Part shown: positions 1 through 64,000 of the stretch, piece after piece | How the letters are laid out: each line of letters starts with the position of its first letter | Numbering within the stretch: the stretch's first letter is position 1 | Source of the DNA: a virus | Taxonomy: Duplodnaviria; Heunggongvirae; Uroviricota; Caudoviricetes | DNA length: 64,000 bases | Virus record (IMG/VR): IMGVR_UViG_3300050821_006962 | Coordinates: 27,133 to 91,132 of that record | Direction: 5' to 3' (one strand) | The notes under the pieces: generated by a model | What the model was told of the DNA's origin: nothing | Database searches by the model: none | Seen by the model: the letters and a program-made list of their open reading frames with translations, nothing else | Translations under genes and position numbers: made by a program

Positions 1-268
1 GCGTGGTCTCGGCATAAAGCGCGCGAGCCTTTGCAAGGCAAGACTGGTCGTACACGACTTCCTTCACGGCTTCCGGCTTCGGCTTTGAGCCCTGACGTAG
101 GCTCTCCAAATTCGAACCACCGTCCGAGGTTGTCTTCTCGGTCGCAGCCTGCGAATTACCCGGGGCCTTCAAACCGCCGTTGCCGCTCGGCTTCGAGCCG
201 TTGCGGAGCGTTGCTTCCGGACCTAGTGCTTCTGGCCCGGTCGTTCCCATCGTTGCTTGCTCACTCAT
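1..268 (-). CDS. hypothetical protein (C-terminally truncated by window edge), Gly/Pro/Ser-rich
   Basis: ATG at 268 preceded by AGGAG (revcomp of ctcct 275-279); open minus frame to position 1; the three overlapping + ORFs here are shadows of it. Confidence 0.5.
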   Translation of the reverse strand, partial: MSEQATMGTTGPEALGPEATLRNGSKPSGNGGLKAPGNSQAATEKTTSDGGSNLESLRQGSKPKPEAVKEVVYDQSCLAKARALYAETT

Positions 269-271
269 GAC

Positions 272-447
272 TTACTCCTGTTTCCTTGCTTCCCGAGCAA
301 CCGCGTACGGGGTCTTCTTGTGTACGTGCTCCGGGAGCGTATCAAACTTGCCTTTCGTCGCCTCATCCCACTCGTGCAGCCCTTTCTTGCCTAGAATTTC
401 CGGGTGCGCGTGTAGATAGCCCTGTTGGGCCTTGGACTCGAACGGCA
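272..447 (-). CDS. small hypothetical protein (58 aa)
   Basis: ATG 447 with AAGAGG RBS; stop TAA at 272-274; abuts the downstream start. Confidence 0.4.
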
Positions 448-744
448 TTAAGCCTCTTTTACTTCGTCGACGACGTGAATAACCTCATCGCCGCTTAGCA
501 CGCGCGCTTGGTTATTGGTCATCTTTTGTACTGCTTCTTCGATGTGGGCAAGGTGGTTCGTGAGAAGCGTTTGCATTCCGGCTTCCATCACGTCCATGTG
601 TTTCACCGTGCGATTAAAAAAGTGAGTGATTGCTTCATAAACCCCGCGCGCTTTCCACGACGCCGCGATAAGGGAGCCTACGATTGCAAAGTCTCTAACG
701 GATGATGAAATTTGCCCCAATGTTATGCTGGATGGGTCGAACAT
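448..744 (-). CDS. hypothetical protein
   Basis: ORF track 98 aa, start MFDPSS; tight packing with neighbours. Confidence 0.5.
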   Translation of the reverse strand: MFDPSSITLGQISSSVRDFAIVGSLIAASWKARGVYEAITHFFNRTVKHMDVMEAGMQTLLTNHLAHIEEAVQKMTNNQARVLSGDEVIHVVDEVKEA

Positions 745-878
745 GGGGTCCTTTAAAAATTTGTCGGGGCTATGACTCGACCTGCCGGGGATTTCACCCG
801 ATACCCGTGGTGGTCGCTTCTTGGAAGCGCCCCAGCCAACAGGGAAAAAGAAGGGGCGACTTGCGCCGCCCCAGAGGA

Positions 879-1484
879 TTACGACTCGATGGTGAACTGG
901 GTCAAGGATGCCTTGTTGGTTGCGTCCGTGGTTCCGAACGTTACGCCAACAACGAAGCCAAGCACTGCGCCTTGTGCCAACAACGGGTTACCCGCGTTGA
1001 AGTCCAAACCAGTTACGATGTTTGTAACAGTGGTCGGGGCAGTTACCGAGCCACGAATGAATGCTTCGTAGCTACCAATCAAAAGGCCGTTCGCGCCGTT
1101 GTTCGATGCGCCAACGAGTTCTACGTTCAAGCCCCACGGCTCTTGTGCGAAGAACGGGGTAATTGCGCCCGTGGTTGCAATCGAGGTGTAGGTCGGAGAT
1201 GCTACCGAGCCAGTCACCGCGTACAACTGAACAGTTACGGTACCCGATGGGTCGCCCGTGTCCGAGCCGAAGAAGCCGCTCGCCATCACGTTGAACTGCT
1301 GACCTTGGAACACGTTCTGCGCCGGAAGAAGCAATGCGCCTACCGGGCTGGTCGAAGACGGAGTCGAAGGTGCCACGCCGATGGACGGACCAATCGGACG
1401 AGGGAAATACTTAACTGTGGTTCCAAGGCCCCCGACTTTCGATGGGAACGCTCCGGATACCTGAAAATCCAATACATTACTCAT
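879..1484 (-). CDS. Gly/Thr/Ala/Ser-rich beta-type protein, possible virion fibre or secreted protein
   Basis: 201 aa ORF; RBS AAGGAAAAC upstream of the ATG at 1484; composition typical of phage fibre or adhesin domains. Confidence 0.6.
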   Translation of the reverse strand: MSNVLDFQVSGAFPSKVGGLGTTVKYFPRPIGPSIGVAPSTPSSTSPVGALLLPAQNVFQGQQFNVMASGFFGSDTGDPSGTVTVQLYAVTGSVASPTYTSIATTGAITPFFAQEPWGLNVELVGASNNGANGLLIGSYEAFIRGSVTAPTTVTNIVTGLDFNAGNPLLAQGAVLGFVVGVTFGTTDATNKASLTQFTIES

Positions 1485-1588
1485 TGTGTTTTCCTTATTT
1501 GTACGCCACCGAAACGGGAAACCGCCTCGGAGACGCTGTTTCAGAAATGCCGCCCTTAGACCGTACTGAGCGGATTGCTAGAAAATTT

Positions 1589-1885
1589 TTAGAAGTTACC
1601 TGCTTGAACGGGCGCGTTGTTTGCGTTCAACGCCGTGGGATTCAAATTAATGCCCGCGAAAGTTGCCGACCCATCGACTACTACTTGAACCGGGTGGTAA
1701 TAAACTTGGGCATTCAAAAACGCGCTGATGATGTAGGTGCCTGCCGCGAGACCCGCAATCGAATAATTTCCTGACGCGTCGCCGCCGCCAAAGCTAACCT
1801 GCTTCGTCAGAATGTTCAAGCACTGAACCTGCGCACCTAATGCTGCTGCGCCACCGACGTTACCGCTGATTGTTGAACCCGCCAT
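1589..1885 (-). CDS. Ig-like or carboxypeptidase-regulatory-like domain protein
   Basis: 98 aa; motif SGNYSIAGLAAGTYIISA; RBS GGAGATAAG. Confidence 0.55.
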   Translation of the reverse strand: MAGSTISGNVGGAAALGAQVQCLNILTKQVSFGGGDASGNYSIAGLAAGTYIISAFLNAQVYYHPVQVVVDGSATFAGINLNPTALNANNAPVQAGNF

Positions 1886-2003
1886 TTCTTATCTCCACAC
1901 CCAGCCACATGCTGGACAAACCTTGACCTCTCCTGATTTCTTTCTCAAGAGTAGTTTACAAACTGCACAAAGACGACTCCACATTGGGAGCCTCCCGCAG
2001 TTA

Positions 2004-2441
2004 TTAGCTGCCGTGCGAGACGCCTAGATAATCAAGCCAGTAGGAGATGTTGCCGCCGAGGTTGACGATTTGGAAGATGTCCGCTTGAGCGCCTTGGCCT
2101 ACTGAGGAGTTCCAGCGCCAAGCACTTGCGAACAGCTGAGCAGTCGAAGAGGAAGAGGTTCTGTCCCCGGCGTGGAAAACGCCTAGACGAGTACCGTTGG
2201 TGGGATTAACTGCGGGGTTGTGAACTACGCCGTTGGAGTCAACGTTCAAAGCCACGATTGGCGAGGGAGAATTCGGTGAGCCCGGTTCCGTTCCGGGTAC
2301 TGTGATTTGCAGCATGTCGAGGTTCTGACTCGCGATGCCGTTCGGTGTAACTTGAGGGAACGCGGTTATCAATGAAGCACCAAGAAATGTGCCGAGCACA
2401 TTATTCGGAACTCCGCCTGCCGTTGTAGTTGCTGCTGCCAT
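2004..2441 (-). CDS. Gly/Asn/Ser-rich hypothetical protein (possible structural)
   Basis: In-frame ATG at 2441 (MAAATTTAGG...) preceded by GGAGA; the longer ORF-track start at 2558 would overlap a tRNA. Confidence 0.6.
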   Translation of the reverse strand: MAAATTTAGGVPNNVLGTFLGASLITAFPQVTPNGIASQNLDMLQITVPGTEPGSPNSPSPIVALNVDSNGVVHNPAVNPTNGTRLGVFHAGDRTSSSSTAQLFASAWRWNSSVGQGAQADIFQIVNLGGNISYWLDYLGVSHGS

Positions 2442-2460
2442 GTTGTCTCCGTAAAATACA

Positions 2461-2483
2461 AAACCCCCTGAATGAGGGGGTTT
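2461..2483 (-). terminator. rho-independent terminator closing the tRNA operon
   Basis: Minus-strand RNA AAACCCCCU-CAUUC-AGGGGGUUU (9 bp stem) followed by UGUAUUUUAC; sits between the last tRNA and the RBS of the next CDS. Confidence 0.7.
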
Positions 2484-2498
2484 CGTTACAATGAATAT

Positions 2499-2573
2499 TG
2501 GTTGCGGCGGGTGGACTCGAACCACCATGAACGCTTTCAGAGAGCGCCATCCTGCCAATTGAATGACATCGCA
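2499..2573 (-). tRNA. tRNA-Gln(CUG)
   Basis: T-arm GGTGG-TTCGAGT-CCACC, anticodon loop CTCTGAA, U1-A72, encoded CCA; one A.C in the acceptor stem. Confidence 0.6.
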
Positions 2574-2672
2574 ACAGAAATAAATGTCGTCCCCACTGGG
2601 GCGATGGGGTCCCTTTTCCTTGGAGGGTCGCTACGCGTTTGCTTTCTCCAAGTACCAGACCGACGACAAGAT

Positions 2673-2748
2673 TGGTTGGGTAAGAAGGATTCGAACCTTC
2701 ACCTGAGTGATTCAAAGTCACCCGTTCTACCAGTTAAACTATCGCCCA
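2673..2748 (-). tRNA. tRNA-Gln(UUG)
   Basis: D arm GTTT-AACTGGTAG-AAC, anticodon loop CTTTGAA, T-arm GAAGG-TTCGAAT-CCTTC, CCA encoded. Confidence 0.6.
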
Positions 2749-2756
2749 ACAGAAAA

Positions 2757-2836
2757 TGGAAGCCTCGAACACGACGCAACGCGTATGACCTTTCGGTTAA
2801 ATGCCGAATGCTCTTATCGCTCTGAGCTACCGAGGC
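2757..2836 (-). tRNA. tRNA-like gene, possible Lys(UUU) pseudogene
   Basis: Classic GCCTCGG-TA-GCTC D-arm start and a perfect acceptor stem, but T-loop TTGCGTC, A33 and a 3' UUCCA; probably degenerate. Confidence 0.35.
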
Positions 2837-2845
2837 ACAGAAAAT

Positions 2846-2919
2846 TGGTCCCAAGTCGTGGAGTCGAACCACGCCTACCAGTGTTTCAAACTGGGGTGCT
2901 ACCCTCACACTCACAGGGG
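2846..2919 (-). tRNA. tRNA-Phe(GAA)
   Basis: Anticodon stem CCAGT/ACTGG with loop TTGAAAC; T-arm CGTGG-TTCGACT-CCACG; CCA. Confidence 0.55.
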
Positions 2920-2920
2920 A

Positions 2921-3005
2921 TGGAGGAAGAGAACAGAATCGAACTGTCGTCCTTTCAGACGGTCGGGTGTTCGAAACCCGTTGCGAGCCATTCGCACTGT
3001 CTTCC
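2921..3005 (-). tRNA. tRNA-Ser(CGA)
   Basis: Type II; anticodon loop TTCGAAC; long variable arm ACCGTCTGAAAGGACG; CCA. Confidence 0.65.
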
Positions 3006-3010
3006 GTAAA

Positions 3011-3099
3011 TGGCGGACTGGTAGACGAATCGAACGCCCCCGTATCTCTACGAGCCTCCGGGTTCAAACCGGATTGCACACCGTTGCGCGGTACCATCC
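3011..3099 (-). tRNA. tRNA-Ser(UGA)
   Basis: Type II; anticodon stem TCCGG/CCGGA with loop TTTGAAC; long variable arm. Confidence 0.6.
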
Positions 3100-3106
3100 A
3101 TAAACT

Positions 3107-3194
3107 TGGCGGATGATGTGAGATTCGAACTCACTCGGGCTTTCACCCGCTGGTTTAGCAAACCAGTACGACACTCCGGCTTCGCCGACCATCC
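3107..3194 (-). tRNA. tRNA-Ser(GCU)
   Basis: Type II; anticodon loop TTGCTAA; T-arm GTGAG-TTCGAAT-CTCAC; acceptor GGATGGT/ATCATCC. Confidence 0.65.
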
Positions 3195-3200
3195 GTAAAC

Positions 3201-3617
3201 TTAAACTCCTAGCATCTTGCTGAGCTGCGCGACGCGCGACTTGGCTCTTTCCAAATCCCCGCTCGCTGCTTTGAATCCGTGATTCGGCTGAAACCCGTTC
3301 AGCCACTTGCACATCAGCTTGCCCCACAGCTTGCCTTCTTGCTGCGCGCGCCAGCTGTGCGTTGAAATCGTTTCGTCCTGCTGGCCTCGAAGAATCGTAA
3401 CATTGAACCAGATATCGAACGCGACCAGCGCTCGATGAGGCCAACCTTCTTTAGATGCCGTCAACTCTTGCGCCGCGACCTGCTGTGCCCCGGCCCACGG
3501 CACATACAGCCCGCGATATTTGTTAATTACACCAAATATGGTGGATACCGCAATCAAGCCGAGAACCGCACCGCTGAAAATTTCGCCAGTCAGCAACAGC
3601 TTATGAAGTGCGTCCAT
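3201..3617 (-). CDS. small membrane protein (N-terminal TM helix)
   Basis: 138 aa ORF inside the tRNA array; AAGAGG RBS 5 nt upstream of the ATG at 3617. Confidence 0.5.
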   Translation of the reverse strand: MDALHKLLLTGEIFSGAVLGLIAVSTIFGVINKYRGLYVPWAGAQQVAAQELTASKEGWPHRALVAFDIWFNVTILRGQQDETISTHSWRAQQEGKLWGKLMCKWLNGFQPNHGFKAASGDLERAKSRVAQLSKMLGV

Positions 3618-3633
3618 CGGAGCCTCTTAAATT

Positions 3634-3706
3634 GGCAGGAAGCGTAGGAGTCGAACCCACTCTCTCCGGGTTGGAGCCGGATGTGCTACCGCAACACTTG
3701 CAACCT
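3634..3706 (-). tRNA. tRNA-Trp(CCA)
   Basis: Anticodon stem TCCGG/CCGGA with loop CTCCAAC; D stem GTGT/GCAC; CCA; two U.U in the acceptor stem. Confidence 0.55.
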
Positions 3707-3769
3707 GTAGAAAATCTGAGCTTCCTATTTCACCGCGTGGCTGGCCGTGTCACAGCCCTTTGGACTCAC

Positions 3770-3880
3770 GTTGAAATCACCCGCTCCCAGTGGGATTCGA
3801 ACTCACACGCGGACACGATGGACGAATGCTGTCTAGGTCAGCACGTACGGACTAAGCCGCCTTCGTATCTACCTCGTACT
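3770..3880 (-). pseudogene. degenerate tRNA-like element
   Basis: T-arm-like GTGAG-TTCGAAT-CCCAC and an anticodon-like hairpin TGCTG-ACCTAGA-CAGCA (would read CUA), but no matching 5' acceptor strand and no CCA. Confidence 0.25.
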
Positions 3881-3951
3881 AGATGCGCCTTGCCGTTCGG
3901 CGTCATGGTCCCTCGCGTTTTTCAGGCGCGAGAGAAAAGAATGGTGGATGA

Positions 3952-4030
3952 TGAGGGATTCGAACTCTCTATGGCCCAAGGGCCAACAGGGTTACAGCCT
4001 GCCGCGCCACTCCAACTGCGCCGCTCATCC
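3952..4030 (-). tRNA. tRNA-Tyr(GUA)
   Basis: Anticodon loop CTGTAAC; long variable arm TGGCCCTTGGGCCAT; CCA. Confidence 0.65.
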
Positions 4031-4035
4031 AAACT

Positions 4036-4109
4036 TGGAGCCTCGTCGAGGAATCGGACCCCGGCGTCCTCTTTACGAAAGAGGCGTCATACCACTAGAC
4101 CAACAAGGC
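4036..4109 (-). tRNA. tRNA-Thr(CGU)
   Basis: Anticodon stem CCTCT/AGAGG with loop TTCGTAA; T-loop TCCGATT; CCA. Confidence 0.6.
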
Positions 4110-4115
4110 AAAAAT

Positions 4116-4191
4116 TGGAGCACCGCATTCGATTCGAACGAATGTGACCGAGGTACAAGCTCGGTATACTGGACCGCTGTATGAGCAGTGC
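4116..4191 (-). tRNA. tRNA-Thr(UGU)
   Basis: D stem ATAC/GTAT; anticodon loop CTTGTAC; T-arm ATTCG-TTCGAAT-CGAAT. Confidence 0.6.
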
Positions 4192-4192
4192 A

Positions 4193-4266
4193 TGGAGCCG
4201 AAGGCAGGAATCGGACCTGCGCTTGTTCTTTACCAAAGAACTGTTCTACCACTATACTACATCGAC
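4193..4266 (-). tRNA. tRNA-Thr(GGU)
   Basis: Anticodon stem GTTCT/AGAAC with loop TTGGTAA; T-arm GCAGG-TCCGATT-CCTGC. Confidence 0.6.
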
Positions 4267-4275
4267 TCAGAAAAT

Positions 4276-4350
4276 TGGAGCGAAGTGCGGGAAGTCGAAC
4301 CCGCGCCTAGACGTTGGCAACGTCTCGTGCTACCATTATACCAACCTCGC
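4276..4350 (-). tRNA. tRNA-Gly(GCC)
   Basis: Anticodon stem AGACG/CGTCT with loop TTGCCAA; CCA. Confidence 0.6.
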
Positions 4351-4358
4351 CCTGAAAC

Positions 4359-4432
4359 TGGAGCGGCGTCACGGACTCGAACCGAGACGAAGAGTTTGGA
4401 AAACTCCAATGCTACCATTACATCAACACCGC
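4359..4432 (-). tRNA. tRNA-Gly(UCC)
   Basis: Anticodon stem GGAGT/ACTCT with loop TTTCCAA; D arm ATGT-AATGGTA-GCAT. Confidence 0.6.
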
Positions 4433-4440
4433 TCAAAACT

Positions 4441-4529
4441 TGGTTGCGCAGAAGGGATTCGAACCCTTGGTGTCCTTTCGGATTCCAGCTTATGAGACTG
4501 GCGACATCGGCCATCTAGTCGACCGCGCA
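4441..4529 (-). tRNA. tRNA-Met/Ile2(CAU) with a 16-nt variable arm
   Basis: Anticodon loop CTCATAA matches elongator Met; acceptor TGCGCGG/CTGCGCA; unusual 16-nt variable region AATCCGAAAGGACACC. Confidence 0.5.
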
Positions 4530-4538
4530 ACAGAAAAA

Positions 4539-4612
4539 TGGTTGACGAGGAGTGAATCGAACACTCTCTTATTCCTTATCAGAGAATCGTCCTGCCGTTA
4601 GACGACTCGTCA
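4539..4612 (-). tRNA. tRNA-Ile(GAU)
   Basis: Perfect acceptor TGACGAG/CTCGTCA; anticodon loop CTGATAA; T-arm GAGTG-TTCGATT-CACTC. Confidence 0.65.
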
Positions 4613-4621
4613 ACTGAAAAT

Positions 4622-4698
4622 TGGTGGACCATAAGGGACTCGAACCCTCATTATTCCTCGGTGCAAGCGAGGTGCCATCCCAATTAGGCGAACGGCCC
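4622..4698 (-). tRNA. tRNA-Ala(UGC)
   Basis: Anticodon stem CCTCG/CGAGG with loop CTTGCAC; the G3.U70 Ala identity pair is present. Confidence 0.65.
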
Positions 4699-4708
4699 AC
4701 AGTAAAAT

Positions 4709-4784
4709 TGGTACTCGCGGCGGGATTTCAACCCGCGTTCTCGCCTTGAAAGGGCGGCGTCCTAGAGCACTAGACGACATGAGC
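4709..4784 (-). tRNA. tRNA-Glu(UUC)
   Basis: Body closely resembles E. coli tRNA-Glu (TC-GTCTAG...CTAGGAC, GCCGCCCTTTCAAGGCG); T-loop TTGAAAT. Confidence 0.6.
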
Positions 4785-4854
4785 ACTGAAACTTCTTGCC
4801 GCCTCCTGTTATCCCGGCCCCTTTCGGACCCCGGGTTTCCTGAACGGCAAAACT

Positions 4855-4928
4855 TGGTAGCGATGGCGAGAATCGAACTCGCGCTACTTGGTTGAGAACC
4901 AAGCGACCTGCCACTAATCGACAACGCC
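4855..4928 (-). tRNA. tRNA-Glu(CUC) (tentative)
   Basis: Anticodon stem CTTGG/CCAAG with loop TTCTCAA; T-arm GCGAG-TTCGATT-CTCGC; CCA. Confidence 0.5.
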
Positions 4929-4930
4929 AT

Positions 4931-5005
4931 TGGTGCCTCGTGGTGGAATCGGACCACCGTCTCAAGTTTATAAGACTTGGGCCTTCGCCATTAGACGAAC
5001 GAGGA
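4931..5005 (-). tRNA. tRNA-Ile(UAU) (tentative)
   Basis: Anticodon stem CAAGT/ACTTG with loop CTTATAA; T-arm GGTGG-TCCGATT-CCACC. Confidence 0.5.
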
Positions 5006-5013
5006 ATAGAAAT

Positions 5014-5089
5014 TGGTACCCAATCAGAGAATCGAACTCTGCCAGCCTCTTTGTAGGAGAGGTTCATACGACCAGTTTGATAATCGGGT
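5014..5089 (-). tRNA. tRNA-Val(UAC)
   Basis: Anticodon stem CCTCT/AGAGG with loop CCTACAA; acceptor ACCCGAT/ATTGGGT. Confidence 0.55.
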
Positions 5090-5171
5090 AGAAAATTTGG
5101 TGACAGTATTGTGTACCGGGGGAATCACCGTGCCCGCCTCTTGCGTTTTTGCTATCGGCTGAGACTGCCGT

Positions 5172-5339
5172 TTATAAATTCGTTTTGTACCAACGCTGGC
5201 CCATCGAAGACCACTGATAAACAATCTTGCAATCTTCGCACTTCACGACAGTCTCGCGGTCGGGTTGAACTTTACCCTCGACATACTTTCCGCACTGACA
5301 CATCAGACCTACAGACCGTGATGTTTTGTGAAGGCTCAT
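5172..5339 (-). CDS. small Zn-ribbon protein (55 aa, CxC...CxxC)
   Basis: MSLHKTSRSVGLMCQCGKYVEG...KCEDCKIVYQW; shares CxCGK...YQW with the ORF at 6041-6181. Confidence 0.35.
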   Translation of the reverse strand: MSLHKTSRSVGLMCQCGKYVEGKVQPDRETVVKCEDCKIVYQWSSMGQRWYKTNL

Positions 5340-5344
5340 AAACT

Positions 5345-5420
5345 TGGTGCATCGCCGGGGACTTGAACCCCGACCTCAGCGCTTAAAAGGCGCGCCATCT
5401 GCCGCTCGATATCGCAATGC
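5345..5420 (-). tRNA. tRNA-Lys(UUU)
   Basis: Anticodon loop CTTTTAA; T-arm CGGGG-TTCAAGT-CCCCG; CCA. Confidence 0.6.
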
Positions 5421-5430
5421 ACTGAAAATT

Positions 5431-5506
5431 TGGTCGACCGCCTCGGACTTGAACCGAGACCGTGTTCCTTAAGAGGGAATCATTCTGCCACTCGAAATCG
5501 CAGTCG
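5431..5506 (-). tRNA. tRNA-Lys(CUU)
   Basis: Anticodon loop CTCTTAA; T-arm CTCGG-TTCAAGT-CCGAG; acceptor CGACTGC/GCGGTCG. Confidence 0.6.
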
Positions 5507-5514
5507 ACTGAATT

Positions 5515-5586
5515 TGGTTGCGCGATAGCCCGGGTTCTGTCTAGGACGAACATTCCTCTGAGCCAGCTACCCGACCTTCATCACGC
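5515..5586 (-). pseudogene. short tRNA-like element (no canonical T-loop)
   Basis: Good acceptor pairing GCGTGAT/ATCGCGC plus ACCA, but only 69 nt and no TTCGA loop. Confidence 0.25.
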
Positions 5587-5869
5587 TCAACAAGCGCTCC
5601 GGTCCTATTTGCTGTTGCATCCGTGTGGAGTGCCTTCGCTTGAATGACTCAGGTATCTACGCTAACATTTCTGCTGCTCTCGCTGAGTACGAAGCCTTAC
5701 CCGTCCGCTTACGCGGCCCGCAACTTCCACGGCACGATGTTGAGTTATGCCCGGAACTTCCTCCAGCGCTTGCGCGCCAGCGTTCGTCTACGCTACCAAA
5801 AAGTAGGCAGTCTTTCGTTGACGCCAGAACGATTCGGCATTTGTGTCTGAACTGTTTCGCCGACAAACT

Positions 5870-5944
5870 TGGAGAACCGGGTCAGAGTCAAACTGACCAA
5901 TAGCGGGTTTGCAATCCGCCGCCTAATCGATTGGCTTCCGATTC
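5870..5944 (-). tRNA. tRNA-Cys(GCA)
   Basis: Anticodon arm GCGGATTGCAAACCCGC, near-identical to the E. coli Cys arm; discriminator U; CCA. Confidence 0.65.
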
Positions 5945-5949
5945 AAACT

Positions 5950-6035
5950 TGGTGCGCGTCGAGGGAGTCGGACCCTCACACCCAAAGGGGTAGCGCGTTT
6001 TAAGTGCGCCGCGTATGCCATTCCGCCACACGCGC
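5950..6035 (-). tRNA. tRNA-Leu(UAA)
   Basis: Type II; anticodon loop CTTAAAA; T-arm GAGGG-TCCGACT-CCCTC; acceptor GCGCGTG/GACGCGC. Confidence 0.65.
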
Positions 6036-6040
6036 AAAGC

Positions 6041-6181
6041 TTACTTGATGACCTCTAGCCACTGATAGCGAGTTCCGCAAGAGCAAGACGCCCAAACTTT
6101 TCTCATGCGATAGCCTGAGATAAATTTCTTGATTCGTCTCTTTACTCGATTAAATTTTTTACCACAAACGCAGGTCATCAT
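6041..6181 (-). CDS. small Zn-ribbon protein (46 aa), paralog of 5172-5339
   Basis: MMTCVCGKKFNRVKRRIKKF...SCSCGTRYQW; internal start of the 97-aa ORF-track entry, whose longer version would overlap tRNAs. Confidence 0.4.
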   Translation of the reverse strand: MMTCVCGKKFNRVKRRIKKFISGYRMRKVWASCSCGTRYQWLEVIK

Positions 6182-6187
6182 AAAACT

Positions 6188-6271
6188 TGGTCGCCCACCA
6201 CGGAGTCGAACCGTGACGCCCGAAGGCACGGGGTTTTGAATCCCGCGCGTCTGCCAGTTCCGCCAGCAGGC
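6188..6271 (-). tRNA. tRNA-Leu(CAA)
   Basis: Type II; anticodon loop TTCAAAA; variable arm TGCCTTCGGGCGT; T-arm CACGG-TTCGACT-CCGTG. Confidence 0.65.
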
Positions 6272-6279
6272 GATAAAAC

Positions 6280-6355
6280 TTGGAGGGCCACCGGGGAGTC
6301 GAACCCCGCTCCTAGCGTTCGTAGCGCTATGCAATTTCCGATATACGAGCAGCCC
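6280..6355 (-). tRNA. tRNA-Arg(ACG)
   Basis: Anticodon stem TAGCG/CGCTA with loop CTACGAA; T-arm CGGGG-TTCGACT-CCCCG. Confidence 0.65.
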
Positions 6356-6445
6356 TCAGAAATCGGAATCGTGTTTGCTCTGAACCACAGAGATTACCGC
6401 GCCTTGCAGCCGAAGCTGGCGAAGGACTTGACGCGACACAAATAT

Positions 6446-6523
6446 TGGAACACTCGGAGAGATTCGAACTCTCTTTGGTACGGGTTAGAACGCCGTTGGG
6501 ATATCCAGTTTCCCGACGAGTGC
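6446..6523 (-). tRNA. tRNA-Arg(UCU)
   Basis: D arm GGGA-AACTGGATA-TCCC; anticodon TTCTAA; T-arm GAGAG-TTCGAAT-CTCTC. Confidence 0.6.
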
Positions 6524-6669
6524 TCAGAAATTTTCGGGGTGCTGACGTGCCCTTAGACCGGAACCTTTTACGCGGGTCCGCACGGAGTGTGTCGCGAATC
6601 ACTTACGCGCTGGCTTAGGCAAGAAGACAGTACTCGTCCGTTCTCTGGCTCACGGAAGCCTTTGCAAAT

Positions 6670-6783
6670 TTACAGCGCGATGATTCGCGCGATGATTGGA
6701 TACTTACGGCAAACCCACAGCAGCACAAAAGGCGCTGCGGATGTGAACGAGACCGCAATCAGATACTTCTCGAAGAAGGTCAT
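6670..6783 (-). CDS. 37-aa hydrophobic membrane peptide
   Basis: GGGAGG RBS 5 nt upstream of the ATG at 6783; MTFFEKYLIAVSFTSAAPFVLLWVCRKYPIIARIIAL. Confidence 0.4.
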   Translation of the reverse strand: MTFFEKYLIAVSFTSAAPFVLLWVCRKYPIIARIIAL

Positions 6784-6844
6784 GAGAACCTCCCTTCTTA
6801 AATTTGGGCCGAGATTACAGCTCGACCCGCTCTACATGCAAACT

Positions 6845-6929
6845 TGGTACCCCGCACAGGAGTCGAACCTGCACGACCGAAGTCACTGGTTCCTAAGACC
6901 AGCGCGTCTCCCAATTCCGCCAACAGGGC
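6845..6929 (-). tRNA. tRNA-Leu(UAG)
   Basis: Type II; anticodon stem CTGGT/ACCAG with loop CTTAGGA; variable arm TGACTTCGGTCGT. Confidence 0.6.
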
Positions 6930-6930
6930 A

Positions 6931-7020
6931 CTGAAAATCTGCCGAGCGTTCTACCATTAAACTACGTGCGAGCAAGCTCACACGGCGGGACTCGAACCCG
7001 CACCTCTCAGCTCATCTGCC
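6931..7020 (-). other. tRNA 3' half followed by a tRNA 5' half (permuted order) joined by a perfect acceptor hairpin
   Basis: Minus RNA reads ...CUGAG-AGGU-GCGGG-UUCGAGU-CCCGC-CGUGUGA-G-CUUGC-UCGCACG-UA-GUUU-AAUGGUAG-AAC-G-CUCGG-CAGAUUUUCAG. The acceptor strands CGUGUGA/UCGCACG pair 7/7; GGCAGAU is duplicated in both halves. Confidence 0.4.
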
Positions 7021-7030
7021 ACCCGAACAA

Positions 7031-7360
7031 ATTGGTGGACTTAATTTCCGGGCGGATTTTATCAGCGCGAGCCGCCGTCCCGCATAGGGCACCTTTAGTG
7101 CCGAGTCCTATTGCCCCAAACCAGCATGCGAGGCCCCGTCAGGGAGCTACCCCGATAGGTTGATGGACTCTGTCGCGACAACATCTCCGTGGTAGGCGTG
7201 CCTTGACGCCTCGTTCCCCTTCGCACTTTCGTGCTCCGGTGTCCGTTCGCTCCCTAGAGAGCCGCGACCTCGCGCGCCCGAAGGCTACAGCCCCGAAGGG
7301 CCTGCGCTGTCCGCGACCCTGCAAGGGTCCGTAGTGGATAACCGAACGGCTCCACAAAAT
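7031..7360 (-). ncRNA. 330-nt GC-rich structured non-coding segment ending ...GUCCACCA
   Basis: No credible ORF; at least 6 perfect hairpins (GGCAC-CTTTA-GTGCC, GACCCT-GCA-AGGGTC, GGCGT-GCCTT-GACGCC, CCCGAAGGG x2, palindrome TGTCGCGACA); sits inside the tRNA operon. Confidence 0.35.
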
Positions 7361-7439
7361 TGGTCGAGAAAGCTGGATTCGAACCAGCGTGCCCTCGCTT
7401 CCGAAGCGAGTGAGATAAGCCAAACTCCTCTATTTCTCG
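7361..7439 (-). tRNA. tRNA-Pro(CGG)
   Basis: Perfect acceptor CGAGAAA/TTTCTCG; anticodon stem CTCGC/GCGAG with loop TTCGGAA; T-arm GCTGG-TTCGAAT-CCAGC. Confidence 0.6.
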
Positions 7440-7449
7440 ACAGTAAAAT

Positions 7450-7537
7450 TGGCTGGGGCAACAGGACTCGAACCTGTAATGAGCGCTAGCTCTGCCTGAT
7501 TAACAGTCAGGTGCTGTACCAATTGAGCCACACCCCA
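7450..7537 (-). tRNA. tRNA-Asn(GUU) with a 17-nt variable arm
   Basis: Anticodon arm CCTGA-CTGTTAA-TCAGG is identical to the E. coli Asn loop; extra hairpin CAGAGCTAGCGCTCATT in the variable region; discriminator G. Confidence 0.5.
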
Positions 7538-7546
7538 GTAGAAAAA

Positions 7547-7621
7547 TGGCGGAGATAACGGGAATCGAACCCGTACTTCATCCGTGACAGGGACGTGTCG
7601 TTACCAACTGACCCTATCTCC
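7547..7621 (-). tRNA. tRNA-Asp(GUC)
   Basis: Perfect acceptor GGAGATA/TATCTCC; anticodon loop CTGTCAC; T-arm ACGGG-TTCGATT-CCCGT. Confidence 0.65.
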
Positions 7622-7630
7622 GCTGAAAAA

Positions 7631-7719
7631 TGGTCGAGATAGAAGGATTCGAACCTCCGGGGCGTTGCCGCACTGGTTTCCAAAACCAGACCGCTACCAA
7701 GCTACGGACCTATACCTCG
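7631..7719 (-). tRNA. tRNA-Pro(UGG) with an expanded D region and a 14-nt variable arm
   Basis: Aligns with E. coli Pro(UGG) (AGCTTGGTAGCG, CTGGT-TTTGGAA-ACCAG, GGAGG-TTCGAAT-CCTTC) but carries insertions. Confidence 0.45.
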
Positions 7720-7833
7720 ACAGAAAATGTATACATCGTAGCAAACGTTTCGAACCGGACGCTTTCGCCACAACGGCAGGCCACGCAATGTAGCCTATGG
7801 TGTTTCACCCTTACGGATGACTTTGACATAGAC

Positions 7834-8031
7834 TCAGCCCACGCTTCTCGCCGAATTAGGCTCGCGAACCTGTAGCGTCTTTTCGGCAATCAGCAAGTAA
7901 ACTTTCGCGCTTTCCTCGACGTCGCCACTTAAGGCTAGGTGGACTATCTGCACGGTACTGACCCGTCGCTGGGCCAAGAAAATTATTGGTTCATTCATAA
8001 GTCGGAAAGCCAGTCGCAGCGGATGCGCCAT
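7834..8031 (-). CDS. hypothetical protein (65 aa)
   Basis: ORF track only; weak RBS. Confidence 0.25.
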   Translation of the reverse strand: MAHPLRLAFRLMNEPIIFLAQRRVSTVQIVHLALSGDVEESAKVYLLIAEKTLQVREPNSARSVG

Positions 8032-8053
8032 ACATTACCGTCCCAGTGCCCCG

Positions 8054-8125
8054 GGAGCTGGTGGGAGTCGAACCCACTCTGCCGCTTTGGTGGACTGTGA
8101 ACCAGCCGACCGCCCCGTGTTCATC
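8054..8125 (-). other. tRNA-like 3' element resembling a tmRNA 3' end (no full cloverleaf)
   Basis: GUGGG-UUCGACU-CCCAC-CAGCUCC, compared with E. coli ssrA GCGGG-UUCAACU-CCCGC-CAGCUCC-ACCA. Only about 40 nt upstream is pairable and no CCA is encoded. Confidence 0.3.
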
Positions 8126-8157
8126 ATGCGGTGATGAGCCGCCCACGGTTTGAACTC

Positions 8158-8349
8158 TTAAACCTTTCTGTGCTCGATTGGCGTGAGGTCTAACGTCGTC
8201 TCCGCGCCGCACTCGCAAACATATCTGTTGCCGGGTCGTCTCCGAACCGGGTCCCCGCATTCGGGGCATGAAATCAGCCGGGGTGGTTGCCCGACTCCGT
8301 TCTTCGCCGGAATCCATATTTCCGTTTCGAACGTTTCCATTGAACCCAT
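8158..8349 (-). CDS. Zn-ribbon protein (CPECG...CECG)
   Basis: ...LISCPECGDPVRRRPGNRYVCECGAETTLD; ATG at 8349 or 8340 lies inside or just after the -10 box of promoter 8348-8376, so it is possibly leaderless. Confidence 0.5.
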   Translation of the reverse strand: MGSMETFETEIWIPAKNGVGQPPRLISCPECGDPVRRRPGNRYVCECGAETTLDLTPIEHRKV

Positions 8350-8376
8350 CCTACCACACTTTCGAAACCTTGTCAA
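8348..8376 (-). promoter_or_regulatory. sigma70-like promoter (TTGACA-17-TAGGAT)
   Basis: Minus strand TTGACA (8371-8376), 17-nt spacer, TAGGAT (8348-8353). Confidence 0.5.
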
Positions 8377-8464
8377 GCTTTATTTTCGGGGCAGCTTTGG
8401 CTCGTGCTAGCTGCCCCTTGGAGGTGCAACTAATGCAAGGTGATGCTACTGCGATTCGAGAACC

Positions 8465-8493
8465 AGTCTAGCACAGTTCTCGAAACTTGTCAA
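8465..8493 (-). promoter_or_regulatory. sigma70-like promoter (TTGACA-17-TAGACT)
   Basis: Same architecture; the flanking sequence TTTCGAgAACtTGTCAAG is repeated from 8348-8376. Confidence 0.45.
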
Positions 8494-8508
8494 GTACTAT
8501 TTTAAACT

Positions 8509-8585
8509 TGGGGTGAAGTACGGGGGTCGAACCCGTGCCGAGGGATTCACAGTCCCCCGTGCTACCTTTACACTAACGACACCAC
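8509..8585 (-). tRNA. tRNA-His(GUG)
   Basis: Anticodon loop CTGTGAA; extra 5' G (G-1) opposite discriminator C73 as expected for His; T-arm ACGGG-TTCGACC-CCCGT. Confidence 0.6.
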
Positions 8586-8680
8586 TGAAAATTTGGCGGT
8601 AATGGTCGCCACCCTCCGAGGCCGGAGATACATCTCCGTTTAAGTAGGGCTAATCGCTACCCTTCCTCGACCGTGGGTGA

Positions 8681-8709
8681 ATCCTACCACACTCGGCGGC
8701 GGATGTCAA
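8681..8709 (-). promoter_or_regulatory. promoter of the tRNA operon (TTGACA-17-TAGGAT)
   Basis: Minus strand TTGACA (8704-8709), 17 nt, TAGGAT (8681-8686); TSS about 8673; the leader contains hairpin CGGAGAUGUAUCUCCG before tRNA-His. Confidence 0.55.
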
Positions 8710-8715
8710 GAACTA

Positions 8716-8985
8716 TTACAGCTTGACGCCAATCTTCGCGATGAGCGCGTCAACCTTCGCTTCCAGCGCCTTCACGAGCGCGCTCTGGTCAAGAGTGGCA
8801 ACGAGTGCCTTCAACTTCACAATCTCGGCGGCAACGGTGCTCTCGATTGTGACAGCCTCAACCTTGGCTGCGGAGAATACCTTCTCGAACTCGGCCTTGA
8901 CATCGGTAACAGCGGCCTTTACTTCGCCTTCAACCTTGACGGCCTCAGCCTTTATGTCTGCTACAATCGTGGCTACTTCGCTCAT
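8716..8985 (-). CDS. alpha-helical repeat protein (Ala/Val/Lys/Glu-rich)
   Basis: Internal ATG (MSEVATIV...) with AAGGAAACG RBS; 89 aa. Confidence 0.5.
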   Translation of the reverse strand: MSEVATIVADIKAEAVKVEGEVKAAVTDVKAEFEKVFSAAKVEAVTIESTVAAEIVKLKALVATLDQSALVKALEAKVDALIAKIGVKL

Positions 8986-9023
8986 TTTCGTTTCCTTTTT
9001 CCAAAATTTTAACCAAGCGAACA

Positions 9024-9377
9024 TTAATTGTTCGGCCCGTGGGTCTTGTGCTTCTCTTCGTGCTCGTTAATCGGATAGCGGTTCAATCCGTTCTGTCGCT
9101 GCGCGCAACGCGCGTGGGTGCCCGTGTCTTCCTTCGCGGTCGTAACCTGCTGGACCGGAGGAGTCGCGCGACCGGGATAGCTCTGCCCGCCGACTTCCTT
9201 CTGCGTTTCCAAAATTCCCTGCTTCGCGCCGAAGCGAGGTTCTTTCTGGCGAGCTACGTCATTCGCCGCCGTGACCTTCGGGTCGCCGTATGTCGGCTTG
9301 TAGTCATCGGGGTCGCCGACCGCACCGTGCTGGAAAGGAACGCTGCTGTCGGGTGACTTCTTCTTTGTCTCTGCCAT
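9024..9377 (-). CDS. hypothetical protein
   Basis: 117-aa ORF, packed. Confidence 0.45.
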   Translation of the reverse strand: MAETKKKSPDSSVPFQHGAVGDPDDYKPTYGDPKVTAANDVARQKEPRFGAKQGILETQKEVGGQSYPGRATPPVQQVTTAKEDTGTHARCAQRQNGLNRYPINEHEEKHKTHGPNN

Positions 9378-9392
9378 GATACCTCTGCTCGA

Positions 9393-9746
9393 TTACTTCA
9401 AACTAATCTTTGCGGCCTTCAATCTCAAATAGTTGCGAACAGCGAAGAAGGTCTCGGTTGCGGCTAAGCTTCCCCAAAATACTTCTGGAGGGCCGAAGCC
9501 CCAGTTGGACATCGCTGCGCCGCCAATCAGGATGGCTACCGCTTGAGCGAAAAATGTGCCCGTCTGACCAATCTTGGAAAAGAACCAGCGGCTAACCGGA
9601 TTGGTTTCAATGAAGCCGTGCTCCAATCCAACCATCGTGGTGTAGCAGTCTCCCATGAAAGCTAGGAGGAATGCAAAAGCAGTTGCTGCAAGAATTCCTG
9701 TCTGACTACCGCTGATGGGTACGAACATTTTTACCTCACAAACCAA
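9393..9746 (-). CDS. membrane protein (3-4 TM helices)
   Basis: Hydrophobic 117-aa ORF. Confidence 0.5.
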   Translation of the reverse strand: MVCEVKMFVPISGSQTGILAATAFAFLLAFMGDCYTTMVGLEHGFIETNPVSRWFFSKIGQTGTFFAQAVAILIGGAAMSNWGFGPPEVFWGSLAATETFFAVRNYLRLKAAKISLK

Positions 9747-10000
9747 AGACCTACTGCCGTCAAAACTCCAGCGAGATACATCCCGAAGTCTAGCGGGCTA
9801 GAGCCTCGAACCAGTGGATTCTCGTGCTTCACATCGTACCAAAATTCTTTCACGGCGGCGAACGCTGTCATGCCGATTGCGGCGAACAGCAGCCAGTGCC
9901 ATCCCGCTCTTCCTATCTGACTGACTAGAAACGCGGCGGTGAAGAAGTGCGCGAACTGCGCGGCGACCTCGTAATCCATGGGCGATATCTGGTCAGCCAT
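9731..10000 (-). CDS. small membrane protein (holin-like topology)
   Basis: 89 aa with 2-3 TM segments. Confidence 0.45.
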   Translation of the reverse strand: MADQISPMDYEVAAQFAHFFTAAFLVSQIGRAGWHWLLFAAIGMTAFAAVKEFWYDVKHENPLVRGSSPLDFGMYLAGVLTAVGLWFVR

Positions 10001-10232
10001 CTATTTCCTTATTGCAGGTTATCGTCGTAATCACAATCGGCGGTGCTGGCTGGCCGCATTGGCGGCAGCGACCACATCCCGGACAAACGTCGGGAGCTGC
10101 TGGATACTGCGGATATTGCGGATACACAGTAGGAGCTGGATATACAGGCCATCCGTTGGGAATTGTGGGAGTCGGGACGTAGTAAAAGTAATTTGGGTCA
10201 ACTCCGATATTTCCGTTAGACCAGTTCTTCAT
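9993..10232 (-). CDS. Pro/Tyr-rich small protein with a CxxCxxCxxC cluster
   Basis: ORF track. Confidence 0.4.
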   Translation of the reverse strand: MKNWSNGNIGVDPNYFYYVPTPTIPNGWPVYPAPTVYPQYPQYPAAPDVCPGCGRCRQCGQPAPPIVITTITCNKEIDG

Positions 10233-10411
10233 TTGCGTCTGTGCTCCACTAATCTTCCGCCCGTCAAGCCTGCGGGGTCTTTGCCTCGCTTAATTGCTCT
10301 CATCGAGCTGCCCTTGAATTCGTAAGTGCGCTGCCCATCCGGGTTGTCGAACGTGACGTGCATCGTGTTGTTGTCGATTTGTTTCTTCTCGATGATGTTT
10401 TTCTTAGACAT
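10229..10411 (-). CDS. hypothetical small protein
   Basis: ORF track, overlaps neighbours by 4-8 nt. Confidence 0.35.
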   Translation of the reverse strand: MSKKNIIEKKQIDNNTMHVTFDNPDGQRTYEFKGSSMRAIKRGKDPAGLTGGRLVEHRRK

Positions 10412-10862
10412 CGTATTTAAAGAAATTTCTCTGGAGTCCTGTCGCCACTGGCAGACCGCGCATGCCTACGTTCTGTTGAGCTGCTGCGTTGCCGTAAGGC
10501 ATCAAGGTCAACTGAGGAAGAAACTCTTCCACTCGTCCAGTCATGCAGTCTGATTCGTTTATAGTCAGCGTGCATGACTCGCCCGGAGCTAGATAATAGG
10601 TCTTGCCTCGGTGGTCAACTTGCACGTCGCGGTTGCCCACGACCTTTAAATACATCTGACGGTTGTAGTCTCTCGGGTTCATCCCGATGCTGACTTGCAC
10701 GCCCATCTCGGTACAATAATTGTTGAACACGCGGTAAACGCGGTTCGCGTAATCCGTCAACTGTGGAATTCCCGGCGAGTGCTCCTGCGTTTGCGGGACG
10801 TACGCCTGCTTCTCTTCGAAGACTTCCGGCTTCGGCTTGCGCTTGAATTTAAGCTCCCACAT
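10404..10862 (-). CDS. hypothetical protein
   Basis: Internal ATG (MWELKF...) chosen because it is coupled to the upstream stop. Confidence 0.4.
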   Translation of the reverse strand: MWELKFKRKPKPEVFEEKQAYVPQTQEHSPGIPQLTDYANRVYRVFNNYCTEMGVQVSIGMNPRDYNRQMYLKVVGNRDVQVDHRGKTYYLAPGESCTLTINESDCMTGRVEEFLPQLTLMPYGNAAAQQNVGMRGLPVATGLQRNFFKYDV

Positions 10863-10863
10863 A

Positions 10864-11190
10864 TTAAAACCTGAAACCAAAACTGCGTGGATTGGAATCA
10901 AAAGTTGACTTGTGAAGTTTAGCCACGCTGAGTCCGGCACGATGTCCTAATTCAGCGGCTGCATTCTCAACTGCTTCGTCCATCGCGCTCGCGAGTGCGA
11001 AGTCAGAAAAGTTTACGTAGTTGGCGTACTCGCTGATGATAGCGTCCTTGCCCATCACATACGTCGTGTACGTCAAAGTCTTTGGTGCCACGCAAAGCGG
11101 TTCCAACGCCTTGAGCATGGTTGGGGCGACCACCGCTGCGGCAGTCCCTACCCCGAGCCATTTGAAAAATTTGCGGCGGTTGAGAATCAT
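10864..11190 (-). CDS. Tat-signal (RRKFFKWLGVGTAAAVV) secreted protein
   Basis: Twin-arginine motif followed by a hydrophobic stretch and AxA-like site. Confidence 0.5.
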   Translation of the reverse strand: MILNRRKFFKWLGVGTAAAVVAPTMLKALEPLCVAPKTLTYTTYVMGKDAIISEYANYVNFSDFALASAMDEAVENAAAELGHRAGLSVAKLHKSTFDSNPRSFGFRF

Positions 11191-11191
11191 C

Positions 11192-12049
11192 TTACGCCTT
11201 CTCTATAGCGTTGACGCAAGATTTCCAATCGCTGACTTTAATAATCAAATTCATTAAAGCGGAAATATCAACCACAAAGCCTGCTTGCTTTACGAACTCC
11301 GGGTTCTCCAACAGTTTCAAAATAAGAGAAAGAGAATCACGCAACGCTTCTTTAGCTGCGGCCTTTTCCAACTGCTCAAGACGGCGCTCCAGCTGTGCGG
11401 TCTCTTCAGTGCGGCGCGCAGTCGAGAGTGCGGCGAGACGAGCCTCGACTTCGTCAAGCTGGCTGTAAACGCCGGAAAGCTTCTTGTTGACCCACTCGTG
11501 GCCGACTGGCAATTCGGGTTTGAAGCCCGGTGCCGCACAAGCGGCGGGACGCATAAACTTCTTGGCGCGCTCCAATAGCTCGTTCTGGAATAATTCCAAA
11601 TTCTCGATGCGACGCAGCAAACGAACGTCCGCAGTCATCAAGCTTTCGACGTCGGTCTTTACAGCGCTGAACCCCTTATCGGTCGAGGCTGCCAATTTCT
11701 GCAACGATACAACGTTTGACTGGTCGCGAACCGTTTGACGCATCTCGCGGTCGTCGTTTTCTTTCTTGACCTGTGCAAGGCTCGCGGCGATTTGCTCGGA
11801 GCGCTGGAAAGCTTGGACACGGAAGTCTTCGACTGACTTGTGTGTATCCGCAAATTCTTTTAGAAGCGCTGCGTTAGCTCCCTTCTGGAAATCCAGCTTC
11901 GCATTCAAATCGGTGTAAGCGACTGCGAAAGTCTCGCGAAGAATGGAAAGTTCGTCCGCGTTCTCACGGGTCTGCTTGCGAACCTTGTGCAGACTCTTCT
12001 GCAAGCTCGATACTAGTCCCGTTAGGGATTTCAAAATTTCGCTGCTCAT
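11192..12049 (-). CDS. coiled-coil protein
   Basis: 285 aa, heptad-rich, Glu/Leu/Lys/Ala. Confidence 0.5.
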   Translation of the reverse strand: MSSEILKSLTGLVSSLQKSLHKVRKQTRENADELSILRETFAVAYTDLNAKLDFQKGANAALLKEFADTHKSVEDFRVQAFQRSEQIAASLAQVKKENDDREMRQTVRDQSNVVSLQKLAASTDKGFSAVKTDVESLMTADVRLLRRIENLELFQNELLERAKKFMRPAACAAPGFKPELPVGHEWVNKKLSGVYSQLDEVEARLAALSTARRTEETAQLERRLEQLEKAAAKEALRDSLSLILKLLENPEFVKQAGFVVDISALMNLIIKVSDWKSCVNAIEKA

Positions 12050-12058
12050 TGGGTACTC

Positions 12059-12760
12059 CTACTTTCCGCTTTTGCGGGATTGGGTCTTTCGAATCTTATA
12101 GCGTTTAGGTGCTGTGCGAGATATTCCCAGTTGGGCCTTTTGGCCCTCGGGTATTGCGATGCTGTCCTGCACAACGACGGTTGCTTGCAATACTTTCTTT
12201 GCGCGCTGACGCACGTAGCGGAACTTCAAGCCGCGCTCGATAATCGTATCTGGTGCCTCAATCGGGTCCGGGTGCGGAAGAACCGCGCCGAGGATTGGGT
12301 CTCCGGGTTTGATGCGCCCATCTTCCAGACCTCGCTGAATATAGGCCCAGAACAGGTCGCTCGATTCTTTGATGCACTGACGATACGCGTCCGTGTAGGT
12401 CGGCACCGGGCCGGGGTCTTTTCTGTTAGCGTACAACTCGGATGACGCCTTCGTGTTCGTGCTCGGCAGGTCGTACAGCTCGTTGAACGCGGCGGTCAGC
12501 TCTTTCTCGTCGGAGCGAATCTTCAAACCGCAGTTGTAAAGGCACTTGATTTCGGTCACGCCTGTCGGGAACGTGAAGATGCTTAGGTTGTAGTCCTTGC
12601 CGGGTCCCGCGAGGGAGCGCGGCGTGCGCCCGCCCTTCAAGTGGGTGCAGGGAAACCGAAGCTTGCTCTGGAAACGCTGGAGCACGCTCGCCAGCGTGTA
12701 CTTGCCGGGGGCGACCCTCTGCAACTGCTCGACTAGGAACTGCTCAACCGTTTGCGTCAT
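12059..12760 (-). CDS. hypothetical protein
   Basis: 233-aa ORF; last gene of the leftward block. Confidence 0.5.
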   Translation of the reverse strand: MTQTVEQFLVEQLQRVAPGKYTLASVLQRFQSKLRFPCTHLKGGRTPRSLAGPGKDYNLSIFTFPTGVTEIKCLYNCGLKIRSDEKELTAAFNELYDLPSTNTKASSELYANRKDPGPVPTYTDAYRQCIKESSDLFWAYIQRGLEDGRIKPGDPILGAVLPHPDPIEAPDTIIERGLKFRYVRQRAKKVLQATVVVQDSIAIPEGQKAQLGISRTAPKRYKIRKTQSRKSGK

Positions 12761-12884
12761 TGGGTCCTTCTTGTTCCGGCCAGCGGACGTTTATGTCCGG
12801 AGCCGGGATTGGATTTCAAACTTCTGGGCTAACTCGGTTTTATTCGGTAAACTCTGTTAGCGTGGGCCAGCCATAGTCTACCCT

Positions 12885-14092
12885 CCTCGGGGATGGGAAA
12901 ACTTTTTCCTCCGATATCGGAGGCACTTTTTGTCACTGTGACACTTTTTGTCTCCGATATCGCTATCGGGGTGTAACGTGACGCCGTAGCCGGATTGGCC
13001 GATTGCCACGAATGCGACCACCGTCCCACAAAGGGGCCTTGGGGCGCTCGCCACCCGGCAGGCTGCCGGGTCCTCGGTTTGGCCCCCGAATTGCTGGGGG
13101 AGCAAACGAATTGCCAAAGACTATCTTGTTGAAAACAAAGCTCTTAACGTTTCGCCCGAGGTTCGCTGCCAGCCTGCGCCGACAGGTCATTGCGCGTTGC
13201 GATTCCTTGCGGGAGGGTCGCGCCGAGCGCTTGCGGTTAATAGGGCATTAATCGCCAAACGCCGAGAAACAGTCTAAGCTGCTGATTCTACGGCATTTAG
13301 CGTTTGGCAAGCGGCTTGCTGGGGGAGCAAATTCGTTGCCAAACTTGAAATTCGTTGAAAATAAAGGACTTGCGCGATAATTTTGCGCTCATCGGAAACG
13401 GCTGGCAAACTACTCATCCCAACCGTCATTAGCTTGTGCGTTGTATCTCATTTGTTTTGTTCATGTTACAGCGAGTGTCGAGGCGTTGAAATTGGGTTGG
13501 CGCGATACGCGCCGTCACCTGACAAGGTCACTGAAGATATGACAAAAGAAGCGCGGTTAGGGTCGTGAGTTGGTTTGCATCTCGTAACTCGTTGATTCTA
13601 TTCAAAGCCAAGCTCGCGCTGCCCACACGTTGGCAAGTGCCCAAATATGGTCAGATTGGCGTCGAGGCCGTCACGCGGATTCTATCATACTATCATAAAA
13701 TATGCGAAAGGGAATTAAGTCGTTTAAATTGATGTGATTACGAGCGAAAAACAGCCGAAAACACGAGAGGTGTATACCCCTAGCGAGCCTTGGACCGATA
13801 TCGCTTCAATTGATACCGATATCGCAGGAAAAGATTTTCCTTATATATGATTTTTCATATAATTGAATTCACTTCATCGTAGAGAGGGAAAAAGTTTTCC
13901 TCCGATATCGCTAGCTGTTGGACCGATATCACTAAGTCGCGTCGTGGGGGGTACACTTTGCGAATTTTGACCTTAAAATGGCATCTAACTCTATCAATAT
14001 AAAGGACTTGATTCCAAAATGTGGATTTTATGATAGTTATGATAGTATGATAGCATTTTCCGCTTGACAGTGTGATATCGGTCTGTTACACT
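12885..14092. repeat. repeat-rich divergent control region (candidate origin or regulatory hub)
   Basis: Seven or more CCGATATCG boxes; 12-bp palindrome TCCGATATCGGA (12909-12920); direct repeats CACTTTTTGTC x2 flanking inverted repeat GTCAC-TG-GTGAC; two copies of a 60-bp repeat CTGGGGGAGCAAA...TTGCCAAA (13091-13150 and 13316-13375); inverted repeat CGCCAAACGC...GCGTTTGGC (13253-13310); TATCATA x2 (13682-13697) inverted relative to TATGATAG x3 (14030-14054). Confidence 0.6.
14065..14092 (+). promoter_or_regulatory. sigma70-like promoter with a GATATC box in the spacer
   Basis: TTGACA 14065-14070, 16-nt spacer gtgtGATATCggtctgt, TACACT 14087-14092; the ATG of the next gene lies 7 nt downstream (leaderless?). 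Confidence 0.5.
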
Positions 14093-14098
14093 GGTTGG

Positions 14099-14569
14099 AT
14101 GACTGAATCAACCATCTTGACAGCATTGGATGTGCGCAGCTGGCTGCGTCCTTGCGTCTACATCGCTCGCCTCGGCGACCGTGTCCAATACATCGGCCAA
14201 TCATCCCAAGGCATCCTGCGACCGCTGGACCCGCAACACCATGTTATATCCTTGCCAACATTCGAGTATGATACTCTGGAGATAATCTGGCTCGAATCAG
14301 AGGAGCAAGCTCTCGCTCTGGAAAGCGAGTTGATATTCAAACACTCTCCACCGTTCAACACTCGCGGCGTTGCGCCTCTGGACACAGCAGGCGACGCGTG
14401 TCGACCGTGTTTGTGGTTTGACCCAAGCAAGCGCGATTATGTTGTTCTCGCACGCCGCACTCCATTCGAAAAGCGAGGCGTGGAGATATTGCGCACCAAG
14501 GATAGAGCAGAGGCAAAGCAAAGGCTTCGCGACACGCTGAAAGCAGAGAATATAAAAGCGCGGTACTAG
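14099..14569 (+). CDS. GIY-YIG domain protein
   Basis: VYIARLGDRVQYIGQS...E...N motif pattern; 157 aa. Confidence 0.55.
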   Translation: MTESTILTALDVRSWLRPCVYIARLGDRVQYIGQSSQGILRPLDPQHHVISLPTFEYDTLEIIWLESEEQALALESELIFKHSPPFNTRGVAPLDTAGDACRPCLWFDPSKRDYVVLARRTPFEKRGVEILRTKDRAEAKQRLRDTLKAENIKARY

Positions 14570-14611
14570 TACGTTTTTCTTCTTGACATCATTCGCTCCA
14601 TATACGATACT
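14564..14611 (+). promoter_or_regulatory. early promoter cassette copy 1 (TACTAGTACGTTTTTCTTCTTGACA + GATACT)
   Basis: Palindrome GTACTAGTAC, T-tract, -35 TTGACA 14583-14588, 17 nt, -10 GATACT; the ATG at 14618 is 7 nt downstream. Confidence 0.55.
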
Positions 14612-14617
14612 CGTCGC

Positions 14618-16045
14618 ATGGACACCACACTCAAGACCTACCGCATCCCCGAGGCCAACCTATCCACCCTCCAGTCGCGCATGACGCAGTTGGCGCGCCG
14701 CTGCACCCGCATCAAGGTCGAAGCACCCAAGCTCACGGTCGGCGCGTTCGAGGACATCAAGTACCGCAACGAGGAAGGCTTCGACCGCGTGCGCCGCGTG
14801 TACACTGTCACCTTGGAATCGGCTGGACGTCCCAAGATAAACGGCTATGAATTCGCCGCCGTGATATCGCCTGTCACTGATGAAGATGGCAAGCTCATCG
14901 GCAACGTTATGCGCCGCGTCCCCGGATTCGAAGGCGATATCCCCACCAAGTTTCGCGAGGCCACTAATTACTGCGACCACTGCAAGGCAGCGCGTTATAG
15001 ACTGGAAACGTTTGTCATCCACAGCGACGCAGGCTTCCGGCAAATTGGCCGGAACTGCCTTGCAAATTATCTTGGACTCACCGACCCGAGCACGCTGGCT
15101 GCTATCGCGGAGATTTTGATTGACGCTGATGAGCTTGCTGAGATGTCAGAGCGCGAAGGCTTCGGCGGTGGCTCAGTAATGGAACGCATTCCTATGGATG
15201 ACGTGCTGACCGTAGCAGCCTCTGCAATCCGCTTGTATGGCTGGCTCTCGAACAAGAGCGCGCAAGAACACGGTAAGACCTCAACGTCTGGCCGCGTGCG
15301 CGAATGGATATTCGGAAATGCGAAAGACCGGGAGCGCTTCGAATTTCCGCTGGTCGCATCCGATGAAGACAAGACCCTCGCAGCCAACACCTACGAATGG
15401 CTGCAATCGCTCTCTATCCACACACAAGACGATTACCGATACAACCTCGCACTCCTCGCGCAGTCTGTATCAGTCAGCAGCAAGAACTTCGGCATCGCGG
15501 TCTCTGCCATCAATGCCTACAGCAAGGAAAGGGAATTTGAGATTCGCCGCAATGCCCGCATCGAGTCTGACAGCAAGTCAAACTTCATCGGCACAATCGG
15601 CGAGCGCATCACTTTGGAAAACACCACAGTGCTGTATCACACCACGTTCGAATCACAGTTTGGCGTCTCCCACTTCTACAAGATGAAGTCCGGCGACAAT
15701 ATCATCGTGTACTTCGCCTCGACCGAGATGTTTGAGCAGGGCGAGGTCATCCCACAAATGACCGCACGCGTGAAGAACCACGAGAACCGCGTGGATAAGT
15801 ACAACCCGGAAGGCGTGAAGCAGACCATTATCACGCGCGCCACGCTGCCCAAGCCTCCCAAGGCCCCGCTGACACCGGAGCAGAAGACAGCCAAGAAGGC
15901 CGCTGCGAAGCTTCGCCGCATCGCTAAGACTCTGCCGCACATTGCGGAGGATATCAGGCTCGGCAAAGGCGACAATGACGATTACACCGCTTGGAATATC
16001 GTGGTCGACTTGGAATGGCAGATTAAGAGGGAGAATAAGCTATGA
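14618..16045 (+). CDS. large early hypothetical protein (475 aa)
   Basis: Long ORF with no recognisable motifs; first long gene of the early operon. Confidence 0.6.
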   Translation: MDTTLKTYRIPEANLSTLQSRMTQLARRCTRIKVEAPKLTVGAFEDIKYRNEEGFDRVRRVYTVTLESAGRPKINGYEFAAVISPVTDEDGKLIGNVMRRVPGFEGDIPTKFREATNYCDHCKAARYRLETFVIHSDAGFRQIGRNCLANYLGLTDPSTLAAIAEILIDADELAEMSEREGFGGGSVMERIPMDDVLTVAASAIRLYGWLSNKSAQEHGKTSTSGRVREWIFGNAKDRERFEFPLVASDEDKTLAANTYEWLQSLSIHTQDDYRYNLALLAQSVSVSSKNFGIAVSAINAYSKEREFEIRRNARIESDSKSNFIGTIGERITLENTTVLYHTTFESQFGVSHFYKMKSGDNIIVYFASTEMFEQGEVIPQMTARVKNHENRVDKYNPEGVKQTIITRATLPKPPKAPLTPEQKTAKKAAAKLRRIAKTLPHIAEDIRLGKGDNDDYTAWNIVVDLEWQIKRENKL

Positions 16046-16254
16046 CATATCGCAATCCTTATACCGTGTTCGAATCGATTCACGGTGAGTACAATCCGGA
16101 CAAGCCGCACGACCCGCCGTTCAGCGTATGGATGAGAGAGCAGAAGCAGAAATATCTCACGCTCTTCCCGGACGCGGCGCAGAACCAGATATACGGCCAT
16201 TTCTTTAACGCCGAGCTGGAGAAATTCTTTCGATGGATTTCGGAGAATCTATAA
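16042..16254 (+). CDS. hypothetical protein
   Basis: ATGA overlap with the upstream stop. Confidence 0.45.
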   Translation: MTYRNPYTVFESIHGEYNPDKPHDPPFSVWMREQKQKYLTLFPDAAQNQIYGHFFNAELEKFFRWISENL

Positions 16255-16451
16255 TGGCATACGAAGCACTCAAGAAGTGGGCTGACGATTACACCGCATG
16301 GCTGCATAAGATGGCAGCACAGCGCAAAGCCTGTCTCGCGTGTGAGCAAGATGCGTATCTCTCCGACCCTAACACAGACTTGGATGCCGCAATGATGGGC
16401 ACGCGCTGTGACCCGCACGGCGGACCATATTGCAAGAAGGTGAAAGCATAG
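16254..16451 (+). CDS. hypothetical protein
   Basis: ATG overlaps the upstream TAA. Confidence 0.4.
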   Translation: MAYEALKKWADDYTAWLHKMAAQRKACLACEQDAYLSDPNTDLDAAMMGTRCDPHGGPYCKKVKA

Positions 16452-16500
16452 TATTAGTACGTTTTTGTTGTTGACACCTATTCCGGATTTTGGGACACTA
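16449..16500 (+). promoter_or_regulatory. early promoter cassette copy 2
   Basis: TAGTATTAGTACGTTTTTGTTGTTGACA, 17 nt, GACACT. Confidence 0.5.
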
Positions 16501-16515
16501 AGAGTGGAGGTAGTC

Positions 16516-16722
16516 ATGAGCTACCAGTGGGACGAAGTAAAGCAGCAAGCGGTTCGAGTGCCTTACGATACTGACCGCGTGGTAGACGAAGCTTGCGTTT
16601 GCGGGCATTATCTCAGCGAGCACAAATCCCGAGGTCTCTGCGAGTATTGCAAGAGCGACTGCAAGGCATTTCGTTTCGTGGCTTTCATCTTAGCTAGCGA
16701 CGTCGAACCTGCAAAACAATGA
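16516..16722 (+). CDS. Cys-rich small protein
   Basis: GGAGG RBS; CVCGHYLSEH...CEYCKSDC. Confidence 0.5.
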   Translation: MSYQWDEVKQQAVRVPYDTDRVVDEACVCGHYLSEHKSRGLCEYCKSDCKAFRFVAFILASDVEPAKQ

Positions 16723-16868
16723 CACCTCTCCTCATCCGTCTCGCCCCCGAGCTATTAACGCGTTTACGCGCGCTAGCGGATGAGAAGGGTGTATCGGTCG
16801 CGTGCATCATACGCAGCATACTGGAAGATTGGTTTCGAAAGGCCGAAGATGCAAAAGTTAAGAGTTAA
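16719..16868 (+). CDS. ribbon-helix-helix (CopG/Arc/ParD-like) DNA-binding protein, 49 aa
   Basis: PELLTRLRALADEKGVSVACIIRSILEDWF is a classic RHH pattern; ATGA-coupled; below the ORF-track size cut-off. Confidence 0.5.
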   Translation: MTPLLIRLAPELLTRLRALADEKGVSVACIIRSILEDWFRKAEDAKVKS

Positions 16869-17274
16869 GCGTTTGTTAGAAAACATAGAGCGTATTCCCC
16901 ACGTTTTCCACACAGGTAATTGTGGCAGAAGCAATCGCGGTCGCTTAAAACTACCTTTGGAAATAGAAAAGCAAATCGCGGAGCGCCGACACAGGGGAGA
17001 AACCCTTAGCTCTCTGTCAAAAGAATTCGGCGTAACGGACGGAGCTATTATCGATATCTATAGAAGGCGCTGCCCAGACTGGAGGGCCTTTCAGTTACCT
17101 GCAAAAGAGGTAAGGAAAAATCACGAAGCGACCACAGCGCGCTTACTTCTTGAATTTGGAAAAATTCCCTCGTTCTCCGTTCTGAAAGAAATGGGATTGT
17201 TGTCATATTATAACTATTATAAAGCTCTAATAAGAGGAGGAAACAATGAGCGTCAAAATGCGTCAAATGGTTGA
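16849..17274 (+). CDS. HTH DNA-binding protein
   Basis: ETLSSLSKEFGVTDGAIIDIYRRR helix-turn-helix; overlaps the RHH gene end. Confidence 0.45.
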   Translation: MQKLRVKRLLENIERIPHVFHTGNCGRSNRGRLKLPLEIEKQIAERRHRGETLSSLSKEFGVTDGAIIDIYRRRCPDWRAFQLPAKEVRKNHEATTARLLLEFGKIPSFSVLKEMGLLSYYNYYKALIRGGNNERQNASNG

Positions 17275-17593
17275 GAAGGAAATTTACACTAAGGTCATCG
17301 ATGTATTGCTCGACAAGGGATTTTATCTCTCTGTCGACAACGGCGATAACAGCGGCAATGATTATGAAATATACCACAGCCGCGACCGCAAAGACATTTT
17401 GAAAGCGATGTACCTTTGCGACGAGGACCGTCTGTATGTTCACAAACCGTTTAAGAATCAGCCGTTCGCGTGGGTCTACTTCGTGTACGGCAATGATGGC
17501 TGGGACGTCATCAATGACTACACGGTTAACTTGGAGAAGTATATCGGCGACGGCACTGAAGTAGACAAGGTCGTTAAGAAGTACGAGGACTAA
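17246..17593 (+). CDS. hypothetical protein
   Basis: AGGAGG RBS. Confidence 0.55.
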   Translation: MSVKMRQMVEKEIYTKVIDVLLDKGFYLSVDNGDNSGNDYEIYHSRDRKDILKAMYLCDEDRLYVHKPFKNQPFAWVYFVYGNDGWDVINDYTVNLEKYIGDGTEVDKVVKKYED

Positions 17594-17784
17594 TGAAGCT
17601 CCTCGCAAAAATAGGCCACGCCTTGCATATCGCGCTTCTCAGCGTGCTGTTGAGCGCGTTTATCCTCGGCGTGGTCCTGATGCTGGCGATGCTCGTACAA
17701 AGCCGCGTCGAGGCATACAAGCGGTGGAGCACCGACACGCCACCACCCGCAGTCAAGATTGAGCAAGACAACGAACAGTACTAG
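17593..17784 (+). CDS. small membrane protein
   Basis: ATGA-coupled; two TM helices. Confidence 0.5.
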   Translation: MKLLAKIGHALHIALLSVLLSAFILGVVLMLAMLVQSRVEAYKRWSTDTPPPAVKIEQDNEQY

Positions 17785-17830
17785 TACGTTTTTGTTCTTG
17801 ACGCGGTCCTCGGGCTGTGAGAGAATTTGA
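17779..17830 (+). promoter_or_regulatory. early promoter cassette copy 3
   Basis: TACTAGTACGTTTTTGTTCTTGACG, 17 nt, GAGAAT. Confidence 0.5.
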
Positions 17831-17844
17831 GCATGGAGGCAGTT

Positions 17845-18162
17845 ATGAAATACGACGTCAAGCGCATCCAGCAAGCAGTCTCGGAAGCAATCGCGCACTC
17901 TCAGCAGTTCGCGAGCCACGACGATGGCGGCACCTGTAACTTCGATGCGTGCATCCTGTACGTTCCCGGGATGCGCAAGTCTACCGCCGACTCGATTCAA
18001 GGCACCTCGCTCTTCACCTCCGGCTGGCACGGTCGCAGCCTGCATATCGGCGGCACGCTAGGACAAGGCGCGCGTCGCACCAAGATGGCTGAGGCGCAAC
18101 GGGATTTTCTCAAGGCCAATTACCCCGACATCAACATCGGGATGTATTACCAGATGGACTAA
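17845..18162 (+). CDS. hypothetical protein
   Basis: GGAGG RBS. Confidence 0.5.
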   Translation: MKYDVKRIQQAVSEAIAHSQQFASHDDGGTCNFDACILYVPGMRKSTADSIQGTSLFTSGWHGRSLHIGGTLGQGARRTKMAEAQRDFLKANYPDINIGMYYQMD

Positions 18163-18163
18163 C

Positions 18164-18379
18164 ATGACCGACTTATTCACATTCGCCAACACCGAGCAAG
18201 GCCGGGAGCTTCGCACGCACGTTGCGAATATTTACTTTCTTGCTGGCCGTACGGTGCGTGAATTCGAGGAAGACTTCACGGACGGCGATATGACCACGCG
18301 CGTGCTACGCTTGGAAGTAAGCGGCAAGCGCAAAGGCGAGGGTCAGATAGCCGCTGATATGAAACGGAGAAAAGCATGA
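18164..18379 (+). CDS. hypothetical protein
   Basis: ORF track. Confidence 0.45.
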   Translation: MTDLFTFANTEQGRELRTHVANIYFLAGRTVREFEEDFTDGDMTTRVLRLEVSGKRKGEGQIAADMKRRKA

Positions 18380-18666
18380 CACTCTGCACTCAATGCAATG
18401 CACAGATTCCTACACTGGACCGCCGCCAACGACGTGTAAATTCAGAACTGCACCAACTAGGGCTGACATATCACAAATTTCTCCCGGTCGCATCGGTCGA
18501 CTCCGCATTGCGCGCAAACGGATTTGCAGAAACATCATGCTGGGCATTTCAGCCGGGTCACGGCGTGGTCCGCATCCACGAGGAGGTTGGCGATGGCAAG
18601 TGGCTCACGCTGCACGCGTACAAGATGGCAAGCGGTAACTGGGAAGTTGTCGCATACGTCAATTAA
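18376..18666 (+). CDS. hypothetical protein
   Basis: ATGA-coupled. Confidence 0.45.
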   Translation: MTLCTQCNAQIPTLDRRQRRVNSELHQLGLTYHKFLPVASVDSALRANGFAETSCWAFQPGHGVVRIHEEVGDGKWLTLHAYKMASGNWEVVAYVN

Positions 18667-18759
18667 GCGCGTGGTTCACCGAGTAGTAGAGTATCTGGTG
18701 CTGTCCGCTGTTAATCTGGTCGGACTGCTCTGGCTGATATACCGCATGAGGAAGAAACG

Positions 18760-18954
18760 ATGACCCTGATTGTACCCACGGCATACCGCCGCAACGCGTT
18801 CCGGGAGCGCAACGAGAAGCTTAACACGACCGCATCCGATGCGGCAGAGGTCACACTGACCTGTCTGCGATGCTTCCGGCCCGCGAGTATAGGCACGCGC
18901 TGCGATGATTGCAGGATGGCGCGCGTGAAAGCGAACGCGGGGAGGAAGCGCTAG
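18760..18954 (+). CDS. Zn-ribbon small protein (CxxC...CxxC)
   Basis: ORF track. Confidence 0.45.
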   Translation: MTLIVPTAYRRNAFRERNEKLNTTASDAAEVTLTCLRCFRPASIGTRCDDCRMARVKANAGRKR

Positions 18955-19003
18955 TACTAGTACGTTTTTGTTGTTGACAAGATTCGGAGGCCATGAGACA
19001 CTC
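18952..19003 (+). promoter_or_regulatory. early promoter cassette copy 4
   Basis: TAGTACTAGTACGTTTTTGTTGTTGACA, 17 nt, GACACT. Confidence 0.5.
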
Positions 19004-19020
19004 TACTCATGGAGGCAACA

Positions 19021-19323
19021 ATGAAAGTCAAAGCACTGAATCAACTGGCGACCGAGATGGTAGGCGATGGCAAAAAGCAAAACGTCTTTTTCGTGACCAA
19101 GGAAGGCAACGTCGTGCTGATTGCCCTCGACTTCAATCTGGCCTATCACACGTGGCAAGGTCTTGCTTTTAGCCACATCGAAAGCGCACTGGAAGACCGC
19201 GCGACGGGCATCATCGCATCTGCGGGCATGGAGCCTCAGTACGATGAGAAGACCGATGATTTTACTGGTCCAGAGCGCTGGGAAGTGCGCGACGATTCCC
19301 GCACCTTCGGGTTCAGGAGCTAA
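19021..19323 (+). CDS. hypothetical protein
   Basis: GGAGG RBS. Confidence 0.5.
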   Translation: MKVKALNQLATEMVGDGKKQNVFFVTKEGNVVLIALDFNLAYHTWQGLAFSHIESALEDRATGIIASAGMEPQYDEKTDDFTGPERWEVRDDSRTFGFRS

Positions 19324-19325
19324 AT

Positions 19326-19787
19326 ATGGACCTCTCTGCCGCACACTCGCTCATCTGGAAAGCGATGCTCGACCACAAGCTGTTTGACCTCGGCTGGTCC
19401 TTCGAATGGGACCACGCAAAGACTCGCAGCGGCCAATGCCGCTTCGCAGACCGCACGATTAGCATGTCCAAACATTATGCGATAATGGAGGAGGAATCCG
19501 AAATTCGCGATACCATCCTGCACGAAATTGCGCATGTGCTAGTCGGCCCCGGACATCATCACGATTACGTATGGAGACTCAAGGCCCGCGAAATTGGCGC
19601 GAAGCCTCTGCGATGCTCCCAGAGCGAGAAGCGGGTCCCCGGTAACTACATCGGCAAGTGCGCGGGCTGTGGCGTGGAAGTACATCGGTACAAGAAGCCG
19701 CGCATGCTGAACGTCCCCGGCTGGTATCAGCACACAGCATGCAAGCGCATGGGCAAAGAATCAAAAATTGAATGGACGGTAAAATAG
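19326..19787 (+). CDS. SprT-like Zn metallopeptidase-domain protein
   Basis: HEIAH (HExxH) plus a C-terminal CxxC...Cxx zinc ribbon. Confidence 0.55.
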   Translation: MDLSAAHSLIWKAMLDHKLFDLGWSFEWDHAKTRSGQCRFADRTISMSKHYAIMEEESEIRDTILHEIAHVLVGPGHHHDYVWRLKAREIGAKPLRCSQSEKRVPGNYIGKCAGCGVEVHRYKKPRMLNVPGWYQHTACKRMGKESKIEWTVK

Positions 19788-19835
19788 TACTAGTACGTTT
19801 TTGTTCTTGACACCCGGAGCGAATCGCGGTACAGT
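19785..19835 (+). promoter_or_regulatory. early promoter cassette copy 5
   Basis: TAGTACTAGTACGTTTTTGTTCTTGACA, 17 nt, TACAGT. Confidence 0.5.
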
Positions 19836-19856
19836 TAAAGCATGGAGGACGTGATG

Positions 19857-20126
19857 AAGGTTCAAGTAAATCGCAACTACATCTACTACCCCAACCTGCT
19901 CGACCGAATCGATGCGCGCACGAATCTGCTCCCCGGCACGGTGGTCCGAGTCGTGAATTTTCACGGATGCCCCCGGGCCAACACGATGAACCACGCGCAC
20001 GTTGCGGACAAGAACGGCATCTTCATCGGTCTCGTTCACACTAACTCGCTGCACGCAATGAGTGATGCTCCACTGGTCATCGATGCTATCAAGCGCGACA
20101 TCGCGCAGAAAGCGGTGCAGTCATGA
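19857..20126 (+). CDS. hypothetical protein
   Basis: GGAGG RBS. Confidence 0.5.
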   Translation, partial: KVQVNRNYIYYPNLLDRIDARTNLLPGTVVRVVNFHGCPRANTMNHAHVADKNGIFIGLVHTNSLHAMSDAPLVIDAIKRDIAQKAVQS

Positions 20127-20320
20127 TGGGAGCAAACTACAAGAGCAAGAAGGATTTGAAGGCCGCTGTTGGGCAGGCTCTGCGTTACGAGGAGACCTCG
20201 TTCTTCGGCCCCGAGTACAAAGAGAATGGGACCTTTTGCGTGGTCGGCCCCAGCCCCACCCAGCGCAAGTGGTTCGCATCCGTGACCATGCAGAATGGTC
20301 TGATTGCAAAGGTGTCGTGA
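20123..20320 (+). CDS. hypothetical protein
   Basis: coupled. Confidence 0.4.
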   Translation: MMGANYKSKKDLKAAVGQALRYEETSFFGPEYKENGTFCVVGPSPTQRKWFASVTMQNGLIAKVS

Positions 20321-20598
20321 TGAATAAGCCATCAGGCTTGCTGTACAACAGAGCAGTGAGCGCTGCCTGCGATGCGTCTAACCGTTTCGTGAAGCTGCCA
20401 GATGCGCATCGCGAGCTTATCAGTGACGCTACGCTTGCGCTGTACCTGAAATTCCCTGACAAGACTGAGGAGGAGTATCACCTCGCGGTCTCTAGGCTCG
20501 TAACGGCGGTGCGCAGCCACAAAGAAGGTAATCAGCGTATTTGGACCTTGAAGGTACCAGAGCTTGGACAGCGATTCGTCCGCGTGGTGCCAGCATGA
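20320..20598 (+). CDS. hypothetical protein
   Basis: TGATG overlap. Confidence 0.4.
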   Translation: MNKPSGLLYNRAVSAACDASNRFVKLPDAHRELISDATLALYLKFPDKTEEEYHLAVSRLVTAVRSHKEGNQRIWTLKVPELGQRFVRVVPA

Positions 20599-20867
20599 GC
20601 GAACACTACATAGCGCTGTCTGGTATGCACGGCTGCCTGCCGGACCATTGCGAAGTTTTCGAAACCCGGGCAGAGGCGATTGCAGACCTGACAAGCCTGT
20701 TCGAACTGGGTCGCATCCATGAAACCCGCCTGCGGGAAAACGGCTATCTGGAACTGGAAGTCAGCCTGATTGAGGCCGCGCAAGGTGATTGCTTCGGCGC
20801 AGATTATTGTGAAATTAGAGCTTGCAATTGCGCCACGCCTGCGGTACACTCTGACAGTGGAGACTAA
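20595..20867 (+). CDS. hypothetical protein
   Basis: ATGA overlap. Confidence 0.4.
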   Translation: MSEHYIALSGMHGCLPDHCEVFETRAEAIADLTSLFELGRIHETRLRENGYLELEVSLIEAAQGDCFGADYCEIRACNCATPAVHSDSGD

Positions 20868-20868
20868 C

Positions 20869-21027
20869 ATGACAGTCGGCGAGCGCTACCAAGTACGTGC
20901 AAAAATTTCGATGCTCTTCCGGGAGGCGAATCTTTTCGAAGACCGCCAGACCGAGGAGGGTCGCGTGAAGGCCCGGGAGCTTCGTCAGCAAGCGGACGCG
21001 ATGAACGAGGAACTGCGGAGGAAGTAA
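20869..21027 (+). CDS. small coiled-coil protein
   Basis: coupled. Confidence 0.35.
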   Translation: MTVGERYQVRAKISMLFREANLFEDRQTEEGRVKARELRQQADAMNEELRRK

Positions 21028-21185
21028 TGACAGGCCAGCAAATTAAGGCGCTAGCGTTTACTCGCGAGAAGCGAAAGCACCAAACGAGTCCCAGCACCCG
21101 TTTGAAGGTCGACCGCAAGCGCGCACGATTGAGGAAGCGAACTATTGAGCGCCATTTTGTGCTCAAACAGAAGGGGAGCCAATGA
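21027..21185 (+). CDS. small basic protein (52 aa)
   Basis: TAATG and ATGA overlaps at both ends; below the ORF-track cut-off. Confidence 0.35.
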   Translation: MTGQQIKALAFTREKRKHQTSPSTRLKVDRKRARLRKRTIERHFVLKQKGSQ

Positions 21186-21388
21186 GAGGCAGCGAGCAGC
21201 TGACAAAAGAGATTCGAGACGCGGCAGTGACTTATGAGCGCGTCGTAAAGAATTTCCCCAGCGAGTATCTTCTCAGCTGCGGCCACTACGGCGTAGGGAC
21301 GGAGCGCAATCCTGCGCACCTCGGGCAGGTTCGCTACTGCCAGCAATGCACAGAGGCAAAGCTTCGAGAGACAGGCGACATCAAGTGA
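21182..21388 (+). CDS. Cys-containing small protein
   Basis: ORF track. Confidence 0.45.
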   Translation: MRGSEQLTKEIRDAAVTYERVVKNFPSEYLLSCGHYGVGTERNPAHLGQVRYCQQCTEAKLRETGDIK

Positions 21389-21487
21389 TTGAACGCCGCC
21401 AACTACCGCGACCGAAACCCGGCAGCACGCTTCGCCGGATTTACGATATCACGTTCGCTCAAATCAGGAAGACGGAGGCAAAGCAGA

Positions 21488-21796
21488 ATGAGCAGACTCG
21501 AAAGAGCAATTGAAATTCTGGAAGCGCTGAATGACTTCTTTCAAGAGCATGACGGGCAGGTGGTGCTCTACTCGGACGCGCAACTGCTCGACGGCGACAT
21601 CACAATCAAGGACGCCATCGCCGATTGTCTAGTTCAAGGCGACGCGATACTGGCGAATAAGATTGTTCCCCGCAGCCAGCGCCGCCGACTTAACACCTAC
21701 ATGGGCCGGACCTCCGGCTGGATTGGCAAACGAAAGATTCGCTACTTCGATAGTCAGGAGGAGGCGAACGCATGGTTGAATTCATCGGAGCAGTAA
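21488..21796 (+). CDS. hypothetical protein
   Basis: GGAGG RBS before MSRLERAIEIL. Confidence 0.45.
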   Translation: MSRLERAIEILEALNDFFQEHDGQVVLYSDAQLLDGDITIKDAIADCLVQGDAILANKIVPRSQRRRLNTYMGRTSGWIGKRKIRYFDSQEEANAWLNSSEQ

Positions 21797-21888
21797 GTTT
21801 AGTGGCTGGACTATTTGTTCTCGGTATGTGCTGGCGGTACCGACCTCGCTAATGTGAGGCGGAAAACTCATTCAGGAGGAATTAGGCA

Positions 21889-22434
21889 ATGACTACCTTT
21901 TACAAGAACACGGAAGTGGTTGTACTGGAAGCAAGCGCGAGCCTTTCGAAGGTCCGCTTAGTTGGACAGGAAGATTACCAAGCGGTATGGGTACCGAATC
22001 GGTTACTCGAACAGCGTGAAGTGAAACCCACAACGAAGGTTCTGGCCGTGTGTTCTACTTCGCCCGAGGTCGTTTCGCGATTCCTCGAATCAACGAAGTT
22101 TGCAGATGTCCCCGCCGTGACCGTGGAGCAGGCTCTGGTGCCCTTCGTGAAGCGCCTGCGCATCCTTCACGCTCCCAAGGCCTCGACGTACCTGCAAGAG
22201 CAGGCATCGAAGCAAGGCGTTATCCTCGACCCGCGTACGCGTCCCATCAATGTGGGCGAGAACAGCAAGGGCATGCGCAGCGCGGCAGCGGAGATTGAAT
22301 TCTCCAAAGACACGCCGACCAACATCTTGCCCAACGGCTACCGTGTGCGTCCCAACGGTCGCTACCGCGTGAACAGCCTCGCGGTCGCATTCGCACTGCT
22401 CAAGGCCGGAGCGAAGCAGACCGCGTTCGCCTAG
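21889..22434 (+). CDS. hypothetical protein
   Basis: AGGAGG RBS. Confidence 0.55.
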   Translation: MTTFYKNTEVVVLEASASLSKVRLVGQEDYQAVWVPNRLLEQREVKPTTKVLAVCSTSPEVVSRFLESTKFADVPAVTVEQALVPFVKRLRILHAPKASTYLQEQASKQGVILDPRTRPINVGENSKGMRSAAAEIEFSKDTPTNILPNGYRVRPNGRYRVNSLAVAFALLKAGAKQTAFA

Positions 22435-22483
22435 TACTGGTACGTTTTTGTTGTTGACAGCGTACCGAATCGATGTTAGGATG
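22432..22483 (+). promoter_or_regulatory. early promoter cassette copy 6
   Basis: TAGTACTGGTACGTTTTTGTTGTTGACA, 17 nt, TAGGAT. Confidence 0.5.
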
Positions 22484-22539
22484 TACCCAGAGTCGGACAC
22501 CTTAACCAGCCTGCGACAAGTGGCGGCTGGACGACGCTA

Positions 22540-22830
22540 AGGGAACTTATCAGGCGCGTCGGTGGATGTGGCGAGCAACGCGCGGACTCATCATCTGTCG
22601 CGGCCTCGTACCCGGTAGGCTGATTACCCCGGGTGGTTCGAATCCCACCCGACTCAACTTTTTGCGAGAGGCACTCGGTGCTCCTCGCAGTATGCAGCCC
22701 CAACGTGGCTTCCGAGGCCCTCAGCGCCGAAAGTGCTGGACAAGGCAGGCGGGTAAAGTCACTAGGCGGTAAGGTCGCGACTGAAACCGAAGGGTAACTG
22801 CATACTGCTGGGCGCATCGCGGAGGAACTA
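22540..22830 (+). other. structured leader containing a T-arm-like element (GGGTGG-TTCGAATC-CCACCC)
   Basis: A 290-nt non-coding stretch between promoter copy 6 and the first ORF; 6-bp stem with 8-nt TTCGAATC loop at 22631-22650, followed by hairpin GCGAGAGG...CCTCGC. Confidence 0.3.
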
Positions 22831-22920
22831 ATGGGCGGCTGGGTTATCTTCTGGGTAGTATTTCTCCTCACGGCATTGTCTGTGCTCGACATGGGACGCA
22901 AACGCGGGAGGCACGAATGA
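22831..22920 (+). CDS. 29-aa membrane peptide
   Basis: GGAGG RBS; MGGWVIFWVVFLLTALSVLD. Confidence 0.3.
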   Translation: MGGWVIFWVVFLLTALSVLDMGRKRGRHE

Positions 22921-23087
22921 GCGCGGAGTGGACACTGGAACCGAAGACGTGCGCCTTCTGCAAGAAAGAGCCCGACAACGGGTACGCGCTGCCAGACAAA
23001 GAAGGCAAGTGGCAGCCCGCGTGTTGGCCTTGCACCAAGAAGCGTTTGAAGACTTTACAAGAGGAGGACCCCGCACAAGGGTTTTGA
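22917..23087 (+). CDS. Zn-ribbon small protein
   Basis: CAFC...CWPC; ATGA-coupled. Confidence 0.35.
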   Translation: MSAEWTLEPKTCAFCKKEPDNGYALPDKEGKWQPACWPCTKKRLKTLQEEDPAQGF

Positions 23088-23089
23088 AT

Positions 23090-23242
23090 ATGAGCAAAAC
23101 GTGGAAAGAAGACTACAGCAAGAGACCAGCTAAGAACGCGCCAGAGAAGCCACAGAGCACGATTGCGCGCCTTTCGATGGCGGAGGCCGACCGCGAGATT
23201 CGCGAGGCCCTACGGGCTCCGCAGGAGGCCGCACGTGCTTAA
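23090..23242 (+). CDS. hypothetical small protein
   Basis: in-frame part of the ORF-track entry. Confidence 0.35.
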   Translation: MSKTWKEDYSKRPAKNAPEKPQSTIARLSMAEADREIREALRAPQEAARA

Positions 23243-23389
23243 ACTACGCTCGCCACAGACCGCGCATCAAATTTTCTGGGAGCACGATAACTGCCCCCTC
23301 GTCTATGAATACGACCCCGCCGATGATGGCCCCGAATGCCAGATTATCAAGGCTATTCTAGCGTCTCACCCTGACCTTCGGAGCGCGGA

Positions 23390-23665
23390 ATGAAGCTAAT
23401 CCGCATCGAAGGACCCGCTGTCACGCTGACCTGTTACACCTGCCCTGCTACGGGTGTGGCAGGTTCTGAGCCGTACACAAACGCGTCAAGAGGCGAGGAG
23501 TGTATGCCGGAGGACTGGTATCGTGCAGATGGATGCTTGAACGTTTACTGCTCCCCATGCGCCGCGAAGCTTGTCCAGCAAGATGAGGCCCGAAGCGTGA
23601 ATCAGTTTTTCAGCGACACGGCGGGCAACGAGATTCTGCCAAGTATTTTACCGGACGAGCAATAA
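23390..23665 (+). CDS. Cys-rich protein
   Basis: ORF track. Confidence 0.45.
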   Translation: MKLIRIEGPAVTLTCYTCPATGVAGSEPYTNASRGEECMPEDWYRADGCLNVYCSPCAAKLVQQDEARSVNQFFSDTAGNEILPSILPDEQ

Positions 23666-23747
23666 ATTTATTTTTCATATAGGAGCCTTTTTGGTTTCTA
23701 GGAAAGCCAAATTCTGAACAAGCCACGACCCCTTTCATGCTCCCGAT

Positions 23748-24200
23748 GTGAAAGAAGAACAGAAAGAAAGGGCCAGAGCCAAACGCCTCTGGGATAACTA
23801 CAAGCTGACCATCGCGCAGTACGACGCAATCCTTGCGTATCAAGGCGGCGTTTGTTACGGCTGTCACCAAGCGGAGCCTGTAAAGGGTCGCCGTCTGTCT
23901 GTTGACCACGACCATGAGACGGGCGAGGTTCGCGGGCTGCTGTGTTCCCGCTGCAATCCGATTATCGGTAAGCTGGAGAACGCGTACAAGCGATACGGAC
24001 TCGGAAAGGTTACAGGTCTCACCGTGCTCATACTAGCCACTCGAATTGCGGAATATTTGCTGGTGCATCCGGCCAGCCGCGCGCTCGGCGCGCCGCATTT
24101 TGGATACCCGGGCCGGACGGGCACCAAGGCCCATCGAGCCCGCCTGCGACGTGAGAGGAAACTCACGACCCCAACCGCAGTTCCTTCACGAGGTAAATAA
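23748..24200 (+). CDS. endonuclease VII-like Holliday-junction resolvase (T4 gp49 family)
   Basis: CYGCHQ...LSVDHDHETGEVRGLLCSRCN matches the Endo VII Zn and catalytic motifs; GTG start. Confidence 0.6.
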   Translation: MKEEQKERARAKRLWDNYKLTIAQYDAILAYQGGVCYGCHQAEPVKGRRLSVDHDHETGEVRGLLCSRCNPIIGKLENAYKRYGLGKVTGLTVLILATRIAEYLLVHPASRALGAPHFGYPGRTGTKAHRARLRRERKLTTPTAVPSRGK

Positions 24201-24931
24201 TGGCAACCACACCCACTGCGGTAACGGCCACCACGACCACGACGCATCCAATCACTCACTGGATAAATGTCGTCAAAGCTCACGAAAAGCTCATAATCAC
24301 AGTGATTATCGCTTTCGTCCTCTGGCACTACGGCAACAAGGCATACGATGCGTACGGCAAGCATCTCGACGCCCAAGTCAAAACAGACAACGCGCAAATC
24401 GCACAAATCGAAAGGCAGAACGAGCAGAACGCAATCACTCTTCAACAGCTAGCGGTCACAGTGGCCGCGCAAGCGAAAATAGATGACGCGAAGATTGCAG
24501 TCGCGAAGCAGACCATCATTGTAAAACAGCAGGCGGACGCAGCTCTGCCGCTGCCCGAGTTATCCAAGCACTGGGCTGACATGCTCTCATTACAGCCTGC
24601 TGCCATCACGCCACAACCGAACGGCACCGTTGCAGTTACGACGGACGCCGCACACGCCACAGTCAACGAACTTGAAAAGGTAGGACCTCTCACAGACCAG
24701 CTTGCTGCGACACAAGACCAGCTCAAGGGCTGCACCGTTCTTAGCGCACAAAAAGACACTACCATCACCGGGCTGCAAGCAGATGTTGTTGCGAAGGACA
24801 AAAAGATTGGCGACGATGCGAAGCAGGCGAAGCATGATATACGCGCTGCGTATCGGCGCGGACTCAAGCACGGACTCATCATCGGCGTACCCGTTGGAAT
24901 CGCTCTAACAATTGCGGCAATAATCCACTAA
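24200..24931 (+). CDS. membrane-anchored coiled-coil protein
   Basis: TM segments near both termini. Confidence 0.5.
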   Translation: MATTPTAVTATTTTTHPITHWINVVKAHEKLIITVIIAFVLWHYGNKAYDAYGKHLDAQVKTDNAQIAQIERQNEQNAITLQQLAVTVAAQAKIDDAKIAVAKQTIIVKQQADAALPLPELSKHWADMLSLQPAAITPQPNGTVAVTTDAAHATVNELEKVGPLTDQLAATQDQLKGCTVLSAQKDTTITGLQADVVAKDKKIGDDAKQAKHDIRAAYRRGLKHGLIIGVPVGIALTIAAIIH

Positions 24932-24940
24932 GAGGAAAAC

Positions 24941-26581
24941 ATGAAGATATCTTCAGAAGAAGTGTCGGCAGCGTTCGACCGTAACAGCGGCAACATCCGC
25001 GCGACCGCGAAAGAGCTGGGCATCGCCCGTTCCTCGGTGCGTCGCCACTTGACGCCGCTCGGCAAGATGAAGAAACCGCTCGCCGGAGGTACGAAGCTCG
25101 GCACCAAGACCAAAGCGGCGAAGCTGCCGACCTCGGGCGGCGTAAAACGATTCATCGTCACCTCTGCGCAGAATAACACGCACGTTCACAAAGAGCTGCT
25201 CGCGAATCTGGAAGCGCTCGCGGATTTTTACAGCGCTGAGATTATCGTCGGGACCTACACCTACAATCAGAACCACTACGGTCAACTCAGCGTGAAGAAA
25301 GGCACGGATAAGCGCGCCGAGAAAGAGCTGTGGTATGACCCGGCCATCGAGAAGTACATCCGCGATGAGCGTATCGAGCTTGGCAAGGGTCTTGTGTGGT
25401 GCGGTGAGTACAACGCTCTGCCGACCAACGTGAACCCGCTCGCCGGACTGGAATCTTACACGGGCCGCAAGAGCGCCATCTTCCCGCACGCCAAGCTCGC
25501 TATGCGCAGCATCGCAACGATGCAGGGCGAGGGTGTGAAGCTGAACTACACCACGGGCACCGTGACCCAGCGCAACTACATTCAGAAGCGCGAAGGCGTC
25601 ATCGCCGAGTTTCATCACATCTACGGCGCGCTGCTCGTCGAGGTGAACTCGAAGGGCAACTGGTGGGTGCGTCAGCTGAATCAGGACGAGGGCACCGGGA
25701 CGCTGCAAGATTTGAACGTGCTCGTGAAGGACGGCGTGGTTCAACAAGGGGAAGCGCGCGTTGAAGCCATTACGTATGGCGACTTGCACGGCGTCTTTGC
25801 GGATGAGGATGTTGTTGCAGCCTCGCTGGATATGCGTGACGCGCTGGTGCCGAAGTATCAGTTCCTGCACGACATCATGGAGGGCGCGGCGGTCAATCCG
25901 CACCAGCGCAAGTACAACACGAATCATGAGAAGTTCCACACGTGGCTGCGCGGCTACCACAAGCTCGACAACGAGCTGGTCGACACGGTGAAGCTGTTGA
26001 ACCGCTACCACCGCAGCGACATCGAGACCTTTGTTGTCGATTCGAATCACGATGACGCGTGGATTAAGAAGTGGCTGCGTGAGTACGATTATCGCAAGGA
26101 CCCGCCGAACACCGAAATCTTTTTGAATCTGCAATCGTATCTGTACGGCCAGATTCGCAACGGCGTCACCGACGAGGAGTCTCGCGCTCGCACCGCAAAG
26201 CCGAAGTTTGTGCGCGACGTGAACGTGCTCGAATACGCGCTGAAAGAAGTTGGCGGCTTCACCGCTCCGTTCTACTTCTTGAAGGCCGACGAGTCGTGCT
26301 TGAGCTGCAATCGCAAGATTGAAAACGGCATGCACGGTCACCTCGGCCCCTCGGGCAAGTTTGGCAGCCCCGCAGAGCTGTCGAAGATGGGACGCAAGGC
26401 CAACACGGCCCACACCCACTCGACGGGCATCTGGAACGGGCTGTACGTCGCGGGCACCAGCTCGAAGCTGCGCTGGGATTACACGAAGGGTCCGTCGAAC
26501 TGGACGCACTCGCACATCGTGACGTACCCGAACGGTAAACGTACCATCGTGACTATATACGATGGGAAGTGGAGAGCATAA
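24941..26581 (+). CDS. N-terminal HTH plus calcineurin-like metallophosphoesterase protein
   Basis: Fis/NtrC-like HTH (NIRATAKELGIARSSVRRHL); GDLHG...SNHD phosphoesterase motifs. Confidence 0.55.
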   Translation: MKISSEEVSAAFDRNSGNIRATAKELGIARSSVRRHLTPLGKMKKPLAGGTKLGTKTKAAKLPTSGGVKRFIVTSAQNNTHVHKELLANLEALADFYSAEIIVGTYTYNQNHYGQLSVKKGTDKRAEKELWYDPAIEKYIRDERIELGKGLVWCGEYNALPTNVNPLAGLESYTGRKSAIFPHAKLAMRSIATMQGEGVKLNYTTGTVTQRNYIQKREGVIAEFHHIYGALLVEVNSKGNWWVRQLNQDEGTGTLQDLNVLVKDGVVQQGEARVEAITYGDLHGVFADEDVVAASLDMRDALVPKYQFLHDIMEGAAVNPHQRKYNTNHEKFHTWLRGYHKLDNELVDTVKLLNRYHRSDIETFVVDSNHDDAWIKKWLREYDYRKDPPNTEIFLNLQSYLYGQIRNGVTDEESRARTAKPKFVRDVNVLEYALKEVGGFTAPFYFLKADESCLSCNRKIENGMHGHLGPSGKFGSPAELSKMGRKANTAHTHSTGIWNGLYVAGTSSKLRWDYTKGPSNWTHSHIVTYPNGKRTIVTIYDGKWRA

Positions 26582-27336
26582 TGAATGTTACGATTGACGG
26601 ACGCGAGGTGGGTACGCAAACATGTTCGAAGTGTCACGGAGATTTGACTCCTCTTCAGCGCAGACTTGCGTATTCTTGTCCAGATTATTGCTGGAACTGC
26701 AATCAAGAGTATCGTACAGAGAAAATGGCATCGGTTCTGGAGACGAGGGACGAAGCAAATAGAAGAATTCTCGGTGGAAAAGGAAGCGCTAATAAGAGTG
26801 CAGCGCATGTAGCGAAACTTCTTGGAAAGACTGAAGAGTGGGTTAAATCCGAACAAGAAAAATTGAAAGCCGAGATAAAGGCTCAATCTGGCAAAGCCCA
26901 GACCTTGACACAGGCAGCCGTGGTGAAGCAACGAGTACCGTTCGATGATTCCAGCGAGAACCTTGAACGAATCGCAAACCACGTTGTGGTCCCTCGCGGC
27001 CCCGGAGAGAATCGCACACCTACTGGACCTCGTAAGCCGTCAGTTTTTCGCGAGCGCACGGAATACCAAGAACCCGCCAACGAGTATGCTCGCTCGAAGG
27101 GTTTGTTTGTGGCAGTAATGGACCGCGATGGTTTTCCTGACAATCTTTATCTTATTCCCGGGAATCCTATCCCATTCGGCGTGGAGTGGAAAGCAGAGGG
27201 AGAGGAGCCGTCGCCTAAGCAGGCGCAGAGAGTTTTGAAACTTCGCGAATGGTGGGATGTGCGTGTGCTCGACAATCTTGAAACTTTCGAGACTTTGGTA
27301 GACACATTCATATCCCAGCAGAAGGTGGTCGCATGA
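26581..27336 (+). CDS. hypothetical protein with an N-terminal Zn finger
   Basis: CSKCHG...CPDYCWNC. Confidence 0.5.
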   Translation: MNVTIDGREVGTQTCSKCHGDLTPLQRRLAYSCPDYCWNCNQEYRTEKMASVLETRDEANRRILGGKGSANKSAAHVAKLLGKTEEWVKSEQEKLKAEIKAQSGKAQTLTQAAVVKQRVPFDDSSENLERIANHVVVPRGPGENRTPTGPRKPSVFRERTEYQEPANEYARSKGLFVAVMDRDGFPDNLYLIPGNPIPFGVEWKAEGEEPSPKQAQRVLKLREWWDVRVLDNLETFETLVDTFISQQKVVA

Positions 27337-27542
27337 AGCTAGTCGGCGCAGAATCAACCGAACGCAAACCACGCAAGGTGCAGCCACCGAAGCGCGTCAT
27401 CTACTTCACAGGCTCTCTCGCCTGCCAGCGCTGCCCGGTCGAGTGGGCCGTGGTCGACCTGAATCCGGAGCACAAGGTCGTAAAGTGTCCGAAGTGCGGA
27501 GAACCAAACGATATCCGAGAGGCAATCAAGAGGGCCTTATGA
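27333..27542 (+). CDS. Zn-ribbon protein
   Basis: CQRC...CPKCG. Confidence 0.5.
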   Translation: MKLVGAESTERKPRKVQPPKRVIYFTGSLACQRCPVEWAVVDLNPEHKVVKCPKCGEPNDIREAIKRAL

Positions 27543-28102
27543 AATTGAAGCTCATGATTCTTGGCTACGCGCGACACGGCAAAGATACGGTCGCTGAGAT
27601 TCTGCGTGACAATCTCGGGCTGAAATTCATGTCTTCCTCTTTCGCTGCTGCTGAGAGAGTGATGGTCCCGTTCCTCGCAACAAAAGGAATAATCTATAAG
27701 AGTCTTGATGAGTGTTACGCCGACCGCGTCAATCACCGCCAAGACTGGTACGAACAAATCAAGGCGTTCAACACGCCGGACGGCGCGCGACTGGCTCGGG
27801 AGATTTACAAAAACAACGACGTCTATGTTGGTATGCGCAATCACGAAGAGCTGGAGGCGGTACGCAAAGAGGGACTGTATAACTACAGCATCTGGGTGGA
27901 CCGCAGCAAGCACATTGCTCCCGAGTCGTCGGCATCTTGCTCGGTTACACCAGAGATGGCAAACTACATCATAGATAACAACGGGACGCTGGAACAGCTC
28001 AAGACAAACACGCTGGCCTTGTACTGGAATCTTATCAGCTTGGAGTACGCAGGGAAGCTGCGCTTTTATCAGTATGAAGCGAGTCAGAAAGGACACGAGT
28101 GA
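27539..28102 (+). CDS. deoxynucleoside monophosphate kinase (T4 gp1-like)
   Basis: MKLKLMILGYARHGKDTVAE resembles the T4 dNMP kinase N-terminus MKLIFLSGVKRSGKDT. Confidence 0.55.
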   Translation: MKLKLMILGYARHGKDTVAEILRDNLGLKFMSSSFAAAERVMVPFLATKGIIYKSLDECYADRVNHRQDWYEQIKAFNTPDGARLAREIYKNNDVYVGMRNHEELEAVRKEGLYNYSIWVDRSKHIAPESSASCSVTPEMANYIIDNNGTLEQLKTNTLALYWNLISLEYAGKLRFYQYEASQKGHE

Positions 28103-28650
28103 GCAACGCCACGATTCTCACGGCCAGTGGTTTGACGTTCGATATTCTTGATACTACACCAGAAATGGTGTGCATCGATGATATCGCGCACGCTCTCAGT
28201 CAAGGCAATCGATTTACTGGGCACACTAAGTTTCCTTACCCGGTGAGCCAGCACAGCAGACTGGGGAGCTACATAATTCCACAAGTTTATGCGCTCCGCT
28301 TCCTTTTGCACGACGCGAGCGAAGCGTACTTAGGTGATATGAATCGACCATTAAAGCACTTCACCCCGGCGGGCATCGAGTACCGAAAGGTCGAGAACCG
28401 AATTCAGGAAATCATTTATAGCAAGTTTGGGTTGCACGGAGAAGACCCGGAAATAATCCACGACATCGATAATCAGATGCTCTACGCGGAGAAGGCTCAA
28501 ATTATGGCACCAACCGAGTGGAGAAACCAGTGGAGCAAGGACAAAAAGGCAGCCGATGTAAAGATTTTGGAGACGACGTTCCGGGTGAACAAAGCACTGT
28601 TCCTCGACCGCTTCTACAATATTCTTTACTACGGCGGACCTCAACTTTAG
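28099..28650 (+). CDS. HD-domain 5'-deoxynucleotidase (YfbR-like)
   Basis: H...HD...D motif (LLHDASEAYLGD). Confidence 0.55.
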   Translation: MSNATILTASGLTFDILDTTPEMVCIDDIAHALSQGNRFTGHTKFPYPVSQHSRLGSYIIPQVYALRFLLHDASEAYLGDMNRPLKHFTPAGIEYRKVENRIQEIIYSKFGLHGEDPEIIHDIDNQMLYAEKAQIMAPTEWRNQWSKDKKAADVKILETTFRVNKALFLDRFYNILYYGGPQL

Positions 28651-28659
28651 GAGAAAACA

Positions 28660-29010
28660 ATGATTAAGGACGCAACGATTCGTACCATCGCGTGTGACGG
28701 ACCCGCATGCGAGAAGCAGGTCATCTTCGAGCAAGGTGACAAGAGCGTGTTTGAGAAGCCGGAGAACGAGTGGCTCAAAAACAGCCGCATCGTCAGCACC
28801 AATGATGGCCGCGTGCTCGCGTACTGCTCCGACACCTGCGAGGTGAACAGCATCACCGCAGGCAAGCACAACGTTCAAGAGCAGCCGAAGATTGAACACA
28901 ACGCGAACCCCGCAGCCATCGCGCTCGCGGCGCAAGCAGCAGCTCGCGCTCGTCAGGCCGACCAAGCTCTTCGCGACGGAAAGGGCGGCATTCAGGTCGC
29001 GCCCCGGTAA
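28660..29010 (+). CDS. hypothetical protein
   Basis: ORF track. Confidence 0.45.
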   Translation: MIKDATIRTIACDGPACEKQVIFEQGDKSVFEKPENEWLKNSRIVSTNDGRVLAYCSDTCEVNSITAGKHNVQEQPKIEHNANPAAIALAAQAAARARQADQALRDGKGGIQVAPR

Positions 29011-29360
29011 TGCAAACCCTGATTCGATTTAACGGGCACGTCAATCACAAGGGACGCGGAGACGGTCTCCCTGAGACTATCTACGCGTTCCGAGTTTTGC
29101 AAGACCCTGATGCGGAACTCATAAACAAGGTTATTGAGCACCAGATTAACACTTTTACGAGCAGACAGATGATGTTTGTTCAACGGAACCAGAACGAGAT
29201 GGTTGATTTGTATTCGAATCTCACAAGTCAAATGGCCGTCCCGTTTCACAATCTGGCCTGCATCGACACAGACGTGATACCAATGGTGGGCGAACTGAGC
29301 ACCGCAGATGAAAGCGGTAAGGAACTTCTACCGAACGGCGAGGAGCCAGTGAAGCAATGA
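29010..29360 (+). CDS. hypothetical protein
   Basis: ORF track. Confidence 0.45.
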   Translation: MQTLIRFNGHVNHKGRGDGLPETIYAFRVLQDPDAELINKVIEHQINTFTSRQMMFVQRNQNEMVDLYSNLTSQMAVPFHNLACIDTDVIPMVGELSTADESGKELLPNGEEPVKQ

Positions 29361-30079
29361 TAGTCCTCGGTTTCGATTTGGAGAGCACTGGCCTCGATAA
29401 GGTTAATGACCGCCCAATCGAGGCCGCGATGGCGCTATGGACCACGAAGTTCAACCGCAGCTTGGACACGCGGGCCATTCTCATTCAGTCGGACGGTGTC
29501 AAAGTCACCGATGAGATTACCGAGATTACGGGAATCAACCAGAGCATGGTCGACAAGTTCGGCTACACGCCGGAAGAAGCTTACGACGAGATGATGTACT
29601 TCGTGGAGCGCGCGGAGGCCTTGGTCGCCTTCAACGGCAAGCGCTTCGATGTGCCGATGTGCCAGCAGTGGGCGAAGCGGCTCGGCAAGCAATTCCCAGA
29701 CAAGCTCGTCATTGACCCGTTCACGGACCTCCCGATGCGCGGTCAAGAGCAGATTACGATGTGCGCCAAGATGGGCTTCTGCTACGATGCGCACGAGGCC
29801 GGGGCGGACGTTGGCGCGATGCTCCGCTTGATGGGCAAGTTTGACTTCAATATTGTCTTGACAAGAGCGCAGAGTCCTGTTATAGTAGTACGCTCACTTC
29901 AAGGCCGCAACGAGAACGACAAAGCAAAGAAACACAAGTTTCGCTGGAACCCCGACCGTAAAATTTGGTGGAAGGCCATCAAGCAGATGGACGTGGACGA
30001 GCTTGCTAAAGCAGTCAACGGGGAATTCAGGATGGAAATTCTAGACCTCCAACCGGAGGATTTGGAAGACCCGCAGTAA
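29357..30079 (+). CDS. DnaQ-like DEDD 3'-5' exonuclease
   Basis: Exo I GFDLESTGL; Exo III YDAHEAGADV. Confidence 0.6.
   Translation: MIVLGFDLESTGLDKVNDRPIEAAMALWTTKFNRSLDTRAILIQSDGVKVTDEITEITGINQSMVDKFGYTPEEAYDEMMYFVERAEALVAFNGKRFDVPMCQQWAKRLGKQFPDKLVIDPFTDLPMRGQEQITMCAKMGFCYDAHEAGADVGAMLRLMGKFDFNIVLTRAQSPVIVVRSLQGRNENDKAKKHKFRWNPDRKIWWKAIKQMDVDELAKAVNGEFRMEILDLQPEDLEDPQ
29858..29886 (+). promoter_or_regulatory. internal sigma70-like promoter (TTGACA-17-TATAGT)
   Basis: Lies inside the exonuclease gene; would drive the gene at 30111. Confidence 0.4.
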
Positions 30080-30110
30080 ACTCAAAGCGCACAGCGCATA
30101 GGAGAAACAA

Positions 30111-30752
30111 ATGAACATTGGACAAGGAAAGGTATTTGAAAAGGCAGTAGGCGGTTCGTACCTCGGCACAATCATCGATGTTGTTGACATGCCGAATCAA
30201 ACCTCGACTATCAATGGCGTACTCACAACCGTTGACCGCGTTCGAATTCAGTGGGTCCTTTCCCACATCAACGGCGCGCCTTATCTCGATAAGGAAAACC
30301 AGCCGATGACGGTGGTTGCGATGCCGACTGCAAAAATGGCACCAAAATCGAAGCTGTATAAACTGCTGGTCCAAATCTTGAATGCTGCACCTCCGCTCAT
30401 CACGAGCACGGAAGACCTCGCGCGCTTGCTTCTCGGTCGCTCGAATCAACTCTTCCTTACTCAGGAGCCGAGCACCAAGGTCGCGGGCGAATTCTATACC
30501 AATGTCGCCGGGATTGCTCCGCTGCCTCCGGGCGTAGCAGGCCCTCAGGCTCCCGCTGGCTTCGTTCGTCAGCAGAACCGTCCGAAGACGCAGGCAGGTC
30601 TTCAAGGCCAGCCCGTGCAGACGTACGCCGCGCCGCAGACTCAGCAGTTTGCTCCGCCTCCGGCGAACAACGTGTCGTTCGCTCCCGTGCCTCAACCGGG
30701 TGCTCCCATAGCGCCGCAGGCAGGCAAGCCAACGGGTAACGAAGCGTTCTAG
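30111..30752 (+). CDS. hypothetical protein with a Pro/Gln-rich C-terminal tail (possible ssDNA-binding protein)
   Basis: Position between the exonuclease and primase genes; low-complexity tail like SSB linkers but no DDIPF-type tip. Confidence 0.4.
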   Translation: MNIGQGKVFEKAVGGSYLGTIIDVVDMPNQTSTINGVLTTVDRVRIQWVLSHINGAPYLDKENQPMTVVAMPTAKMAPKSKLYKLLVQILNAAPPLITSTEDLARLLLGRSNQLFLTQEPSTKVAGEFYTNVAGIAPLPPGVAGPQAPAGFVRQQNRPKTQAGLQGQPVQTYAAPQTQQFAPPPANNVSFAPVPQPGAPIAPQAGKPTGNEAF

Positions 30753-30791
30753 TTTCCCTCGAAACCTGAAAGCCGAGGGAGATAACAAGGC

Positions 30792-30822
30792 TTGACGCCC
30801 ACGCCAGAGCGCGTGGTATAAT
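30792..30822 (+). promoter_or_regulatory. promoter TTGACG-19-TATAAT with operator-like inverted repeat CCACGC-N7-GCGTGG in the spacer
   Basis: Upstream of the primase gene. Confidence 0.45.
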
Positions 30823-30837
30823 TCGAATCGAGGGCAA

Positions 30838-32880
30838 ATGAGTTTTTTAGATATAGCTAAGCCATTAGCTTTGATGGGCGTCCCGATGACGCCCGTGCGA
30901 CCGGGCACAAAGAGAGCCTTCCTTCCGGACTTCCCCACGACTGCGACCACCGACCTTGCGCAAATAACTGCGTGGGATATTCAACATCCGGACTGTAATG
31001 CTGCGTGCGTCGCTCGTGCGGAGCAAGGCGGAGTCTGGTTCTTCGAGGTTGACTCGCCGGATGTAATCCCCCGCTTGGAGAAGCAGACGGGGCAGACAAT
31101 GCCGAACACCTTTAAGGTGCGCAGCCGTCCCGGGCGCGGCCACTTTTATTTCCGTCACACGCCGCGCTCGATGGCGATGGGCAACATTTCACAGACGTAT
31201 GTTATCGGGCAAGATTGGTCTGTTCGCACGAATCGCGAGTATGTCGTCGCTCCCGGGAGTATCCATCCGGAAACGAAGCAGCCGTATACCGCGCTCAGCT
31301 GGGATACGCCGATTGTGGAAGCTCCCGATTGGCTCATCGATTGGCTGCTCGACCAAAAAATTCAAAAGACGGCTACTATCACAGGGAAGACAGAAGCGCC
31401 GCGTAATGAGCGCGGGTTAGTGCCGCACGGAAGCATTCACGGCTACCTTCTTACGGAAGCCGGACGCCTCCGCAACATGGGGCTGGGTGAAGAGGCCATC
31501 CGTGTCGCGCTTCGCGAACTGGTAGAGAAGAACTGCCAGCCGCCCATCGACTGGAACAAAGTTGATGCGATGGCGAAGTCCATCTGCAACTTTCCCGCAG
31601 GCGAGAATACAACTCTCGTCATGAATCAGGTCCCGACTCAGACAGCGGCAGAAGAGCCGGAAGAAGAGCTGAGCTTTGAGACCATCGAATATCCGGTGTT
31701 CCCGCATTGGGTCATGGAGGGCACCAGCATCTACGAAGGCTTCGCGAAGCCGTACTGCGATAAGAATTCGCGCATCGATTACTTCATGTGGGCACCCGCC
31801 GCCGCAATGATGATGAATTACCTCGGCACCAAGGTTACCGTGCCGTACTCATCGTGGAAGCCGAGCTTTTACATCGTGCTCATCGGCAAGCGCGGCAGCA
31901 CCAACAAGTCGTCTTCGATGAAAGATGGAATGCGCTATCTCGAACTCGCGAACGTGCTCACTCACTACTCGAAGGGGCTGAAGAATTCGGACGGCAAGGC
32001 GGTCGTGTGGGAGGCCGGGTCAGCAGAGGGCCTTGGCACCGACATGATGCGCATCAACTGCACGGGCGTCATTCTGTTCTACGACGAACTCTCGGCGCTC
32101 ATCTCCAAGGCCCGCATCGAGAACAGCAGCCTTTATAGCGCGATGCTAAAGATGTACGAGTCCGCGCCATTCTCCAACTCCGTGAAGTCGAAGAGAGACG
32201 CGTTCGACATCAAGGAGGGAAGCTACTGCGCGACGCTTATCACCGCAACGACAGATAAAAAATTCATGGAGCTGTGGTCTCAACTCGCCGGGGAAGACAC
32301 CGGGCTGAACGACCGCTTCACGTGGATATTAGAGCCAAGAGAGCTGCCGAAGAAGAGACTGGAGCACGTCGTCAACTATGCGGAAGCCGCCCTCGTGACT
32401 CGGAAGCTTATCGATAAGGCCGTTGAGAAGCGCACCTACCAGTTCTTCGACAAGACCCCGCTGATGAAGACGCTGGAGATGTACGACAACCGAGCCGCAG
32501 GTCGCGCGGAGAAGTGGGCGCTCTATTTCGCTATCGACTTGGGCCTGCCCGAGATTGATGAAGACTGCGTGGAGCGCGGCATCGAGATGGTGAAGTACGA
32601 GTATGCGGTGAAGGACTATCTGGAGGTCTTCGAGGCCAAGAACGACGAGTCTGCGATTCAGCAAGGCACGCTTCGGCTGCTCCGCAAAAATGGCGGCGTG
32701 ATGGAGAAGAATACCCTGATTCGCGCGCTGAATTATAACAAGTACGGGCTCTCGGTCTGGAACAAGGCGTACTACCAACTGGTCAACTGCGGTTTCGTTG
32801 TCGAGGAGGGCAAGGGCTGCAAAGGCAGCCCGAAGATGGTTCGCATGATTCGCGATATGAAGGGCGGCGAGGATGATTGA
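30838..32880 (+). CDS. bifunctional primase-polymerase (Prim-Pol) / P4-D5-type helicase
   Basis: N-terminal Prim-Pol-like region; Walker A GKRGSTNKSS. Confidence 0.6.
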   Translation: MSFLDIAKPLALMGVPMTPVRPGTKRAFLPDFPTTATTDLAQITAWDIQHPDCNAACVARAEQGGVWFFEVDSPDVIPRLEKQTGQTMPNTFKVRSRPGRGHFYFRHTPRSMAMGNISQTYVIGQDWSVRTNREYVVAPGSIHPETKQPYTALSWDTPIVEAPDWLIDWLLDQKIQKTATITGKTEAPRNERGLVPHGSIHGYLLTEAGRLRNMGLGEEAIRVALRELVEKNCQPPIDWNKVDAMAKSICNFPAGENTTLVMNQVPTQTAAEEPEEELSFETIEYPVFPHWVMEGTSIYEGFAKPYCDKNSRIDYFMWAPAAAMMMNYLGTKVTVPYSSWKPSFYIVLIGKRGSTNKSSSMKDGMRYLELANVLTHYSKGLKNSDGKAVVWEAGSAEGLGTDMMRINCTGVILFYDELSALISKARIENSSLYSAMLKMYESAPFSNSVKSKRDAFDIKEGSYCATLITATTDKKFMELWSQLAGEDTGLNDRFTWILEPRELPKKRLEHVVNYAEAALVTRKLIDKAVEKRTYQFFDKTPLMKTLEMYDNRAAGRAEKWALYFAIDLGLPEIDEDCVERGIEMVKYEYAVKDYLEVFEAKNDESAIQQGTLRLLRKNGGVMEKNTLIRALNYNKYGLSVWNKAYYQLVNCGFVVEEGKGCKGSPKMVRMIRDMKGGEDD

Positions 32881-34102
32881 GTGTCTCATAGACTACGAAT
32901 CGCGCTCTCCGGTTGCGCCTTCCGACGTAGGACTGCACAATTATATCTTTCACCCGGAGACCGAGCCTCTGTTTCTCTGGTACAACATCGACAACATCGG
33001 GTACGAGTGCTGGCGCATCTGGGAAGATGACGCCTTCAAAGCTCGCGATTGGAAGAACATTTGCGTTCCTCAAGCTCTGGATGAGGCGATGCACGACCCC
33101 GAGGTTCGCTTCGTTGCTTTCAACTCAGGCTTCGAGAGATATATGAATCGCAAACTCGGCTGGGAGGTTCCGGCCAGCCGTTTCATCGACCCGCAGGTCG
33201 GCGGTCGCTATCTATCTCTTCCCGCAAGCTTGGAAGTGCAAGCCGATGTTCTTGGGCTGCCTCCGAGTCTCACCAAGGACAAACGCGGCGGCGAACTGAT
33301 TAAACTTTTCTCCGAGAAGGTTATCAAGAAGGCCACGAAGAAAAATCCCGCGCAAGAATATTACAACGACTGGAACAGTCACCCGAAAGAGTGGCAGGAG
33401 TTCCTCGATTACGGCAAGCAGGACGTGGTCGCGGAAGGCGAGTTGCTTCGCAGAATGCGAATTCTCCGTGCGCTCCCTCTTCCTCCGTTCGAGCAGCGCC
33501 TCTGGCTCTTTGACCAGAAGGTGAACGACCGAGGCATGCCCGTCGACCTCAATTTCGTAAAGAAGATGTACGCGCTCGCCATCCGCGCCAAGAAGGAAGC
33601 GAAAGAGGCGTTCGAGAAGATGACAGGCGTGTTGAACGCCAACTCGCCCGCGCAGATTAAGAAGTGGGCCGCAACCCAAGGCTACCCGTACCCATCGCTC
33701 GGCAAGGATGTTGTCGCGTCCGCGCTGAAGGACCCCAATTTGAAACTCACAGAGCTTTGCCGCACTGCGCTCAATATGCGCGCCGAAGCCGCGAGCACCA
33801 GCTACCAGAAGCTCCGCAAAATTCTACTGGCGGTCTCGCCGGACGGCATGCTTCGAAACCAATTTATCTTCATGGGTTCTAGCCGCTGCGGTCGCTGGTC
33901 CGGGAACGCGGTCCAGCTCCACAATATGGCGCGCCCGCTGCCGCCGAACAAGCTGAACGGCTATGACTTCGAAAAGCAAAGCGTTGTGAGAGAAGCTCGC
34001 GCGATGATTTACGCGGAAGACTACGATGGAATCAAGGCCAAGTATGGTAGCGTGCTTCTCGTTGTGAAGAGTCTGATTCGCACGGTGTTCGTGGCACCAT
34101 GA
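32873..34102 (+). CDS. DNA polymerase I family A, N-terminal piece (exo, thumb and pre-motif A)
   Basis: ...FIFMGSSRCGRWSGNAVQLHNM corresponds to RLSSSDPNLQNIP; stops just before motif A. Confidence 0.6.
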   Translation: MIECLIDYESRSPVAPSDVGLHNYIFHPETEPLFLWYNIDNIGYECWRIWEDDAFKARDWKNICVPQALDEAMHDPEVRFVAFNSGFERYMNRKLGWEVPASRFIDPQVGGRYLSLPASLEVQADVLGLPPSLTKDKRGGELIKLFSEKVIKKATKKNPAQEYYNDWNSHPKEWQEFLDYGKQDVVAEGELLRRMRILRALPLPPFEQRLWLFDQKVNDRGMPVDLNFVKKMYALAIRAKKEAKEAFEKMTGVLNANSPAQIKKWAATQGYPYPSLGKDVVASALKDPNLKLTELCRTALNMRAEAASTSYQKLRKILLAVSPDGMLRNQFIFMGSSRCGRWSGNAVQLHNMARPLPPNKLNGYDFEKQSVVREARAMIYAEDYDGIKAKYGSVLLVVKSLIRTVFVAP

Positions 34103-34260
34103 ACGAAATCGTCTACATCGGATGGAAGTGCAACGAGATTCTGATTTACTGGAACGGCGAATATTGGCGCTGGACTCGTTCACCTATGACAAAAGATGAC
34201 CCGCCCCATGTGTTTGAGAAGTTGACCGATGAGTACAAAGAGGGATGGAACCTGCGATGA
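34099..34260 (+). CDS. 53-codon ORF inserted between the polymerase pieces
   Basis: ATGA overlaps at both junctions; MNEIVYIGWKCNEILIYWNGEYWRWTRSPMTKDDPPHVFEKLTDEYKEGWNLR. Confidence 0.4.
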   Translation: MNEIVYIGWKCNEILIYWNGEYWRWTRSPMTKDDPPHVFEKLTDEYKEGWNLR

Positions 34261-35372
34261 GCACACGACTGAACGTTTGCGATTTGAACGCCATAGAAAC
34301 CCGAGTGGGGGGTTGGCTCGCGGGCTGCACCGACTTGATGAACGTGTTCATACCGTACACAGACGCGAAGGGAAATTTCTGGCGCAACGGTCGGGACCCG
34401 TACATCGCGTTCGCGGCGAAGATGTACGGTACGACCTACGAGGCTCTTTGGAACGACTACATCGGGCTGAACGGCCCGGAGCGCAAGGCGGAAGCAAAGA
34501 GGAAGCGCCAGATTGCGAAGCCGGGTGTGCTCGGCGCTATCTATCGTCTGTCCGGCGGCCTTCTCATGTACGTGTTCAAGTGTACCTGTCGCAAGACCGA
34601 ATGGTACGCGCAAGCGGCGACCGCGCAGTGCGGCAACTGCGGAGCAGTGTGTGAACCGCAGTACACGAAGAAGACCGGGCTGTGGGATTACGCGGACAAG
34701 ATGGGCGTCGAGATGTCGCAGGAGCAGGCGCACGAGGTGGTGCGAATTTTCCGCGACTCGTATCCGGAAATCTGTGACCCGAAGGTCGGCATCTGGAAGC
34801 AGCTAGAGGTCGCGGTCGCAGACGTCATGCATCCGCACCACCCGCAGACGGTTCGCACCATCGGCCCGGGCGGCTGCGTTGTAATCGACCGCATCAATTT
34901 CATCGACTCGCAAGGAAACGAAGAGCGCAAGCCGATGATGCGCATGCGGCTGCCGAGCGGTCGCTACTTACACTACTTGGATGCACGGCTCGAATCGACC
35001 AAGATGCCGTGGAAGGGACAGGACGAAGATGGAGAAGAAATTGATGTCTACCGAGACAGCCTCATTTATGCCGGAACCAACCAGAAGACCAAGCAGTGGG
35101 ACGTTTGGGTCTCAACACACGGCGGTAAACTGTTCGAAAACTTGGTGCAAGGAATTGCCCGAGACATCTTGGCCGTCAAGCTTCTTGAGTTTGAAGAGCG
35201 AGAGCTTCCCGTTGTCGGACACGTACATGACGAGGGAATCTGTCTTGTGGAGAATGATATCTTATCGCCTACTGTACACGATATGGTCGAGATAATGAGC
35301 AAGGAAGTCAGCTGGGCACCCGGATTACTTCTAGGAGCAGACGGATATGAAGACCCCTATTATCACAAATGA
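34257..35372 (+). CDS. DNA polymerase I family A, C-terminal piece (motifs A, B, C)
   Basis: Motif A DLNAIETRV; motif B RQIAKPGVLGAIYRLSGG; motif C VGHVHDEGI. Confidence 0.65.
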   Translation: MSTRLNVCDLNAIETRVGGWLAGCTDLMNVFIPYTDAKGNFWRNGRDPYIAFAAKMYGTTYEALWNDYIGLNGPERKAEAKRKRQIAKPGVLGAIYRLSGGLLMYVFKCTCRKTEWYAQAATAQCGNCGAVCEPQYTKKTGLWDYADKMGVEMSQEQAHEVVRIFRDSYPEICDPKVGIWKQLEVAVADVMHPHHPQTVRTIGPGGCVVIDRINFIDSQGNEERKPMMRMRLPSGRYLHYLDARLESTKMPWKGQDEDGEEIDVYRDSLIYAGTNQKTKQWDVWVSTHGGKLFENLVQGIARDILAVKLLEFEERELPVVGHVHDEGICLVENDILSPTVHDMVEIMSKEVSWAPGLLLGADGYEDPYYHK

Positions 35373-35559
35373 AAAATATGTGCCGATGTTTACGTGGGTA
35401 TGTGTATGTGGCAATCGTTTTCGTTGGCCGATAGAGAATTTGGCTTGCTCACCGATGGGCATAAGCGATTGTCTGCGCTGCAACTTGAAAGACGGCGACG
35501 AGGTGCCTATTAAAACGTGCCGCTGTAAACCAGAGCTTGACAAACTAAAAGAAGTGTGA
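35347..35559 (+). CDS. Cys-rich small protein
   Basis: ORF track. Confidence 0.4.
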   Translation: MKTPIITNEKYVPMFTWVCVCGNRFRWPIENLACSPMGISDCLRCNLKDGDEVPIKTCRCKPELDKLKEV

Positions 35560-35571
35560 TATGCTCTTAAA

Positions 35572-35859
35572 ATGAAGATAACGCGAATCATTCTGACCGC
35601 TCTGTTCATCCTGCTCTTCTACGCAGCTGTTGCCGCGCTGGCAAATCAGACCCAGCCGGACGGGAAGCGCGTGAAGCAGATTCAACTCGCGTTGGTGAAG
35701 CACGGATACCCGGCTGGGAAGAGCTGGCCGGAAACGCAGGACATTCTGAGGAGCATCGCGAAGCAGCATCACTGGCAGATGCATCACGCGCCGGACGCTC
35801 GCGTTCTGATTCTTCTCGACCTTGGCAACAAGTATTCGGACCCAGACGTAACAAAATAG
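35572..35859 (+). CDS. signal-peptide or TM protein
   Basis: N-terminal hydrophobic segment. Confidence 0.45.
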   Translation: MKITRIILTALFILLFYAAVAALANQTQPDGKRVKQIQLALVKHGYPAGKSWPETQDILRSIAKQHHWQMHHAPDARVLILLDLGNKYSDPDVTK

Positions 35860-35867
35860 GAGAACTT

Positions 35868-37136
35868 ATGGCGAAGAAAAATCTAGTAATCAAGCATGAC
35901 CTTTCAAAGCTGAGCGCGGAAGAGCTGACGCAGTATTTGCGCGACGTCAGCGAATTTATCGGGCTGGACCCGGATTTGAACGGTCTCGATACCATCTGGA
36001 TGGACAACGAGAACGGACCCGGTCGCTCGTTGGTAGTTTACGCGCGTCGCGGTACCGCCGAGATTCTGCGCGAGTCTAACAAGATTGAAGTCTCCTCGCT
36101 GACGCACGAAAAAGTCAATGACAGTATCGTCTTTACTGCGACAGGTAAAAACGGCGAAGGACGACAGGAGATTGCGACAGGCTCCAAGAGCATCGGCGGG
36201 CTGACAGGCAAGCCGTTTGACAATGCCATCATGACCGCGAGCACGCGCGCCCTCCGTCGCCTCACGATGCAGTTCACCAAGCTCGGCATCCTAGATGAAA
36301 GTGAAATTGAGGCTGTTCACAATACTGCGCCGAACCCGGCAGCCGGAGCGGAACTCGCAGGCAGCCCGGTCGTGATTCCGCCCGCGCCAGCGGTCGTGAA
36401 TAATCTGCCCGGTCGCGATATCACCGCGCCTCAAATAGCAGTGGTTCCGAACTCCCATACGTATCACCACACCCCCGACATCGCAGAGGTTTACGCGGAA
36501 GGCAAGGCCTCGCTCGCGGCAATGCCGACTCCAACATCGGCAAAAACATCGGCAATCGAGCAGCCTGCTGCGCCCGTAACCCCAGCGCCTGCACCAGTTG
36601 CGGCGGTTCCGGAAGCGGCAAAAGAAGCGGCACCAGCACCCCCTGTGCGCCGTCCGCGCGCTCGCAAGAATACGGTCTCGATGGACGTAGAGCCAGAGGT
36701 GGTCAATACGCCCGCCCCAGCGGCCCCTGTTTCCTATCCTAGCAGCTCGATGGCAGCGGTAGCGGCATCGATACCTCCAGCCCCTCCGGTCGCGCCACAG
36801 CCCGCCCCAGCGCCAGCAGCGGCCCCTGTAGCCGTACCCGTAACGGGTACAAGCGTACCCAATCAGGGTACGGACTTCCCGGGTAAACCGACCGAGGCTC
36901 AGATGGCCGATTATCGGAAGCGTGTCTCCGTCTACACGAACGAGCTGCCATCATCGGAGAACATGGGCAGCGTTCAAAAAATGCGCGCTTTCATCACTAA
37001 GATGTCCGGCACTCCGCCGCAGACGATGACCACCGACCAGTGGGAAGAGATGCTCTCGTGGTTCGAGAGCTTTGTGGAGCGCAACAAGGTCAAGGGGCTG
37101 GTCACGTACATCAACGACTCGCTGGGGGTGAAATAA
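35868..37136 (+). CDS. hypothetical protein with a long Pro/Ala-rich linker
   Basis: Globular N- and C-terminal domains separated by about 150 aa of PAPA-type repeats. Confidence 0.5.
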   Translation: MAKKNLVIKHDLSKLSAEELTQYLRDVSEFIGLDPDLNGLDTIWMDNENGPGRSLVVYARRGTAEILRESNKIEVSSLTHEKVNDSIVFTATGKNGEGRQEIATGSKSIGGLTGKPFDNAIMTASTRALRRLTMQFTKLGILDESEIEAVHNTAPNPAAGAELAGSPVVIPPAPAVVNNLPGRDITAPQIAVVPNSHTYHHTPDIAEVYAEGKASLAAMPTPTSAKTSAIEQPAAPVTPAPAPVAAVPEAAKEAAPAPPVRRPRARKNTVSMDVEPEVVNTPAPAAPVSYPSSSMAAVAASIPPAPPVAPQPAPAPAAAPVAVPVTGTSVPNQGTDFPGKPTEAQMADYRKRVSVYTNELPSSENMGSVQKMRAFITKMSGTPPQTMTTDQWEEMLSWFESFVERNKVKGLVTYINDSLGVK

Positions 37137-37780
37137 TGATTCACTACTGGGAATGCGACCGCTGCACCCATCAATGGCAATCGAGCTGCATGGGCGCAAT
37201 GATGATGGACAAAAAAGAAAGCGAGCATCACAGCCGCCATCTATCTAGCGGCTTGTGTGAGGATTGTTTTGAACAGCTAGAAGCCGAACAAATTTCCGGT
37301 CTCACGCTGTTCGAGCTATTCTTTTATCTGAGCAAGAAGTCAGATAATTACGGTGCCAGTAAGACGTGGAAGGTGTTTAACGAAGGCACTCCTGAAAGTC
37401 CGTGGTACAATCACCAGAAATTTTCCGGTATGTGCCACGAGTACATTGGTGCTACCTACAACGAAGACGGGAGCGAAAAAACTCCTAGCAACTTTACGTG
37501 GGGTGAAACCGCAGAGCACAAACAGCTACGAGAAATCACAGGCGAGATTGAGGAGATTTATAAACAGATTATCTCCTCACAACGAACGCCGAAACGTATT
37601 GAGTTAGATGAGTGGCAAAAAACTCAGAGAGGTTTCTTCTTTTTCGGACCCCAGCCACGTCCCGAAGATTTTGTAGGAGACCTGCCGGGAAAACAGCGTC
37701 TCGAAATTTTGTTCGGCCTTGACCCGGTGTCAGGCAACATCATTGCACCGACAATAGTCGCCAATGACGGAACTAAGTGA
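37136..37780 (+). CDS. Zn-ribbon-containing hypothetical protein
   Basis: CDRC...CEDC; TAATG overlap. Confidence 0.5.
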   Translation: MIHYWECDRCTHQWQSSCMGAMMMDKKESEHHSRHLSSGLCEDCFEQLEAEQISGLTLFELFFYLSKKSDNYGASKTWKVFNEGTPESPWYNHQKFSGMCHEYIGATYNEDGSEKTPSNFTWGETAEHKQLREITGEIEEIYKQIISSQRTPKRIELDEWQKTQRGFFFFGPQPRPEDFVGDLPGKQRLEILFGLDPVSGNIIAPTIVANDGTK

Positions 37781-39408
37781 CCGTCCAGCTAAATCCCGAC
37801 CAAGAACTCGCGGCCAATTTCGTAGAGGGGGATGCGGTGGTAATCGCAGGCCCCGGCGCGGGAAAGACCCGCGTGCTGGTGGAGCGATATCTCCGCATGA
37901 GAATGCGAGGCATCCCCGACCGCGATATCCTGAATCTCACGTTCACCAATGCCGCCGCGACCGAAATGGTGGAGCGCGTCGGCCTCTTGAATTCGGCAGA
38001 AGTCTTCCGTACCTTTCACAGTTTCTGCCTCCAATTGCTCAAGCAGGAGCGTACTTACCTGCCGTTCCCAACTTGTCCTGCAATCATCCCGGTGCGAGGG
38101 GAGCAGTACTTGCTGATGAAGGACCTGCTCAAGACCTATCAAGGCATCAGGTCTTACCACGCGCTCAACGACCTCATTGGGGAGTGGAAGGCCGGGAACA
38201 TGAGTCCGGAGCAGGTGTTGGAGGAGCAGTATACGCAAGGCGAAGGCTATTTTTACGCGCTCGCATACCGCGATTACGAAACGAAACAAAGAGAACAGGG
38301 CTGGCTCGACTTCGATAATCTAGTGAAAGAGACCGTCAAACTTTTGGAGGCGAACGATGGCGTTAGAGAACGAAACAAAAGAAAGTACATCGCTGTCGAC
38401 GAGTGCCAAGACACTGACATCACCCAGTTCCAACTTTTGCGATTGCTTTATGGCGGAAATATTTTTGTCGTCGGGGACGAGAATCAGCTTATCTACGAAT
38501 GGAGAAGTGCGAAGCGTGGCAATCTCTCCAATTTCGCCAAAACTTTCTCCGGAGCAAAAACACTTTATCTTGGACAAAATTACCGAAGCACTGGACTACT
38601 TGTCAAATTCCTCAAGTCCATCCTCCCGGTAGACAATGGCCTCGCCTCGCACCTAGTCTCGATGCGTCCGGAAGGCGTCGCACCTCGTTTCATCAGCTAT
38701 ATGACTGAAGACATCGAGGCCAATGAGGTCTTGAATGACATCTATAACCGGGGCATCGTAGACGATGCGGCGATTCTAGCGCGCACCAACCGCCAGCTCC
38801 AACTTATTCAGCGCCGCGCGATGAGCCGCAACATCAAGGCCGAAATCCTCGGCAAGAAAAACGTGTGGCAGGAGAACGAGGTCAAGCACCTAATCGAACT
38901 CACGAAAGAGCAGATTACGGACCCGCGTCCTGCCGCCACCGTGATGACCTCGCTGATTAAGGAACACAACCTCGTCTACCGCTATGGGAACACGAAGGGC
39001 GGAATGGACAAGGACCCCATCGAGAATTTGAACGACATCGTTCGCATGGCAGGCCGGAAGAGCAAGTCGACCGGACAGCCGCTGACCATTGTCCAATTCC
39101 TAGAGTGGCTCCGCAAGATTACCCACATGCGCCACACCAAGACCGAACCTATCCTGACGCTCTCAACGGTTCACCAAGCTAAGGGCCGCGAGTGGAAGTA
39201 CGTCTACGTGGTCGGCGCGAATCAGGGCACGATGCCACATAAAGATGGCGAGCTGCTGGAGGAGCACCGAATCTTTTTCGTGGCCTGCTCTCGCGCGGCG
39301 GATGAGCTGCAAATTAGTTTCAACAAGAACAGGAGTCAATTTTTGAACGACTTCGTAGAAGATATCGAAGTCTTCGGAGAGGAAGATGAGCGAACACAGG
39401 ACGTATAG
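37777..39408 (+). CDS. UvrD/PcrA-like SF1 DNA helicase
   Basis: Walker A AGPGAGKT plus downstream SF1 motifs. Confidence 0.65.
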   Translation: MTVQLNPDQELAANFVEGDAVVIAGPGAGKTRVLVERYLRMRMRGIPDRDILNLTFTNAAATEMVERVGLLNSAEVFRTFHSFCLQLLKQERTYLPFPTCPAIIPVRGEQYLLMKDLLKTYQGIRSYHALNDLIGEWKAGNMSPEQVLEEQYTQGEGYFYALAYRDYETKQREQGWLDFDNLVKETVKLLEANDGVRERNKRKYIAVDECQDTDITQFQLLRLLYGGNIFVVGDENQLIYEWRSAKRGNLSNFAKTFSGAKTLYLGQNYRSTGLLVKFLKSILPVDNGLASHLVSMRPEGVAPRFISYMTEDIEANEVLNDIYNRGIVDDAAILARTNRQLQLIQRRAMSRNIKAEILGKKNVWQENEVKHLIELTKEQITDPRPAATVMTSLIKEHNLVYRYGNTKGGMDKDPIENLNDIVRMAGRKSKSTGQPLTIVQFLEWLRKITHMRHTKTEPILTLSTVHQAKGREWKYVYVVGANQGTMPHKDGELLEEHRIFFVACSRAADELQISFNKNRSQFLNDFVEDIEVFGEEDERTQDV

Positions 39409-39411
39409 ATA

Positions 39412-40617
39412 ATGGCCTTCCTTTATATCAACGCCAAGGGGCAGGCTTGGAAGAAGCACTCGTATTCTGCGGGCAACACGTTCGACCAGTGCCCGCTCAA
39501 GTACAAGCTGCAAAAGATTCACGGCTGGAAAGAGAAGAACACAAAGGCGCGCTTCGAATTCGGCAAGGCCTTCGAGGCCGCGATTCAGTTCTATCACGAG
39601 AACCGAGGCGACCGCGATGCGGCTATAAAGCACTTCGTTTCGCTGTGGCAGCCGTACGCGGATAACAAGCTGTTGCAGTACACGAAGGCCGAGAAAGACT
39701 GGGCGCAGTGCTTGCGCATCGGCACCGACTGGATGAAGCTGTATGCGATTCGTCAGCCGAGTTTGCCGATTCCGCTTGGTGGACAAACTGTATTTCAAAG
39801 AGAATACGCCAAAGAGGTATTCCCGGGAGACCCAAATTATGGCGAAATCGAAGATGCTGGCAAGCTTGACATCGTGGCTTTCGTGGAGCCTGACCATCCC
39901 ATGCTCCCTAAGCTCATCTGGAAGCCCGAGTACGGAGCTTTCCGCCCTGTCATCGTCGACATTAAGACAGCCGGAGCTGACTTCCCCGAAGCCTATGGAA
40001 TCGCGGCCTTTGATACCCAGCTCCGTCGGTACTCGTGGCTATCAGGTATTCGGGACGTGGCCCTTCTCTGGTTTGTAAAGAAGGGGCTGACGATTCAGAA
40101 GGGCTACTCTGTAACTCTCTTGGAGAATTCGGGAGCGATGGTAGCAGGACAGGAAGCGGTCATCGCGCTGGTGGAAGATGAGGGAATCTGGCTGCTTCCG
40201 AACGACTTCATGGTCGAGGAGATGGAGCGAGCGCAAGGCAAGAAGGCCGACACAGGCAAGACAGAGCAGACGAAGATTGCTAAAGAGCGTCGCGATTTGT
40301 GGCTGAGAACGAATGGAACCTTCGTGAAGGAAGACGCGATTACGAAGCAGCGCATGCAGTTCAACGCTGGTTTCGTGACCGTAGAATCTGCGGAGGATGC
40401 AGGAAAAATTGCGCAAAGACAAATCATCAACATTGTGAACGCGCAGCGCACCGGGAACTACGAAAACACTTTCGGTGTCCGCTATCCACACGATGACAGA
40501 AGCGACCCGTACTTCCGCGCCTTCGTTCTAAGAGAGCCGGGATTTTTGGAAGCTAACTTTACAAAGTCCGACGAAGATATCGACTTGTTCGAGGACGACA
40601 GCGAGGCGGAAATATGA
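39412..40617 (+). CDS. PD-(D/E)xK family nuclease (RecB/Cas4-like exonuclease)
   Basis: GKLDIVAF...VIVDIKTAG. Confidence 0.5.
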   Translation: MAFLYINAKGQAWKKHSYSAGNTFDQCPLKYKLQKIHGWKEKNTKARFEFGKAFEAAIQFYHENRGDRDAAIKHFVSLWQPYADNKLLQYTKAEKDWAQCLRIGTDWMKLYAIRQPSLPIPLGGQTVFQREYAKEVFPGDPNYGEIEDAGKLDIVAFVEPDHPMLPKLIWKPEYGAFRPVIVDIKTAGADFPEAYGIAAFDTQLRRYSWLSGIRDVALLWFVKKGLTIQKGYSVTLLENSGAMVAGQEAVIALVEDEGIWLLPNDFMVEEMERAQGKKADTGKTEQTKIAKERRDLWLRTNGTFVKEDAITKQRMQFNAGFVTVESAEDAGKIAQRQIINIVNAQRTGNYENTFGVRYPHDDRSDPYFRAFVLREPGFLEANFTKSDEDIDLFEDDSEAEI

Positions 40618-40778
40618 GAGTGATTAGGAAACCGGATACAACAAACGAGAATCCCGAATACTGGGAGAAGGTCCTCGAATCTCACGGGCTGGGCATTAGG
40701 CAGCTCGGATTGCAGGAGGAGCCGGAAGAGACCGACAACGCCACTTTGGAGGAAGCGGATGGACAAACTGACTCGTAG
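40614..40778 (+). CDS. acidic small protein
   Basis: ATGA-coupled; 54 aa. Confidence 0.25.
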   Translation: MRVIRKPDTTNENPEYWEKVLESHGLGIRQLGLQEEPEETDNATLEEADGQTDS

Positions 40779-41163
40779 AAAAGATATGGCGAAGTTACGC
40801 CTCCGTATGGATGGTGATGATAGCTTCATGAGTTCTCATCAAATTAAGAAGATTCGCACCCGGGAGCGTGAAATTCCTGCGTGGACATTGAACGACAAAG
40901 AGGTGCAAAAGGTTATCACGCGGTCGTTCCCCAACTGGCGCACCCGCCGAGCAGACGCGCAGCGCGCGGGCCGCTGGATTCGAATTATTCACCTTTACTA
41001 CCGCATGCAGCTGTCGAATTCGCAGGTCGCAAAAGAACTGGAGATGAACCTCAATGCGCTGAAGATGGCCTTGAAAGGCATCCGCCGGGTTGCTCGCGGG
41101 CAGCGCTTTGATAACCGAGGACGCCTCGGCGCAAGACCGCAAGGAAGACCCAAAAGAGCCTAA
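40759..41163 (+). CDS. HTH protein, sigma-70 region-4-like (candidate late transcription regulator)
   Basis: MQLSNSQVAKELEMNLNALKMALKGIRR. Confidence 0.4.
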   Translation: MDKLTRRKDMAKLRLRMDGDDSFMSSHQIKKIRTREREIPAWTLNDKEVQKVITRSFPNWRTRRADAQRAGRWIRIIHLYYRMQLSNSQVAKELEMNLNALKMALKGIRRVARGQRFDNRGRLGARPQGRPKRA

Positions 41164-41208
41164 TCCACGACCCCTCCCCTACTCCCTTGGAGGGAAGCCG
41201 GGAGACCT

Positions 41209-41781
41209 ATGAGAGAGTCACGAGTCCACCACTGCATATCGCAAGAGATGGTAGCGCAGGGACTGGAAGAACCACCAGCAAAAAAGTGCAAGTGCCGCGA
41301 AAAGATTGACTATAAGAGGGCCGACGCGAAGGTCAAGGCCGGAGAGGCCCGCTGGGTGGTAACCGCCCGGGAACGAGGGACCCGCGAGGTAGTCTGCTCG
41401 CTCTGCAAGGGCGAGGAAGCCGTCAAAAATTGCGCTCAGTGCGCAGGCTCCGGCAAGCAGACCGAAGCCGCCGTGTGGGATACCTACAACTACGACATCG
41501 TTCTGGTGTCGCAAGCATCCGCAGATTTGAAAGAGAAGAAGTATCGTCCTGCGCTCGCGATGAAGACACCCCGCGTGGCGACCATCGAAAGCGAGCATAT
41601 CGAGCGCGCCTACGTGGAGGGCAACAAGGATGCCGCTGCGCGAATCGAGGAGTACGGGATGCTGATTTTGGAAGCGAGGACCTTCATCGGCAAGGACAAG
41701 ATTTTTGCTATCAAGCCGGAGCCGCTGGATGACCCGAAGACGGGTACAGGCCGAACTTATGATTTTGGGAGAGCTATATGA
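41209..41781 (+). CDS. Cys-rich hypothetical protein
   Basis: ORF track. Confidence 0.5.
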   Translation: MRESRVHHCISQEMVAQGLEEPPAKKCKCREKIDYKRADAKVKAGEARWVVTARERGTREVVCSLCKGEEAVKNCAQCAGSGKQTEAAVWDTYNYDIVLVSQASADLKEKKYRPALAMKTPRVATIESEHIERAYVEGNKDAAARIEEYGMLILEARTFIGKDKIFAIKPEPLDDPKTGTGRTYDFGRAI

Positions 41782-42377
41782 TTAAGATGAACCTTCTTTC
41801 GCCGGAACAGCAGAAGCTGACCGCCGCTCTTCTCGCTTTCCAAGACTCTCAGTACAACCGCTCGTTCTCGGAGCGTCACCCGGAACTCGGCAAGATGATT
41901 AACTGCCCCATCTGCTTGGAGCGTCACCGCGCGAACGAGCGCGGCTGCGGACAGGTCTTCACGTATCGCGTGGGTGATTATGAACTCTTCCGCGAAGACG
42001 AGAAGGGCGAGCTTGTGCCAGCGTATCGTACCGCCGTTCAGCCGGACGAGAAGCCAACACCGCGACAAATAATCGGTGCGGTAGCCTTTAAAAAGAAGCG
42101 CTTCAATCCTCATCCATCTAAGGTCAAGCTTCTCTTCATTCAGCGCACCCGTGAAGCTTTTCAAAATTACGGCTTCTATTTGCTGGACGAAAAATCAGAC
42201 AAGTTTAAGGCACTCACGCTGGCGGTTCAAGAGTTGGTCAAGAAGGACTTTCAAGAGGACTTGCAGCGCGCTCGCGTGCTAGCCGCACGGAAGATTCGCC
42301 GAGACCGCGAGTTCAGCGACCGAGCAATCCGCCGCACCCAAGGCCAGTCTCGTCGCATTAATCGAGGGCTAGCGTGA
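41778..42377 (+). CDS. hypothetical protein
   Basis: ORF track. Confidence 0.5.
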   Translation: MIKMNLLSPEQQKLTAALLAFQDSQYNRSFSERHPELGKMINCPICLERHRANERGCGQVFTYRVGDYELFREDEKGELVPAYRTAVQPDEKPTPRQIIGAVAFKKKRFNPHPSKVKLLFIQRTREAFQNYGFYLLDEKSDKFKALTLAVQELVKKDFQEDLQRARVLAARKIRRDREFSDRAIRRTQGQSRRINRGLA

Positions 42378-42688
42378 TTATTGTATCTTGCTCTCAAACG
42401 CCGCAAGAAGGTGAGCCACACTATCATCTTTTCGCGAAGCCGGAGAACTACACGCTGCCGACGAAGAATTCAGATGATTGCATTTGCGGTGGCGGTAAGC
42501 CGGGAGCGACCGGACGCACGTTGATTGCAAACTGCCCGTGCTGCGACGGCATTCAAGGCTTGGTGCAGGAGGCGTGTCCGAAAGGCGTCGACTGCCCTAA
42601 TAAAGCATACATCCCGATGCGAGTGACGCTACCACCGGACACCAAGATGAGGCTTCGATACATCGACACTGTGGAACCTATATGCTAA
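42374..42688 (+). CDS. Cys-rich small protein
   Basis: ORF track. Confidence 0.45.
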   Translation: MIIVSCSQTPQEGEPHYHLFAKPENYTLPTKNSDDCICGGGKPGATGRTLIANCPCCDGIQGLVQEACPKGVDCPNKAYIPMRVTLPPDTKMRLRYIDTVEPIC

Positions 42689-43434
42689 GCGACATCACAA
42701 TCGTCATCCCGACCTTCCACCGCCGAGGTTACTTGAAAGAGTGCTTCCGCGCTCTGGGAGAGAATCTGCCCGAGTGCTCGGTGGTAGTGGCACAAGATGA
42801 CGGCGGCGACTGCACTTATGAGCATAATACGTACTGGACGAAGCTGCCGTACGACTCCGGGCTGACGATGAAGCGCAACTGGGCGGTCAAACTGGTTGAA
42901 ACGAAGTACACACTGATGGGATGCGATGACTTCGACTTCTCCACGCCGGAAGCGCGAAAGACCGTTGATAACATGGACAGCGTACTAACCGTGTTTAAAC
43001 ATGTTGACGTAGTCGCTGGCAGAGTCAATGAGCGTCCTTACGAGGGCTATCTCGAATACGTTCCCGGCGAGTACATTAGAGAACACATGCTCGGCAGTCG
43101 GGGGGTTCCGTGGCTGATGGACCCGGTGTGGCGAGTTGATATCGCCGCAAATTTTTTCCTTGCTCGCACAGAAGTGCTCCGAGAGATACCGTGGGATGAG
43201 AGCATTCGACCCATCGGTGGAGAACACGTAGATTGGTTTCTTGACTTGAAGGCGGCGAACAAGCACGTTGTACTTTTACCCGGTGCGAACATCAACACGC
43301 AGCCGTACGACCCGGCCAAGCAGGACCCGAGGTATAAGGAATTTCGTCGTCGCGCGCTCACGACCGGGCATGCGCTGATGAAGCAGAAGCGGAACATTAA
43401 GAAGTACATCGATTTCAACGGAGGAATATCATGA
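42682..43434 (+). CDS. glycosyltransferase family 2
   Basis: IVIPTFHR...DD...; GT-A N-terminal signature. Confidence 0.55.
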   Translation: MLSDITIVIPTFHRRGYLKECFRALGENLPECSVVVAQDDGGDCTYEHNTYWTKLPYDSGLTMKRNWAVKLVETKYTLMGCDDFDFSTPEARKTVDNMDSVLTVFKHVDVVAGRVNERPYEGYLEYVPGEYIREHMLGSRGVPWLMDPVWRVDIAANFFLARTEVLREIPWDESIRPIGGEHVDWFLDLKAANKHVVLLPGANINTQPYDPAKQDPRYKEFRRRALTTGHALMKQKRNIKKYIDFNGGIS

Positions 43435-43628
43435 AAGTTAAGAAACAGAAGGAACCAAAGCCGATTACGATTGGCTCGGTAGTTCAACTGAAAAGTGGCG
43501 GACCCTTTATGACTGTAGTCGCTGCCGTCTCCACATCGCAAGTTATCTTGACAGTGCTGTGGGCTGGCAACGATGGCCGCATTCAGAAGGCCGACATCGC
43601 CATCCAAGCGCTGCGACTGGTGAAGTGA
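43431..43628 (+). CDS. small hypothetical protein
   Basis: ORF track. Confidence 0.4.
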   Translation: MKVKKQKEPKPITIGSVVQLKSGGPFMTVVAAVSTSQVILTVLWAGNDGRIQKADIAIQALRLVK

Positions 43629-44593
43629 TGGACCTCATACTTTATCACAATGCGTGTCCGGACGGCTGGTGCGCCGCCTACATCTGCAAGCTCAAATATC
43701 CAGAAGCGCAACTGATTCCGCTTAATCACGGACTAGGCGAAGAGGCACTTGATAGTCTCTTCGAAGGTTGCCGCAATAAAGATGTTATCATGGTCGACTA
43801 TTCGCTCCGCACCCGAGAGTTGAACGAGCGGCTGAATTCGGTCGCAAAGTCGTTCCGTATCCTCGACCACCACAAGACCGCGCAAGCCGCGCTGGCTGGC
43901 GCATCGTATGCGACCTTCGACATGAAGCGTTCTGGCGCGGGCCTCGCGTGGGATTATCTCTTCGGAAAAGATTCCCCGGAGATGGCTGATGCCACAGATT
44001 CAGTGAAGGAATATCGTCCGTGGTGGGTCGATTACACAGAAGACCAAGACCTTTGGAACTGGACGCTCGAAGACAGTCAAGAAATCAATGCATACTTAAT
44101 GGTTCAGCCTCGCACCGTTGAAGTATGGAATGAAATTGCAAAAGACCCGGGCGGCAAAGCATCGGCCAGAGCAAAAGGTGTTGGTGTTCGTCAGTACATC
44201 GAATACTACACCCGCTCCGTGGTCGCGGAAGTGCAAGAAGGGCTGTTCGCGTTCTCTTGCGTAAATGATTTCAAGCAGCTTCGCATCGCGGTTCTCAACA
44301 TTCCGTACGCCGGGGTGAGTGAAGCAGGCAACGCGCTCTGCAAAGCGGGCTACCCGGTCGCGCTGCTCTGGTTCGAGCGCGGCGACGGTATGACCACGTT
44401 CTCGCTTCGCGGCGACGGCTCCGTGGATGTGAGTGCAATCGCTAAGTCGTTCGGCGGCGGAGGCCACAACAACGCGGCAGGCTTTCAGCTCAGCGTTGAC
44501 GCAGGTCGAGAACTGGTGGATAGAATCCTTGGACGAGCAAACGCAAAGGCATTTTCCGAAGCTTTAGTAAGCCCGGGAGGCTGCATCAAGTGA
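43628..44593 (+). CDS. DHH-family phosphoesterase (RecJ/NrnA-like)
   Basis: DHH motif RILDHHKT; GGGH-like distal motif. Confidence 0.5.
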   Translation: MDLILYHNACPDGWCAAYICKLKYPEAQLIPLNHGLGEEALDSLFEGCRNKDVIMVDYSLRTRELNERLNSVAKSFRILDHHKTAQAALAGASYATFDMKRSGAGLAWDYLFGKDSPEMADATDSVKEYRPWWVDYTEDQDLWNWTLEDSQEINAYLMVQPRTVEVWNEIAKDPGGKASARAKGVGVRQYIEYYTRSVVAEVQEGLFAFSCVNDFKQLRIAVLNIPYAGVSEAGNALCKAGYPVALLWFERGDGMTTFSLRGDGSVDVSAIAKSFGGGGHNNAAGFQLSVDAGRELVDRILGRANAKAFSEALVSPGGCIK

Positions 44594-45303
44594 GTCAATT
44601 ACTGATTGCTGTTAAAAGTTGCAGAGCTGACCTCGACCGAGGCTGTCACAACGTGATTCGCGCCACGTGGGGCCAGCAGTTCCGTGGGCGCGCCATCGTG
44701 CGGTTCTTCGTGGGTCACACCGCCGACAAATACTTTATGGCGCATCCGGGCGCAAAGGCTCGCACGCTACAAAGCGACGAGGTTGAGATAGACGCGGCGG
44801 ACGACTACGACTCGCTGCCGCACAAGACTCGCGCCATCTGTCACTGGGCGACCGGGAAGAACATCGAGAATATCTTTCTCTGCGACAACGACACGTACGT
44901 TTACCCGCAAAAGTTGTTGACGTGCGGATATAACCGCTACGATTACGCGGGCAAGATTAGCAAGCCGCTCGGGGAGACGTTTGCTTATGATGCGGTCGAC
45001 CGGAGAGGCGTGACCACCCACATGGAGAACTGCTACCCGTGGGCCAGCGGCGGATACGGCTACTTCCTTTCTCGCGATGCCGCATTTTTGATTGCCGATT
45101 CGTATCCGAAGGGCTGGGCGGAAGACCTCTGGGTCGGCCAAGTTCTCGGAAAGGAAATTGCACAAGGCAGCATGCACGGCCTCGACCTGCCAGCGGGCAG
45201 CTATTCGCGGCACTTCCCGGCGCACCAGTACGGACAAGGCTACAGCCCAGAGCTAAAGTGGATGGAGCTGATGCACGCGGCCAATCAGGTGGTGAACGGA
45301 TGA
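44590..45303 (+). CDS. DxD-motif glycosyltransferase (GT31 or Fringe-like)
   Basis: LCDNDTYV. Confidence 0.45.
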   Translation: MSQLLIAVKSCRADLDRGCHNVIRATWGQQFRGRAIVRFFVGHTADKYFMAHPGAKARTLQSDEVEIDAADDYDSLPHKTRAICHWATGKNIENIFLCDNDTYVYPQKLLTCGYNRYDYAGKISKPLGETFAYDAVDRRGVTTHMENCYPWASGGYGYFLSRDAAFLIADSYPKGWAEDLWVGQVLGKEIAQGSMHGLDLPAGSYSRHFPAHQYGQGYSPELKWMELMHAANQVVNG

Positions 45304-45995
45304 AGACCGCGCTACTAGTTATCGCAACGGGCGAGAAGTATCACCAGTATGTGAACCCGCTGCTCGAATCGGCCCGTGAGTTCTTCGTGGAGCACGATGC
45401 GTGGGTGTGGACCGACAGCCTCGCGGCAGCAAGCCAAATCGACGCGAAGTTCGTGCTGACGAAAGAGCCACTCGGGTATCCTAACGAGACTCTTTATAGA
45501 TATCACACTATTTTGCAGCAGCGCTCGCTTCTAGCAAAATATGACTACCTGTTCTATCTCGATGTGGACATGCGGCTGGTCGCGCCTGTGGGCAAGGAAA
45601 TTTTTTCTAACAATATCACGGCCTGCCTTCACCCCGGCTACGTAAACGAGGTCGGCAGTCCGGAGCGTAGACCGGAATCGATGGCCGCAATTTCGTACAA
45701 CGCAAAGAACAAATATTTTTGCGGCGGCTTCAACGGTGGATTTTCCGGCGCGTTCCTCGGAATGGCAGCGGAGCTGGCGTGGTGCATCGACAAAGATACG
45801 GAGAAAGGCGTCTTGGCTGTCTGGCACGACGAAAGCCATCTGAATCGGTACCTGTACGACCATCCACCTTCAAAGATTCTGGACCCGAGTTACTGCTACC
45901 CGGAGGGCGCGGGCGACCACTATCTGAACAAGTGGCGCGCGGCGGGCATCAACCCAACGCCGAAGATTCTGGCGCTTACGAAGGCAGGGCGATGA
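45300..45995 (+). CDS. DxD-motif glycosyltransferase
   Basis: YLDVDMRLV; ATGA-coupled. Confidence 0.45.
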   Translation: MKTALLVIATGEKYHQYVNPLLESAREFFVEHDAWVWTDSLAAASQIDAKFVLTKEPLGYPNETLYRYHTILQQRSLLAKYDYLFYLDVDMRLVAPVGKEIFSNNITACLHPGYVNEVGSPERRPESMAAISYNAKNKYFCGGFNGGFSGAFLGMAAELAWCIDKDTEKGVLAVWHDESHLNRYLYDHPPSKILDPSYCYPEGAGDHYLNKWRAAGINPTPKILALTKAGR

Positions 45996-46657
45996 AGGTT
46001 AGTATCGTAATTCCGTGCTACAATATGCGCGTGTACGTCGGCGAGGCGATTCAGTCCGCGCTGGCGCAGTCGTACCGGGACTTCGAGGTCGTGGTGGTGG
46101 ATGATGGGTCTACCGACGGCTCTCTCGGCGAAATCGAGAACTATCCGGTTAAGATTGTCAACAAGCAGAACGGCGGGCTGGCATCTGCCCGCAACGCAGG
46201 CATCGGGTTTTCCACGGGTGAGCTGATTCTGCCACTGGACGCCGACGACAAGATTGACCCGCACTATCTGATGAAGACGGTGCCGCTGATGTCAAGCGCG
46301 GTCGGTGTGGTCTCGACAGACATGCAGTACTTCGGAACACACACAGACCGACTGCGCCCGACGCACACGACGTTGCAGCAGGTTGTTCAGTACAACGGAA
46401 TGCCTGTATGCTCTCTGATTCGCAAGAAGGCGATTCTGGAAGCAGGCGGCTACAAAAGCATCATGAACGAGGGCTGCGAGGACTGGGAGCTGTGGGTCTC
46501 GATATTGAAGCGCGGCTGGAAGGTCGCGGTCGTGAACGAGCCGCTGTTCTTCTACCGTCGCAAGCCCGTCTCGATGGTCTCGACGATGAACCGAGGAAGG
46601 ATGATTGAAGTGATGAAGACCTTGCACCCAGAACTGAATTGGAGCGGAGTGAGATGA
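45992..46657 (+). CDS. glycosyltransferase family 2
   Basis: IVIPCYN...DDGSTD...DADD. Confidence 0.6.
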   Translation: MKVSIVIPCYNMRVYVGEAIQSALAQSYRDFEVVVVDDGSTDGSLGEIENYPVKIVNKQNGGLASARNAGIGFSTGELILPLDADDKIDPHYLMKTVPLMSSAVGVVSTDMQYFGTHTDRLRPTHTTLQQVVQYNGMPVCSLIRKKAILEAGGYKSIMNEGCEDWELWVSILKRGWKVAVVNEPLFFYRRKPVSMVSTMNRGRMIEVMKTLHPELNWSGVR

Positions 46658-47427
46658 TTACCATACAACTGCTAGGCGGACACGGCAACCAGCTATTCCA
46701 GTGGGCCTTCGGAATGGCGCAGGCGAAGCGGCTCGGCGTGAAGCTACAGCTGAACACGAGCAAGCTCGGCGGCAACCGTCCGTACACGTTGAACCAGTGG
46801 ACGGCGGAGAAGTCGGACGTGCCTTATCAGGTTGAGCCGACCGTGCGGGAGCAAGGCATGCCGTACAACCCGGCGCTCGCGAACAGCATCAAGAACGGCG
46901 ACGTGATTCAAGGCTACTGGCAGACCGAGAAATATTTCCAAGGCATCGAGCAAGAGCTTCTGGCCCTCCGTCCCCGAGTCACCAGCAATGCACTGTTGGA
47001 GAACATCTTCAACACTATGCAGCCTGTCGCGGTTCATGTTCGCCGAGGCGACTACACGAGAGAGCCGCACGCAAGCTTCCACGGTAATCTTGGACTGGAT
47101 TATTACAACAACGCTTTCAATTACATCATCGAGCGAATTCCGCGTCCGACGTTTTTTATATTCAGCGACGACCCGCAGTGGTGTCGGGAGCACTTTACTA
47201 GCGAGGGTCGCCGTTCGGTTGTAATTGTTGAGCCAACCGAAGAGGCATCAGATATCCAAGCGATGTCTCTCTGCAAGCACAACATCATCGCCAACTCGTC
47301 GTTCAGCTGGTGGGGCGCGTACCTCGGAAAGAGAGGGGACCGCGTGGTTGTGGCACCGAAGAATTGGTTTCAATCGAAGGACGAAGACTCTCGGGACATC
47401 GTCCCGGAAAGATGGGTGAGGATATGA
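46654..47427 (+). CDS. alpha-1,2-fucosyltransferase-like (GT11)
   Basis: GGHGNQLFQWAFG, compared with GT11 motif I GGLGNQMFQYA. Confidence 0.5.
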   Translation: MITIQLLGGHGNQLFQWAFGMAQAKRLGVKLQLNTSKLGGNRPYTLNQWTAEKSDVPYQVEPTVREQGMPYNPALANSIKNGDVIQGYWQTEKYFQGIEQELLALRPRVTSNALLENIFNTMQPVAVHVRRGDYTREPHASFHGNLGLDYYNNAFNYIIERIPRPTFFIFSDDPQWCREHFTSEGRRSVVIVEPTEEASDIQAMSLCKHNIIANSSFSWWGAYLGKRGDRVVVAPKNWFQSKDEDSRDIVPERWVRI

Positions 47428-48377
47428 TTGATTTGAACACGTGCAACTTTGTTGTGTACGGCTTCCGCAACAGCTACAACACGTTCGGCCACATTCAGGA
47501 AGCGTGGTACCGCGCGCTGCAATACAAGTTCCCCGACCGGAAGGTCAGCTGGGTCGACGAGATGAACGTGGAAGACGCGGACTTCTCAAACGCTGTGGTG
47601 ATGACCGTCAACGTGGCGAACTTGGTGAAGATGCCGAAGCGCAAGGACGCCTTTTACATCATCCACAATCTGGACGAGACCACCAAGGCAGCCTTCGGCG
47701 GCGACCTGCGTCAGTACTCAGTGATGAACTACGGCATGTACACGAGCACGACCAAGCTGGGACAGGATGACATCGAGGTCGGTTTCGAGACCTATCTGTC
47801 TCTGCAAGGTCACGAGGCGTACACCACCACGATACTCCGCTGGGGCACCGACCTGTTCCCTCACGAGATTGAGGCCAACAAGCCGACCCAAGTTTTTGAC
47901 GAGAGCAAGACAGACGTTAATTTCGTAGGCACGATTTATCACAACGTCCACGACCCGTTCGCGAAGGCCTGCCGGGAGAACGGAATCAAGTTCAACGCTA
48001 TCGGCGGCTTCACGGGCACCGCGCCCGTATCCATCGCGGAGAACGTCCGGCTGGTGCGCGAGTCCTACATGGCTCCTGCTATAGGCGACGTTTACCACGC
48101 GAAGGTCGGTTACATCCCGTGCCGCACCTACAAGAACATTTCGTACGGTCGTTTGCCGCTGACCAACAATAGATACGCGCAGGAGTTCTTCAAAGGTCGG
48201 CTCATCTTCAACGAGGATACATATCAGCTCTTTTACGACGCGAAGAAGGCTTTGCGCGAATACAAGCTCGCGGACCTTCACCAGCTGATGGACGAGGTCG
48301 CGGCCAACCACACGTATCTCACCAAAGTGGACAGTCTGCTGAAAGCGGTCAAACTGACGCAGGAGGCACGCGGATGA
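47424..48377 (+). CDS. hypothetical protein, possible GT-B glycosyltransferase
   Basis: Position in the cluster; weak pattern similarity to T4 beta-glucosyltransferase (DVNFVGTIY...FNAIGGF). Confidence 0.3.
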   Translation: MIDLNTCNFVVYGFRNSYNTFGHIQEAWYRALQYKFPDRKVSWVDEMNVEDADFSNAVVMTVNVANLVKMPKRKDAFYIIHNLDETTKAAFGGDLRQYSVMNYGMYTSTTKLGQDDIEVGFETYLSLQGHEAYTTTILRWGTDLFPHEIEANKPTQVFDESKTDVNFVGTIYHNVHDPFAKACRENGIKFNAIGGFTGTAPVSIAENVRLVRESYMAPAIGDVYHAKVGYIPCRTYKNISYGRLPLTNNRYAQEFFKGRLIFNEDTYQLFYDAKKALREYKLADLHQLMDEVAANHTYLTKVDSLLKAVKLTQEARG

Positions 48378-49213
48378 AGATTCTAGTCCTCGGCTCCGGG
48401 GGTATGCTCGGGCACAAGATGCTCGAACGCTTAAAGCTTCATCATCCCTACGTAGAAGGGGTGTCGAGAAAGAATTTCAAAACCGCAACCAAGGCAAACT
48501 TTGATGCCACTGACAGTGGTAAAGTGATGCAAGTTTTCAACTACTATAAACCGGACGTGGTTGTGAACTGTCTCGGGGTCATCAAGCAAAGAACATCACA
48601 AGGTATGCAGAGCGTGAACGCGCTTCTCCCGCATTTTTTAAGCCGCCAATGTGAGGAGCGGGGCGCATACCTGATTCATTTCAGCAGCGACTGCGTGTTC
48701 TCCGGAAAGAAGGGGATGTACACGGAGAAGGATGCGCCGGACGCCGAAGACCTGTACGGTCTCACGAAAGCGGTGGGAGAAATTACTGATTCGAAGAACA
48801 CGCTGACGCTCCGCACATCAATCGTCGGGCGCGAGCGAGCGAATTATCTGGGTCTGCTCGAATGGTTCCTTCGACAAACGGGCGAAATTCAAGGTCATGA
48901 GAATGCCATCTTCTCAGGAGTCACAACCGAGTGGCTGTCAAGTCTAGTCGCGGAGCTGATATATTGGCCCAAGAGGCTTTCAGGATTGTACAATGTCGCG
49001 ACCGAGCCAGTTTCAAAGTTCGAGCTGCTTAAAATTTTCCAAAGGACTTATAATAAGCAGGGTGTTACTATCATCCCGGTTTCGGAACCGCGATGTGACC
49101 GAAGCCTAGACCCAACAAAGTTTAAACACGATACACTGATATCGATTCCGAGCATTGAGCACATGGTCGAAGGTCAGCGAAATTTGGACAAAGGGAGCGG
49201 ATATGCTATTTGA
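48374..49213 (+). CDS. dTDP-4-dehydrorhamnose reductase (RmlD)-like NAD(P) sugar reductase
   Basis: MKILVLGSGGMLG Rossmann N-terminus; RmlD-like length. Confidence 0.5.
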   Translation: MKILVLGSGGMLGHKMLERLKLHHPYVEGVSRKNFKTATKANFDATDSGKVMQVFNYYKPDVVVNCLGVIKQRTSQGMQSVNALLPHFLSRQCEERGAYLIHFSSDCVFSGKKGMYTEKDAPDAEDLYGLTKAVGEITDSKNTLTLRTSIVGRERANYLGLLEWFLRQTGEIQGHENAIFSGVTTEWLSSLVAELIYWPKRLSGLYNVATEPVSKFELLKIFQRTYNKQGVTIIPVSEPRCDRSLDPTKFKHDTLISIPSIEHMVEGQRNLDKGSGYAI

Positions 49214-50201
49214 CGGAAAGAACATCTTAATCACGGGTGGCACAGGCTCTCTCGGCAGCACGCTGGTGCGTCGACTCCTGTCTGGCGAGAAGGGCACGCC
49301 CGCGAACATCCTTATCCTCTCTCGCGACGAGGCCAAGCAATCGGATTTGAAACAGAAGTTGGATAACAAATCTGAGACCAAGGTTCATTTTCAGATTGGC
49401 GACGTCCGCAACCTCGCCTCCGTCGAGACCGCGATAAAGGGTATGCACATCGTATTCAATGCCGCCGCGTTGAAGCAGGTTCCCTCCTGCGAGTATTTTC
49501 CTTACGAGGCAGTCCAGACCAATATCATCGGAGCAGAGAACATCGTCCGCGCCATCGAGCAGCAGACGACGCGCCCGTTCCCCGTCCAGACAGTAGTCGG
49601 CATTTCTACAGACAAGGCCTGTAAGCCCGTGAACGTGATGGGCATGACAAAGGCGATACAGGAGCGCATCTTCCTCGGAGCGGCGGAACGCTGTCCGATG
49701 ACAAATTTTGTGTGCGTGCGGTACGGTAATGTGCTGGCCTCGCGCGGCTCCGTGATTCCGCTCTTCAAAGAGCAGATTAAGCGCGGCGGGCCTGTAACGG
49801 TCACCACGAATGAGATGACTCGATTTTTGCTGACCTTGGACCAAGCCGTAGACACGGTCTTCGCAGCGGTCGAGGGCGGGCAAAATGGGGAGACCTACAT
49901 CCCACTTATTCCATCGGCGCGCGTGATGGATGTGGCCCACCAGCTCATCGGATGCCGCGATATCAAAATCAAAGAGACTGGCATCCGCCCGGGAGAGAAG
50001 ATTCACGAAATTCTTGTCAGCGAAGAAGAGGTTTCGAGAACCATTCATCGTGGTAGCTACTACGTAATTAAATCGGTGCTTGAAAAACAATCCGGCTATC
50101 AGGCTAGAATGGATGAATTCAGCTCTAAGGACGTCGTAATGGGTTACGACGCCTTGGAAGACTTGCTATGGACCAACGGCTTTATGGAGAGTCATGCTTA
50201 A
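49203..50201 (+). CDS. UDP-sugar 4,6-dehydratase (CapD/PseB/FlaA1-like)
   Basis: ILITGGTGSLG ... typical polysaccharide-biosynthesis CapD family. Confidence 0.55.
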   Translation: MLFDGKNILITGGTGSLGSTLVRRLLSGEKGTPANILILSRDEAKQSDLKQKLDNKSETKVHFQIGDVRNLASVETAIKGMHIVFNAAALKQVPSCEYFPYEAVQTNIIGAENIVRAIEQQTTRPFPVQTVVGISTDKACKPVNVMGMTKAIQERIFLGAAERCPMTNFVCVRYGNVLASRGSVIPLFKEQIKRGGPVTVTTNEMTRFLLTLDQAVDTVFAAVEGGQNGETYIPLIPSARVMDVAHQLIGCRDIKIKETGIRPGEKIHEILVSEEEVSRTIHRGSYYVIKSVLEKQSGYQARMDEFSSKDVVMGYDALEDLLWTNGFMESHA

Positions 50202-50988
50202 AATATTCAGCTTTGGTTCCAATCGTCCGGACTTCATCGGTCTGCAACTGCGCTCGTTCCAGCGCCATCTGAAAGAGGACTTCGAGTTCGTAGTCTTCAA
50301 CAATGCGACCTACGACAACGGTGCGGGCGGAAACTACAACGGCCTCCACGAGCAGGCCAAGGCGCTCGGCATCCGGATGATTGATGTCGTGAAGGACCCC
50401 GGATTGGCGGAGCGCTGCCAGAAGATTGAGCTGAGCTGCCCGCTGTTTAATCCTCAAGGCTTGTATTCGAACGCCAACGTGGCGCACGCGTACGCGCTCT
50501 GCTGGGCGTGGGAGAACCACATCTCGAAAGAGCGCCAGCCGATTGCCATCTTCGACTCGGATGTCTTTCTGGTTGAGCCAGTGAGCCTGACCGAGATGAT
50601 GCTCCCTCACGTGATGCTCAACGTCCCGGACGGCAAGACTCACCAGCAAGACGGGCGCGTCTTCCGCTACATGTGGCCGACGTTCGTCGTGATGGATATG
50701 GCGCGGCTGCCGGACCCGGAAACCATGAACTGGTGGTGCGGCAGGGTGGAGAACACGCCCGTCGACGTGGGCGGGCAGACCTATCACTACTTCCAAGCGC
50801 ACCCGGACTTGGATGTTATTTCGGCTCGGAAGCTTCACCACACCGAGTTCAGCACCGATGAATTCTACTTGACAAAGGGCGACCAGTGTGCTACAGTACT
50901 ACACTACCGCTCCGGCAGCAACTGGGACCACCGCAGCCGAGAGTTCCACCAACAGAAAACCGAATGGCTGAAAGCGAGGATTGGATGA
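50194..50988 (+). CDS. hypothetical protein (possible glycosyltransferase, FDSDVF)
   Basis: ORF track. Confidence 0.35.
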   Translation: MLKIFSFGSNRPDFIGLQLRSFQRHLKEDFEFVVFNNATYDNGAGGNYNGLHEQAKALGIRMIDVVKDPGLAERCQKIELSCPLFNPQGLYSNANVAHAYALCWAWENHISKERQPIAIFDSDVFLVEPVSLTEMMLPHVMLNVPDGKTHQQDGRVFRYMWPTFVVMDMARLPDPETMNWWCGRVENTPVDVGGQTYHYFQAHPDLDVISARKLHHTEFSTDEFYLTKGDQCATVLHYRSGSNWDHRSREFHQQKTEWLKARIG

Positions 50989-51623
50989 GCGAAAAGATGT
51001 CCTTTGAAAACGCCCCCGGCTGCCACAGTGGGTCTCGGCTGGACGAGTTTTGCGCCATCATGCTTAACTTCAAGCACGGCGGCACCTACGTCGACATCGG
51101 CTCGGCGCATTCCAAGTTCCACAATAACTCGCACTTCCTCGACACGAAGCTCGGGTGGACCGGGTTATGCATCGAACTCGATAGTCAGTACAACAGCAGC
51201 TACACCGACCGGATAGGCTGCACGTATGTCAACGGTGATGCGACAAAGCTGGACTACGCCGAAGCGTTCAAGATGCTGGGAATGCCGAGGTCGATAGATT
51301 TCTTATCTCTCGATGTGGACGTGCTGGATTTGGAAGTCGCCAAGCTGGTGCTCAACACCGACTATCGCTTCAAGGTCATCGGCATCGAGCACGACGCGTA
51401 TCAGCACGGCGACCTGTATCGCGCGCCTCAAAGAGAATTTCTTTTGAGCAAGGGGTACGCGTTGGTTTGCTCCGACGTCTTTGTGCGCCATCCGGATTTC
51501 ATAAACTGCCCGTTCGAAGACTGGTACTTGGACCCGCAGCAGTTCGACAGCGACGTGATAGCGAAGGTGGAAAGCGATGCGTGCTATCCGGAAGATATTA
51601 TAGCGAGGCTAAATGGCCGTTAA
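50985..51623 (+). CDS. FkbM-family SAM-dependent methyltransferase
   Basis: GGTYVDIGSAHS. Confidence 0.5.
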   Translation: MSEKMSFENAPGCHSGSRLDEFCAIMLNFKHGGTYVDIGSAHSKFHNNSHFLDTKLGWTGLCIELDSQYNSSYTDRIGCTYVNGDATKLDYAEAFKMLGMPRSIDFLSLDVDVLDLEVAKLVLNTDYRFKVIGIEHDAYQHGDLYRAPQREFLLSKGYALVCSDVFVRHPDFINCPFEDWYLDPQQFDSDVIAKVESDACYPEDIIARLNGR

Positions 51624-52149
51624 GAAATCTTGGAGTCAGGTCGGTCAGGACTTATTTGCGCTGGAAAACTCAGGCGGAAATCAGACGTTCTTGGATATCG
51701 GGTGCATGGAGCCGTTCAGAGATAACAACACTTACATTTTAGACCGCGCAGGCTGGAAGGGTCTAGCGGTCGATTTTGAAAATTTGTTCATATCGACTTG
51801 GAATCAGTACCGAGCATGCCCCGCTATTTGTGCGAACGCGCTGAACGTTGATTGGCGTCACGAGCTTACGTCGCGCGGCTTACCGCTCGAAATTGGCTAC
51901 CTGTCTTTGGATTTATACGGCGAGGAGCTGGACGTGTTACACAATCTTGTGGCGGCGGGCGTTTCATTTCGCTGCGCCACTGTGGAGCACGACAGCATGG
52001 GCATCAAACTGGACCGCCGAGACGCGATTCGAGAGTTCATGCTTTCGCAGGGATACACGCTCGCGGTACCGGACGTGCTATCTCCGTCTTGCGTTATAAA
52101 TGAAGTAGAAGTAGGCAAGAGACCTTTTGAGGATTGGTGGACACGATGA
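51613..52149 (+). CDS. FkbM-family methyltransferase (second copy)
   Basis: GQDLF...FLDIGC. Confidence 0.5.
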   Translation: MAVKKSWSQVGQDLFALENSGGNQTFLDIGCMEPFRDNNTYILDRAGWKGLAVDFENLFISTWNQYRACPAICANALNVDWRHELTSRGLPLEIGYLSLDLYGEELDVLHNLVAAGVSFRCATVEHDSMGIKLDRRDAIREFMLSQGYTLAVPDVLSPSCVINEVEVGKRPFEDWWTR

Positions 52150-53132
52150 GCGGAAAAATAGGAATTTTTCTACCGGGGCTGAACGGCGACATTATGAGCG
52201 CGATGTCGGTGCTCAAATACAAAGACACGCTGTGGCCCGGGAAGGAAGTGGTTTGGTTCTGCGGAGAGCGATTCCGCGAGGTGTTGAACCACAACGATGC
52301 GATAGCCGAAGTTCGGCACTGGCCGGAAGGCTGGAAGCTGCCAGAGCGCTGCGTGTTGGAGAATCAGAGGATAGCCTCGGGCGAGTCCAAAGATTTGCCG
52401 TGGGCCGACTTTAGCATCTTGCTGGACAGCGAGAACCGTCTAAATGCCCGCAAGCATGAGTTTGAATCGACCAAAGATTTGGACGAAGGTTTCTTTCCCA
52501 CGCCTTGGATGATGAGTCTCGAACAGCGGCACGGGATTGATTATCCTAACATATCGCGAAAGGTGTTCCGCGCCGACTCGTCGTGGGAGTGGCACCCGTA
52601 TCTCGGATTTCTGGATGAGGAGCGCGAGGCGGTGAGAGCGTTCGCCGCTACGTTCCCGCACCCGAAGACGGTGATGCTGGAGACCAATTTCACGTCCGGC
52701 AAATCGCACTGGGACGATGACCTGACCCGGCAGACGATGGCGCTGTGCCGCCAGAAGCTCGGCAAGTGCAACTTCATTTTCGCGTGCGCGGGCGATTACT
52801 CACGATTCACCGACGATGCGGGCGTGCTTAACTGCAACAACTTCACGGTGAGACAGACCGCGCTCGTCAACAACTACGCCGATTTGTTCATCGGGATATC
52901 CAGCGGCATTTCGGTAGCGACCAGCTGTTGGGGTAACAAACCTACTCCGAAGCTGCAATACTGCGGCTCGTTCATTATGAGCACGTACTCGCTGGCGAAC
53001 GGGCCGATGGAGCTGGTGGTCGCTGACCCTCCGGGCCAGAACCCGCCGGAGCACGAGCGCCGCTTCCCGCCGAAGGCGAATCACCGCGCGGAGTACATAA
53101 GCAGACTGACCAGCATGCTGGGGAATCTATGA
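52134..53132 (+). CDS. GT9-like (heptosyltransferase-fold) glycosyltransferase
   Basis: C-terminal LFIGISSGISVATSC, compared with the GT9 motif DSGxxHLA. Confidence 0.4.
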   Translation: MVDTMSGKIGIFLPGLNGDIMSAMSVLKYKDTLWPGKEVVWFCGERFREVLNHNDAIAEVRHWPEGWKLPERCVLENQRIASGESKDLPWADFSILLDSENRLNARKHEFESTKDLDEGFFPTPWMMSLEQRHGIDYPNISRKVFRADSSWEWHPYLGFLDEEREAVRAFAATFPHPKTVMLETNFTSGKSHWDDDLTRQTMALCRQKLGKCNFIFACAGDYSRFTDDAGVLNCNNFTVRQTALVNNYADLFIGISSGISVATSCWGNKPTPKLQYCGSFIMSTYSLANGPMELVVADPPGQNPPEHERRFPPKANHRAEYISRLTSMLGNL

Positions 53133-53362
53133 AGATTACGGTAGGAAACCTGATTGACCAGCTGACCATCGCCAACATCCGAATCTGGATGGCGGAGGAT
53201 ATAAAGAGGAAGCCGGACGCTACCGACAAGCAGATTGCGGATGCGACCCGAGTGACCAACGTCGCCAACCAACAGCGGAACGACCTGATTCAGGCGATAG
53301 ACGAGGAGCTGGGCCAAAAATCCTACAAACAGGGAACGACGAAAATATATGGTAAAGATTAA
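53129..53362 (+). CDS. hypothetical protein
   Basis: ORF track. Confidence 0.4.
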   Translation: MKITVGNLIDQLTIANIRIWMAEDIKRKPDATDKQIADATRVTNVANQQRNDLIQAIDEELGQKSYKQGTTKIYGKD

Positions 53363-54554
53363 CAAGTGCCGAATCTGCGGTAACACGAATCTCCTCTGCG
53401 TACTTGATTTGGGCGAGCAAGTGCTCACAGGCGTATTCCCTAAGACAAGGGACGCCAAGATTACGAAGGGGCCGCTGCGCTTGGTAAAGTGCATCGGCAT
53501 GTGCGGTTTGCTGCAACTGGAACACTCGTACGACTCTTCTGAGATGTACGGAGAGAATTACGGGTATCGTTCCGGTTTGAACCCGAGCATGGTAGCCCAC
53601 CTGCAAGCAAAGGTCGCAAGAATTTTGAAGCAGACCCACCTGCTCCCGGGCGACATCGTCGTAGATATCGGCAGCAACGACGGGACCACGCTGCGAGCTT
53701 ATCCGGCCTTCCTGACTCGTATGGGCTTTGACCCGGCGGGTGCCAAGTTCGCCGAGTATTATCCGGAAGGCGTTCAGCTGGTCTCTGATTTCTTTTCCGC
53801 TGAGCTGCTGAAAAAGTACGGCAGAAGGAAGGTATCCGTTATCACGTCCTTCTCCATGTTCTACGACTTAGAAGACCCTACTCGCTTTATGAGGGATATC
53901 TACGAGGTCTTGGCTGATGATGGGATATGGGTGTTCGAACAAAGCTACATGCCTTCTATGCTGCAAACAGGCTCTTACGATACCGTCTGTCACGAGCATC
54001 TGGAATTCTACGCCTTAAAACAAATCGCGTGGATGGCAGACTTGGTCGGGTTCGTAATTCGTGATGTCGAACTCAATGACGTGAACGGCGGCAGTATTTC
54101 GGTCACTCTTTCCAAATACGGAAAAGAATCCGAGATGGTAAAAATACTTCTTGATAAAGAAGGGGAAGCCGGATATAATTATTTTGAACCCTTCTTATCC
54201 TTCGCAAAAAGAGCGGAGGAATCGAAGCTCGCCTTGCTCGCCTTTTTGCGCGATGCTCAACAGAATAACAAGACGGTGATGGCGCTCGGCGCGTCCACCA
54301 AGGGCAACGTCCTGCTCCAGTACTGCGGGCTGACCGAAAAAGATATCTCTTGCATCGGAGAGGTCAACTGTGATAAGGTAGGTTCTTATACGCCCGGTAC
54401 CGGGATACCAATCGTTTCGGAGGCCGAGGTGCTCGCCGCGAAGCCGGACTTCCTGATTGTCCTGCCGTGGCATTTCAAGAAGTTCTTTTTGGAGAACTGG
54501 AAGTACGCGAACCAAAATTTGATTTTTCCTTTACCTAAATTGGAGACTACATGA
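53349..54554 (+). CDS. C-methyltransferase-type SAM methyltransferase with an N-terminal Zn ribbon
   Basis: CRICGN...C...CGLLQ Zn domain plus [12 protein letters not shown] motif; architecture of sugar C-methyltransferases. Confidence 0.5.
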
Positions 54555-55579
54555 AAGCGCTGATTACAGGAATATCCGGGCAAGACGGCAGCTACCTCGC
54601 GGAGCTTCTGCTCTCCAAGGGCTACGAGGTTCACGGCGTGCTGCGTCGCGCTTCCAGCATTAACACGGAGCGCATCAAGCACATCCTGCCGGACCTGCAC
54701 ACCCACCTCGGTGACCTGTCCGATAGCCAATCAATTGAAAATGTTTTCGCGAAGCATACATTCGAAGAAGTCTATAATTTGGGAGCACAGAGCGACGTAC
54801 GCGCCAGCTTTGATGTTCCAGAGTACACAGGCGATGTCACCGGGCTAGGCGCGCTGCGACTCTTGGAGCTGTGCCGCGCGCACCGCAGCAAGTTTTACCA
54901 AGCGAGCAGCTCGGAACTATTCGGGAAGGCGCTGGAGACTCCGCAGTCCGAGAAGACTCCGTTCTATCCTCGCAGCCCTTACGGAGTCGCAAAGCAGTAC
55001 GCGTTCTGGTCGACCGTGAACTACCGCGAGAGCTATGACATGTTCGCGTGCAACGGTATCCTCTTCAACCACGAGAGTCCTCGCCGTGGCACTGGGTTCG
55101 TGACCCAGAAGATTACAAAGGCAGCGGTGAATATTTATCGAAAGAAACAGCTAGAACTGCGTTTGGGCAATTTGGATGCGCGCCGCGATTGGGGATATGC
55201 CAAGGATTACGTGGAAGGAATGTGGATGATGATGCAGCAGCCGAAGCCGGATGACTTCGTGCTCGCGACCGGGGAGACCCACTCCATCCGTGAATTTCTC
55301 GATGAGGCCTTTGACTATCTTCACATCGACTGGCATCAGCACGTCGCGATAGACCCGGAGCTTTATCGCCCTGCCGAAGTTGACCTGCTGCTCGGCGATG
55401 CATCGAAAGCGAAGCGCGTGCTCGGCTGGGAGCCGAAGGTGAAATTCAAGGAACTGGTCCGACTGATGGTGGATGCAGAACTATTCGGAGAAAGGCAGTT
55501 TTGTTCTTATTGTGGCGCAGGCACAGGTAGATTTCGACGATTCGGGGAAGGGACTTGTCCCAAGTGTGAAAAACAATGA
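54551..55579 (+). CDS. gmd: GDP-mannose 4,6-dehydratase
   Basis: [29 protein letters not shown] is the canonical Gmd N-terminus. Confidence 0.7.
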
Positions 55580-56205
55580 ACTTTTACCTCATTTCCGACA
55601 CGCACTTCAAGCATGACGCAATGAAGACATACTGCGTACGCCCATCGAATTTTACGGAGCTGACACATAAAAATGTCATGAATACCGTGACCGAGAAGGA
55701 CACCCTGATTCACCTCGGCGATGTCGGCATCGGCAAGCACGACGCGTGGGAGTGGATAATCCGCGAATGGCCCTGCCGTAAGATTCTAATTCGAGGCAAC
55801 CACGACCGCAATCACTCGTGCTCGTGGTGGATGGAGCACGGCTTCGATTTTGCGTGCGATTCTATGGTCTTCCGCAAGGTGCTGCTCACGCATGAGCCAG
55901 CAAATGCGGTCATCAAATCGGATGGACATCGTCCATACGGCTCTCTTGACGCTGGTCTGCCAGAAGGTTGTGAATTGAATGTGCATGGTCACCTCCACAA
56001 TATTTGGGATGGATTTCATCGTCCAGAACGAATCGAACGAGACAAGGAATTGCTCGGTATCGATTTTACGAAGCGATTGAAACACTCATGGCAGCGTCTT
56101 TTCGCACTCGAATACACCAGCTACGCGCCCGTTGAGTTTAACAAGTTCATTTCACATCCGGAACGATATCAGGCGACCGGGCCAAAAACACATGCCGGAA
56201 TATAA
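55576..56205 (+). CDS. calcineurin-like metallophosphoesterase
   Basis: ISDTHF...GDVG...GNHD. Confidence 0.55.
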
Positions 56206-56365
56206 ACGCGCCCAAGGAATAATTGAACGTCGCTGCGACGAGTGTAAAGAAGAAAACGGCATTCAGCCCGGACAGCGAAAACGAGTAAGATGTTCCTGCT
56301 GTAAAAAGCTTCTTTGTCGTAAATGTCATACGAAACATACGGAGATAGAAAATGGCGGACTTTAG
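56192..56365 (+). CDS. Zn-ribbon mini-protein
   Basis: CDEC...CSCC...CRKCH. Confidence 0.35.
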   Translation: MPEYKRAQGIIERRCDECKEENGIQPGQRKRVRCSCCKKLLCRKCHTKHTEIENGGL

Positions 56366-56867
56366 AACAGCAGTGAACATCACGATGGACGCGAACCACG
56401 AAGGCGGCTACCAGTGTTTGCGCGGCGACAAAGGCAACTGGACCGGAGGCGAGGTCGGCGTGGGGGAGTTGAAGGGCACGAAGTACGGTATCAGCGCCCG
56501 CGAGTTCCCCAACGAGGATATCGTGAATCTTACGATGGACCGGGCTGCGGAGCTTTACCGGGAAGGCTACTGGAAGCCCCTCTACAGCCAGATTAATGAC
56601 CAGCAACTGGCTAACAAACTCTTTGACCTCGGCGTCTTATTTGGCGTCAATACCGCCGTGAAGATGCTGCAAATCACGATGGAGAATAAAATCGCAATCG
56701 TGTCGGACGGCGTCTTCGGACCCAACACGCTCGCGACGCTGAATCAGCTGGAGAATCTTCTCCCGGCTTACAAGGCCGCCTTCTTGAATCATGTGATGAA
56801 TGTGGTTAACAACAACCCCGGAGAAGCGCAGTTTCTGAGCGACTGGGTCCGCAGGATTAATTCGTGA
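56352..56867 (+). CDS. GH108-family lysozyme (endolysin)
   Basis: EGGY...KGNWTGG...GTKYGI GH108 signature plus a C-terminal PG-binding-like region. Confidence 0.6.
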   Translation: MADFRTAVNITMDANHEGGYQCLRGDKGNWTGGEVGVGELKGTKYGISAREFPNEDIVNLTMDRAAELYREGYWKPLYSQINDQQLANKLFDLGVLFGVNTAVKMLQITMENKIAIVSDGVFGPNTLATLNQLENLLPAYKAAFLNHVMNVVNNNPGEAQFLSDWVRRINS

Positions 56868-57229
56868 CTTGGATTATGCCAGAATGGGTTCCGGGATTGA
56901 AGCACCCGATGACGCCTCGCACGGTCTTCATGAACTGCTACGAGATAGACAAGGTGCGCCGAGTCTTGATGGCGCGCTGCAAAATCTGCGGCCACACAGT
57001 CTCCAAGGACGAGAAGGCAGTCAAAGAGCTGATGTATCGCTGCGACAAGAGCACATTCTGCGGGTGTGGAGAGTTCAAGACCCATCAGGTTTGTAGTCTC
57101 TGTTACGACATGTTTCACGCTTTGTACGCGAACTACTTAATGAAGAATCGCAACTACTTCAAAGACATGGATGATAAGCGGCGCGCAGAGTGGGAAGGAT
57201 ACAAAAAGAGGGAAAATGGCACAACATAA
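56864..57229 (+). CDS. Cys-rich hypothetical protein
   Basis: ORF track. Confidence 0.45.
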   Translation: MTWIMPEWVPGLKHPMTPRTVFMNCYEIDKVRRVLMARCKICGHTVSKDEKAVKELMYRCDKSTFCGCGEFKTHQVCSLCYDMFHALYANYLMKNRNYFKDMDDKRRAEWEGYKKRENGTT

Positions 57230-57449
57230 GCTATCAACGGCTGTCTTCGCACAAGGCTGGCTGGAAGGCCAGTTCGAAACTATGGTCGCTCGCAGCGCAG
57301 AAAAAGCGGACGAAGACCCGACCGTTCACTTGGTCGCTACTCAGGTTCTGGAACAGTGGAACATCGTGAGCAACGCGTTTGACCAGCTCGTAAAAGAGAA
57401 CGCGGAGCTGGAGCGCCGTCTCGCGCTGGTGAAAGCCGCAGTACTCTGA
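57216..57449 (+). CDS. hypothetical protein
   Basis: AGAGGG RBS. Confidence 0.4.
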   Translation: MAQHKLSTAVFAQGWLEGQFETMVARSAEKADEDPTVHLVATQVLEQWNIVSNAFDQLVKENAELERRLALVKAAVL

Positions 57450-57742
57450 TGTCGTCTCCGTCCGAATGGTATAGCCGAGCTTATGCCAAGGAATGGACTC
57501 AGTGTGCTCGAAAACAGCTCATAACTAGCAAGGAAGAGGCAAATGTTCGAGCGCGAGCGATGCAAGAAAAGTATCGACAAGTTTTTAATTCTTACCAGTG
57601 TCCCTTTTGCGGCGGCTTTCACGTGGGCAGAATAGGCCCCGCTAAGGAAAAAAGATATCTACAAAATAGAGTTAAACAGCTCAACAACGCTTTCCAAATT
57701 TTGACTCCACGCTGGATGGAAGACTGGACTAGGGTACTGTGA
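57449..57742 (+). CDS. hypothetical protein (CPFCGG)
   Basis: ORF track. Confidence 0.45.
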   Translation: MSSPSEWYSRAYAKEWTQCARKQLITSKEEANVRARAMQEKYRQVFNSYQCPFCGGFHVGRIGPAKEKRYLQNRVKQLNNAFQILTPRWMEDWTRVL

Positions 57743-58287
57743 ACCTCCGCTGGGACGCGACCTTCCGCAGATTTATCGCGGAGTTCTCCTCTGATTTCCA
57801 AGGGGACCTTGCTGCCGTCAAGGCCGCAGGGTTCAAGCCGGATACCTCCACGGGCGCATGGGTCTGGTGGACCGGGAAGGCCGCGCCGCTCACCAAACTC
57901 CGCGAGAATCGTCCCGCCAGCGGGCTGACTATCACTCCGGAGGCCCGGGAGCAGTACACGCCGCTCGCCGCAATGGAAGCGAAGAACGCCGAGATAAAAA
58001 CCGCCGCCGCAAAGGCCAACAAAGAACTCAAGAAGACGCTCGGTCTGGTGGAGGCGAAGACTCCGCTCGTGATTCCTGAGAAAGGCTACATCGACGCATC
58101 TGACCTCCCGCCTCTGCCACCCTCCGAAAATCCCTACGTTCGTCCTCCCGAAGACCCCACCGCCCCCAGATGCTGCATCTGTAAAGCGCTCATAGAAATG
58201 TTCTTGTATGGGGACGATGAGCCTCGCCCGGTCGCCTGCTTATACTGCCAGAAAAAAGTGCTTGACAATGTCACAGAGGTATGTTAG
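57739..58287 (+). CDS. hypothetical protein
   Basis: ORF track. Confidence 0.5.
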   Translation: MNLRWDATFRRFIAEFSSDFQGDLAAVKAAGFKPDTSTGAWVWWTGKAAPLTKLRENRPASGLTITPEAREQYTPLAAMEAKNAEIKTAAAKANKELKKTLGLVEAKTPLVIPEKGYIDASDLPPLPPSENPYVRPPEDPTAPRCCICKALIEMFLYGDDEPRPVACLYCQKKVLDNVTEVC

Positions 58288-58290
58288 TCT
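58262..58290 (+). promoter_or_regulatory. promoter TTGACA-17-TAGTCT
   Basis: Followed by the shared leader CTTCATGAAAGGTAGG. Confidence 0.5.
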
Positions 58291-58312
58291 CTTCATGAAA
58301 GGTAGGTGCGTT

Positions 58313-58546
58313 ATGGAAAAATTTATCGCAGCGGCGATGGTTGTAGTTATTGCGTTGGCTCTCTTGTTTGGATTGGCCCTTCTTATGGCTTATCCCACCA
58401 TGTGGAGCGTGAACTATTTGTTCAGCGCGCAGCTTCTCTTTTTCGTGTTCGGCACCGCCAAGATTGGCTTTTGGCAAGCGTTTGTGCTTAACATGTTTTT
58501 CGGCATCGCGTTCAATCAGAACTCTAGCTCATCGAAATCGAAATAG
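58313..58546 (+). CDS. holin-like membrane protein (2 TM helices)
   Basis: AAAGGTAGG RBS; MEKFIAAAMVVVIALALLFGLALLMAYP... Confidence 0.45.
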   Translation: MEKFIAAAMVVVIALALLFGLALLMAYPTMWSVNYLFSAQLLFFVFGTAKIGFWQAFVLNMFFGIAFNQNSSSSKSK

Positions 58547-58548
58547 TT

Positions 58549-58577
58549 CTTGACAGGGTTTTGAAAGCGTGTTAGCA
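58549..58577 (+). promoter_or_regulatory. promoter TTGACA-17-TAGCAT
   Basis: Same leader ATTCATGAAAGGTAGG as the preceding promoter. Confidence 0.5.
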
Positions 58578-58599
58578 TATTCATGAAAGGTAGGGAACT

Positions 58600-58929
58600 G
58601 TGGACATTCATGCGGTCGCAGAGAAGTATCTGCAAGACATCCAGAGCGGAAAGGTCGTCTTTTACGAGCGTGACCATAAGCCGGAGCTGATGCACGCTCA
58701 TAAGCTCGCGCCGGAGCGCGTCGTGGTCGTGAGAGAAGAAGCTCCCCACTACTTGGCGGGCGTTAAGCCGTCCGGTCGTGTGGTCTGGACCCACTGCATG
58801 AGGCTCGCAGCATCTTACAATCATCCGTCGGCGGCGCTCGGCTCCGTGCTGGAGCGGATGGACGTTTATCAGATTCCGGTCGACACGATGCCCGCGTGCT
58901 GGTTCTCGAATCACCAGCATGGCTCATAA
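58600..58929 (+). CDS. hypothetical protein
   Basis: GTG start after AAAGGTAGGG. Confidence 0.45.
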   Translation: MDIHAVAEKYLQDIQSGKVVFYERDHKPELMHAHKLAPERVVVVREEAPHYLAGVKPSGRVVWTHCMRLAASYNHPSAALGSVLERMDVYQIPVDTMPACWFSNHQHGS

Positions 58930-59107
58930 CTGCCGATTACAGGGCAAGAACGGGGAGCTGCTCTACATCTGCTCTCGATGCGGCGAGTGCTACGTTTGCA
59001 AGCACAAGGCGGTTCACTTCACGGAGGAAGACGTCTGGCGGTGGAAGCGGAAGAACGGGAAGTATGAGGAAGTCATCTGTGATGGTCGGCTGAGAAGTGG
59101 CAGTTAA
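58919..59107 (+). CDS. Zn-ribbon mini-protein
   Basis: CSRCGECYVC. Confidence 0.4.
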   Translation: MAHNCRLQGKNGELLYICSRCGECYVCKHKAVHFTEEDVWRWKRKNGKYEEVICDGRLRSGS

Positions 59108-59132
59108 GGCGCTGTTAACTGACAGGAGACTT

Positions 59133-59312
59133 ATGGCACTCACCCCTTGGCAAAAGGCATTTGGAAGAGATTTTCCGGGCGCACCAAACGACAACAGAAC
59201 TCCGGAACAAAAATCTACTGATTTTATTCTAGCTATTCAAAGATGCCCGGATTGTTCTGAAAAGTACGGTTTGTGTGGTTTTCACGAAGAACAAAAGCCA
59301 GTTGGCAGTTAA
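59133..59312 (+). CDS. small Cys-containing protein
   Basis: AGGAGA RBS. Confidence 0.4.
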   Translation: MALTPWQKAFGRDFPGAPNDNRTPEQKSTDFILAIQRCPDCSEKYGLCGFHEEQKPVGS

Positions 59313-59338
59313 GGTATATTAAATGACAGGAGGAAGTC

Positions 59339-59683
59339 ATGAGCGAATTTGTTCAAAATTTTTCCAGCGTGGATGACATCGTCGACAGCTATGGAGGCAC
59401 CTCGCAAGAAGATTTGAGCGGTGCAATCATCCACCTCGCGTGGTACGGCTACGGGAGCTATAACGGCAGCAGCCTCGTGGTCTACGAAAAGGAAGGCAAG
59501 CTGTTCGAGGTCAACGGTTCGCACTGTTCTTGTCACGGACTGGAAGAACAGTGGCAGCCGGAAGAGACCACGCTCGCCGCGCTCGCGATGCGTGATATCA
59601 GCGATGGCGAGTACGATGGGAGCGGCGAAGCTCAAAAAGTTTTGGCAGCTTTTATTGCATCCAAATCAGGAGGTGTAAATTGA
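59339..59683 (+). CDS. hypothetical protein
   Basis: AGGAGG RBS. Confidence 0.5.
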   Translation: MSEFVQNFSSVDDIVDSYGGTSQEDLSGAIIHLAWYGYGSYNGSSLVVYEKEGKLFEVNGSHCSCHGLEEQWQPEETTLAALAMRDISDGEYDGSGEAQKVLAAFIASKSGGVN

Positions 59684-60018
59684 AACCGCAAAAGAAGGCT
59701 CCGGCTCTCACGCCGGAACAGCAGGCCGAAATCCTCGCCACAAAACAGAAGGCGCAGGAAGAGGCTCAGAAGGAACGGGAGCGCGTCGAGCTGTACGGCA
59801 AGTCCGTACAGAAGATGTCGCACCGTCAGTTGAGCGCGGAGCTGCGGAAGACGATTCGCCGGGAGCACACGGGTCGGCCTCCCCAGCCGCAAGCCGGGTT
59901 GACCATTTTGTACGCCTCGATTCTTTCCACGATTCTGGACAGCACCAGAACCAGCATGGACAAGCCTCGTCCGGACCAGATTAACCCGAACGGGCGGCTG
60001 TACGCCTATCCACGCTAA
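59680..60018 (+). CDS. hypothetical protein
   Basis: coupled. Confidence 0.45.
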   Translation: MKPQKKAPALTPEQQAEILATKQKAQEEAQKERERVELYGKSVQKMSHRQLSAELRKTIRREHTGRPPQPQAGLTILYASILSTILDSTRTSMDKPRPDQINPNGRLYAYPR

Positions 60019-60101
60019 TGTGGGAGCTGCTCTGCCCCCAGCACGGTATCCCGGCCTTCCTTATGTGGGCCGTGTTGGGCGGCGACCCGCAAATTTTGTG
60101 C

Positions 60102-60130
60102 TTGACATTTCAAATCTATCGTGATAAGGT
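60102..60130 (+). promoter_or_regulatory. promoter TTGACA-17-TAAGGT
   Basis: Upstream of 60155. Confidence 0.45.
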
Positions 60131-60154
60131 GACTTCGTTAATCAGGAGGATTGC

Positions 60155-60400
60155 ATGAGCGTGGCACAAGATTTGTTTCTCGGTCTGGTCGGCTCGGTCG
60201 AAGCAGGCATCTTGACACCAGAAGAGGCGGTGACCGAACTCGCCGAGTTGAAGCAGGAGTACGGTTTCTATTCGGAGTACACGCTCGAAGACTTCCAACG
60301 GCTTCGAACAAATTATCTCTCCAAGCTGGAATCGGAGGAAGATAACGATTATTACGAAGACGATTTCAGATACGACGAGGATGAAGAGGACGACGAATGA
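60155..60400 (+). CDS. acidic small protein
   Basis: AGGAGG RBS. Confidence 0.5.
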   Translation: MSVAQDLFLGLVGSVEAGILTPEEAVTELAELKQEYGFYSEYTLEDFQRLRTNYLSKLESEEDNDYYEDDFRYDEDEEDDE

Positions 60401-61704
60401 GCTTGCCAAACGAAAAGATGGTCGGGAAGAATTACAACGTGATTGTCCCTGAAACTGGTGTGCCAATCAAAATTTGGAACAAGCACGTTAAGGTTGAGGA
60501 ACAAGCAATTCAACAGCTGAAAGACGTGGCTTCTATGTCTTTTGTGAAGCCTTATGTCGCAGCAATGAGTGATTGCCACTGGGGTATGGGCGCGACGGTC
60601 GGCTCCGTTATCCCGACGGTGGGCGCTGTGATGCCCGCTGCGGTCGGCGTGGATATCGGCTGCGGGATGATGGCTGTCCGCACAAATCTCAAATGGCGAC
60701 AAGCAGCTCCCGAAGACGGAATTTTCGAGATATACGATTACAAGCGCATGTTCGAGGCAATCTCGAAGGCGGTACCGCACGGTCGCACCGACAACGGCGG
60801 CGCGAGAGATATCGGCGGCTGGGGTACGGTCCCGACTGACATCGCAGGAATATGGGAGAAAGAATTCGCCGCGCCTTACGATGAGCTTTGTCGGAAGCAC
60901 CCGGGCGCGTTATCGAAGAATGCGGAGCGCCATCTCGGCACACTCGGCACCGGGAACCACTTCATCGAGGTCTGCACCGAAATCGACAACCCGGACTCTA
61001 ACCTTTGGGTGGTCATCCACTCCGGCTCTCGCGGACTGGGCAATCGCATCGGCACATATTTCACCAAGCTGGCCGGAGACCTTTGCAAGACGTGGGGCGT
61101 CCAGCTCCCGAACAAGGACCTCGGGTATCTCCCGGTCGGCACCAGTCAGTACGACGATTACATCACGGCGATTACGCTGGCGCAGAAGTTTGCGTGGCAC
61201 AATCGCATCATCATGATGGAGCGCGTGCTGAAAGCTATCGGTGCAGAGCAGGATGGTAACGAGCAAATTGACGGCTTCAATGTCACTCCCTCGATTATCC
61301 ACATGCACCATAACTATATGACACAGATTTGCTTCGGCGGTCTTGACATCAACCTGACTCGCAAGGGCGCGGTCGACGCGAGCCACGGCAATTGGGTCAT
61401 CATCCCCGGTTCGATGGGCGCGAAGACCTACATCGCTCGCGGGCTGGGCAACAAGGAATCGTTCTGCTCTTGCTCCCACGGCGCAGGCCGCGCAATGAGC
61501 CGAACGCAGGCTTTGAAGACGTTCACGGTCGGGGACCACGAGGCGGCAACGGCAGGCGTGTACTGCGACAAGACACGCGCCGTGCTCGACGAAACGCCAG
61601 CCGCGTACAAAGACATCGATGCGGTGATGGAATCGCAGCGCGACCTAGTTGAGCCCGTTTTGAAAATCAAGCAGTTGGTATGTGTCAAAGGATTGAGCGA
61701 TTAA
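60397..61704 (+). CDS. rtcB: RtcB RNA 3'-phosphate/5'-OH ligase
   Basis: SHGAGRAMSR and His-rich metal-binding motifs; RtcB-like length. Confidence 0.65.
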   Translation: MSLPNEKMVGKNYNVIVPETGVPIKIWNKHVKVEEQAIQQLKDVASMSFVKPYVAAMSDCHWGMGATVGSVIPTVGAVMPAAVGVDIGCGMMAVRTNLKWRQAAPEDGIFEIYDYKRMFEAISKAVPHGRTDNGGARDIGGWGTVPTDIAGIWEKEFAAPYDELCRKHPGALSKNAERHLGTLGTGNHFIEVCTEIDNPDSNLWVVIHSGSRGLGNRIGTYFTKLAGDLCKTWGVQLPNKDLGYLPVGTSQYDDYITAITLAQKFAWHNRIIMMERVLKAIGAEQDGNEQIDGFNVTPSIIHMHHNYMTQICFGGLDINLTRKGAVDASHGNWVIIPGSMGAKTYIARGLGNKESFCSCSHGAGRAMSRTQALKTFTVGDHEAATAGVYCDKTRAVLDETPAAYKDIDAVMESQRDLVEPVLKIKQLVCVKGLSD

Positions 61705-61931
61705 TGAATCACTGTCGACACTGCGGAGCGCCTGTAGATATCGACACGTTTGTGTGCGACCCCTGCTATCTGGTCGCGACCGCTCCGTTCGAATTTCCTG
61801 AACAGGATGCTGTGAAGAGTTCCACATCTGTGATGAAAGCCGGAGTCTGTCAGACCTGCGGCTGCAAAATGGATGGCGTAAAGGGTGGCGGTAAGATTGG
61901 ATGTACCTGCGTCTGTCACAAAGGCGCATAA
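61704..61931 (+). CDS. Cys-rich mini-protein
   Basis: TAATG overlap. Confidence 0.4.
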   Translation: MNHCRHCGAPVDIDTFVCDPCYLVATAPFEFPEQDAVKSSTSVMKAGVCQTCGCKMDGVKGGGKIGCTCVCHKGA

Positions 61932-61951
61932 TTTCAAATCAGGAGGAATCT

Positions 61952-62983
61952 ATGGGAGTGATTTTGTTCTTGCTGTTCTTGGTTTCGCTGCTCGGCGGCA
62001 TCACTATCTCCGTCGTGCAGAGCTTTAAAGCATCGGAAAAGGCGGGCGACAATGTTGTGGTCAAACCGATTCCGGCGCTCATCAGCTTGGTCCCTGCGCT
62101 GGTATTCTTCTCGCTGTTCTTAGGCCTCGTCTCGGTTGACGCGGGTTCGGTCGGCGTGGTGAAGACGGGCGGAAAAGCGGTCGGCACGTTGCAGCCCGGT
62201 TATCACTTCGTTCATCCAATCATCGACACGGTCACCGAGGTCCCGGTCCAGACCCGCATCGTCAAGGTCTCGGAGCCTGCCTCGTCCAAGGACTTGCAGA
62301 TTGTGAACACCGAGGTGACGCTCGCTTACCACGTCGACAACCAGCACGCGATGGACATCTTGGTTCAATTGAACAACGACGCGGAGAACCGCGTTATCGT
62401 TCCGGCCATCTTGGAGTCCATCAAGGCGGAGACGGCTCAGTATGACGTTCAACAGCTCGTCACCCAGCGCGCCAAGGTTCGCGACGGCATCGAGGAGCGC
62501 GTCAAGGCTCGTTTGCTGCCTTACTTCATCGCGGCGGAAACCACGTCCATCACCAACTTCGCCTTCTCTCAGCAGTACGAGGCATCTATCGAGGCGAAGC
62601 AGGTCGCGGAACAGAACGCCGAGAAGGCCAAGAACGACCTGAACCGTATCAAGGTCGAGGCCGAGCAGGTCGCGGCAAAGGCGGATGGAGAGGCGCAAGC
62701 TCAGATTGCCAACGCTAAGGGTTCTGCCGAGTCCCAGCTCATCGTGGCTCGCGCAAAGGCCGAGGCTCAGCGCTTGCAGGTTACCAACATCACCCCGGAA
62801 CTGCTTCAAATGCGTACCATTGAATTGATGAACGAGAAGTGGGACGGCCAACTGCCGTCGATGGTCGTGGGCAGTTCGAACGGGATGGTTCCGATGTTCG
62901 ATGTGATGGCCGCGCGAAACAAGTCTCAAGAAATTCGCAACGCCCGCATCGAAGAGAAGCAGAAGCAACAGGACCCGCAGTGA
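61952..62983 (+). CDS. SPFH/band-7 (HflK/C or stomatin-like) membrane protein
   Basis: N-terminal TM helix plus SPFH core and coiled-coil tail; AGGAGG RBS. Confidence 0.55.
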   Translation: MGVILFLLFLVSLLGGITISVVQSFKASEKAGDNVVVKPIPALISLVPALVFFSLFLGLVSVDAGSVGVVKTGGKAVGTLQPGYHFVHPIIDTVTEVPVQTRIVKVSEPASSKDLQIVNTEVTLAYHVDNQHAMDILVQLNNDAENRVIVPAILESIKAETAQYDVQQLVTQRAKVRDGIEERVKARLLPYFIAAETTSITNFAFSQQYEASIEAKQVAEQNAEKAKNDLNRIKVEAEQVAAKADGEAQAQIANAKGSAESQLIVARAKAEAQRLQVTNITPELLQMRTIELMNEKWDGQLPSMVVGSSNGMVPMFDVMAARNKSQEIRNARIEEKQKQQDPQ

Positions 62984-63177
62984 AAAATCTTTACCTCGTA
63001 ACTCTGTCTTGTGTCCGTCATTACGGCAACGGCCACTTCGAACGCGATACAGAGCCAGCAATGAAGGTCGTTGCAGCAAACGGCGATGAGGCTGTGGAGA
63101 AGGCGAAAAAGAGAGTTGGTGAATCATCGAAGCCTGCGCTGGAAGGTTTGCAATTGATGGTATCAGGAGTCGAGTGA
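62980..63177 (+). CDS. hypothetical protein
   Basis: GTG start, coupled. Confidence 0.35.
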   Translation: MKNLYLVTLSCVRHYGNGHFERDTEPAMKVVAANGDEAVEKAKKRVGESSKPALEGLQLMVSGVE

Positions 63178-63347
63178 TGTCCAACATCGCAAAGAAATAT
63201 CTCGTCGTGGGCGGTGTGGTCGTGGAAGCCGTCAAGTCAGAGGGAGGCGGCTTCTACGAACTCACTGTGGTCGAGACAGGCGATAAGCAGCGGTACCTCG
63301 CCGACGTTTTCGAAGAGGTAGCAAAACCAGTGGAGGAGAAGTCATGA
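63177..63347 (+). CDS. hypothetical small protein
   Basis: TGATG overlap. Confidence 0.35.
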   Translation: MSNIAKKYLVVGGVVVEAVKSEGGGFYELTVVETGDKQRYLADVFEEVAKPVEEKS

Positions 63348-63523
63348 GCAAGAGTTCACAAAACGCGTGGTGGAACGGATTTTTCAGCGTGGTAGATTTG
63401 GTGATTCTTGGCTTCCTCTTTCGAGGCGTCTGGATTCATGACTTCGATACCATCGCAATTTCTTTTCTGTTCGGTATTCTCGGTTTCATCTTTTGGTTTA
63501 TAACGCTGGCGGGCATTGAATGA
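63344..63523 (+). CDS. 59-aa membrane protein
   Basis: ATGA overlaps both sides. Confidence 0.4.
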   Translation: MSKSSQNAWWNGFFSVVDLVILGFLFRGVWIHDFDTIAISFLFGILGFIFWFITLAGIE

Positions 63524-63816
63524 TTGTCGCATACCAACCCGGCGGCAGCGTGAAGGACGCGCGCGTGGTGTTGAAGCCCACGGAGACGCTGCCGAACCGT
63601 TACAACACCAAGCAGACGGTCGTGTACCGGGAGCAGGAGGGCGGAGGACCTTGGCTGCTGGTGAAGACGAAGTTCCAAGTGCTGCCCCAAGATTCGCCGA
63701 TACTGACCCAGCCTGAGATTCCTGAAACCCAAATTTTGCCCTTGACAAATCCGGAAGACCCTGCTACACTGTTCGAGCATCAAGACATCATTAGAATGGA
63801 AGAGGAGGAGAAATGA
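63520..63816 (+). CDS. hypothetical protein
   Basis: ORF track; carries internal promoter TTGACA-17-TACACT at 63742-63770. Confidence 0.45.
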   Translation: MIVAYQPGGSVKDARVVLKPTETLPNRYNTKQTVVYREQEGGGPWLLVKTKFQVLPQDSPILTQPEIPETQILPLTNPEDPATLFEHQDIIRMEEEEK

Positions 63817-64000
63817 AAAAGCAATACGTAGGAATCGTGAGGGACCACAGCATGTCGATTAAAAGCGCGGGCCTTATCAACGCCGCGATGTTCGACTACA
63901 ACATCTTGATTAGCAGCTTGAAGGCTGCTTCGGAGAAGGAAGATATCGATACCATCGTCTCGACCGTGAAGTGCGGCGTCGGATGGAATGGCATCGTGGA
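63813..64000 (+). CDS. hypothetical protein (3' truncated by window end)
   Basis: GAGGAG RBS. Confidence 0.4.
   Translation, partial: MKKQYVGIVRDHSMSIKSAGLINAAMFDYNILISSLKAASEKEDIDTIVSTVKCGVGWNGIV

Follow-up and report, generated by a model that had tools for sequence, protein, structure and literature searches.

The closest described counterparts of the locus reported here are immI of phage P22, in which Arc and Mnt act on Pant and Pmnt, and the autoregulators of the CopG and omega type. In these systems a small ribbon-helix-helix (RHH) protein, made from a transcript of the promoter that it controls, recognizes short palindromic operators on or between divergent promoters, and a spacing of the sites in whole helical turns allows cooperative binding. 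The gene-free hub that we analyzed in a 64-kb stretch of uncultured phage DNA (the window) resembles them in these respects, although the binding of its RHH protein to the palindromes is predicted from sequence. Whereas the described systems have one or two operators, the hub has seven boxes over 1.2 kb and its relatives up to 10, the operator centre has been swapped repeatedly among relatives together with the protein strand that reads it, and the RHH gene of the window lies 2.6 kb downstream.

A second comparison is with bacterial sigma-54 (RpoN) promoters, which need a signal-activated host ATPase. Two elements of the hub, P1 and P2, and their equivalents in relatives have GG and GC doublets that keep the canonical spacing in 31 of 31 copies, with conserved repeat and palindrome blocks 60-130 bp upstream, the usual place of an enhancer. 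In contrast to sigma-54 promoters, the P element is placed inside a palindrome so that the opposite strand carries a weaker second site pointing towards it, it has an invariant GGGGGAGCAA after the -12 element, and no phage-encoded activator was found in the loci searched. The hub also recalls the ColE1 RNA II region, the primary origin of T7 and oriF and oriG of T4, in that one or more candidate promoters would be followed by a structured transcript and, some 500 bp further on, by an AT-rich element, but it has no sequence similarity to them and no Rfam match.

Finally, the relatives of T5 have a conserved untranslated region of 1.2-1.7 kb that is full of nested repeats and palindromes, and in the injection-stop region of T5, which belongs to the long terminal repeat, conserved inverted repeats enclose paired DnaA boxes (bioRxiv 10.1101/866236). 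The T5 group and the present phages share a repeat-rich untranslated region, a wealth of tRNA genes and an A1-type gene. The hub differs from the T5 region in having no DnaA boxes and in its position at a divergent promoter junction beside a tRNA array, with the A1-like gene 11 kb away. Taking these comparisons together with the data below, we lean slightly towards the view that the hub is a conserved early-control switch region of a family of tRNA-rich, uncultured soil phages, and that it is organized in two layers.

The gene-free hub and its relatives

The hub spans about 1.3 kb (12761-14098) between the leftward and the rightward gene blocks. It had been singled out in the original prediction as the only large non-coding gap besides the tRNA array, and our ORF scan agrees: 12761-14071 is the sole stretch of at least 400 bp without an ORF of at least 90 aa in the window, if the window start and parts of the tRNA array are set aside. 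The first rightward gene (14099-14569, + strand) contains a GIY-YIG-like motif recognized by eye and has no Pfam match; similar first genes are present in L027, L004 and L038.

The layout is common to 13 other distinct uncultured relatives, drawn from IMG/VR, soil metagenomes and one MAG contig, the latter being the single match of a search of genome collections. In every relative a leftward tRNA array, composed of 29 tRNAs in the window, stands on the left of the hub and rightward early genes on the right. Among the 37 pattern matches from metagenomes, most of the distinct sequences were unrelated, chiefly coding tandem repeats, and were discarded. A DNA similarity search against 50,697 phage records gave no match, nor did tblastn with the left gene find any phage match; 62 homologues of the left gene were nevertheless collected. 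Rfam 15 returned nothing for 12000-15000 even at a permissive setting (E up to 1), and at the gathering score it returned nothing except tRNAs in 11 relatives. Since these phages come from soil metagenomes without a cultured host, the hub is useful as a marker of the group, and two GCTGGGGGAGCA motifs about 225 bp apart provide a compact one.

The hub repeats are far above chance level within the window. Whether they are conserved in relatives has a divided answer: the exact GATATC is replaced in several of them, but an equivalent palindrome occupies the same place. The proposal of a master regulatory region gains support from two observations described below, namely the co-variation of operator and RHH protein and the conserved box in a promoter spacer across relatives.

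Palindromic boxes and the ribbon-helix-helix protein

The CCGATATC motif occurs 12 times in the window as compared with 1.3 expected from shuffles, and 8 strand-hits fall at 7 distinct sites in 12911-14081. The GATATC sites begin at 12913, 12956, 13797, 13818, 13904, 13925 and 14074, five of them being exact CCGATATCG and two CCGATATCA variants. In a scan of the window, the exact CGATATCG was found outside the hub at position 5407 only; four GATATCGG sites outside the hub were rejected as boxes, since all are within coding sequence and lack the full box. The count of seven accords with the earlier estimate of at least seven, and the 12-bp palindrome that it included, TCCGATATCGGA, is located at 12910-12921.

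We regard these sites as candidate operators of the RHH protein. The palindrome at 12910-12921 would be O_L1, and O_L2 (TCCGATATCGCT, 12953-12964) follows 43 bp from it; this left pair is limited to the window and L043. In the right half, O_R1 and O_R2 (13796-13803 and 13817-13824) are 21 bp apart, and so are O_R3 and O_R4 (13903-13910 and 13924-13931, the latter CGATATCA). The window boxes of a pair are 21 or 43 bp apart and therefore lie on one helix face; over the window and its relatives the spacings are 21-22, 31-32 and 43 bp. The rightmost candidate, O_R5 (TGATATCG, 14073-14080), belongs to a box at 14072-14083 that sits, as had been predicted, in the spacer of the first rightward promoter, between TTGACA (14064) and TACACT (14092). 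This promoter, P_R (14064-14092, + strand), is read from the sequence as TTGACA-17-TACACT and would serve the early operon. The ATG at 14099 implies that its message would be leaderless.

The left border may hold an opposing promoter. A candidate -10 element, TAGACT, lies on the - strand at 12875-12880 with the GGAAAACTTTTTCC palindrome at the -35 position, and a leftward TTGACA-17-TACAAT is clear at the equivalent border of relatives (L001, 8449-8421). That palindrome (12896-12909) is the first of three GGAAAA-NN-TTTTCC copies; the second, GGAAAAGATTTTCC (13827-13840), takes the -35 position of a putative rightward promoter with TATAAT at 13858-13863, and the third is GGAAAAAGTTTTCC (13887-13900). 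All copies of the window are inside the hub, and the original prediction missed them. It did report direct repeats around a GTCAC palindrome: the repeats are present as two CACTTTTTGTC (12924 and 12942) around GTCACTGTGAC, together covering 12924-12952, although the centre is GTCAC-T-GTGAC and not GTCAC-TG-GTGAC. In the alignment, a GTCAC(n)GTGAC palindrome is found at the left border of several relatives as well.

The proposed repressor is a protein of 49 aa encoded at 16719-16868 on the + strand. Six of eight members of its family match Pfam RHH_1 (best E 7e-6), whereas the window protein itself is below threshold (E 0.003-0.008). In a profile search the structures of ParG, ORF56, VapB26 and CopG were matched at E 0.01-0.5, ParG being the closest (E 0.011). 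The gene has neighbours for a zinc-finger-like and an HTH-like protein. The HTH protein had likewise been suggested as a candidate regulator of the hub, but no link of it to any site was found.

The main argument for the RHH protein comes from the relatives. In each of them an 8-bp palindrome of its own recurs 3-10 times, mostly flanked by CAAAC/GTTTG, and in all relatives with a palindromic box the rightmost one falls in the spacer of the early operon's TTGACA promoter (seven relatives: L043, L027, L025, L017, L004, L001 and L011). The type of box changes together with the N-terminal strand of the RHH protein. The box CGATATCG is paired with the strand PLLIRL, PTLIRL or PTFIRI (window, L043, L027, L025), TGATATCA with RVLLQF (L017), CTATATAG with PFLLHM (L004), and CGCATGCG with KLDIRL (L001, L011). 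Four box types correspond to four strand types in nine phages, which is a correlation only. At position 7 of the strand, R goes with an outer C:G, Q with an outer T:A and H with CTATATAG. We conclude that the GATATC palindromes are most likely the operators of the RHH protein at 16719-16868, which makes it the best candidate for the dedicated regulator that the original prediction had postulated.

On this basis we propose the following circuit as the first layer of the hub. Divergent sigma-70-type promoters would direct leftward transcription of the left genes and the 29-tRNA array, and rightward transcription of the early operon from P_R. The RHH protein, made from the rightward transcript, would bind the CGATATCG boxes, which are found at the left border, to the left and right of the AT-rich centre and within the P_R spacer, and its accumulation would shut off early transcription by feedback. 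In five relatives the RHH gene follows P_R at a distance of up to about 700 bp; that of the window is 2.6 kb downstream and behind at least one further promoter, which counts against the model. The swaps of operator and reading strand, CGATATCG/R, TGATATCA/Q, CTATATAG/H and CGCATGCG/D-R, constitute a natural test set for DNA reading by RHH proteins, and such a matched series also bears on the ways in which regulatory specificity diversifies among related phages.

The P palindromes and the non-coding core

Between the left border and the right half lies a conserved non-coding core of about 650 nt (12975-13640), which carries P1, P2 and several hairpins. It begins with a G+C-rich block (12975-13076) that has near-invariant TTGCCACG and GGGGCG motifs in the alignment of 13 relatives, in which no convincing covariation was seen for this block. 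We also considered small proteins encoded in the core and rejected them, as the substitutions are even over codon positions (17/19/26 and 28/28/30 in candidate ORFs vs 6/6/21 in the neighbouring gene) and similarity is seen in all six frames.

The core had been described as containing two copies of a 60-bp repeat. A repeat is indeed present, but the unit is about 70 nt long (13077-13146 and 13302-13372; a 42-nt block of 79% identity and a 24-nt block of 71%) and is made of sigma-54-like palindromes rather than being a plain repeat. The P elements are the most conserved part of the hub, and their consensus, TTTGGCA-N5-TTGCT-GGGGG-AGCAA-N5-TGCCAAA, fits the -24/-12 promoter consensus of sigma-54. 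P1 (13077-13118, + strand; TTTGGC-N-TTGCT-GGGGG-AGCAA-N-TGCCAAA) scores 10/12 on each arm. P2 (13302-13344, + strand; GTTTGGCAAGCGGCTTGCT-GGGGG-AGCAAATTCGTTGCCAAAC) has the best -24/-12 match on its plus arm, 11/12, with a predicted start at about 13331. These scores refer to the bacterial RpoN consensus TGGCACG-N4-TTGCW. The 31 plus arms of the window and its relatives have a mean score of 10/12 with an invariant GG-to-GC spacing (TGGCAC-N5-TTGC); the last P copy of each hub reaches 10-12/12, and the five complete matches are the P2 plus arms of L001, L011, L014, L025 and L034. A match of 10/12 is expected by chance about 11 times per 64 kb, and P1 and P2 are the only zero-mismatch TGGC-N7-TTGCT matches in the window.

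Each P element is followed by an M motif, TTGAAAACAAAGCTCTTA (13129-13146, + strand) and TTGAAAATAAAGGACTTG (13355-13372, + strand). The motif occurs in both orientations in relatives and is specific to the hub, by which its role as a genome-wide phage promoter is ruled out. Conserved TCGTTGC repeats and a TTAAT palindrome are located 60-130 bp upstream of P2; the conserved direct repeats TTGCG/(A)ATCGTTGC (13190-13212, + strand), about 105-130 bp upstream, may be an enhancer or another protein-binding site.

From these features, host sigma-54 RNA polymerase with a host enhancer-binding protein would produce rightward transcripts from about 13106 and about 13331. The transcripts of the core would form conserved hairpins and reach the AT-rich centre after about 500 nt. 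The RNA may be a regulated leader of the early genes, or it may serve replication by priming or by forming an R-loop. Among the hairpins, H5 (13494-13519, + strand), GGGUUG-[5-7 bp stem, 3-6 nt loop]-(C)GUCACC, folds in 13 of 13 relatives; 5 of its 9 pairs are changed on both sides, 95.7% of the cells are paired, and its covariation score was reached by none of 500 shuffles. The + strand is favoured for H5 because one invariant U-G and four G-U pairs fit only that strand. A second GTCAC follows at 13527-13531. The TTAAT-N5-ATTAA hairpin or palindrome (13236-13262, + strand) has an invariant centre and covarying outer pairs, 3 of 10 pairs being changed on both sides, and covariation is confined to these outer pairs and H5. 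For a small hairpin with an A-rich loop (13372-13388, + strand) support is weak; 6 of 13 relatives have a clearly stable version (about -4 kcal/mol or lower), with different stems. RNAalifold, applied to three blocks on both strands, supported local hairpins only and no global fold. No end of the predicted transcripts was found. A predicted 9-bp inverted repeat was recovered as GCCAAACGC (13254-13262) with GCGTTTGGC (13300-13308), the gap being 37 nt instead of 38.

The sigma-54 reading competes with another explanation, in which P1 and P2 are palindromes or hairpins (double-stranded DNA sites, extruded or in RNA) read by some phage or host protein, the match to the consensus being convergent. 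The invariant GGGGGAGCAA after the -12 element and the mirrored arm are foreign to sigma-54 promoters, which suggests that another protein or a hairpin reads the P element. Consistent with this, the 31 copies do not vary in either arm or in the GGGGG centre, whereas the neighbouring hairpins covary freely, and P2 itself is invariant without covariation; the P element folds stably (mean z -2.8), and a + strand hairpin is compatible with the G-U pairs of the outer P2 stem. Furthermore, a six-frame search for GAFTGA and related motifs of enhancer-binding proteins found none in the window or in about 480 kb of fetched loci, which include some unrelated contigs, and this lack of an activator gene in the loci searched is in line with a different reader. 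On the other hand, 10 fixed positions coincide with the sigma-54 core at the exact spacing, several relatives extend the match to the complete TGGCACG-N4-TTGCT, and it is consistently the plus arm of the last copy that matches best, a directional bias for which a symmetric site would have no need. Weighing these points, we consider this explanation a serious minority possibility.

The second layer, composed of sigma-54-type promoters and structured RNA, can thus be proposed only tentatively. In its full form it supposes that the phage family recruited host sigma-54, that two to three tandem palindromic promoters answer a host stress or nutrient signal through an enhancer-binding protein, and that a structured RNA of about 500 nt, ending in the AT-rich dyad, gates early transcription or primes replication; we judge this full form rather doubtful. 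If true, it would represent the first description in phages of a conserved control module dependent on sigma-54, as our full-text literature search found no paper on phage-borne sigma-54 promoters, along with a new structured phage RNA. The early programme, the tRNA supply or replication could then be tied to the physiological state of the host.

The right half and the origin question

The right half of the hub is dominated by inverted repeats around AT-rich DNA. Two CTATCATA (13682-13697, + strand), at a position matching the AATTGTGTCATA boxes of relatives, form the left arm of a 20-nt inverted repeat, and three TTATGATAG (14028-14053, + strand) the right arm. The TATCATA/TATGATA arms are 95% complementary over 20 nt and 338 nt apart, close to the roughly 350 bp first estimated, and the AT-rich character of the DNA between them holds as well (31% G+C in 13800-13899). 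The centre (13844-13871) consists of TATATGA-tttt-TCATATA and TGAATTCA, is the AT-richest 50 bp of the hub and coincides with the dyad centre of the right half; its palindrome is also found in L043, L010/L017, L027 and L025. The whole of 13680-14056 is in fact a nested dyad centred at about 13864, which had gone unreported. A second protein, other than the RHH protein, would be expected to bind the inverted repeats. The TATGATAG repeats were also considered as a Fur box, which was discarded as the relatives carry TGTCATA instead.

This architecture raises the question whether the hub is a replication origin, either solely or with an overlapping control function. The AT-rich palindromic centre would then unwind, the TATCATA/TATGATA sets or the GTCAC sites would bind a phage initiator such as the primase-polymerase/helicase encoded at 30838-32880, and transcripts from P1 and P2 would activate or prime replication. 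In agreement with such a role, the AT-richest 50 bp are at a conserved distance from P2 (458-549 bp to its right in 10 of 14 hubs), inverted box sets flank the AT-rich centre in the window and in L001, the right half has its nested dyad symmetry, and no other large non-coding gap exists. The hairpins tolerating G-T pairs could equally form in single-stranded DNA. The cumulative GC skew has its minimum at about 12-16 kb, a range that spans the hub as an origin would predict, but the turn coincides with the switch in gene orientation and therefore provides no independent evidence for an origin. Against this role, DnaA boxes (TTWTNCACA) are absent from 12761-14098, the four in the window being as many as chance predicts. 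Nor is there an adjacent initiator gene: the primase-helicase is 17 kb off and the adjacent protein of 233 aa has no recognisable fold. The commonest repeats of the hub sit on promoters and vary in number, tracking a repressor rather than an initiator, which together with the missing DnaA boxes disfavours the iteron-type origin originally envisaged. An origin is thus less probable than a control region, though it deserves to be kept in mind.

Much less probable is a DNA-handling site. It could be an injection-stop region like that of T5, serve packaging (cos/pac), or act in plasmid-type partition with the RHH protein bound to it. The phage encodes an A1-like protein with 35% identity to A1 of the T5 group, whose relatives have a likewise repeat-rich untranslated region (bioRxiv 10.1101/866236), but the paired DnaA boxes that define the T5-type region are absent from the hub. 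The window ORFs that we scanned included no recognizable terminase gene. The partition site suggested at the outset would suit the kinship of the RHH protein to ParG, but no ParA/ParM-type partition ATPase domain was found in the ten flanking proteins scanned.

Several further candidates were dropped. The GGGGCGAC motif had no support as a lambda-like cos end, attP was rejected as no integrase was among the ORFs scanned, and hairpin promoters of the N4 type were rejected since no window ORF exceeds 680 aa, so that there is no giant virion polymerase. Contig ends inside the hub were also considered as genome ends; however, the end of L005 falls exactly on the repeated P element and that of L003 among repeated boxes, and because these ends coincide with internal repeats we read them as assembly breaks.

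The divergent intergenic region and its relatives

The repeats described in the original prediction are all present in the divergent intergenic region at 12761-14098 (the hub), including its AT-rich span. The window contains CCGATATC 12 times, where 1.3 would be expected; the at least seven boxes claimed correspond to eight strand-hits at seven sites within 12911-14081, a box is indeed seen inside the spacer of the first rightward promoter P_R, TTGACA(14064)-17-TACACT(14092), and beyond the hub exact CGATATCG has a single site, at 5407. The CACTTTTTGTC pair and the inverted sets of two CTATCATA and three TTATGATAG stand with small corrections. The two copies of the "60-bp repeat" are real (13077-13146 and 13302-13372) but have a unit of ~70 nt, and the 9-bp inverted repeat encloses 37 nt rather than 38. 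As for its being the only large non-coding gap, 12761-14071 is the sole stretch of at least 400 bp without a long ORF, besides parts of the tRNA array and the start of the window. Two features had been missed: three GGAAAA-NN-TTTTCC palindromes, and a nested dyad symmetry about ~13864 within 13680-14056.

Thirteen more distinct hubs were recovered from IMG/VR, soil metagenomes and one MAG contig by protein-guided and pattern-guided scans, after removal of unrelated pattern-scan matches; L043, L027 and L025 were found later by pattern scan, and L017 is the same phage as L010. The central 300 bp are ~72% identical among the first five loci, and the order of elements is retained overall across all relatives; this conservation excludes the hub as 'junk'. 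None of the five loci obtained via flanking proteins contains GATATC, TATCATA or CACTTTTTGTC as an exact string, but CGATATCG is shared by L043, L027 and L025.

Comparison of the window (12643-13732) with L043 reveals a mosaic, in which identity is ~96% at the start of the left gene and ~89% in the right operator cluster but falls to 54-75% in the intervening core. This suggests that the core is exchanged as a module. In some relatives, insertions separate the left gene from the core: TTTGTGGGTTCCACATA in five copies with a small ORF in L004 (9700-9840, locus coordinates), and an extra ORF in L005 (480-840). L048 (CABMCB010000038.1, 36.7 kb) carries a full hub and tRNA array, with TTGGCCCCACAAT in place of TGTCATA as its second box type; it is placed in the genome bin 'uncultured archaeon LFW-28', most likely through mis-binning of a phage contig.

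The conserved core

The most interesting content of the hub is its conserved core (~650 nt, 12975-13640), which combines sigma-54-type palindromes with a covarying hairpin. Substitutions in the candidate ORFs of 13003-13732 are spread evenly over the codon positions, unlike those of the neighbouring gene, implying that the core is non-coding. P1 (13077-13118) and P2 (13302-13344) are palindromes of the form (G)TTTGGCA-N5-TTGCT-GGGGG-AGCAA-N5-TGCCAAA(C), an element found in three copies in three relatives. In its left arm it fits the bacterial sigma-54 consensus TGGCACG-N4-TTGCW. The GG-to-GC spacing is kept in 31 of 31 copies, and the copy closest to the early genes agrees with the consensus at 10-12 of 12 positions, five copies being perfect; the mirrored arm reaches 10 of 12 at most. 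At zero mismatch, TGGC-N7-TTGCT occurs in the window only in the four arms of P1 and P2. Since a 10/12 match alone is not rare (11 expected per 64 kb), the sigma-54 argument rests on the conservation and the perfect copies.

Against this assignment, neither the window nor any fetched locus encodes a sigma-54 activator, and the invariant GGGGGAGCAA together with the mirrored arm points to an additional or different reader of the element. Nevertheless, the best-supported reading is that P2 would be a sigma-54-type promoter firing rightward, and P1, less surely, another; no description of phage-carried sigma-54 promoters was found in the literature searched. The sequence downstream of P2 would yield a structured plus-strand RNA heading to the AT-rich centre. 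The helices of P2 itself are invariant, i.e. conserved as sequence, and thus allow no inference on structure there.

The hairpin H5 (13494-13519) shows changes on both sides with pairing kept in five of nine pairs, and 95.7% of its cells are paired. Its covariation score was reached by 0 of 500 shuffles, and sliding the 3' partners by 1-3 columns lowers the pairing to 26-53%. One invariant U-G and four G-U pairs become mismatches if read on the other strand. Covariation is also seen in the outer pairs of the TTAAT-N5-ATTAA hairpin; support for the other core hairpins is partial, and a global fold of the core was sought but none emerged. The AT-richest 50 bp (74-84% A+T) lie 458-549 bp right of P2 in 10 of the 14 hubs. 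Between the core and the right operator cluster, the minus strand carries a terminator-like hairpin and T-run (13756-13781), where leftward transcripts from the AT-rich centre could end after ~75 nt.

A ribbon-helix-helix protein and its candidate operators

The regulatory reading of the hub, including the ribbon-helix-helix (RHH) protein as a candidate regulator, is backed by the comparative evidence. Each relative has 3-10 copies of one 8-bp palindrome, mostly as gCAAAC-NNNNNNNN-GTTTGc: CGATATCG in the window, L043, L027 and L025, TGATATCA in L017 and L003, CTATATAG in L004, and CGCATGCG in L001 and L011. The rightmost box lies within the spacer of the TTGACA promoter heading the rightward operon in every box-typed phage reaching that point (L003, whose contig stops short of the promoter, was excluded). 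This operon carries a small RHH gene, at most ~700 bp from the promoter in five relatives and 2.6 kb downstream in the window (16719-16868). Six of eight family members match RHH_1 in Pfam (best E 7e-6), the window copy by itself falling below threshold, and the nearest solved structures in a profile search are ParG, CopG-family and VapB proteins.

The N-terminal strand of the protein varies with the box: PLLIRL, PTLIRL or PTFIRI with CGATATCG, RVLLQF with TGATATCA, PFLLHM with CTATATAG, and KLDIRL with CGCATGCG. At aligned position 7, Arg accompanies an outer C:G pair and Gln an outer T:A pair. Such matching is the pattern expected of direct base contacts in RHH-DNA complexes, and we infer from the alignments that position 7 may contact the outer base pair directly. 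The box spacings of 21-22, 31-32 and 43 bp place the sites on one helix face. We conclude that the GATATC boxes are most likely RHH operators. RHH would exert feedback control at P_R. In the window and L043 it would also act on the left edge of the hub (12912, 12955), the expected place of a leftward promoter directed at the tRNA array. A clear TTGACA-17-TACAAT marks this position in relatives; the window offers as its only candidate a -10 hexamer, TAGACT, whose -35 position is taken by the GGAAAACTTTTTCC palindrome. In all ten relatives for which enough leftward DNA was fetched, the array is found left of the hub and in the same orientation; it is therefore probably driven by the candidate leftward promoter.

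Other functions and genome context

The AT-rich dyad, the inverted repeats on either side of it and a minimum of GC skew at 12-16 kb would all fit a replication origin. However, gene orientation switches where the skew turns, DnaA boxes are absent from the hub, and no initiator gene adjoins it, the neighbouring 233-aa protein having no recognisable fold. The iteron-type origin first proposed is unsupported. The nearest described look-alike, the repeat-rich untranslated region of T5, is defined by paired DnaA boxes, which the hub lacks. A partition site, also proposed originally, or a packaging site is unsupported because partner genes were not found nearby among the proteins scanned.

ORFs run leftward up to 12760, and large ORFs mostly rightward from 14099 on. 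The 29 tRNA genes occupy the minus strand at 2499-8582; among the loci, arrays are seen in L001, L004, L006, L017, L025, L027 and L048. Rightward genes encode a RecT-like protein, a primase-polymerase/helicase, a UvrD-like helicase, a T5 A1-like protein and RtcB (60397-61704), and no DNA similarity to deposited phages was found among 50,697 phage records. The protein at 24941-26581 is 35% identical to the T5-group A1 pre-early protein and 45% to a Pseudanabaena phage Pan1 protein, with a weak Fis-type HTH match at its N-terminus. The first rightward gene (14099-14569) has a GIY-YIG-like motif (YIARLGDRVQYIGQS ... ESELI ... PPFN) and no match in Pfam or PHROG. A similar gene also comes first in L027, L004 and L038 and is absent from L001 and L006; it may have entered behind P_R as a mobile nuclease-type insertion.

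A 26-nt module, GTACTAGTAC-GTTTTT-sTTs-TTGACA, occurs five times (14563-14612, 16451-16500, 17778-17830, 18954-19005 and 19787-19840; one copy with GTATTAGTAC). In each case a -10-like hexamer comes 17 nt later, ahead of a gene start. This arrangement suggests a repeated cassette for early promoters, with a palindromic site near -50. TAGTACTnTAGTAC precedes the RecT-like gene in L001 and L002. The -10 hexamers of P_R (14087-14101) and of the RecT-like gene promoter (14607-14620) end 5-6 nt ahead of ATG, so that the messages would be leaderless; the P_R geometry is also seen in L004, L027 and L001.

Follow-up and report, generated by a model that had tools for sequence, protein, structure and literature searches.

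Small host-takeover genes behind strong host-type promoters make up the pre-early region of phage T5, and in phage P22 a small ribbon-helix-helix (RHH) repressor, Arc, acts on the early promoter Pant, through an operator placed between the −35 and the −10 in a single promoter pair. The early promoters of T4 are 'uber' promoters with a UP/−35/TGn/−10 layout (Hinton 2010, PMC2988021), and they out-compete host promoters immediately after infection (PMC2988021). The PeSL cassettes of T4-type phages contain a stable stem-loop, for which termination was demonstrated (PMC2839356, PMC4122927). In cluster A mycobacteriophages, stoperators are asymmetric 13-14-mers recognised by an immunity repressor that binds as a monomer; they occur genome-wide, unattached to promoters, and block elongation (PMC9283540, PMC6550527).

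In this study, a window of 64 kb (the whole stretch of DNA analysed) from an uncultured soil phage was found to hold six near-identical copies of a GTAC promoter module of ~58 bases, all on the + strand. These six modules probably serve as strong early promoters for the host RNA polymerase (RNAP), firing phage host-takeover genes.

A GTAC module repeated six times in the early region

The palindromes of the six cassettes start at 14563, 16451, 17778, 18954, 19787 and 22434 on the + strand, within or bordering an early gene block. The features are as follows.

14618-22434, + strand: early region, ~25 small, mostly orphan ORFs.
14561-14618, + strand: cassette 1; dyad GTACTAGTAC at 14563-14572, T-tract at 14573-14582, −35 TTGACA at 14583-14588, −10 GATACT at 14606-14611; stop of the upstream ORF is the central TAG (14567-14569); predicted +1 is the A of ATG 14618, leaderless and without an SD, opening a 475-aa ORF (14618-16045).
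16449-16506, + strand: cassette 2; stop TAG of the upstream ORF (16449-16451) overlapping the imperfect dyad GTATTAGTAC at 16451-16460; −35 at 16471-16476, −10 TGG-GACACT at 16494-16499, +1 at ~16506; GGAGG, then ATG 16516, giving a leader of ~10 nt.
17776-17833, + strand: cassette 3; dyad at 17778-17787; central TAG (17782-17784) is the stop of the upstream ORF; −35 TTGACG at 17798-17803, −10 TGA-GAGAAT at 17821-17826; ATG at the predicted +1 (17833), then GGAGG and in-frame ATG 17845.
18952-19009, + strand: cassette 4, an exact match to the 28-mer; stop TAG at 18952-18954, dyad at 18954-18963; −35 at 18974-18979, −10 TGA-GACACT at 18997-19002; ATG at +1 (19009), then GGAGG and in-frame ATG 19021.
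19785-19842, + strand: cassette 5; stop TAG at 19785-19787, dyad at 19787-19796; −35 at 19807-19812, −10 TACAGT at 19830-19835; ATG at +1 (19842), then GGAGG and in-frame ATG 19854.
22432-22489, + strand: cassette 6; stop TAG at 22432-22434, dyad GTACTGGTAC at 22434-22443; −35 at 22454-22459, −10 TGT-TAGGAT at 22477-22482, +1 at ~22489; its target is a predicted RNA gene, not an ORF.
22490-22665, + strand: conserved, tRNA-like structured RNA behind cassette 6; a predicted transcript.

The repetition and common orientation reported by the first-pass annotation are real and far above chance in every search made. Five matches to the 28-mer were found in the window at up to 3 mismatches (0.00 expected), the palindrome gave 6 matches against 0.37 expected, and the 15-mer GTTTTTSTTSTTGAC was present in all six copies with 0 mismatches, 0.47 being expected at the 2-mismatch setting used. 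A cassette profile was built from 31 non-identical instances, drawn from soil metagenome contigs and IMG/VR as well as from the window. The six window cassettes scored 42-60 bits, and the runner-up, matching the core promoter only, scored 11.6 bits. As the scores are bimodal, the GTAC cassettes form a discrete class, and as no intermediate scores occur, the 64 kb window holds exactly six of them.

Several details that had been ascribed to every copy hold for some of them. The 10-bp palindrome is perfect in four of six copies but not in copies 2 and 6, and the copy begins at the upstream stop codon, its first TAG, in four of six but not in copies 1 and 3, where that TAG is missing (CGG and CAG, respectively) and the upstream ORF ends at the central TAG. 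In-frame double stops are present in three copies only. This use of the cassette TAG by upstream ORFs reflects tight packing, not termination. The −35 is TTGACA in five copies, copy 3 being the exception. While the 17-nt distance to the −10 box is kept in all six, the proposed TAnnnT appears in only two (TACAGT, TAGGAT), the other four being GAnnnT (GATACT, GACACT, GAGAAT, GACACT); TG stands upstream of the −10 in four of the six.

Behind the promoters, the early ORFs fall into groups of roughly 3, 5, 5, 2 and 9 genes, and the only Pfam assignment in the region is SprT-like (19326-19787). The RNA behind cassette 6 is closed by a 7-bp acceptor-like stem, GAGUCGG/CCGACUC, adjoining a T-arm-like GGUGGUUCGAAUCCCACC and followed by a T5 run. 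It matched nothing in Rfam or by ARAGORN. Relatives L001 and L011 (aligned) and L068 (by eye only) have homologues of it behind promoters of the GTAC type; in the alignment, 12 of 35 predicted pairs show compensatory changes, 4 of these in the acceptor stem.

Predicted promoter anatomy and its conservation among relatives

Each copy would form the upstream two-thirds of a strong sigma-70-type early promoter. A GTAC-YR-GTAC dyad at −55 to −46 is followed by a T-rich tract at −45 to −36, which may act as an UP-like element, and by a consensus TTGACA −35; downstream come a 17-nt spacer, an extended −10 of the form TGnGAnAnT, and a predicted start at the A seven nt 3′, which is often the A of the start codon itself (leaderless) or lies 9-13 nt before an SD-led ATG. 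One module used six times would thus fire the host-takeover genes upon DNA entry.

Conservation within the 26-mer is partly an effect of ascertainment, as that pattern was itself the search key. However, positions outside the key are also conserved across the 31 non-identical instances: T at −15 (24/31), G at −14 (27/31), G at −12 (24/31), A at −11 (28/31), T at −7 (28/31), C at −1 (19/31) and A at +1 (22/31). Start codons lie either at +1 or 9-13 nt downstream, with an ATG at +1 or no more than 2 nt away in 13 of the 31. Promoter function, proposed earlier for the repeat, is thereby strongly supported in silico. Because the 17-nt spacer, the TG at −15/−14, the GAnAnT −10 and the C/A at −1/+1 are conserved, the predicted module is a sigma-70-type extended −10 early promoter yielding leaderless or very short-leader mRNAs. 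The G at −12 is sub-optimal for an E. coli-type sigma-70. Eleven further TTGACA-N17-TAnnnT promoter-like sites in the window, all preceded by TG and mostly A/T-rich upstream, have no dyad; therefore, the dyad and T-tract together mark one promoter class.

The 26-mer GTACYRGTAC-GTTTTTsTTsTTGACA was found in ~20 related contigs from soil/peat metagenomes and IMG/VR (GC 44-54%), and it is kept identical in syntenic relatives whose genes have 73-80% nucleotide identity or have been replaced. When IMG/VR was scanned with the dyad and TTGACA only, 11 of the 12 matches with a gap of 10 belonged to this clade, and 10 of these 11 have the T-rich tract. The elements of this anatomy, their fixed spacing and their conservation throughout a clade of uncultured soil phages can be read directly from the sequence. 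We infer an Acidobacteriota host only from three of the six genomes bearing a variant motif (described below), the soil/peat origin and a protein match to a Tunturiibacter phage.

The dyad, its candidate binder and other readings of the module

The dyad varies mainly at its central YR (TA, TG, CA or CG), its outer GTACs being fixed apart from two single-base exceptions, and it stays exactly 10 nt from the −35 even in variant promoters in which N4-GTACYR replaces the T-tract. The near-invariant outer GTACs, the YR centre and the fixed distance to the −35 make it plausible that the dyad is a candidate site where a dimeric protein would bind sequence-specifically. With its centre at −50.5, such a dimer site is at neither a classical repressor nor a classical activator position. 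We tentatively suggest that the dyad might be an operator through which an early phage protein exerts shut-off or feedback control. This is the most economical role, as the near-consensus core promoter should fire unaided. Contact at the dyad by a host factor or by the RNAP alpha-CTD is about as likely.

The only candidate seen for such a phage protein is the following ORF; nothing else in the early region is predicted to bind DNA.

16719-16868, + strand: RHH candidate ORF, 49 aa; second gene behind cassette 2.

It is probably an Arc/CopG-like RHH DNA-binding protein. Seven RHH families in Pfam matched it with E of 0.003-0.07, all below the curated cut-off, and the top Foldseek matches were almost all RHH proteins, Arc among them (32-35% identity, TM 0.5-0.7, E 0.45-2); structures 1par and 1b01 were among the structure-search matches. 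In every sequence test the RHH assignment stayed sub-threshold, and the monomer model has two helices and no strand. An RHH homologue is present in only three lineages among the DNA fetched. There is also a second palindrome family, the CCGATATCGG array, and as a regulator the RHH protein could equally serve that array or the GTAC dyad.

A purely host-driven upstream element, in which the alpha-CTD, or else a nucleoid or transcription factor of the host, maximises promoter strength with no phage regulator, is a somewhat unlikely reading. T4 early promoters likewise join an extra conserved upstream consensus to UP/−35/TGn/−10 (PMC2988021), and the variant GTACYRGTAC-N4-GTACYR-TTGAC occurs in 6 genomes (185,579 species searched), 3 of the 6 Acidobacteriota; the two variant-bearing genomes examined in detail have it in chromosomal intergenic, promoter-like contexts. 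However, three Acidobacteriota genomes are few, and the T-tract form had 0 matches in the 185,579 genomes and 0 in 50,697 deposited phages. UP elements also tolerate much variation, as opposed to the near-invariant outer GTACs seen here, and the cultured Acidobacteria phage Tunturi_3 has ~19 TTGACn promoter-like sites whose −10 is TG-extended, several of them apparently leaderless and all without GTAC dyads.

The cassettes might have a second role. With 26-50 identical bases recurring every 1-3 kb, they would double as homologous exchange points through which relatives reshuffle their early gene modules. Blocks homologous to the closest relative, L032, begin at 16447 (copy 2) and end at ~17807 (copy 3) and ~19010 (copy 4), L011 and L025 have a shuffled gene order, and orphan genes between cassettes come and go. 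As mosaic breakpoints are also present at ordinary gene boundaries without cassettes, a recombination role is consistent with the data rather than demonstrated by them. It is improbable that recombination or mobility is the main function, with the repeat being a PeSL-like 'mobile regulatory cassette' kept identical by gene conversion and the promoter secondary, even though PeSLs act in this way (PMC2839356, PMC4122927). In addition to the cassette-free breakpoints, within-genome gene conversion cannot account for identity across relatives of 44-54% GC, and the −10, TG and +1 features further downstream keep their function though not their sequence, a sign of selection on promoter activity. A mobile repeat unrelated to promoter activity was rejected.

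A composite cassette equivalent to a PeSL, in which the palindrome and T-tract stop the upstream unit and the −35/−10 restart transcription, is quite improbable. The T/U-rich tract does lie directly 3′ of the palindrome, and three relatives (L021, L027 and L023) carry a second palindrome 4 nt upstream, giving a hairpin of 6-10 bp and a loop of 4 nt (−9 to −12.5 kcal/mol, z −1.6 to −3.3), with GUUUUUGUU after it; an ancestral or alternative form of the cassette may therefore terminate. However, a hairpin ending at the T-tract is absent from all six window copies and from ~27 of the 31 instances, the upstream arm falls in coding sequence and is different in each copy, and Type II variants have no T-tract at all. 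The terminator-like function first attributed to the repeat finds no support in the copies of this window: the 10-mer gives 0.0 kcal/mol, and the upstream 30 nt plus palindrome are no better than shuffles (mean z 0.03). No intrinsic terminators were found between the early gene groups, terminator-like sites numbering 16 against 15.2 in shuffles. Thus, of the suggested partition into mini-operons, the six promoter-headed gene groups stand but their insulation does not; since no terminators separate the groups, the early transcripts are probably nested read-throughs.

Restriction-modification systems commonly target GTAC, and strand-specific nicks are a feature of T5-like phages, but a methylation/restriction-related switch or nick site is very improbable here: the dyad does hold two GTAC sites, one CTAG and one ACTAGT, restriction-type selection is strong elsewhere in the genome (GATC 0 vs 291 expected) and a T5 A1-like gene is nearby, yet GTAC is neither avoided nor enriched (234 vs 213 expected), no methyltransferase or nickase was seen among the ORFs scanned, a GIY-YIG-looking ORF beside copy 1 has neither a Pfam match nor a homologue in relatives, and the fixed dyad to −35 spacing is left unaccounted for.

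Comparison with known phage systems

As in the T5 pre-early region, the early block adjoins an A1-like 'DNA transfer protein' gene, of a family widespread in unrelated phages, and a large tRNA cluster; unlike T5, the soil phage provides no evidence of terminal repeats, of injection in two steps or of nicks. The likeness to P22 Arc lies in a candidate RHH protein of ~50 aa encoded in the early region that it would potentially repress, and, by analogy, in a dimer-of-dimers type of binder for short symmetric sub-sites, making negative-feedback shut-off plausible. In contrast to Arc, the soil phage dyad is at −50 on six promoters, and the RHH fold of the modelled protein is assigned tentatively.

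Like the stoperators of L5 and Bxb1 (PMC9283540, PMC6550527), GTAC sites are short, strict and in a single orientation, occupy short gaps between genes, where they often overlap stop codons, and would imply one DNA-binding regulator for many sites. Unlike stoperators, the dyad is locked 10 nt upstream of the −35 and occurs only in the early region, and the phage is apparently lytic. The PeSL cassettes (Arbiol 2010, PMC2839356; Comeau 2014, PMC4122927) also combine a repeated symmetric element, an AT-rich tract, a −35, a −10 and an SD, and GTAC cassettes resemble them further in being concentrated in an orphan-rich plastic region, with some insertion or replacement junctions between relatives at the motif. 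However, the symmetric GTAC element is a loop-less 10-mer that does not fold unless duplicated, as in a few relatives, and the phage lineages differ.

The T4 early promoters are likewise many near-consensus sigma-70 copies before small early genes, with an extended −10 and a conserved A/T-rich upstream region beyond that of host promoters. The two lineages are unrelated, no Alt-like modifier is known in the soil phage, its −12 is usually G and its predicted transcripts are often leaderless, and its upstream element is a strict GTAC-YR-GTAC dyad plus T-tract rather than T4's A-rich UP consensus. The GTAC module is a clade-specific version of these long-known strong phage early promoters, of which T4 provides an example, with an extra upstream dyad.

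Six probable promoter cassettes in the early region

The early region carries six copies of one module, in which a GTAC-YR-GTAC dyad (−55 to −46) is followed by a T-tract, a −35 element, a spacer and a −10 element. Their approximate starts are as follows.

14561 (+), cassette 1
16449 (+), cassette 2
17776 (+), cassette 3
18952 (+), cassette 4
19785 (+), cassette 5
22432 (+), cassette 6

The six-copy repeat reported in the first-pass annotation was confirmed, as motif searches and an HMM scan of the window gave exactly six copies. With up to 3 mismatches, the 28-mer TAGTACTAGTACGTTTTTGTTGTTGACA matched the plus strand five times (0 in 100 shuffles); the palindrome at no more than 1 mismatch was present at six sites (0.37 expected), and GTTTTTSTTSTTGAC was matched exactly at these same six. 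When a profile HMM was built from 31 non-identical instances taken from the window, IMG/VR and soil metagenome contigs, the six copies scored 42-60 bits and the next window match 11.6 bits, the latter covering the −35 to −10 part only. This gap indicates a discrete class with exactly six members in the window. Reading the copies side by side, however, the anatomy was less strict than had been described: a leading TAG is present in four copies but not in copies 1 and 3; the palindrome is perfect in four of the six; the −35 is TTGACA in five, with TTGACG in copy 3; and the −10 follows after a 17-nt spacer of free sequence in all six, reading TAnnnT in two and GAnnnT in four.

In 14 of the 31 instances the stop codon of the longest upstream ORF is the TAG whose last base is the first G of the dyad, and in another 8 it is the central TAG, which is in the same frame; most of the remaining upstream ORFs end a few bases upstream of the dyad. 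The cassette adjoins coding DNA and provides its stop codon, which is compaction and not a termination signal. An intrinsic terminator in the window cassettes, as suggested at first, was rejected by folding: both the 10-mer and the 25-mer with the T-tract gave 0.0 kcal/mol; none of the six copies has a hairpin ending at the T-tract, and the dyad together with the 30 nt before it folds no better than shuffles (mean z 0.03); and a terminator scan of the region gave 16 terminator-like sites, at the background level of 15.2 in shuffles. In three or four relatives a second dyad copy lies 4 nt upstream of the first and, as the dyad is self-complementary, the two copies can pair into a hairpin of 6-10 bp (−9 to −12.5 kcal/mol), with GUUUUUGUU directly behind it.

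L021, 2500-2477 (−), doubled dyad, hairpin before the T-tract
L027, 2871-2894, doubled dyad, hairpin before the T-tract
L023, doubled dyad, hairpin before the T-tract
L011, 12321-12344, partly doubled dyad, hairpin before the T-tract

By these predicted folds, the doubled-dyad form of the relatives could terminate transcription, while the single-dyad form, including all six window copies, cannot.

Across the clade, TTGACA was found in 30 of the 31 instances, partly by ascertainment. The counts below are for positions outside any search pattern.

Most frequent base at positions outside any search pattern, over 31 non-identical instances
−15: T, 24/31
−14: G, 27/31
−12: G, 24/31 (atypical)
−11: A, 28/31
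−7: T, 28/31
−1: C, 19/31
+1: A, 22/31

Conservation at these positions outside the search pattern, together with the free spacer, is what marks sigma-70-type promoters of the extended −10 kind (the upstream TG is present in four of the six window copies), and the cassette is accordingly predicted to be an early promoter of this type. At the predicted +1, about 7 nt after the −10, or at most 2 nt away from it, an ATG was found in 13 of the 31 instances. In copy 1, the ATG at 14618, without a Shine-Dalgarno (SD) sequence, is the start of a 475-aa ORF; copies 3-5 read cATGGAGGn5ATG, which would put one AUG at the very 5' end of the transcript and a second, SD-led AUG in the same frame 12 nt further on; and copy 2 has a predicted leader of about 10 nt. 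Leaderless genes have been predicted at 10-19% in the three Acidobacteria genomes of one study (PMC3160421).

The sequence that directly follows cassette 6 is no ORF. The promoter is followed there by a structured tRNA-like RNA of about 170 nt, beginning one base after the predicted +1 and ranging from 134 to 220 nt among the loci listed.

Window, 22490-22665 (+), structured tRNA-like RNA
L001, 6682-6899, structured tRNA-like RNA
L011, 10971-11102, structured tRNA-like RNA
L068, near 10060, structured tRNA-like RNA

The RNA combines an acceptor-like stem of 7 bp with a T-arm-like GGUGGUUCGAAUCCCACC, and a T5 run comes after it. Its counterparts in L001 and L011 (by alignment) and in L068 (by eye) also stand behind promoters of the GTAC type. 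RNAalifold gave 35 pairs, 12 with compensatory changes, four of them in the acceptor stem; there was no match in Rfam or with ARAGORN.

Eleven further TTGACA-N17-TAnnnT promoter-like sites in the window all have a TG before the −10, mostly an A/T-rich upstream sequence, and no dyad. In Tunturi_3, a cultured Acidobacteria phage, TTGACn is paired with a TG-extended −10 at about 19 sites, several of them followed by an ATG about 7 nt past the −10; GTAC dyads are absent from this phage. Hence the dyad and T-tract mark one promoter class, in a genome that otherwise uses ordinary host-type promoters.

The GTAC dyad, its distribution and its possible binder

Against 50,697 deposited phages, the region had no megablast match, leaving the window phage without a close deposited relative, and the motif had chance partial matches only when run as a short blastn query. 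Exact-pattern scans located the 26-mer (dyad through TTGACA) in IMG/VR contigs (98-119 kb) and, among soil/peat-type metagenome contigs, in 15 stretches; none of 185,579 species genomes had it. The contigs that carry it share synteny with the window, with conserved genes at 73-93% nucleotide identity, many genes replaced and a GC content of 44-54%, yet the 26-mer itself is essentially unchanged across all of them. A later IMG/VR scan used GTACTAGTAC, a 4-16 nt gap and TTGACA, with no T-tract required. A gap of 10 gave 12 matches, 11 in the clade, and each other gap gave 1-11 apparently unrelated matches, mostly in coding DNA; no coupling of the dyad to the −35 was seen outside the clade in this variable-gap scan.

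UP elements are A/T-rich tracts between −38 and −59 that are contacted by the alpha-CTD of RNA polymerase (RNAP). A T5-containing tract at −44 to −37 is present in all instances, and a T-rich tract was kept in 10 of the 11 clade matches of the gap-10 scan. Changes in the dyad, which can also be read as (TAGTAC)x2, are limited to the central YR (TA, TG, CA, CG), two single-base exceptions aside. This base-specific conservation and the fixed phasing favour a sequence-specific protein, phage- or host-encoded and probably dimeric, as the binder of the dyad over a generic UP element. As the core promoter is near-consensus, such a factor would more likely shut off or modulate the promoter than be needed for its firing. 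The dyad as a general acidobacterial promoter element is weakened by its absence from Tunturi_3, and avoidance or enrichment of GTAC in the genome was rejected (234 observed, 213 expected). A literature search with the 10-mer retrieved only primers and oligonucleotides.

In a variant form, GTACYRGTAC-N4-GTACYR-TTGACn, found in L001 and five more IMG/VR contigs, the T-tract is replaced and the dyad is still exactly 10 nt from the −35; the two L001 copies whose downstream sequence was read have a normal −10 and then cATGGAGG. The 185,579 species genomes gave 6 matches to this variant, against about 1 by chance (a rough estimate), and the following 3 are in Acidobacteriota.

L041, 3620-3644, GTACCRGTAC-N4-GTACTR-TTGAC, intergenic, chromosomal, about 210 nt upstream of a secreted protein gene
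L044, 2368-2392, GTACCRGTAC-N4-GTACTR-TTGAC, intergenic, chromosomal, just upstream of an HD-domain protein gene
L042, 3011-3035, GTACCRGTAC-N4-GTACTR-TTGAC, beside a transposase

None of these acidobacterial loci matched Rfam. They give a hint of the host phylum and perhaps of a factor supplied by the host.

Pfam searches over about 30 early ORFs recognised a SprT-like protein and endonuclease VII alone, and no HTH or other clear DNA binder. One small ORF is the sole predicted DNA binder of the early region and a candidate regulator.

16719-16868 (+), 49-aa ORF, second gene behind cassette 2, ribbon-helix-helix (RHH) candidate

Its matches were all weak: seven RHH families in Pfam, all sub-threshold (E 0.003-0.07), and AvtR, ParG and Arc among PDB sequences (E 0.1-1.6). 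JGI labels it a 'predicted DNA-binding protein'. With its structural model (pLDDT 82), Foldseek returned almost only RHH proteins (TM 0.5-0.7, weak E of 0.45-2), including MatP, CopG, CopA(SO) and Arc (32-35% identity). Homologues are present in L032 (93%) and L001/L022 (38%); a large protein search gave 3 near-identical proteins only, and looking up contigs by the exact protein gave none. Operators of RHH repressors consist of short symmetric or tandem sub-sites and share a regulatory region with the cognate RHH gene. An equally good putative target for this protein is another 10-bp palindrome, CCGATATCGG, which recurs in the non-coding stretch at 12.8-14.1 kb and within the first rightward promoter. 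The following four small early proteins are kept most widely among the relatives, each at 5-8 loci and without a Pfam match; they probably carry out core takeover functions and are further candidates for the regulator.

18376-18666 (+), small early protein
21389-21796 (+), small early protein
20770-21027 (+), small early protein
18164-18379 (+), small early protein

It is possible, though we consider it rather doubtful as a whole, that: the dyad is the operator of a clade-specific small phage regulator (an Arc-like RHH protein or another conserved early protein), switching the early class off or retuning the RNAP alpha-CTD contacts; this occurs in unstudied, tRNA-rich Acidobacteriota phages of about 100 kb with leaderless takeover mRNAs; and the same promoter launches a new tRNA-like RNA. 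If true, this operator would belong to a self-contained early-transcription circuit without a described homologue.

Other features of the window

About 25 small plus-strand ORFs, nearly all without a Pfam match, make up the early region, and they are followed by a T5 A1-like 'DNA transfer protein' gene and then by primase, polymerase, helicase and exonuclease genes, the arrangement of an early host-takeover region with replication genes behind it. Among 20 larger ORFs, none was recognised as a sigma factor, an RNAP or a methyltransferase.

Upstream, 29 tRNA genes covering most amino acids form one cluster at 2499-8582 (−), preceded by three TTGACA-N17-TGnTAGnnT promoter-like sites (8376, 8493 and 8709); a gene for RtcB tRNA ligase lies at 60397-61704. 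Within the cluster, a segment of about 290 nt at 5510-5799 (−) matched Rfam RNaseP_bact_a with 102 bits (gathering score 100) and aligns at 73-77% with L011 and L022. The match suggests a phage-encoded RNase P RNA, and our literature search found no description of such a gene.

GATC is absent from the 64 kb (291 expected), every other 4-base palindrome being at 0.72 of expectation or above. This total purge is common to L001/L022, L023, L027-L030, L032, L036 and L039; it is not seen in L002, L003, L037, L038, the acidobacterial genomes or Tunturi_3.

A palindrome of 8-10 bp, (C)CGATATCG(G), recurs in the 1.3-kb non-coding stretch at 12760-14100 between the divergent arms, often as part of GGGAAAAnnTTTTCCTCCGATATCG units and especially at the following positions.

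12912, 12955, 13796, 13817, 13903 and 14075, copies of (C)CGATATCG(G)

One copy, GATATCGG, sits in the spacer of the first rightward promoter (TTGACA at 14064, −10 TACACT), and L032 has nine copies, two of which flank the −35 of a GTAC-class promoter. The array probably serves as an origin or as another operator system. The ORF at 14072-14569 (+), which separates the first rightward promoter from cassette 1, has a GIY-YIG-like motif, YIARLGDRVQYIGQS, and L032 carries a GTAC-class promoter in its place. This ORF may represent a recent insertion of a homing-endonuclease-like gene. A link to homing endonucleases is unlikely, as the motif was read by eye only and the ORF has no Pfam match and no homologue in any relative.

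Two 54-nt repeats (58253-58306 and 58541-58594) make up another promoter family, smaller than the first and with a leader that is conserved. Each shows an A-rich tract, TTGACA, N17 and TGTTAGnnT, and both have TTCATGAAAGGTAGG downstream. At 44590-50201 (+), glycosyltransferase genes (galactosyltransferase, GT6, GT2 and GT11) are clustered with RmlD-like and Polysacc_synt_2 sugar-nucleotide enzymes; judging from these gene assignments, the cluster could serve DNA, virion or host-surface glycosylation.

Mosaicism and comparison with known systems

Relative to L032, the closest relative, identity of about 35% gives way to about 90% at the very start of cassette 2 (16447) and collapses within the spacer/−10 of cassette 3 (about 17807) and just after cassette 4 (about 19010); by BLAST, a homology block begins at cassette 5 (19785). 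Further L032 breakpoints fall at ordinary, cassette-free gene boundaries, and gene order is altered in L011 and L025. The pattern resembles the modular shuffling by promoter-early stem-loop (PeSL) cassettes described in T4-type phages (PMC2839356, PMC4122927), but it is no proof that crossovers prefer the cassettes.

Mycobacteriophage stoperators are asymmetric 13-14 bp repressor sites, distributed genome-wide and independent of promoters (PMC9283540, PMC6550527), whereas all six cassettes lie within 8 kb, each locked to a −35/−10. The cassette is therefore not a stoperator, being a dyad that is promoter-locked and confined to one region. Architecturally, the closest system is the PeSL cassette minus its stem-loop. 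The early promoter of a PeSL is strong and sigma-70-like, and the DNA on the upstream side of its −35 is AT-rich (PMC2839356), a feature that the cassettes share; the stable stem-loop (terminator/attenuator) is, by folding, absent from the window cassettes. PeSLs cluster in a hyperplastic, orphan-rich region where indel or replacement junctions coincide with them; here the cassette region is orphan-rich, and L032 junctions fall at cassettes 2, 3 and 4 as well as at cassette-free boundaries. Functionally, the T4 early UP/−35/TGn/−10 promoters (PMC2988021) are closest. PeSLs occur in T4-type myoviruses; the ORFs scanned here included no recognisable T4 core gene, the virion genes lying outside the window. 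The cassettes would extend the idea of repeated early promoters as recombination joints beyond T4-like phages.

Hardly anything is known of the transcription signals of soil Acidobacteriota phages and their hosts. A conserved promoter of about 58 bp with a −35, an extended −10, a +1 and leaderless starts could seed genetic tools or promoter models for Acidobacteriota, and the cassette is a clean test case for a strict upstream dyad modulating a near-consensus promoter. Repeated strong early promoters before orphan takeover genes are expected in phages, where they are the rule; what is new is that the GTAC dyad is strict and invariant across the clade, that starts are leaderless and that the host is probably acidobacterial.

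Follow-up and report, generated by a model that had tools for sequence, protein, structure and literature searches.

A phage family-A DNA polymerase gene in two pieces, with a small conserved ORF at a site that holds homing-endonuclease genes in relatives

INTRODUCTION

The window analyzed here, a 64,000-nt stretch of the virus record IMGVR_UViG_3300050821_006962, stems from an uncultured soil phage of ~90 to 100 kb and encodes a DNA polymerase in two open reading frames (ORF1 and ORF3) with a third one of 53 codons (ORF2) between them. This arrangement raises the question of whether the gene is genuinely broken and, if so, what the small ORF is doing in the break. The original prediction described a naturally split family-A polymerase, divided by an ORF that would be a third small subunit or a selfish insert, and proposed an alignment to intact homologues and a look for an intact gene in related phages.

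RESULTS

The three ORFs and their ATGA overlaps were all found as predicted (Table 1). They occupy three different reading frames and are joined by two stop/start overlaps, GCACCATGAACG at position 34099 (ORF1/ORF2) and CTGCGATGAGC at position 34257 (ORF2/ORF3); a second in-frame ATG is available to ORF3 at 34245. The primase-helicase gene is the first in a chain of overlapping replication genes, its stop overlapping the start of ORF1 by 8 nt (ATGATTGA), and the same order of primase-helicase and polymerase is present in the relatives L083, L085, and L088. ORF1 had been thought to end after SSRCGRWSGNAVQLHNM, but this segment covers residues 336 to 352 and is followed by another 57 residues, up to the C terminus at residue 409. 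The GAGGGA tract, a candidate ribosome-binding site for the C-half, falls within the codons for the conserved C-terminal ...KEGW... of ORF2, and no similar tract is present in relatives with a bare split. The Cys-rich insertion of the C-half is missing from L001 and, in the alignment, from most intact relatives, and a different Cys-rich insert is found in L058 and L068.

Table 1. Features of the split polymerase locus (positions refer to the window)
Feature	Position	Strand	Remarks
Prim-Pol/DUF3987 primase-helicase gene	30838..32880	+	Pfam PF09250, E 1.3e-21, plus DUF3987
ORF1, PolA N-half, 409 aa	32873..34102	+	Putative exonuclease motifs and thumb/pre-motif-A region; C terminus ...LIRTVFVAP
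IDYESRS	32888..32908	+	Putative exonuclease motif, ORF1
NSGFERY	33122..33142	+	Putative exonuclease motif, ORF1
YGKQDV	33410..33427	+	Putative exonuclease motif, ORF1
ORF2, 53 aa	34099..34260	+	Small Trp-rich β-sheet protein (predicted) of a rare family; ATGA at both ends
Exact 158-nt insertion	34099..34256	+	Junction DNA alignment with bare-split L003 and L007; starts with ATGA, stops before next ATGA
Shine-Dalgarno-like GAGGGA	34240..34245	+	11 nt upstream of C-half ATG; read from the sequence
ORF3, PolA C-half, 371 aa	34257..35372	+	Motifs A, B, and C; PHROG 17 match
Motif A, DLNAIETRV	34281..34307	+	ORF3 residues 9 to 17; catalytic Asp codon at 34281-34283
Motif B, RQIAKPGVLGAIY	34506..34544	+	In ORF3
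Cys-rich insertion (KCTCRKTEWYAQAATAQCGNCGAVCEP)	34578..34658	+	After motif B in C-half; differs among relatives
Motif C, HVHDEG	35220..35237	+	In ORF3

Judged by sequence comparison, the enzyme is a family-A DNA polymerase (PolA). ORF1 and ORF3 match the DNA polymerase profile PHROG 17 at positions 675 to 1003 (E 1.5e-41) and 1010 to 1231 (E 3.2e-34), respectively, and since the two matches cover the profile contiguously, nothing is missing at the break. Motifs A, B, and C are all located in ORF3, as had been claimed, in PolA order and invariant across the alignment with intact relatives, and the putative exonuclease motifs DYE(S), NSGFERY, and YGKQD of ORF1, assigned to ExoI to ExoIII by eye, are conserved or invariant within the clade. 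The N-half would hold the exonuclease region along with the thumb, while the fingers and the palm with motifs A and C are part of the C-half. BcepNazgul, Sano, Chi-like phages, and SPO2 have annotated PolA proteins with ~33% identity, and a profile of the clade matched Klentaq/Klenow with an E value of 1.7e-4, spanning motif A only. Searches of the polymerase halves against Pfam and NCBIfam (E<=0.01) and single-sequence searches against the PDB returned no match; this is a divergent subfamily.

Alignment to intact homologues places the split point 8 residues ahead of the aspartate of motif A (D610/D705 in the profile match to Klentaq/Klenow), corresponding to Klenow P696/E697 and Taq E601/E602, in a loop; the end of ORF1, LIRTVFVAP, corresponds to IRRAFIAE of Klentaq. 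Together, ORF1 and ORF3 are colinear with 15 intact relatives and show neither gain nor loss of a residue. Where intact genes read '...VFVAP-PGK-RFNVCDLNAIETRV', the split gene reads '...VFVAP*' followed by 'MST-RLNVCDLNAIETRV', so that x-G-K is swapped for M-S-T and no extra sequence is present.

Around 90 related loci were fetched, ~65 of them with a readable junction, and their relationships were drawn as a neighbor-joining tree without bootstrap support. More than 120 homologues of the N-half (57 to 100% identity) all have a length of ~400 to 430 aa. Among 80 metagenome loci, all those with at least 54% identity are split at the same spot, whereas ~18 more distant relatives (44 to 53% identity) carry the intact gene as a single ORF, as do prophage and phage PolA genes at ~30% identity. 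In the window and in 47 further loci, 48 contigs in all, the break falls on one and the same residue. The C-half starts with ATG, GTG, or TTG, and its start codon forms an NTGA overlap in 35 of these 48 loci and in 7 more if an offset of one base is allowed; the recurrence of the overlapped break in ~42 of 48 independently assembled split relatives puts the arrangement far beyond chance. The comparison indicates that the break is inherited by the whole clade. In about 17 split relatives, including the closest one, L003 (86%/91% identical), the junction is a bare ATGA with zero intervening bases. Another bare split, L035, is 72 to 74% identical to intact genes and at most 60% identical to other split genes, which implies at least two transitions between the split and intact states. 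Both halves are under purifying selection, with dN/dS values of 0.08 to 0.10 (N-half) and 0.06 to 0.13 (C-half).

The contents of the gap vary. Inserts in relatives at the same spot range from 148 nt to 2.3 kb, and their ORFs match Endonuclease_7 (PF02945), HNH_3 (PF13392), and GIY-YIG (PF01541); a nuclease ORF is present in L004, L005, L008 to L010, L025, L044, L048, L075, L082, L083, L085, and L088. With these three nuclease families and at least four small-ORF families using it, the site is, on comparative sequence evidence, a hotspot at which homing-endonuclease genes and cassettes with small ORFs accumulate. Cargo differs even between close relatives, e.g., L044 with an Endonuclease VII gene in the gap and the bare L049, whose N-halves are 95.7% identical. 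The gap of L011 contains the nuclease gene of L010 with an internal deletion. L045, which has a 1-nt indel inside motif A, carries an ORF2 that is 88% identical to that of the window, followed by GGAGAAGCAGCGATGA, the sequence with which the nuclease genes of L008, L010, L011, and L025 end at their 3' side, and thus keeps what looks like a remnant of an Endonuclease VII-type gene. The gap of the window holds only ORF2 and no homing-endonuclease gene; given the nucleases of its relatives, it represents a nuclease-free descendant state and not a textbook case of genes in pieces. The idea of a selfish insert at the split site came close, the site being such a hotspot. That ORF2 had split the gene did not hold, since the split is older than ORF2 and is found in its absence in L003 and ~16 others with a bare ATGA.

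ORF2 belongs to a rare family of proteins of 45 to 55 aa, which accounts for 33 of 5.8 billion clusters, or for 11 representatives when grouped at 50% identity. The copies of the window and L001 differ by 21 synonymous and 3 nonsynonymous changes, dN ranges from 0.03 to 0.2 with saturated dS, and ~25 residues are invariant across 10 homologues with 70 to 92% identity. This purifying selection argues for a functional protein. Because synonymous sites are saturated, the 88% identity to the ORF2 of L045, whose polymerase N-half is only 50% identical, could reflect extreme constraint and not transfer. AlphaFold2 predicted four β-strands (pLDDT 88.5), and a fold comparison of this predicted structure gave no match. 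No domain was found in Pfam, PHROG, or NCBIfam, no similarity to the nuclease genes of the gap, and nothing significant among the collected phage records. A homing endonuclease was considered and rejected for ORF2, as 53 aa are too few and the Pfam, PHROG, and NCBIfam searches gave no hit to a nuclease with an HNH, GIY-YIG, LAGLIDADG, His-Cys, PD-(D/E)xK, or EDxHD motif. Family members share the gap with an Endonuclease VII gene in L082, L085, L025/26, L004, and L083, but distant members occur outside the polA gap, so the link to nucleases is not exclusive. With its strong conservation and unmatched fold, ORF2 might still have a polymerase-related role in its carrier phages.

DISCUSSION

The most probable reading, to which we assign a probability of about 0.7, is a genes-in-pieces polymerase that emerged from a homing-endonuclease hotspot and in which ORF2 is surviving cargo. 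For the allele of the window, whose own gap is nuclease-free, the homing origin is inferred from its relatives. The polymerase would be synthesized as two polypeptides that come together noncovalently, and the break would be a landing site for free-standing homing-endonuclease genes, mostly with the Endonuclease VII motif but also of the HNH_3 and GIY-YIG types. Nuclease cassettes and accompanying small ORFs would enter at one nucleotide, each tied to its neighbors by NTGA stop/start overlaps, and would be gained, exchanged, decayed, and lost over time; deletion between the flanking ATGA repeats may have been the route by which cassettes were lost and bare ATGA splits arose. ORF2 would then be a 158-nt cassette now without a nuclease gene, translated by termination-reinitiation after the N-half and handing over the ribosome and the Shine-Dalgarno-like GAGGGA to the C-half, and its protein would be functional yet dispensable for the polymerase. 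A bolder and rather unlikely version sees in the polA break an integron-like site within an essential gene, with stacked NTGA-bounded cassettes and relay translational coupling, where ORF2 might be a dedicated partner or antagonist of Endonuclease VII-type homing enzymes (e.g., an anti-homing or target-protecting protein) instead of passive cargo.

A role of ORF2 as a true third subunit or as an assembly factor, bridging or stabilizing the polymerase halves in carrier phages, would fit its exact position between the halves, as its overlap with both would favor stoichiometric co-production, and also its strong purifying selection, its compact and confidently predicted fold, and the location of most family members of known context in the polA gap. 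However, L003 and ~16 other split relatives lack any insert, many relatives have unrelated small ORFs or nuclease genes in its place, distant family members are found elsewhere, and the polymerase termini are identical in alleles with and without ORF2. The third small subunit of the original prediction is therefore unlikely as a required component, and even a role confined to carrier phages appears doubtful. It is more improbable still that ORF2 is a nonfunctional leftover of a decayed homing endonuclease or another insert: nuclease-gene decay does occur in the gap, as the deletion in L011 and the remnant in L045 illustrate, and ORF2 has no recognizable domain, but its substitution pattern against L001 and its invariant residues speak for constraint, it is unlike the nuclease genes of the gap, and its fold is predicted with confidence.

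Production of one continuous polypeptide via an intron, an intein, translational bypass, or two programmed -1 frameshifts has precedents in phage polymerase and topoisomerase genes, i.e., the group I introns of the SPO1 and Bastille polymerases, the gene 60 bypass of T4, and the split inteins of fractured genes (PMC2677866, PMC10580990), but can hardly apply here. Rfam (E<=1) matched no family over positions 33600 to 34800, the gap RNA (221-nt fold) was no better than shuffled sequences (z = +1.18), the 158-nt insert is fully coding, and many relatives have no intervening bases at all, which upholds the earlier exclusion of an intron. An intein had been dismissed as well, correctly so, given that the termini of ORF1 and ORF3 match intact relatives residue for residue, with no extra residues that could form split-intein blocks. 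The C-half always begins with a valid start codon overlapping TGA, which is needed for reinitiation and not for frameshifting, and no slippery heptamer was seen by eye at GCACCATGA. Equally remote is the explanation as a sequencing or assembly artefact, or as a dead pseudogene in a phage replicated by another polymerase. The window is a metagenome assembly and the indel of L045 lies in motif A, but 48 contigs, drawn from numerous samples and sequencing projects, share the break, and an artefact would require two independent compensating frame changes, each creating an ATGA. A pseudogene is at odds with dN/dS values of 0.06 to 0.13 across both halves and with intact catalytic motifs throughout. 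The prediction of a naturally split family-A polymerase, as opposed to a frameshift error, is thereby borne out.

Genes in pieces caused by free-standing homing endonucleases have previously been reported, e.g., for nrdA-a/mobE/nrdA-b of Aeromonas phage Aeh1 and for the topoisomerase genes 39/60 with mobA in T4 (PMC2988022, citing Friedrich et al. 2007). The locus resembles these systems in that an essential and elsewhere contiguous gene is cut in a critical conserved region into separate ORFs, with HNH-type nuclease genes in the gap (here in relatives) and with stop/start codon overlaps as in Aeh1 (mobE: UAAUGA). It differs in that the gene encodes a family-A polymerase, the gap of the window harbors a small conserved ORF and no nuclease, and the split is maintained across a large clade in which bare junctions occur and cassettes change. 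The family-B polymerase gp43 of the Aeromonas phages 25 and 44RR is likewise encoded by two genes, 43A and 43B, whose products reportedly co-purify and are active, and its gap is occupied by a seg endonuclease gene in phage 25 but by an untranslated spacer in 44RR (PMC2988022). Variable gap contents are thus a shared trait, whereas the polymerase family, the split position, the NTGA overlaps in place of a spacer, and the at least four small-ORF and three nuclease families set the present site apart. PolA of the OM43 phages MEP401 and MEP402 was annotated as two genes that flank an uncharacterized small ORF, for which a mobile-element origin was considered (PMC10580990); these phages share the split polymerase with an intervening ORF but represent an unrelated marine lineage, and no homology between the small ORFs was detected in the comparison of ORF2 with phage records. 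In fractured genes, the parts carry split inteins and are separated by a homing endonuclease (Dassa et al. 2009, PMC2677866; MIJ3 PolB, PMC6892783). A free-standing nuclease gene separates the halves in relatives of the window, too, but there is neither an N-intein (~100 aa) nor a C-intein (~35 aa, terminal HN plus nucleophile), and because every residue at the termini has its counterpart in intact relatives, protein splicing cannot ligate the halves.

As a further case of a known phenomenon, the splitting of genes by selfish DNA, the locus would place a family-A replicative polymerase among the few essential phage enzymes in which such a cut is tolerated. The permissive site, fixed to the residue in a loop 8 positions before the motif A aspartate, should be useful for split-polymerase engineering. 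The ~90 loci provide an unusually complete natural series of the life cycle of homing-endonuclease invasion, with intact, nuclease-invaded, decaying-nuclease, small-ORF-only, and bare split stages, and flag a rare, strongly conserved family of 45- to 55-aa proteins that travels with the nuclease genes of the gap.

Homing endonucleases of the F-CphI type use the Endonuclease VII catalytic motif, as described in PMC6083498, and the gap nucleases of the relatives are similar to the layout given there: in nearly all Endonuclease_7-positive gap genes, the PF02945 motif is C-terminal, behind a Cys-rich N-terminal region. The window has an Endonuclease VII gene of its own elsewhere (23748-24200), in which the motif is located at the N terminus in a resolvase-like manner.

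Identity of the polymerase halves and layout of the junctions

The family-A DNA polymerase of the window is encoded in two pieces, an N-terminal half (ORF1) with exonuclease-like motifs and a C-terminal half (ORF3) with motifs A, B and C, between which lies the 53-codon ORF2. No match for any of the three was found in Pfam and NCBIfam, and ORF1 and ORF3, used as single-sequence queries against the PDB, gave noise only. In the PHROG 17 "DNA polymerase" profile, ORF1 corresponds to positions 675 to 1003 and ORF3 to positions 1010 to 1231, and in tblastn searches of phage records both match neighbouring stretches of one PolA gene, with about 33% identity to the single-gene PolA of BcepNazgul, Chi-like phages, SPO2 and phiFL4A as well as of the Xylella phages Sano, Salvo and Bacata. 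The layout that had been predicted, three ORFs joined by ATGA overlaps at the ORF1/ORF2 and ORF2/ORF3 junctions, is borne out by the ORF list and the sequence; each ORF occupies its own frame, and ORF1 shares 8 nt with the end of the preceding Prim-Pol/helicase gene. The ATG of the C-half is preceded, at a distance of 11 nt, by a GAGGGA tract that the conserved KEGW codons at the C-terminal end of ORF2 provide, and similar tracts are absent at the junctions of relatives whose halves overlap directly by stop and start ("bare" splits). The second possible in-frame ATG of ORF3 is a by-product of a conserved Trp codon in ORF2. Promoter-like and terminator-like sites were looked for in the gap between the halves, and none was found.

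ORF3 also carries a Cys-rich insertion, KCTCRKTEWYAQAATAQCGNCGAVCEP, after motif B, possibly a zinc ribbon, which is missing in most relatives, the ORF2-bearing locus L001 among them; L058 and L068 have a different Cys-rich insert at this position. A separate ORF upstream of the primase matches PHROG 192 "DNA polymerase exonuclease subunit" (E = 1.7e-22) and is thus a second exonuclease-like gene besides the motifs of the PolA N-half.

Coordinates of the features in the window and in related loci
Feature	Sequence	Position	Strand	Size
ORF1	window	32873-34102		409 aa
ORF2	window	34099-34260		53 aa
ORF3	window	34257-35372		371 aa
158-nt insertion	window	34099-34256		158 nt
Second in-frame ATG of ORF3	window	34245
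Cys-rich insertion (ORF3 residues 108-134)	window	34578-34658	+
PHROG 192 ORF	window	29357-30079	+	240 aa
Endonuclease VII gene	window	23748-24200	+
tRNA cluster	window	2502-8582		~20 tRNA genes
RNase P RNA match	window	5510-5799	-	290 nt
RtcB-type ligase	window	60397-61704	+
Truncated nuclease ORF	L011	5442-5639		65 aa
Motif A indel	L045	~5393-5440
Largest gap	L083	2677-4936		~2.26 kb

Position and conservation of the break

When the fused ORF1 and ORF3 sequence was aligned with 15 intact metagenomic relatives, the two were colinear, with zero residues added or missing. The intact genes read "...IRTVFVAP-PGK-RFNVCDLNAIETRV" across the break, where the window has "...IRTVFVAP*" and then "MST-RLNVCDLNAIETRV". 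From this alignment a profile was built whose match to Klentaq and Klenow extends over motif A (IRRAFIAEEGWLLVALDYSQIELRV; E = 1.7e-4). By this match, the break falls between E601 and E602 of Taq, which correspond to P696/E697 of Klenow. The alignment to intact homologues called for by the original prediction thereby locates the split 8 residues before the catalytic Asp.

More than 120 homologues of ORF1 in a large protein database (57 to 100% identity) all have a length of about 400 to 430 aa, and a metagenome scan yielded 80 soil loci, which were classed by scripted analysis. Among these, all loci with an N-half identity of at least 54% are split at the break of the window, about 17 loci show a bare overlap, including the closest relative L003 (86% identical in the N-half and 91% in the C-half), and about 18 more distant loci (44 to 53%) have a single uninterrupted ORF, so that the intact gene sought in relatives does exist. 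IMG/VR scans with ORF1 and with ORF2 revealed no close relatives. Since dN/dS is 0.06 to 0.13 in both halves (window versus L003, L005 and L007), the polymerase gene is not a pseudogene, and judged by its conservation the split is real, old and functional. In L045, an extra T within the motif A codons of the C-half (GATCTTTAACGCC versus GA-CTTGAACGCC) puts the catalytic Asp out of the reading frame; this polymerase allele is either dead or misassembled.

A split intein, the solution known from fractured genes (PMC2677866), is excluded because no residue was gained or lost relative to the intact relatives, and the absence of an intein, as originally proposed, is thus upheld. The same applies to an intron: no Rfam family matches the split region, and in folding stability the RNA of the gap does not exceed shuffled sequences (z = +1.18). 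With respect to translation, NTGA stands in register at the C-half start in 35 of 48 split loci and ATGA in 7 further ones, if a one-base alignment offset is allowed, with ATG, GTG and TTG all serving as start codons. A start codon that is kept at this position whatever sequence precedes it argues for reinitiation and not for frameshifting. A bypass in the style of T4 gene 60 was rejected, as a reading of the sequence showed no suitable pair of in-frame take-off and landing codons and the gap is fully coding.

Contents and turnover of the gap

The inserts in the gaps of relatives measure between 148 nt and about 2.3 kb. Pfam identified Endonuclease_7 (PF02945) ORFs in L004, L005, L009, L010/12, L025/26, L044, L048/52, L075, L082, L083, L085 and L088, an HNH_3 gene in L008 and a GIY-YIG gene in L025/26. 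In nearly all Endonuclease_7-positive gap ORFs, a Cys-rich region comes first and the motif follows in the C-terminal part, an arrangement also described for the F-CphI homing endonuclease family (PMC6083498). At least four families of small ORFs recur in the gaps: the ORF2 family, a Cys/His-rich family of 51 to 78 aa, one of 68 aa starting with "MAFTGFDEKDGEPLY" and one of 82 to 85 aa. The largest gap, that of L083, holds five ORFs (68 aa, 55 aa, an 89-aa ORF2 homologue, 332 aa without a Pfam match, and a 163-aa Endonuclease_7). The window itself has a strong Endonuclease VII gene (PF02945, E = 1.1e-20) 10 kb upstream of polA, with an N-terminal, resolvase-like catalytic domain, to which the gap nuclease genes of relatives show weak matches (30 to 36% identity).

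The turnover of gap inserts is fast. The N-halves of L044, with a nuclease gene, and of L049, a bare split, are 95.7% identical, and in a neighbour-joining tree of the relatives, without support values, the bare L029 and L025 (GIY-YIG, ORF2-like and Endonuclease VII) are sisters. The bare split L035 is 72 to 74% identical to intact genes and at most 60% to any other split gene, which implies that the gene has passed between the intact and the split state at least twice. Decay in place is shown by L011, whose small gap ORF is the 161-aa Endonuclease-VII-type gene of L010/L012 with an internal deletion; it keeps 17 residues at the N-terminus and 28 at the C-terminus, the latter identical to the L010/L012 nuclease, and the catalytic segment is gone.

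ORF2 as putative cargo of a homing cassette

Compared with the bare splits L003 and L007, the window contains an exact 158-nt insertion that begins with ATGA and runs up to the base before the following ATGA, and in L001 three cassettes of this kind stand one after another. Nine close homologues of ORF2 were found, and the family comprises 33 clusters among 5.8 billion (alignment-based search) and 11 representatives among 1.84 billion (full HMM scan), all members being 42 to 116 aa long; tblastn against phage records gave chance matches only (E ≥ 2). ORF2 is under strong purifying selection, with 21 synonymous and 3 non-synonymous differences from L001 over 46 codons, a dN of 0.03 to 0.2 and a saturated dS, which prevents the dating of any transfer. 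AlphaFold2 confidently predicts a four-stranded β-sheet (pLDDT 88.5), for which no significant structural neighbour was found.

The close family members of known context are located in the polA gap (L001/2, L021, L023, L032, L045 and L083), and the distant P0151 and P0152 lie among small ORFs outside it. In L004, L025/26, L082, L083 and L085, the gap contains both an ORF2-family member and an Endonuclease-VII-type gene, and in L082, L085 and L025/26 the former lies immediately upstream of the latter. In L045, ORF2 is 88% identical to that of the window, but the polymerase N-half merely 50%, and ORF2 is followed by GGAGAAGCAGCGATGA, the 3' end of the nuclease genes of L008, L010, L011 and L025, which is read as a probable nuclease-gene remnant. 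The idea, drawn from L025, that ORF2 is the DNA-binding tail of a truncated GIY-YIG enzyme was dismissed for want of supporting similarity.

An obligatory third polymerase subunit, one of the roles originally envisaged for ORF2, is contradicted by the many split relatives without it. ORF2 is best read as the likely functional cargo of a former Endonuclease-VII-type homing cassette, together with which it would have entered and which it would then have outlived; a role as an anti-homing protein or nuclease partner is the most interesting possibility. The window shows, as far as comparative genomics can tell, a "genes-in-pieces" polymerase in a state without a nuclease gene. Known parallels are Aeh1 nrdA with mobE and T4 genes 39/60 with mobA (PMC2988022), gp43 of Aeromonas phages 25 and 44RR, a polymerase split into halves that copurify and are active (PMC2988022), and the split PolA of OM43 phages with a small ORF of unknown function (PMC10580990).

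Host and RNA genes

The genome-collection scan found no host. Its sole close match, L090 (CABMCB010000010.1; 57.7 kb, "uncultured archaeon isolate LFW-28"), has the same split polA (66%/69% identity), with about 12 nt between the halves, which lie in different frames; we suspect a mis-binned phage contig that may not be archaeal. Within the tRNA cluster of the window, a compact stretch scores as class A bacterial RNase P RNA (RF00010; 102 bits versus a gathering score of 100, E of about 5e-32) over the full model span, with the conserved core elements GAGGAA..UCCGGGC and ACAGAACCCGG aligned. The surrounding genome looks like that of a phage, and a full-text literature search brought up no obvious account of an RNase P RNA encoded by a phage. 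Together with an RtcB-type tRNA/RNA ligase (PHROG 1075, E = 5.7e-126), the tRNA cluster and the RNase P RNA suggest a phage-borne toolkit for tRNA maturation and repair.
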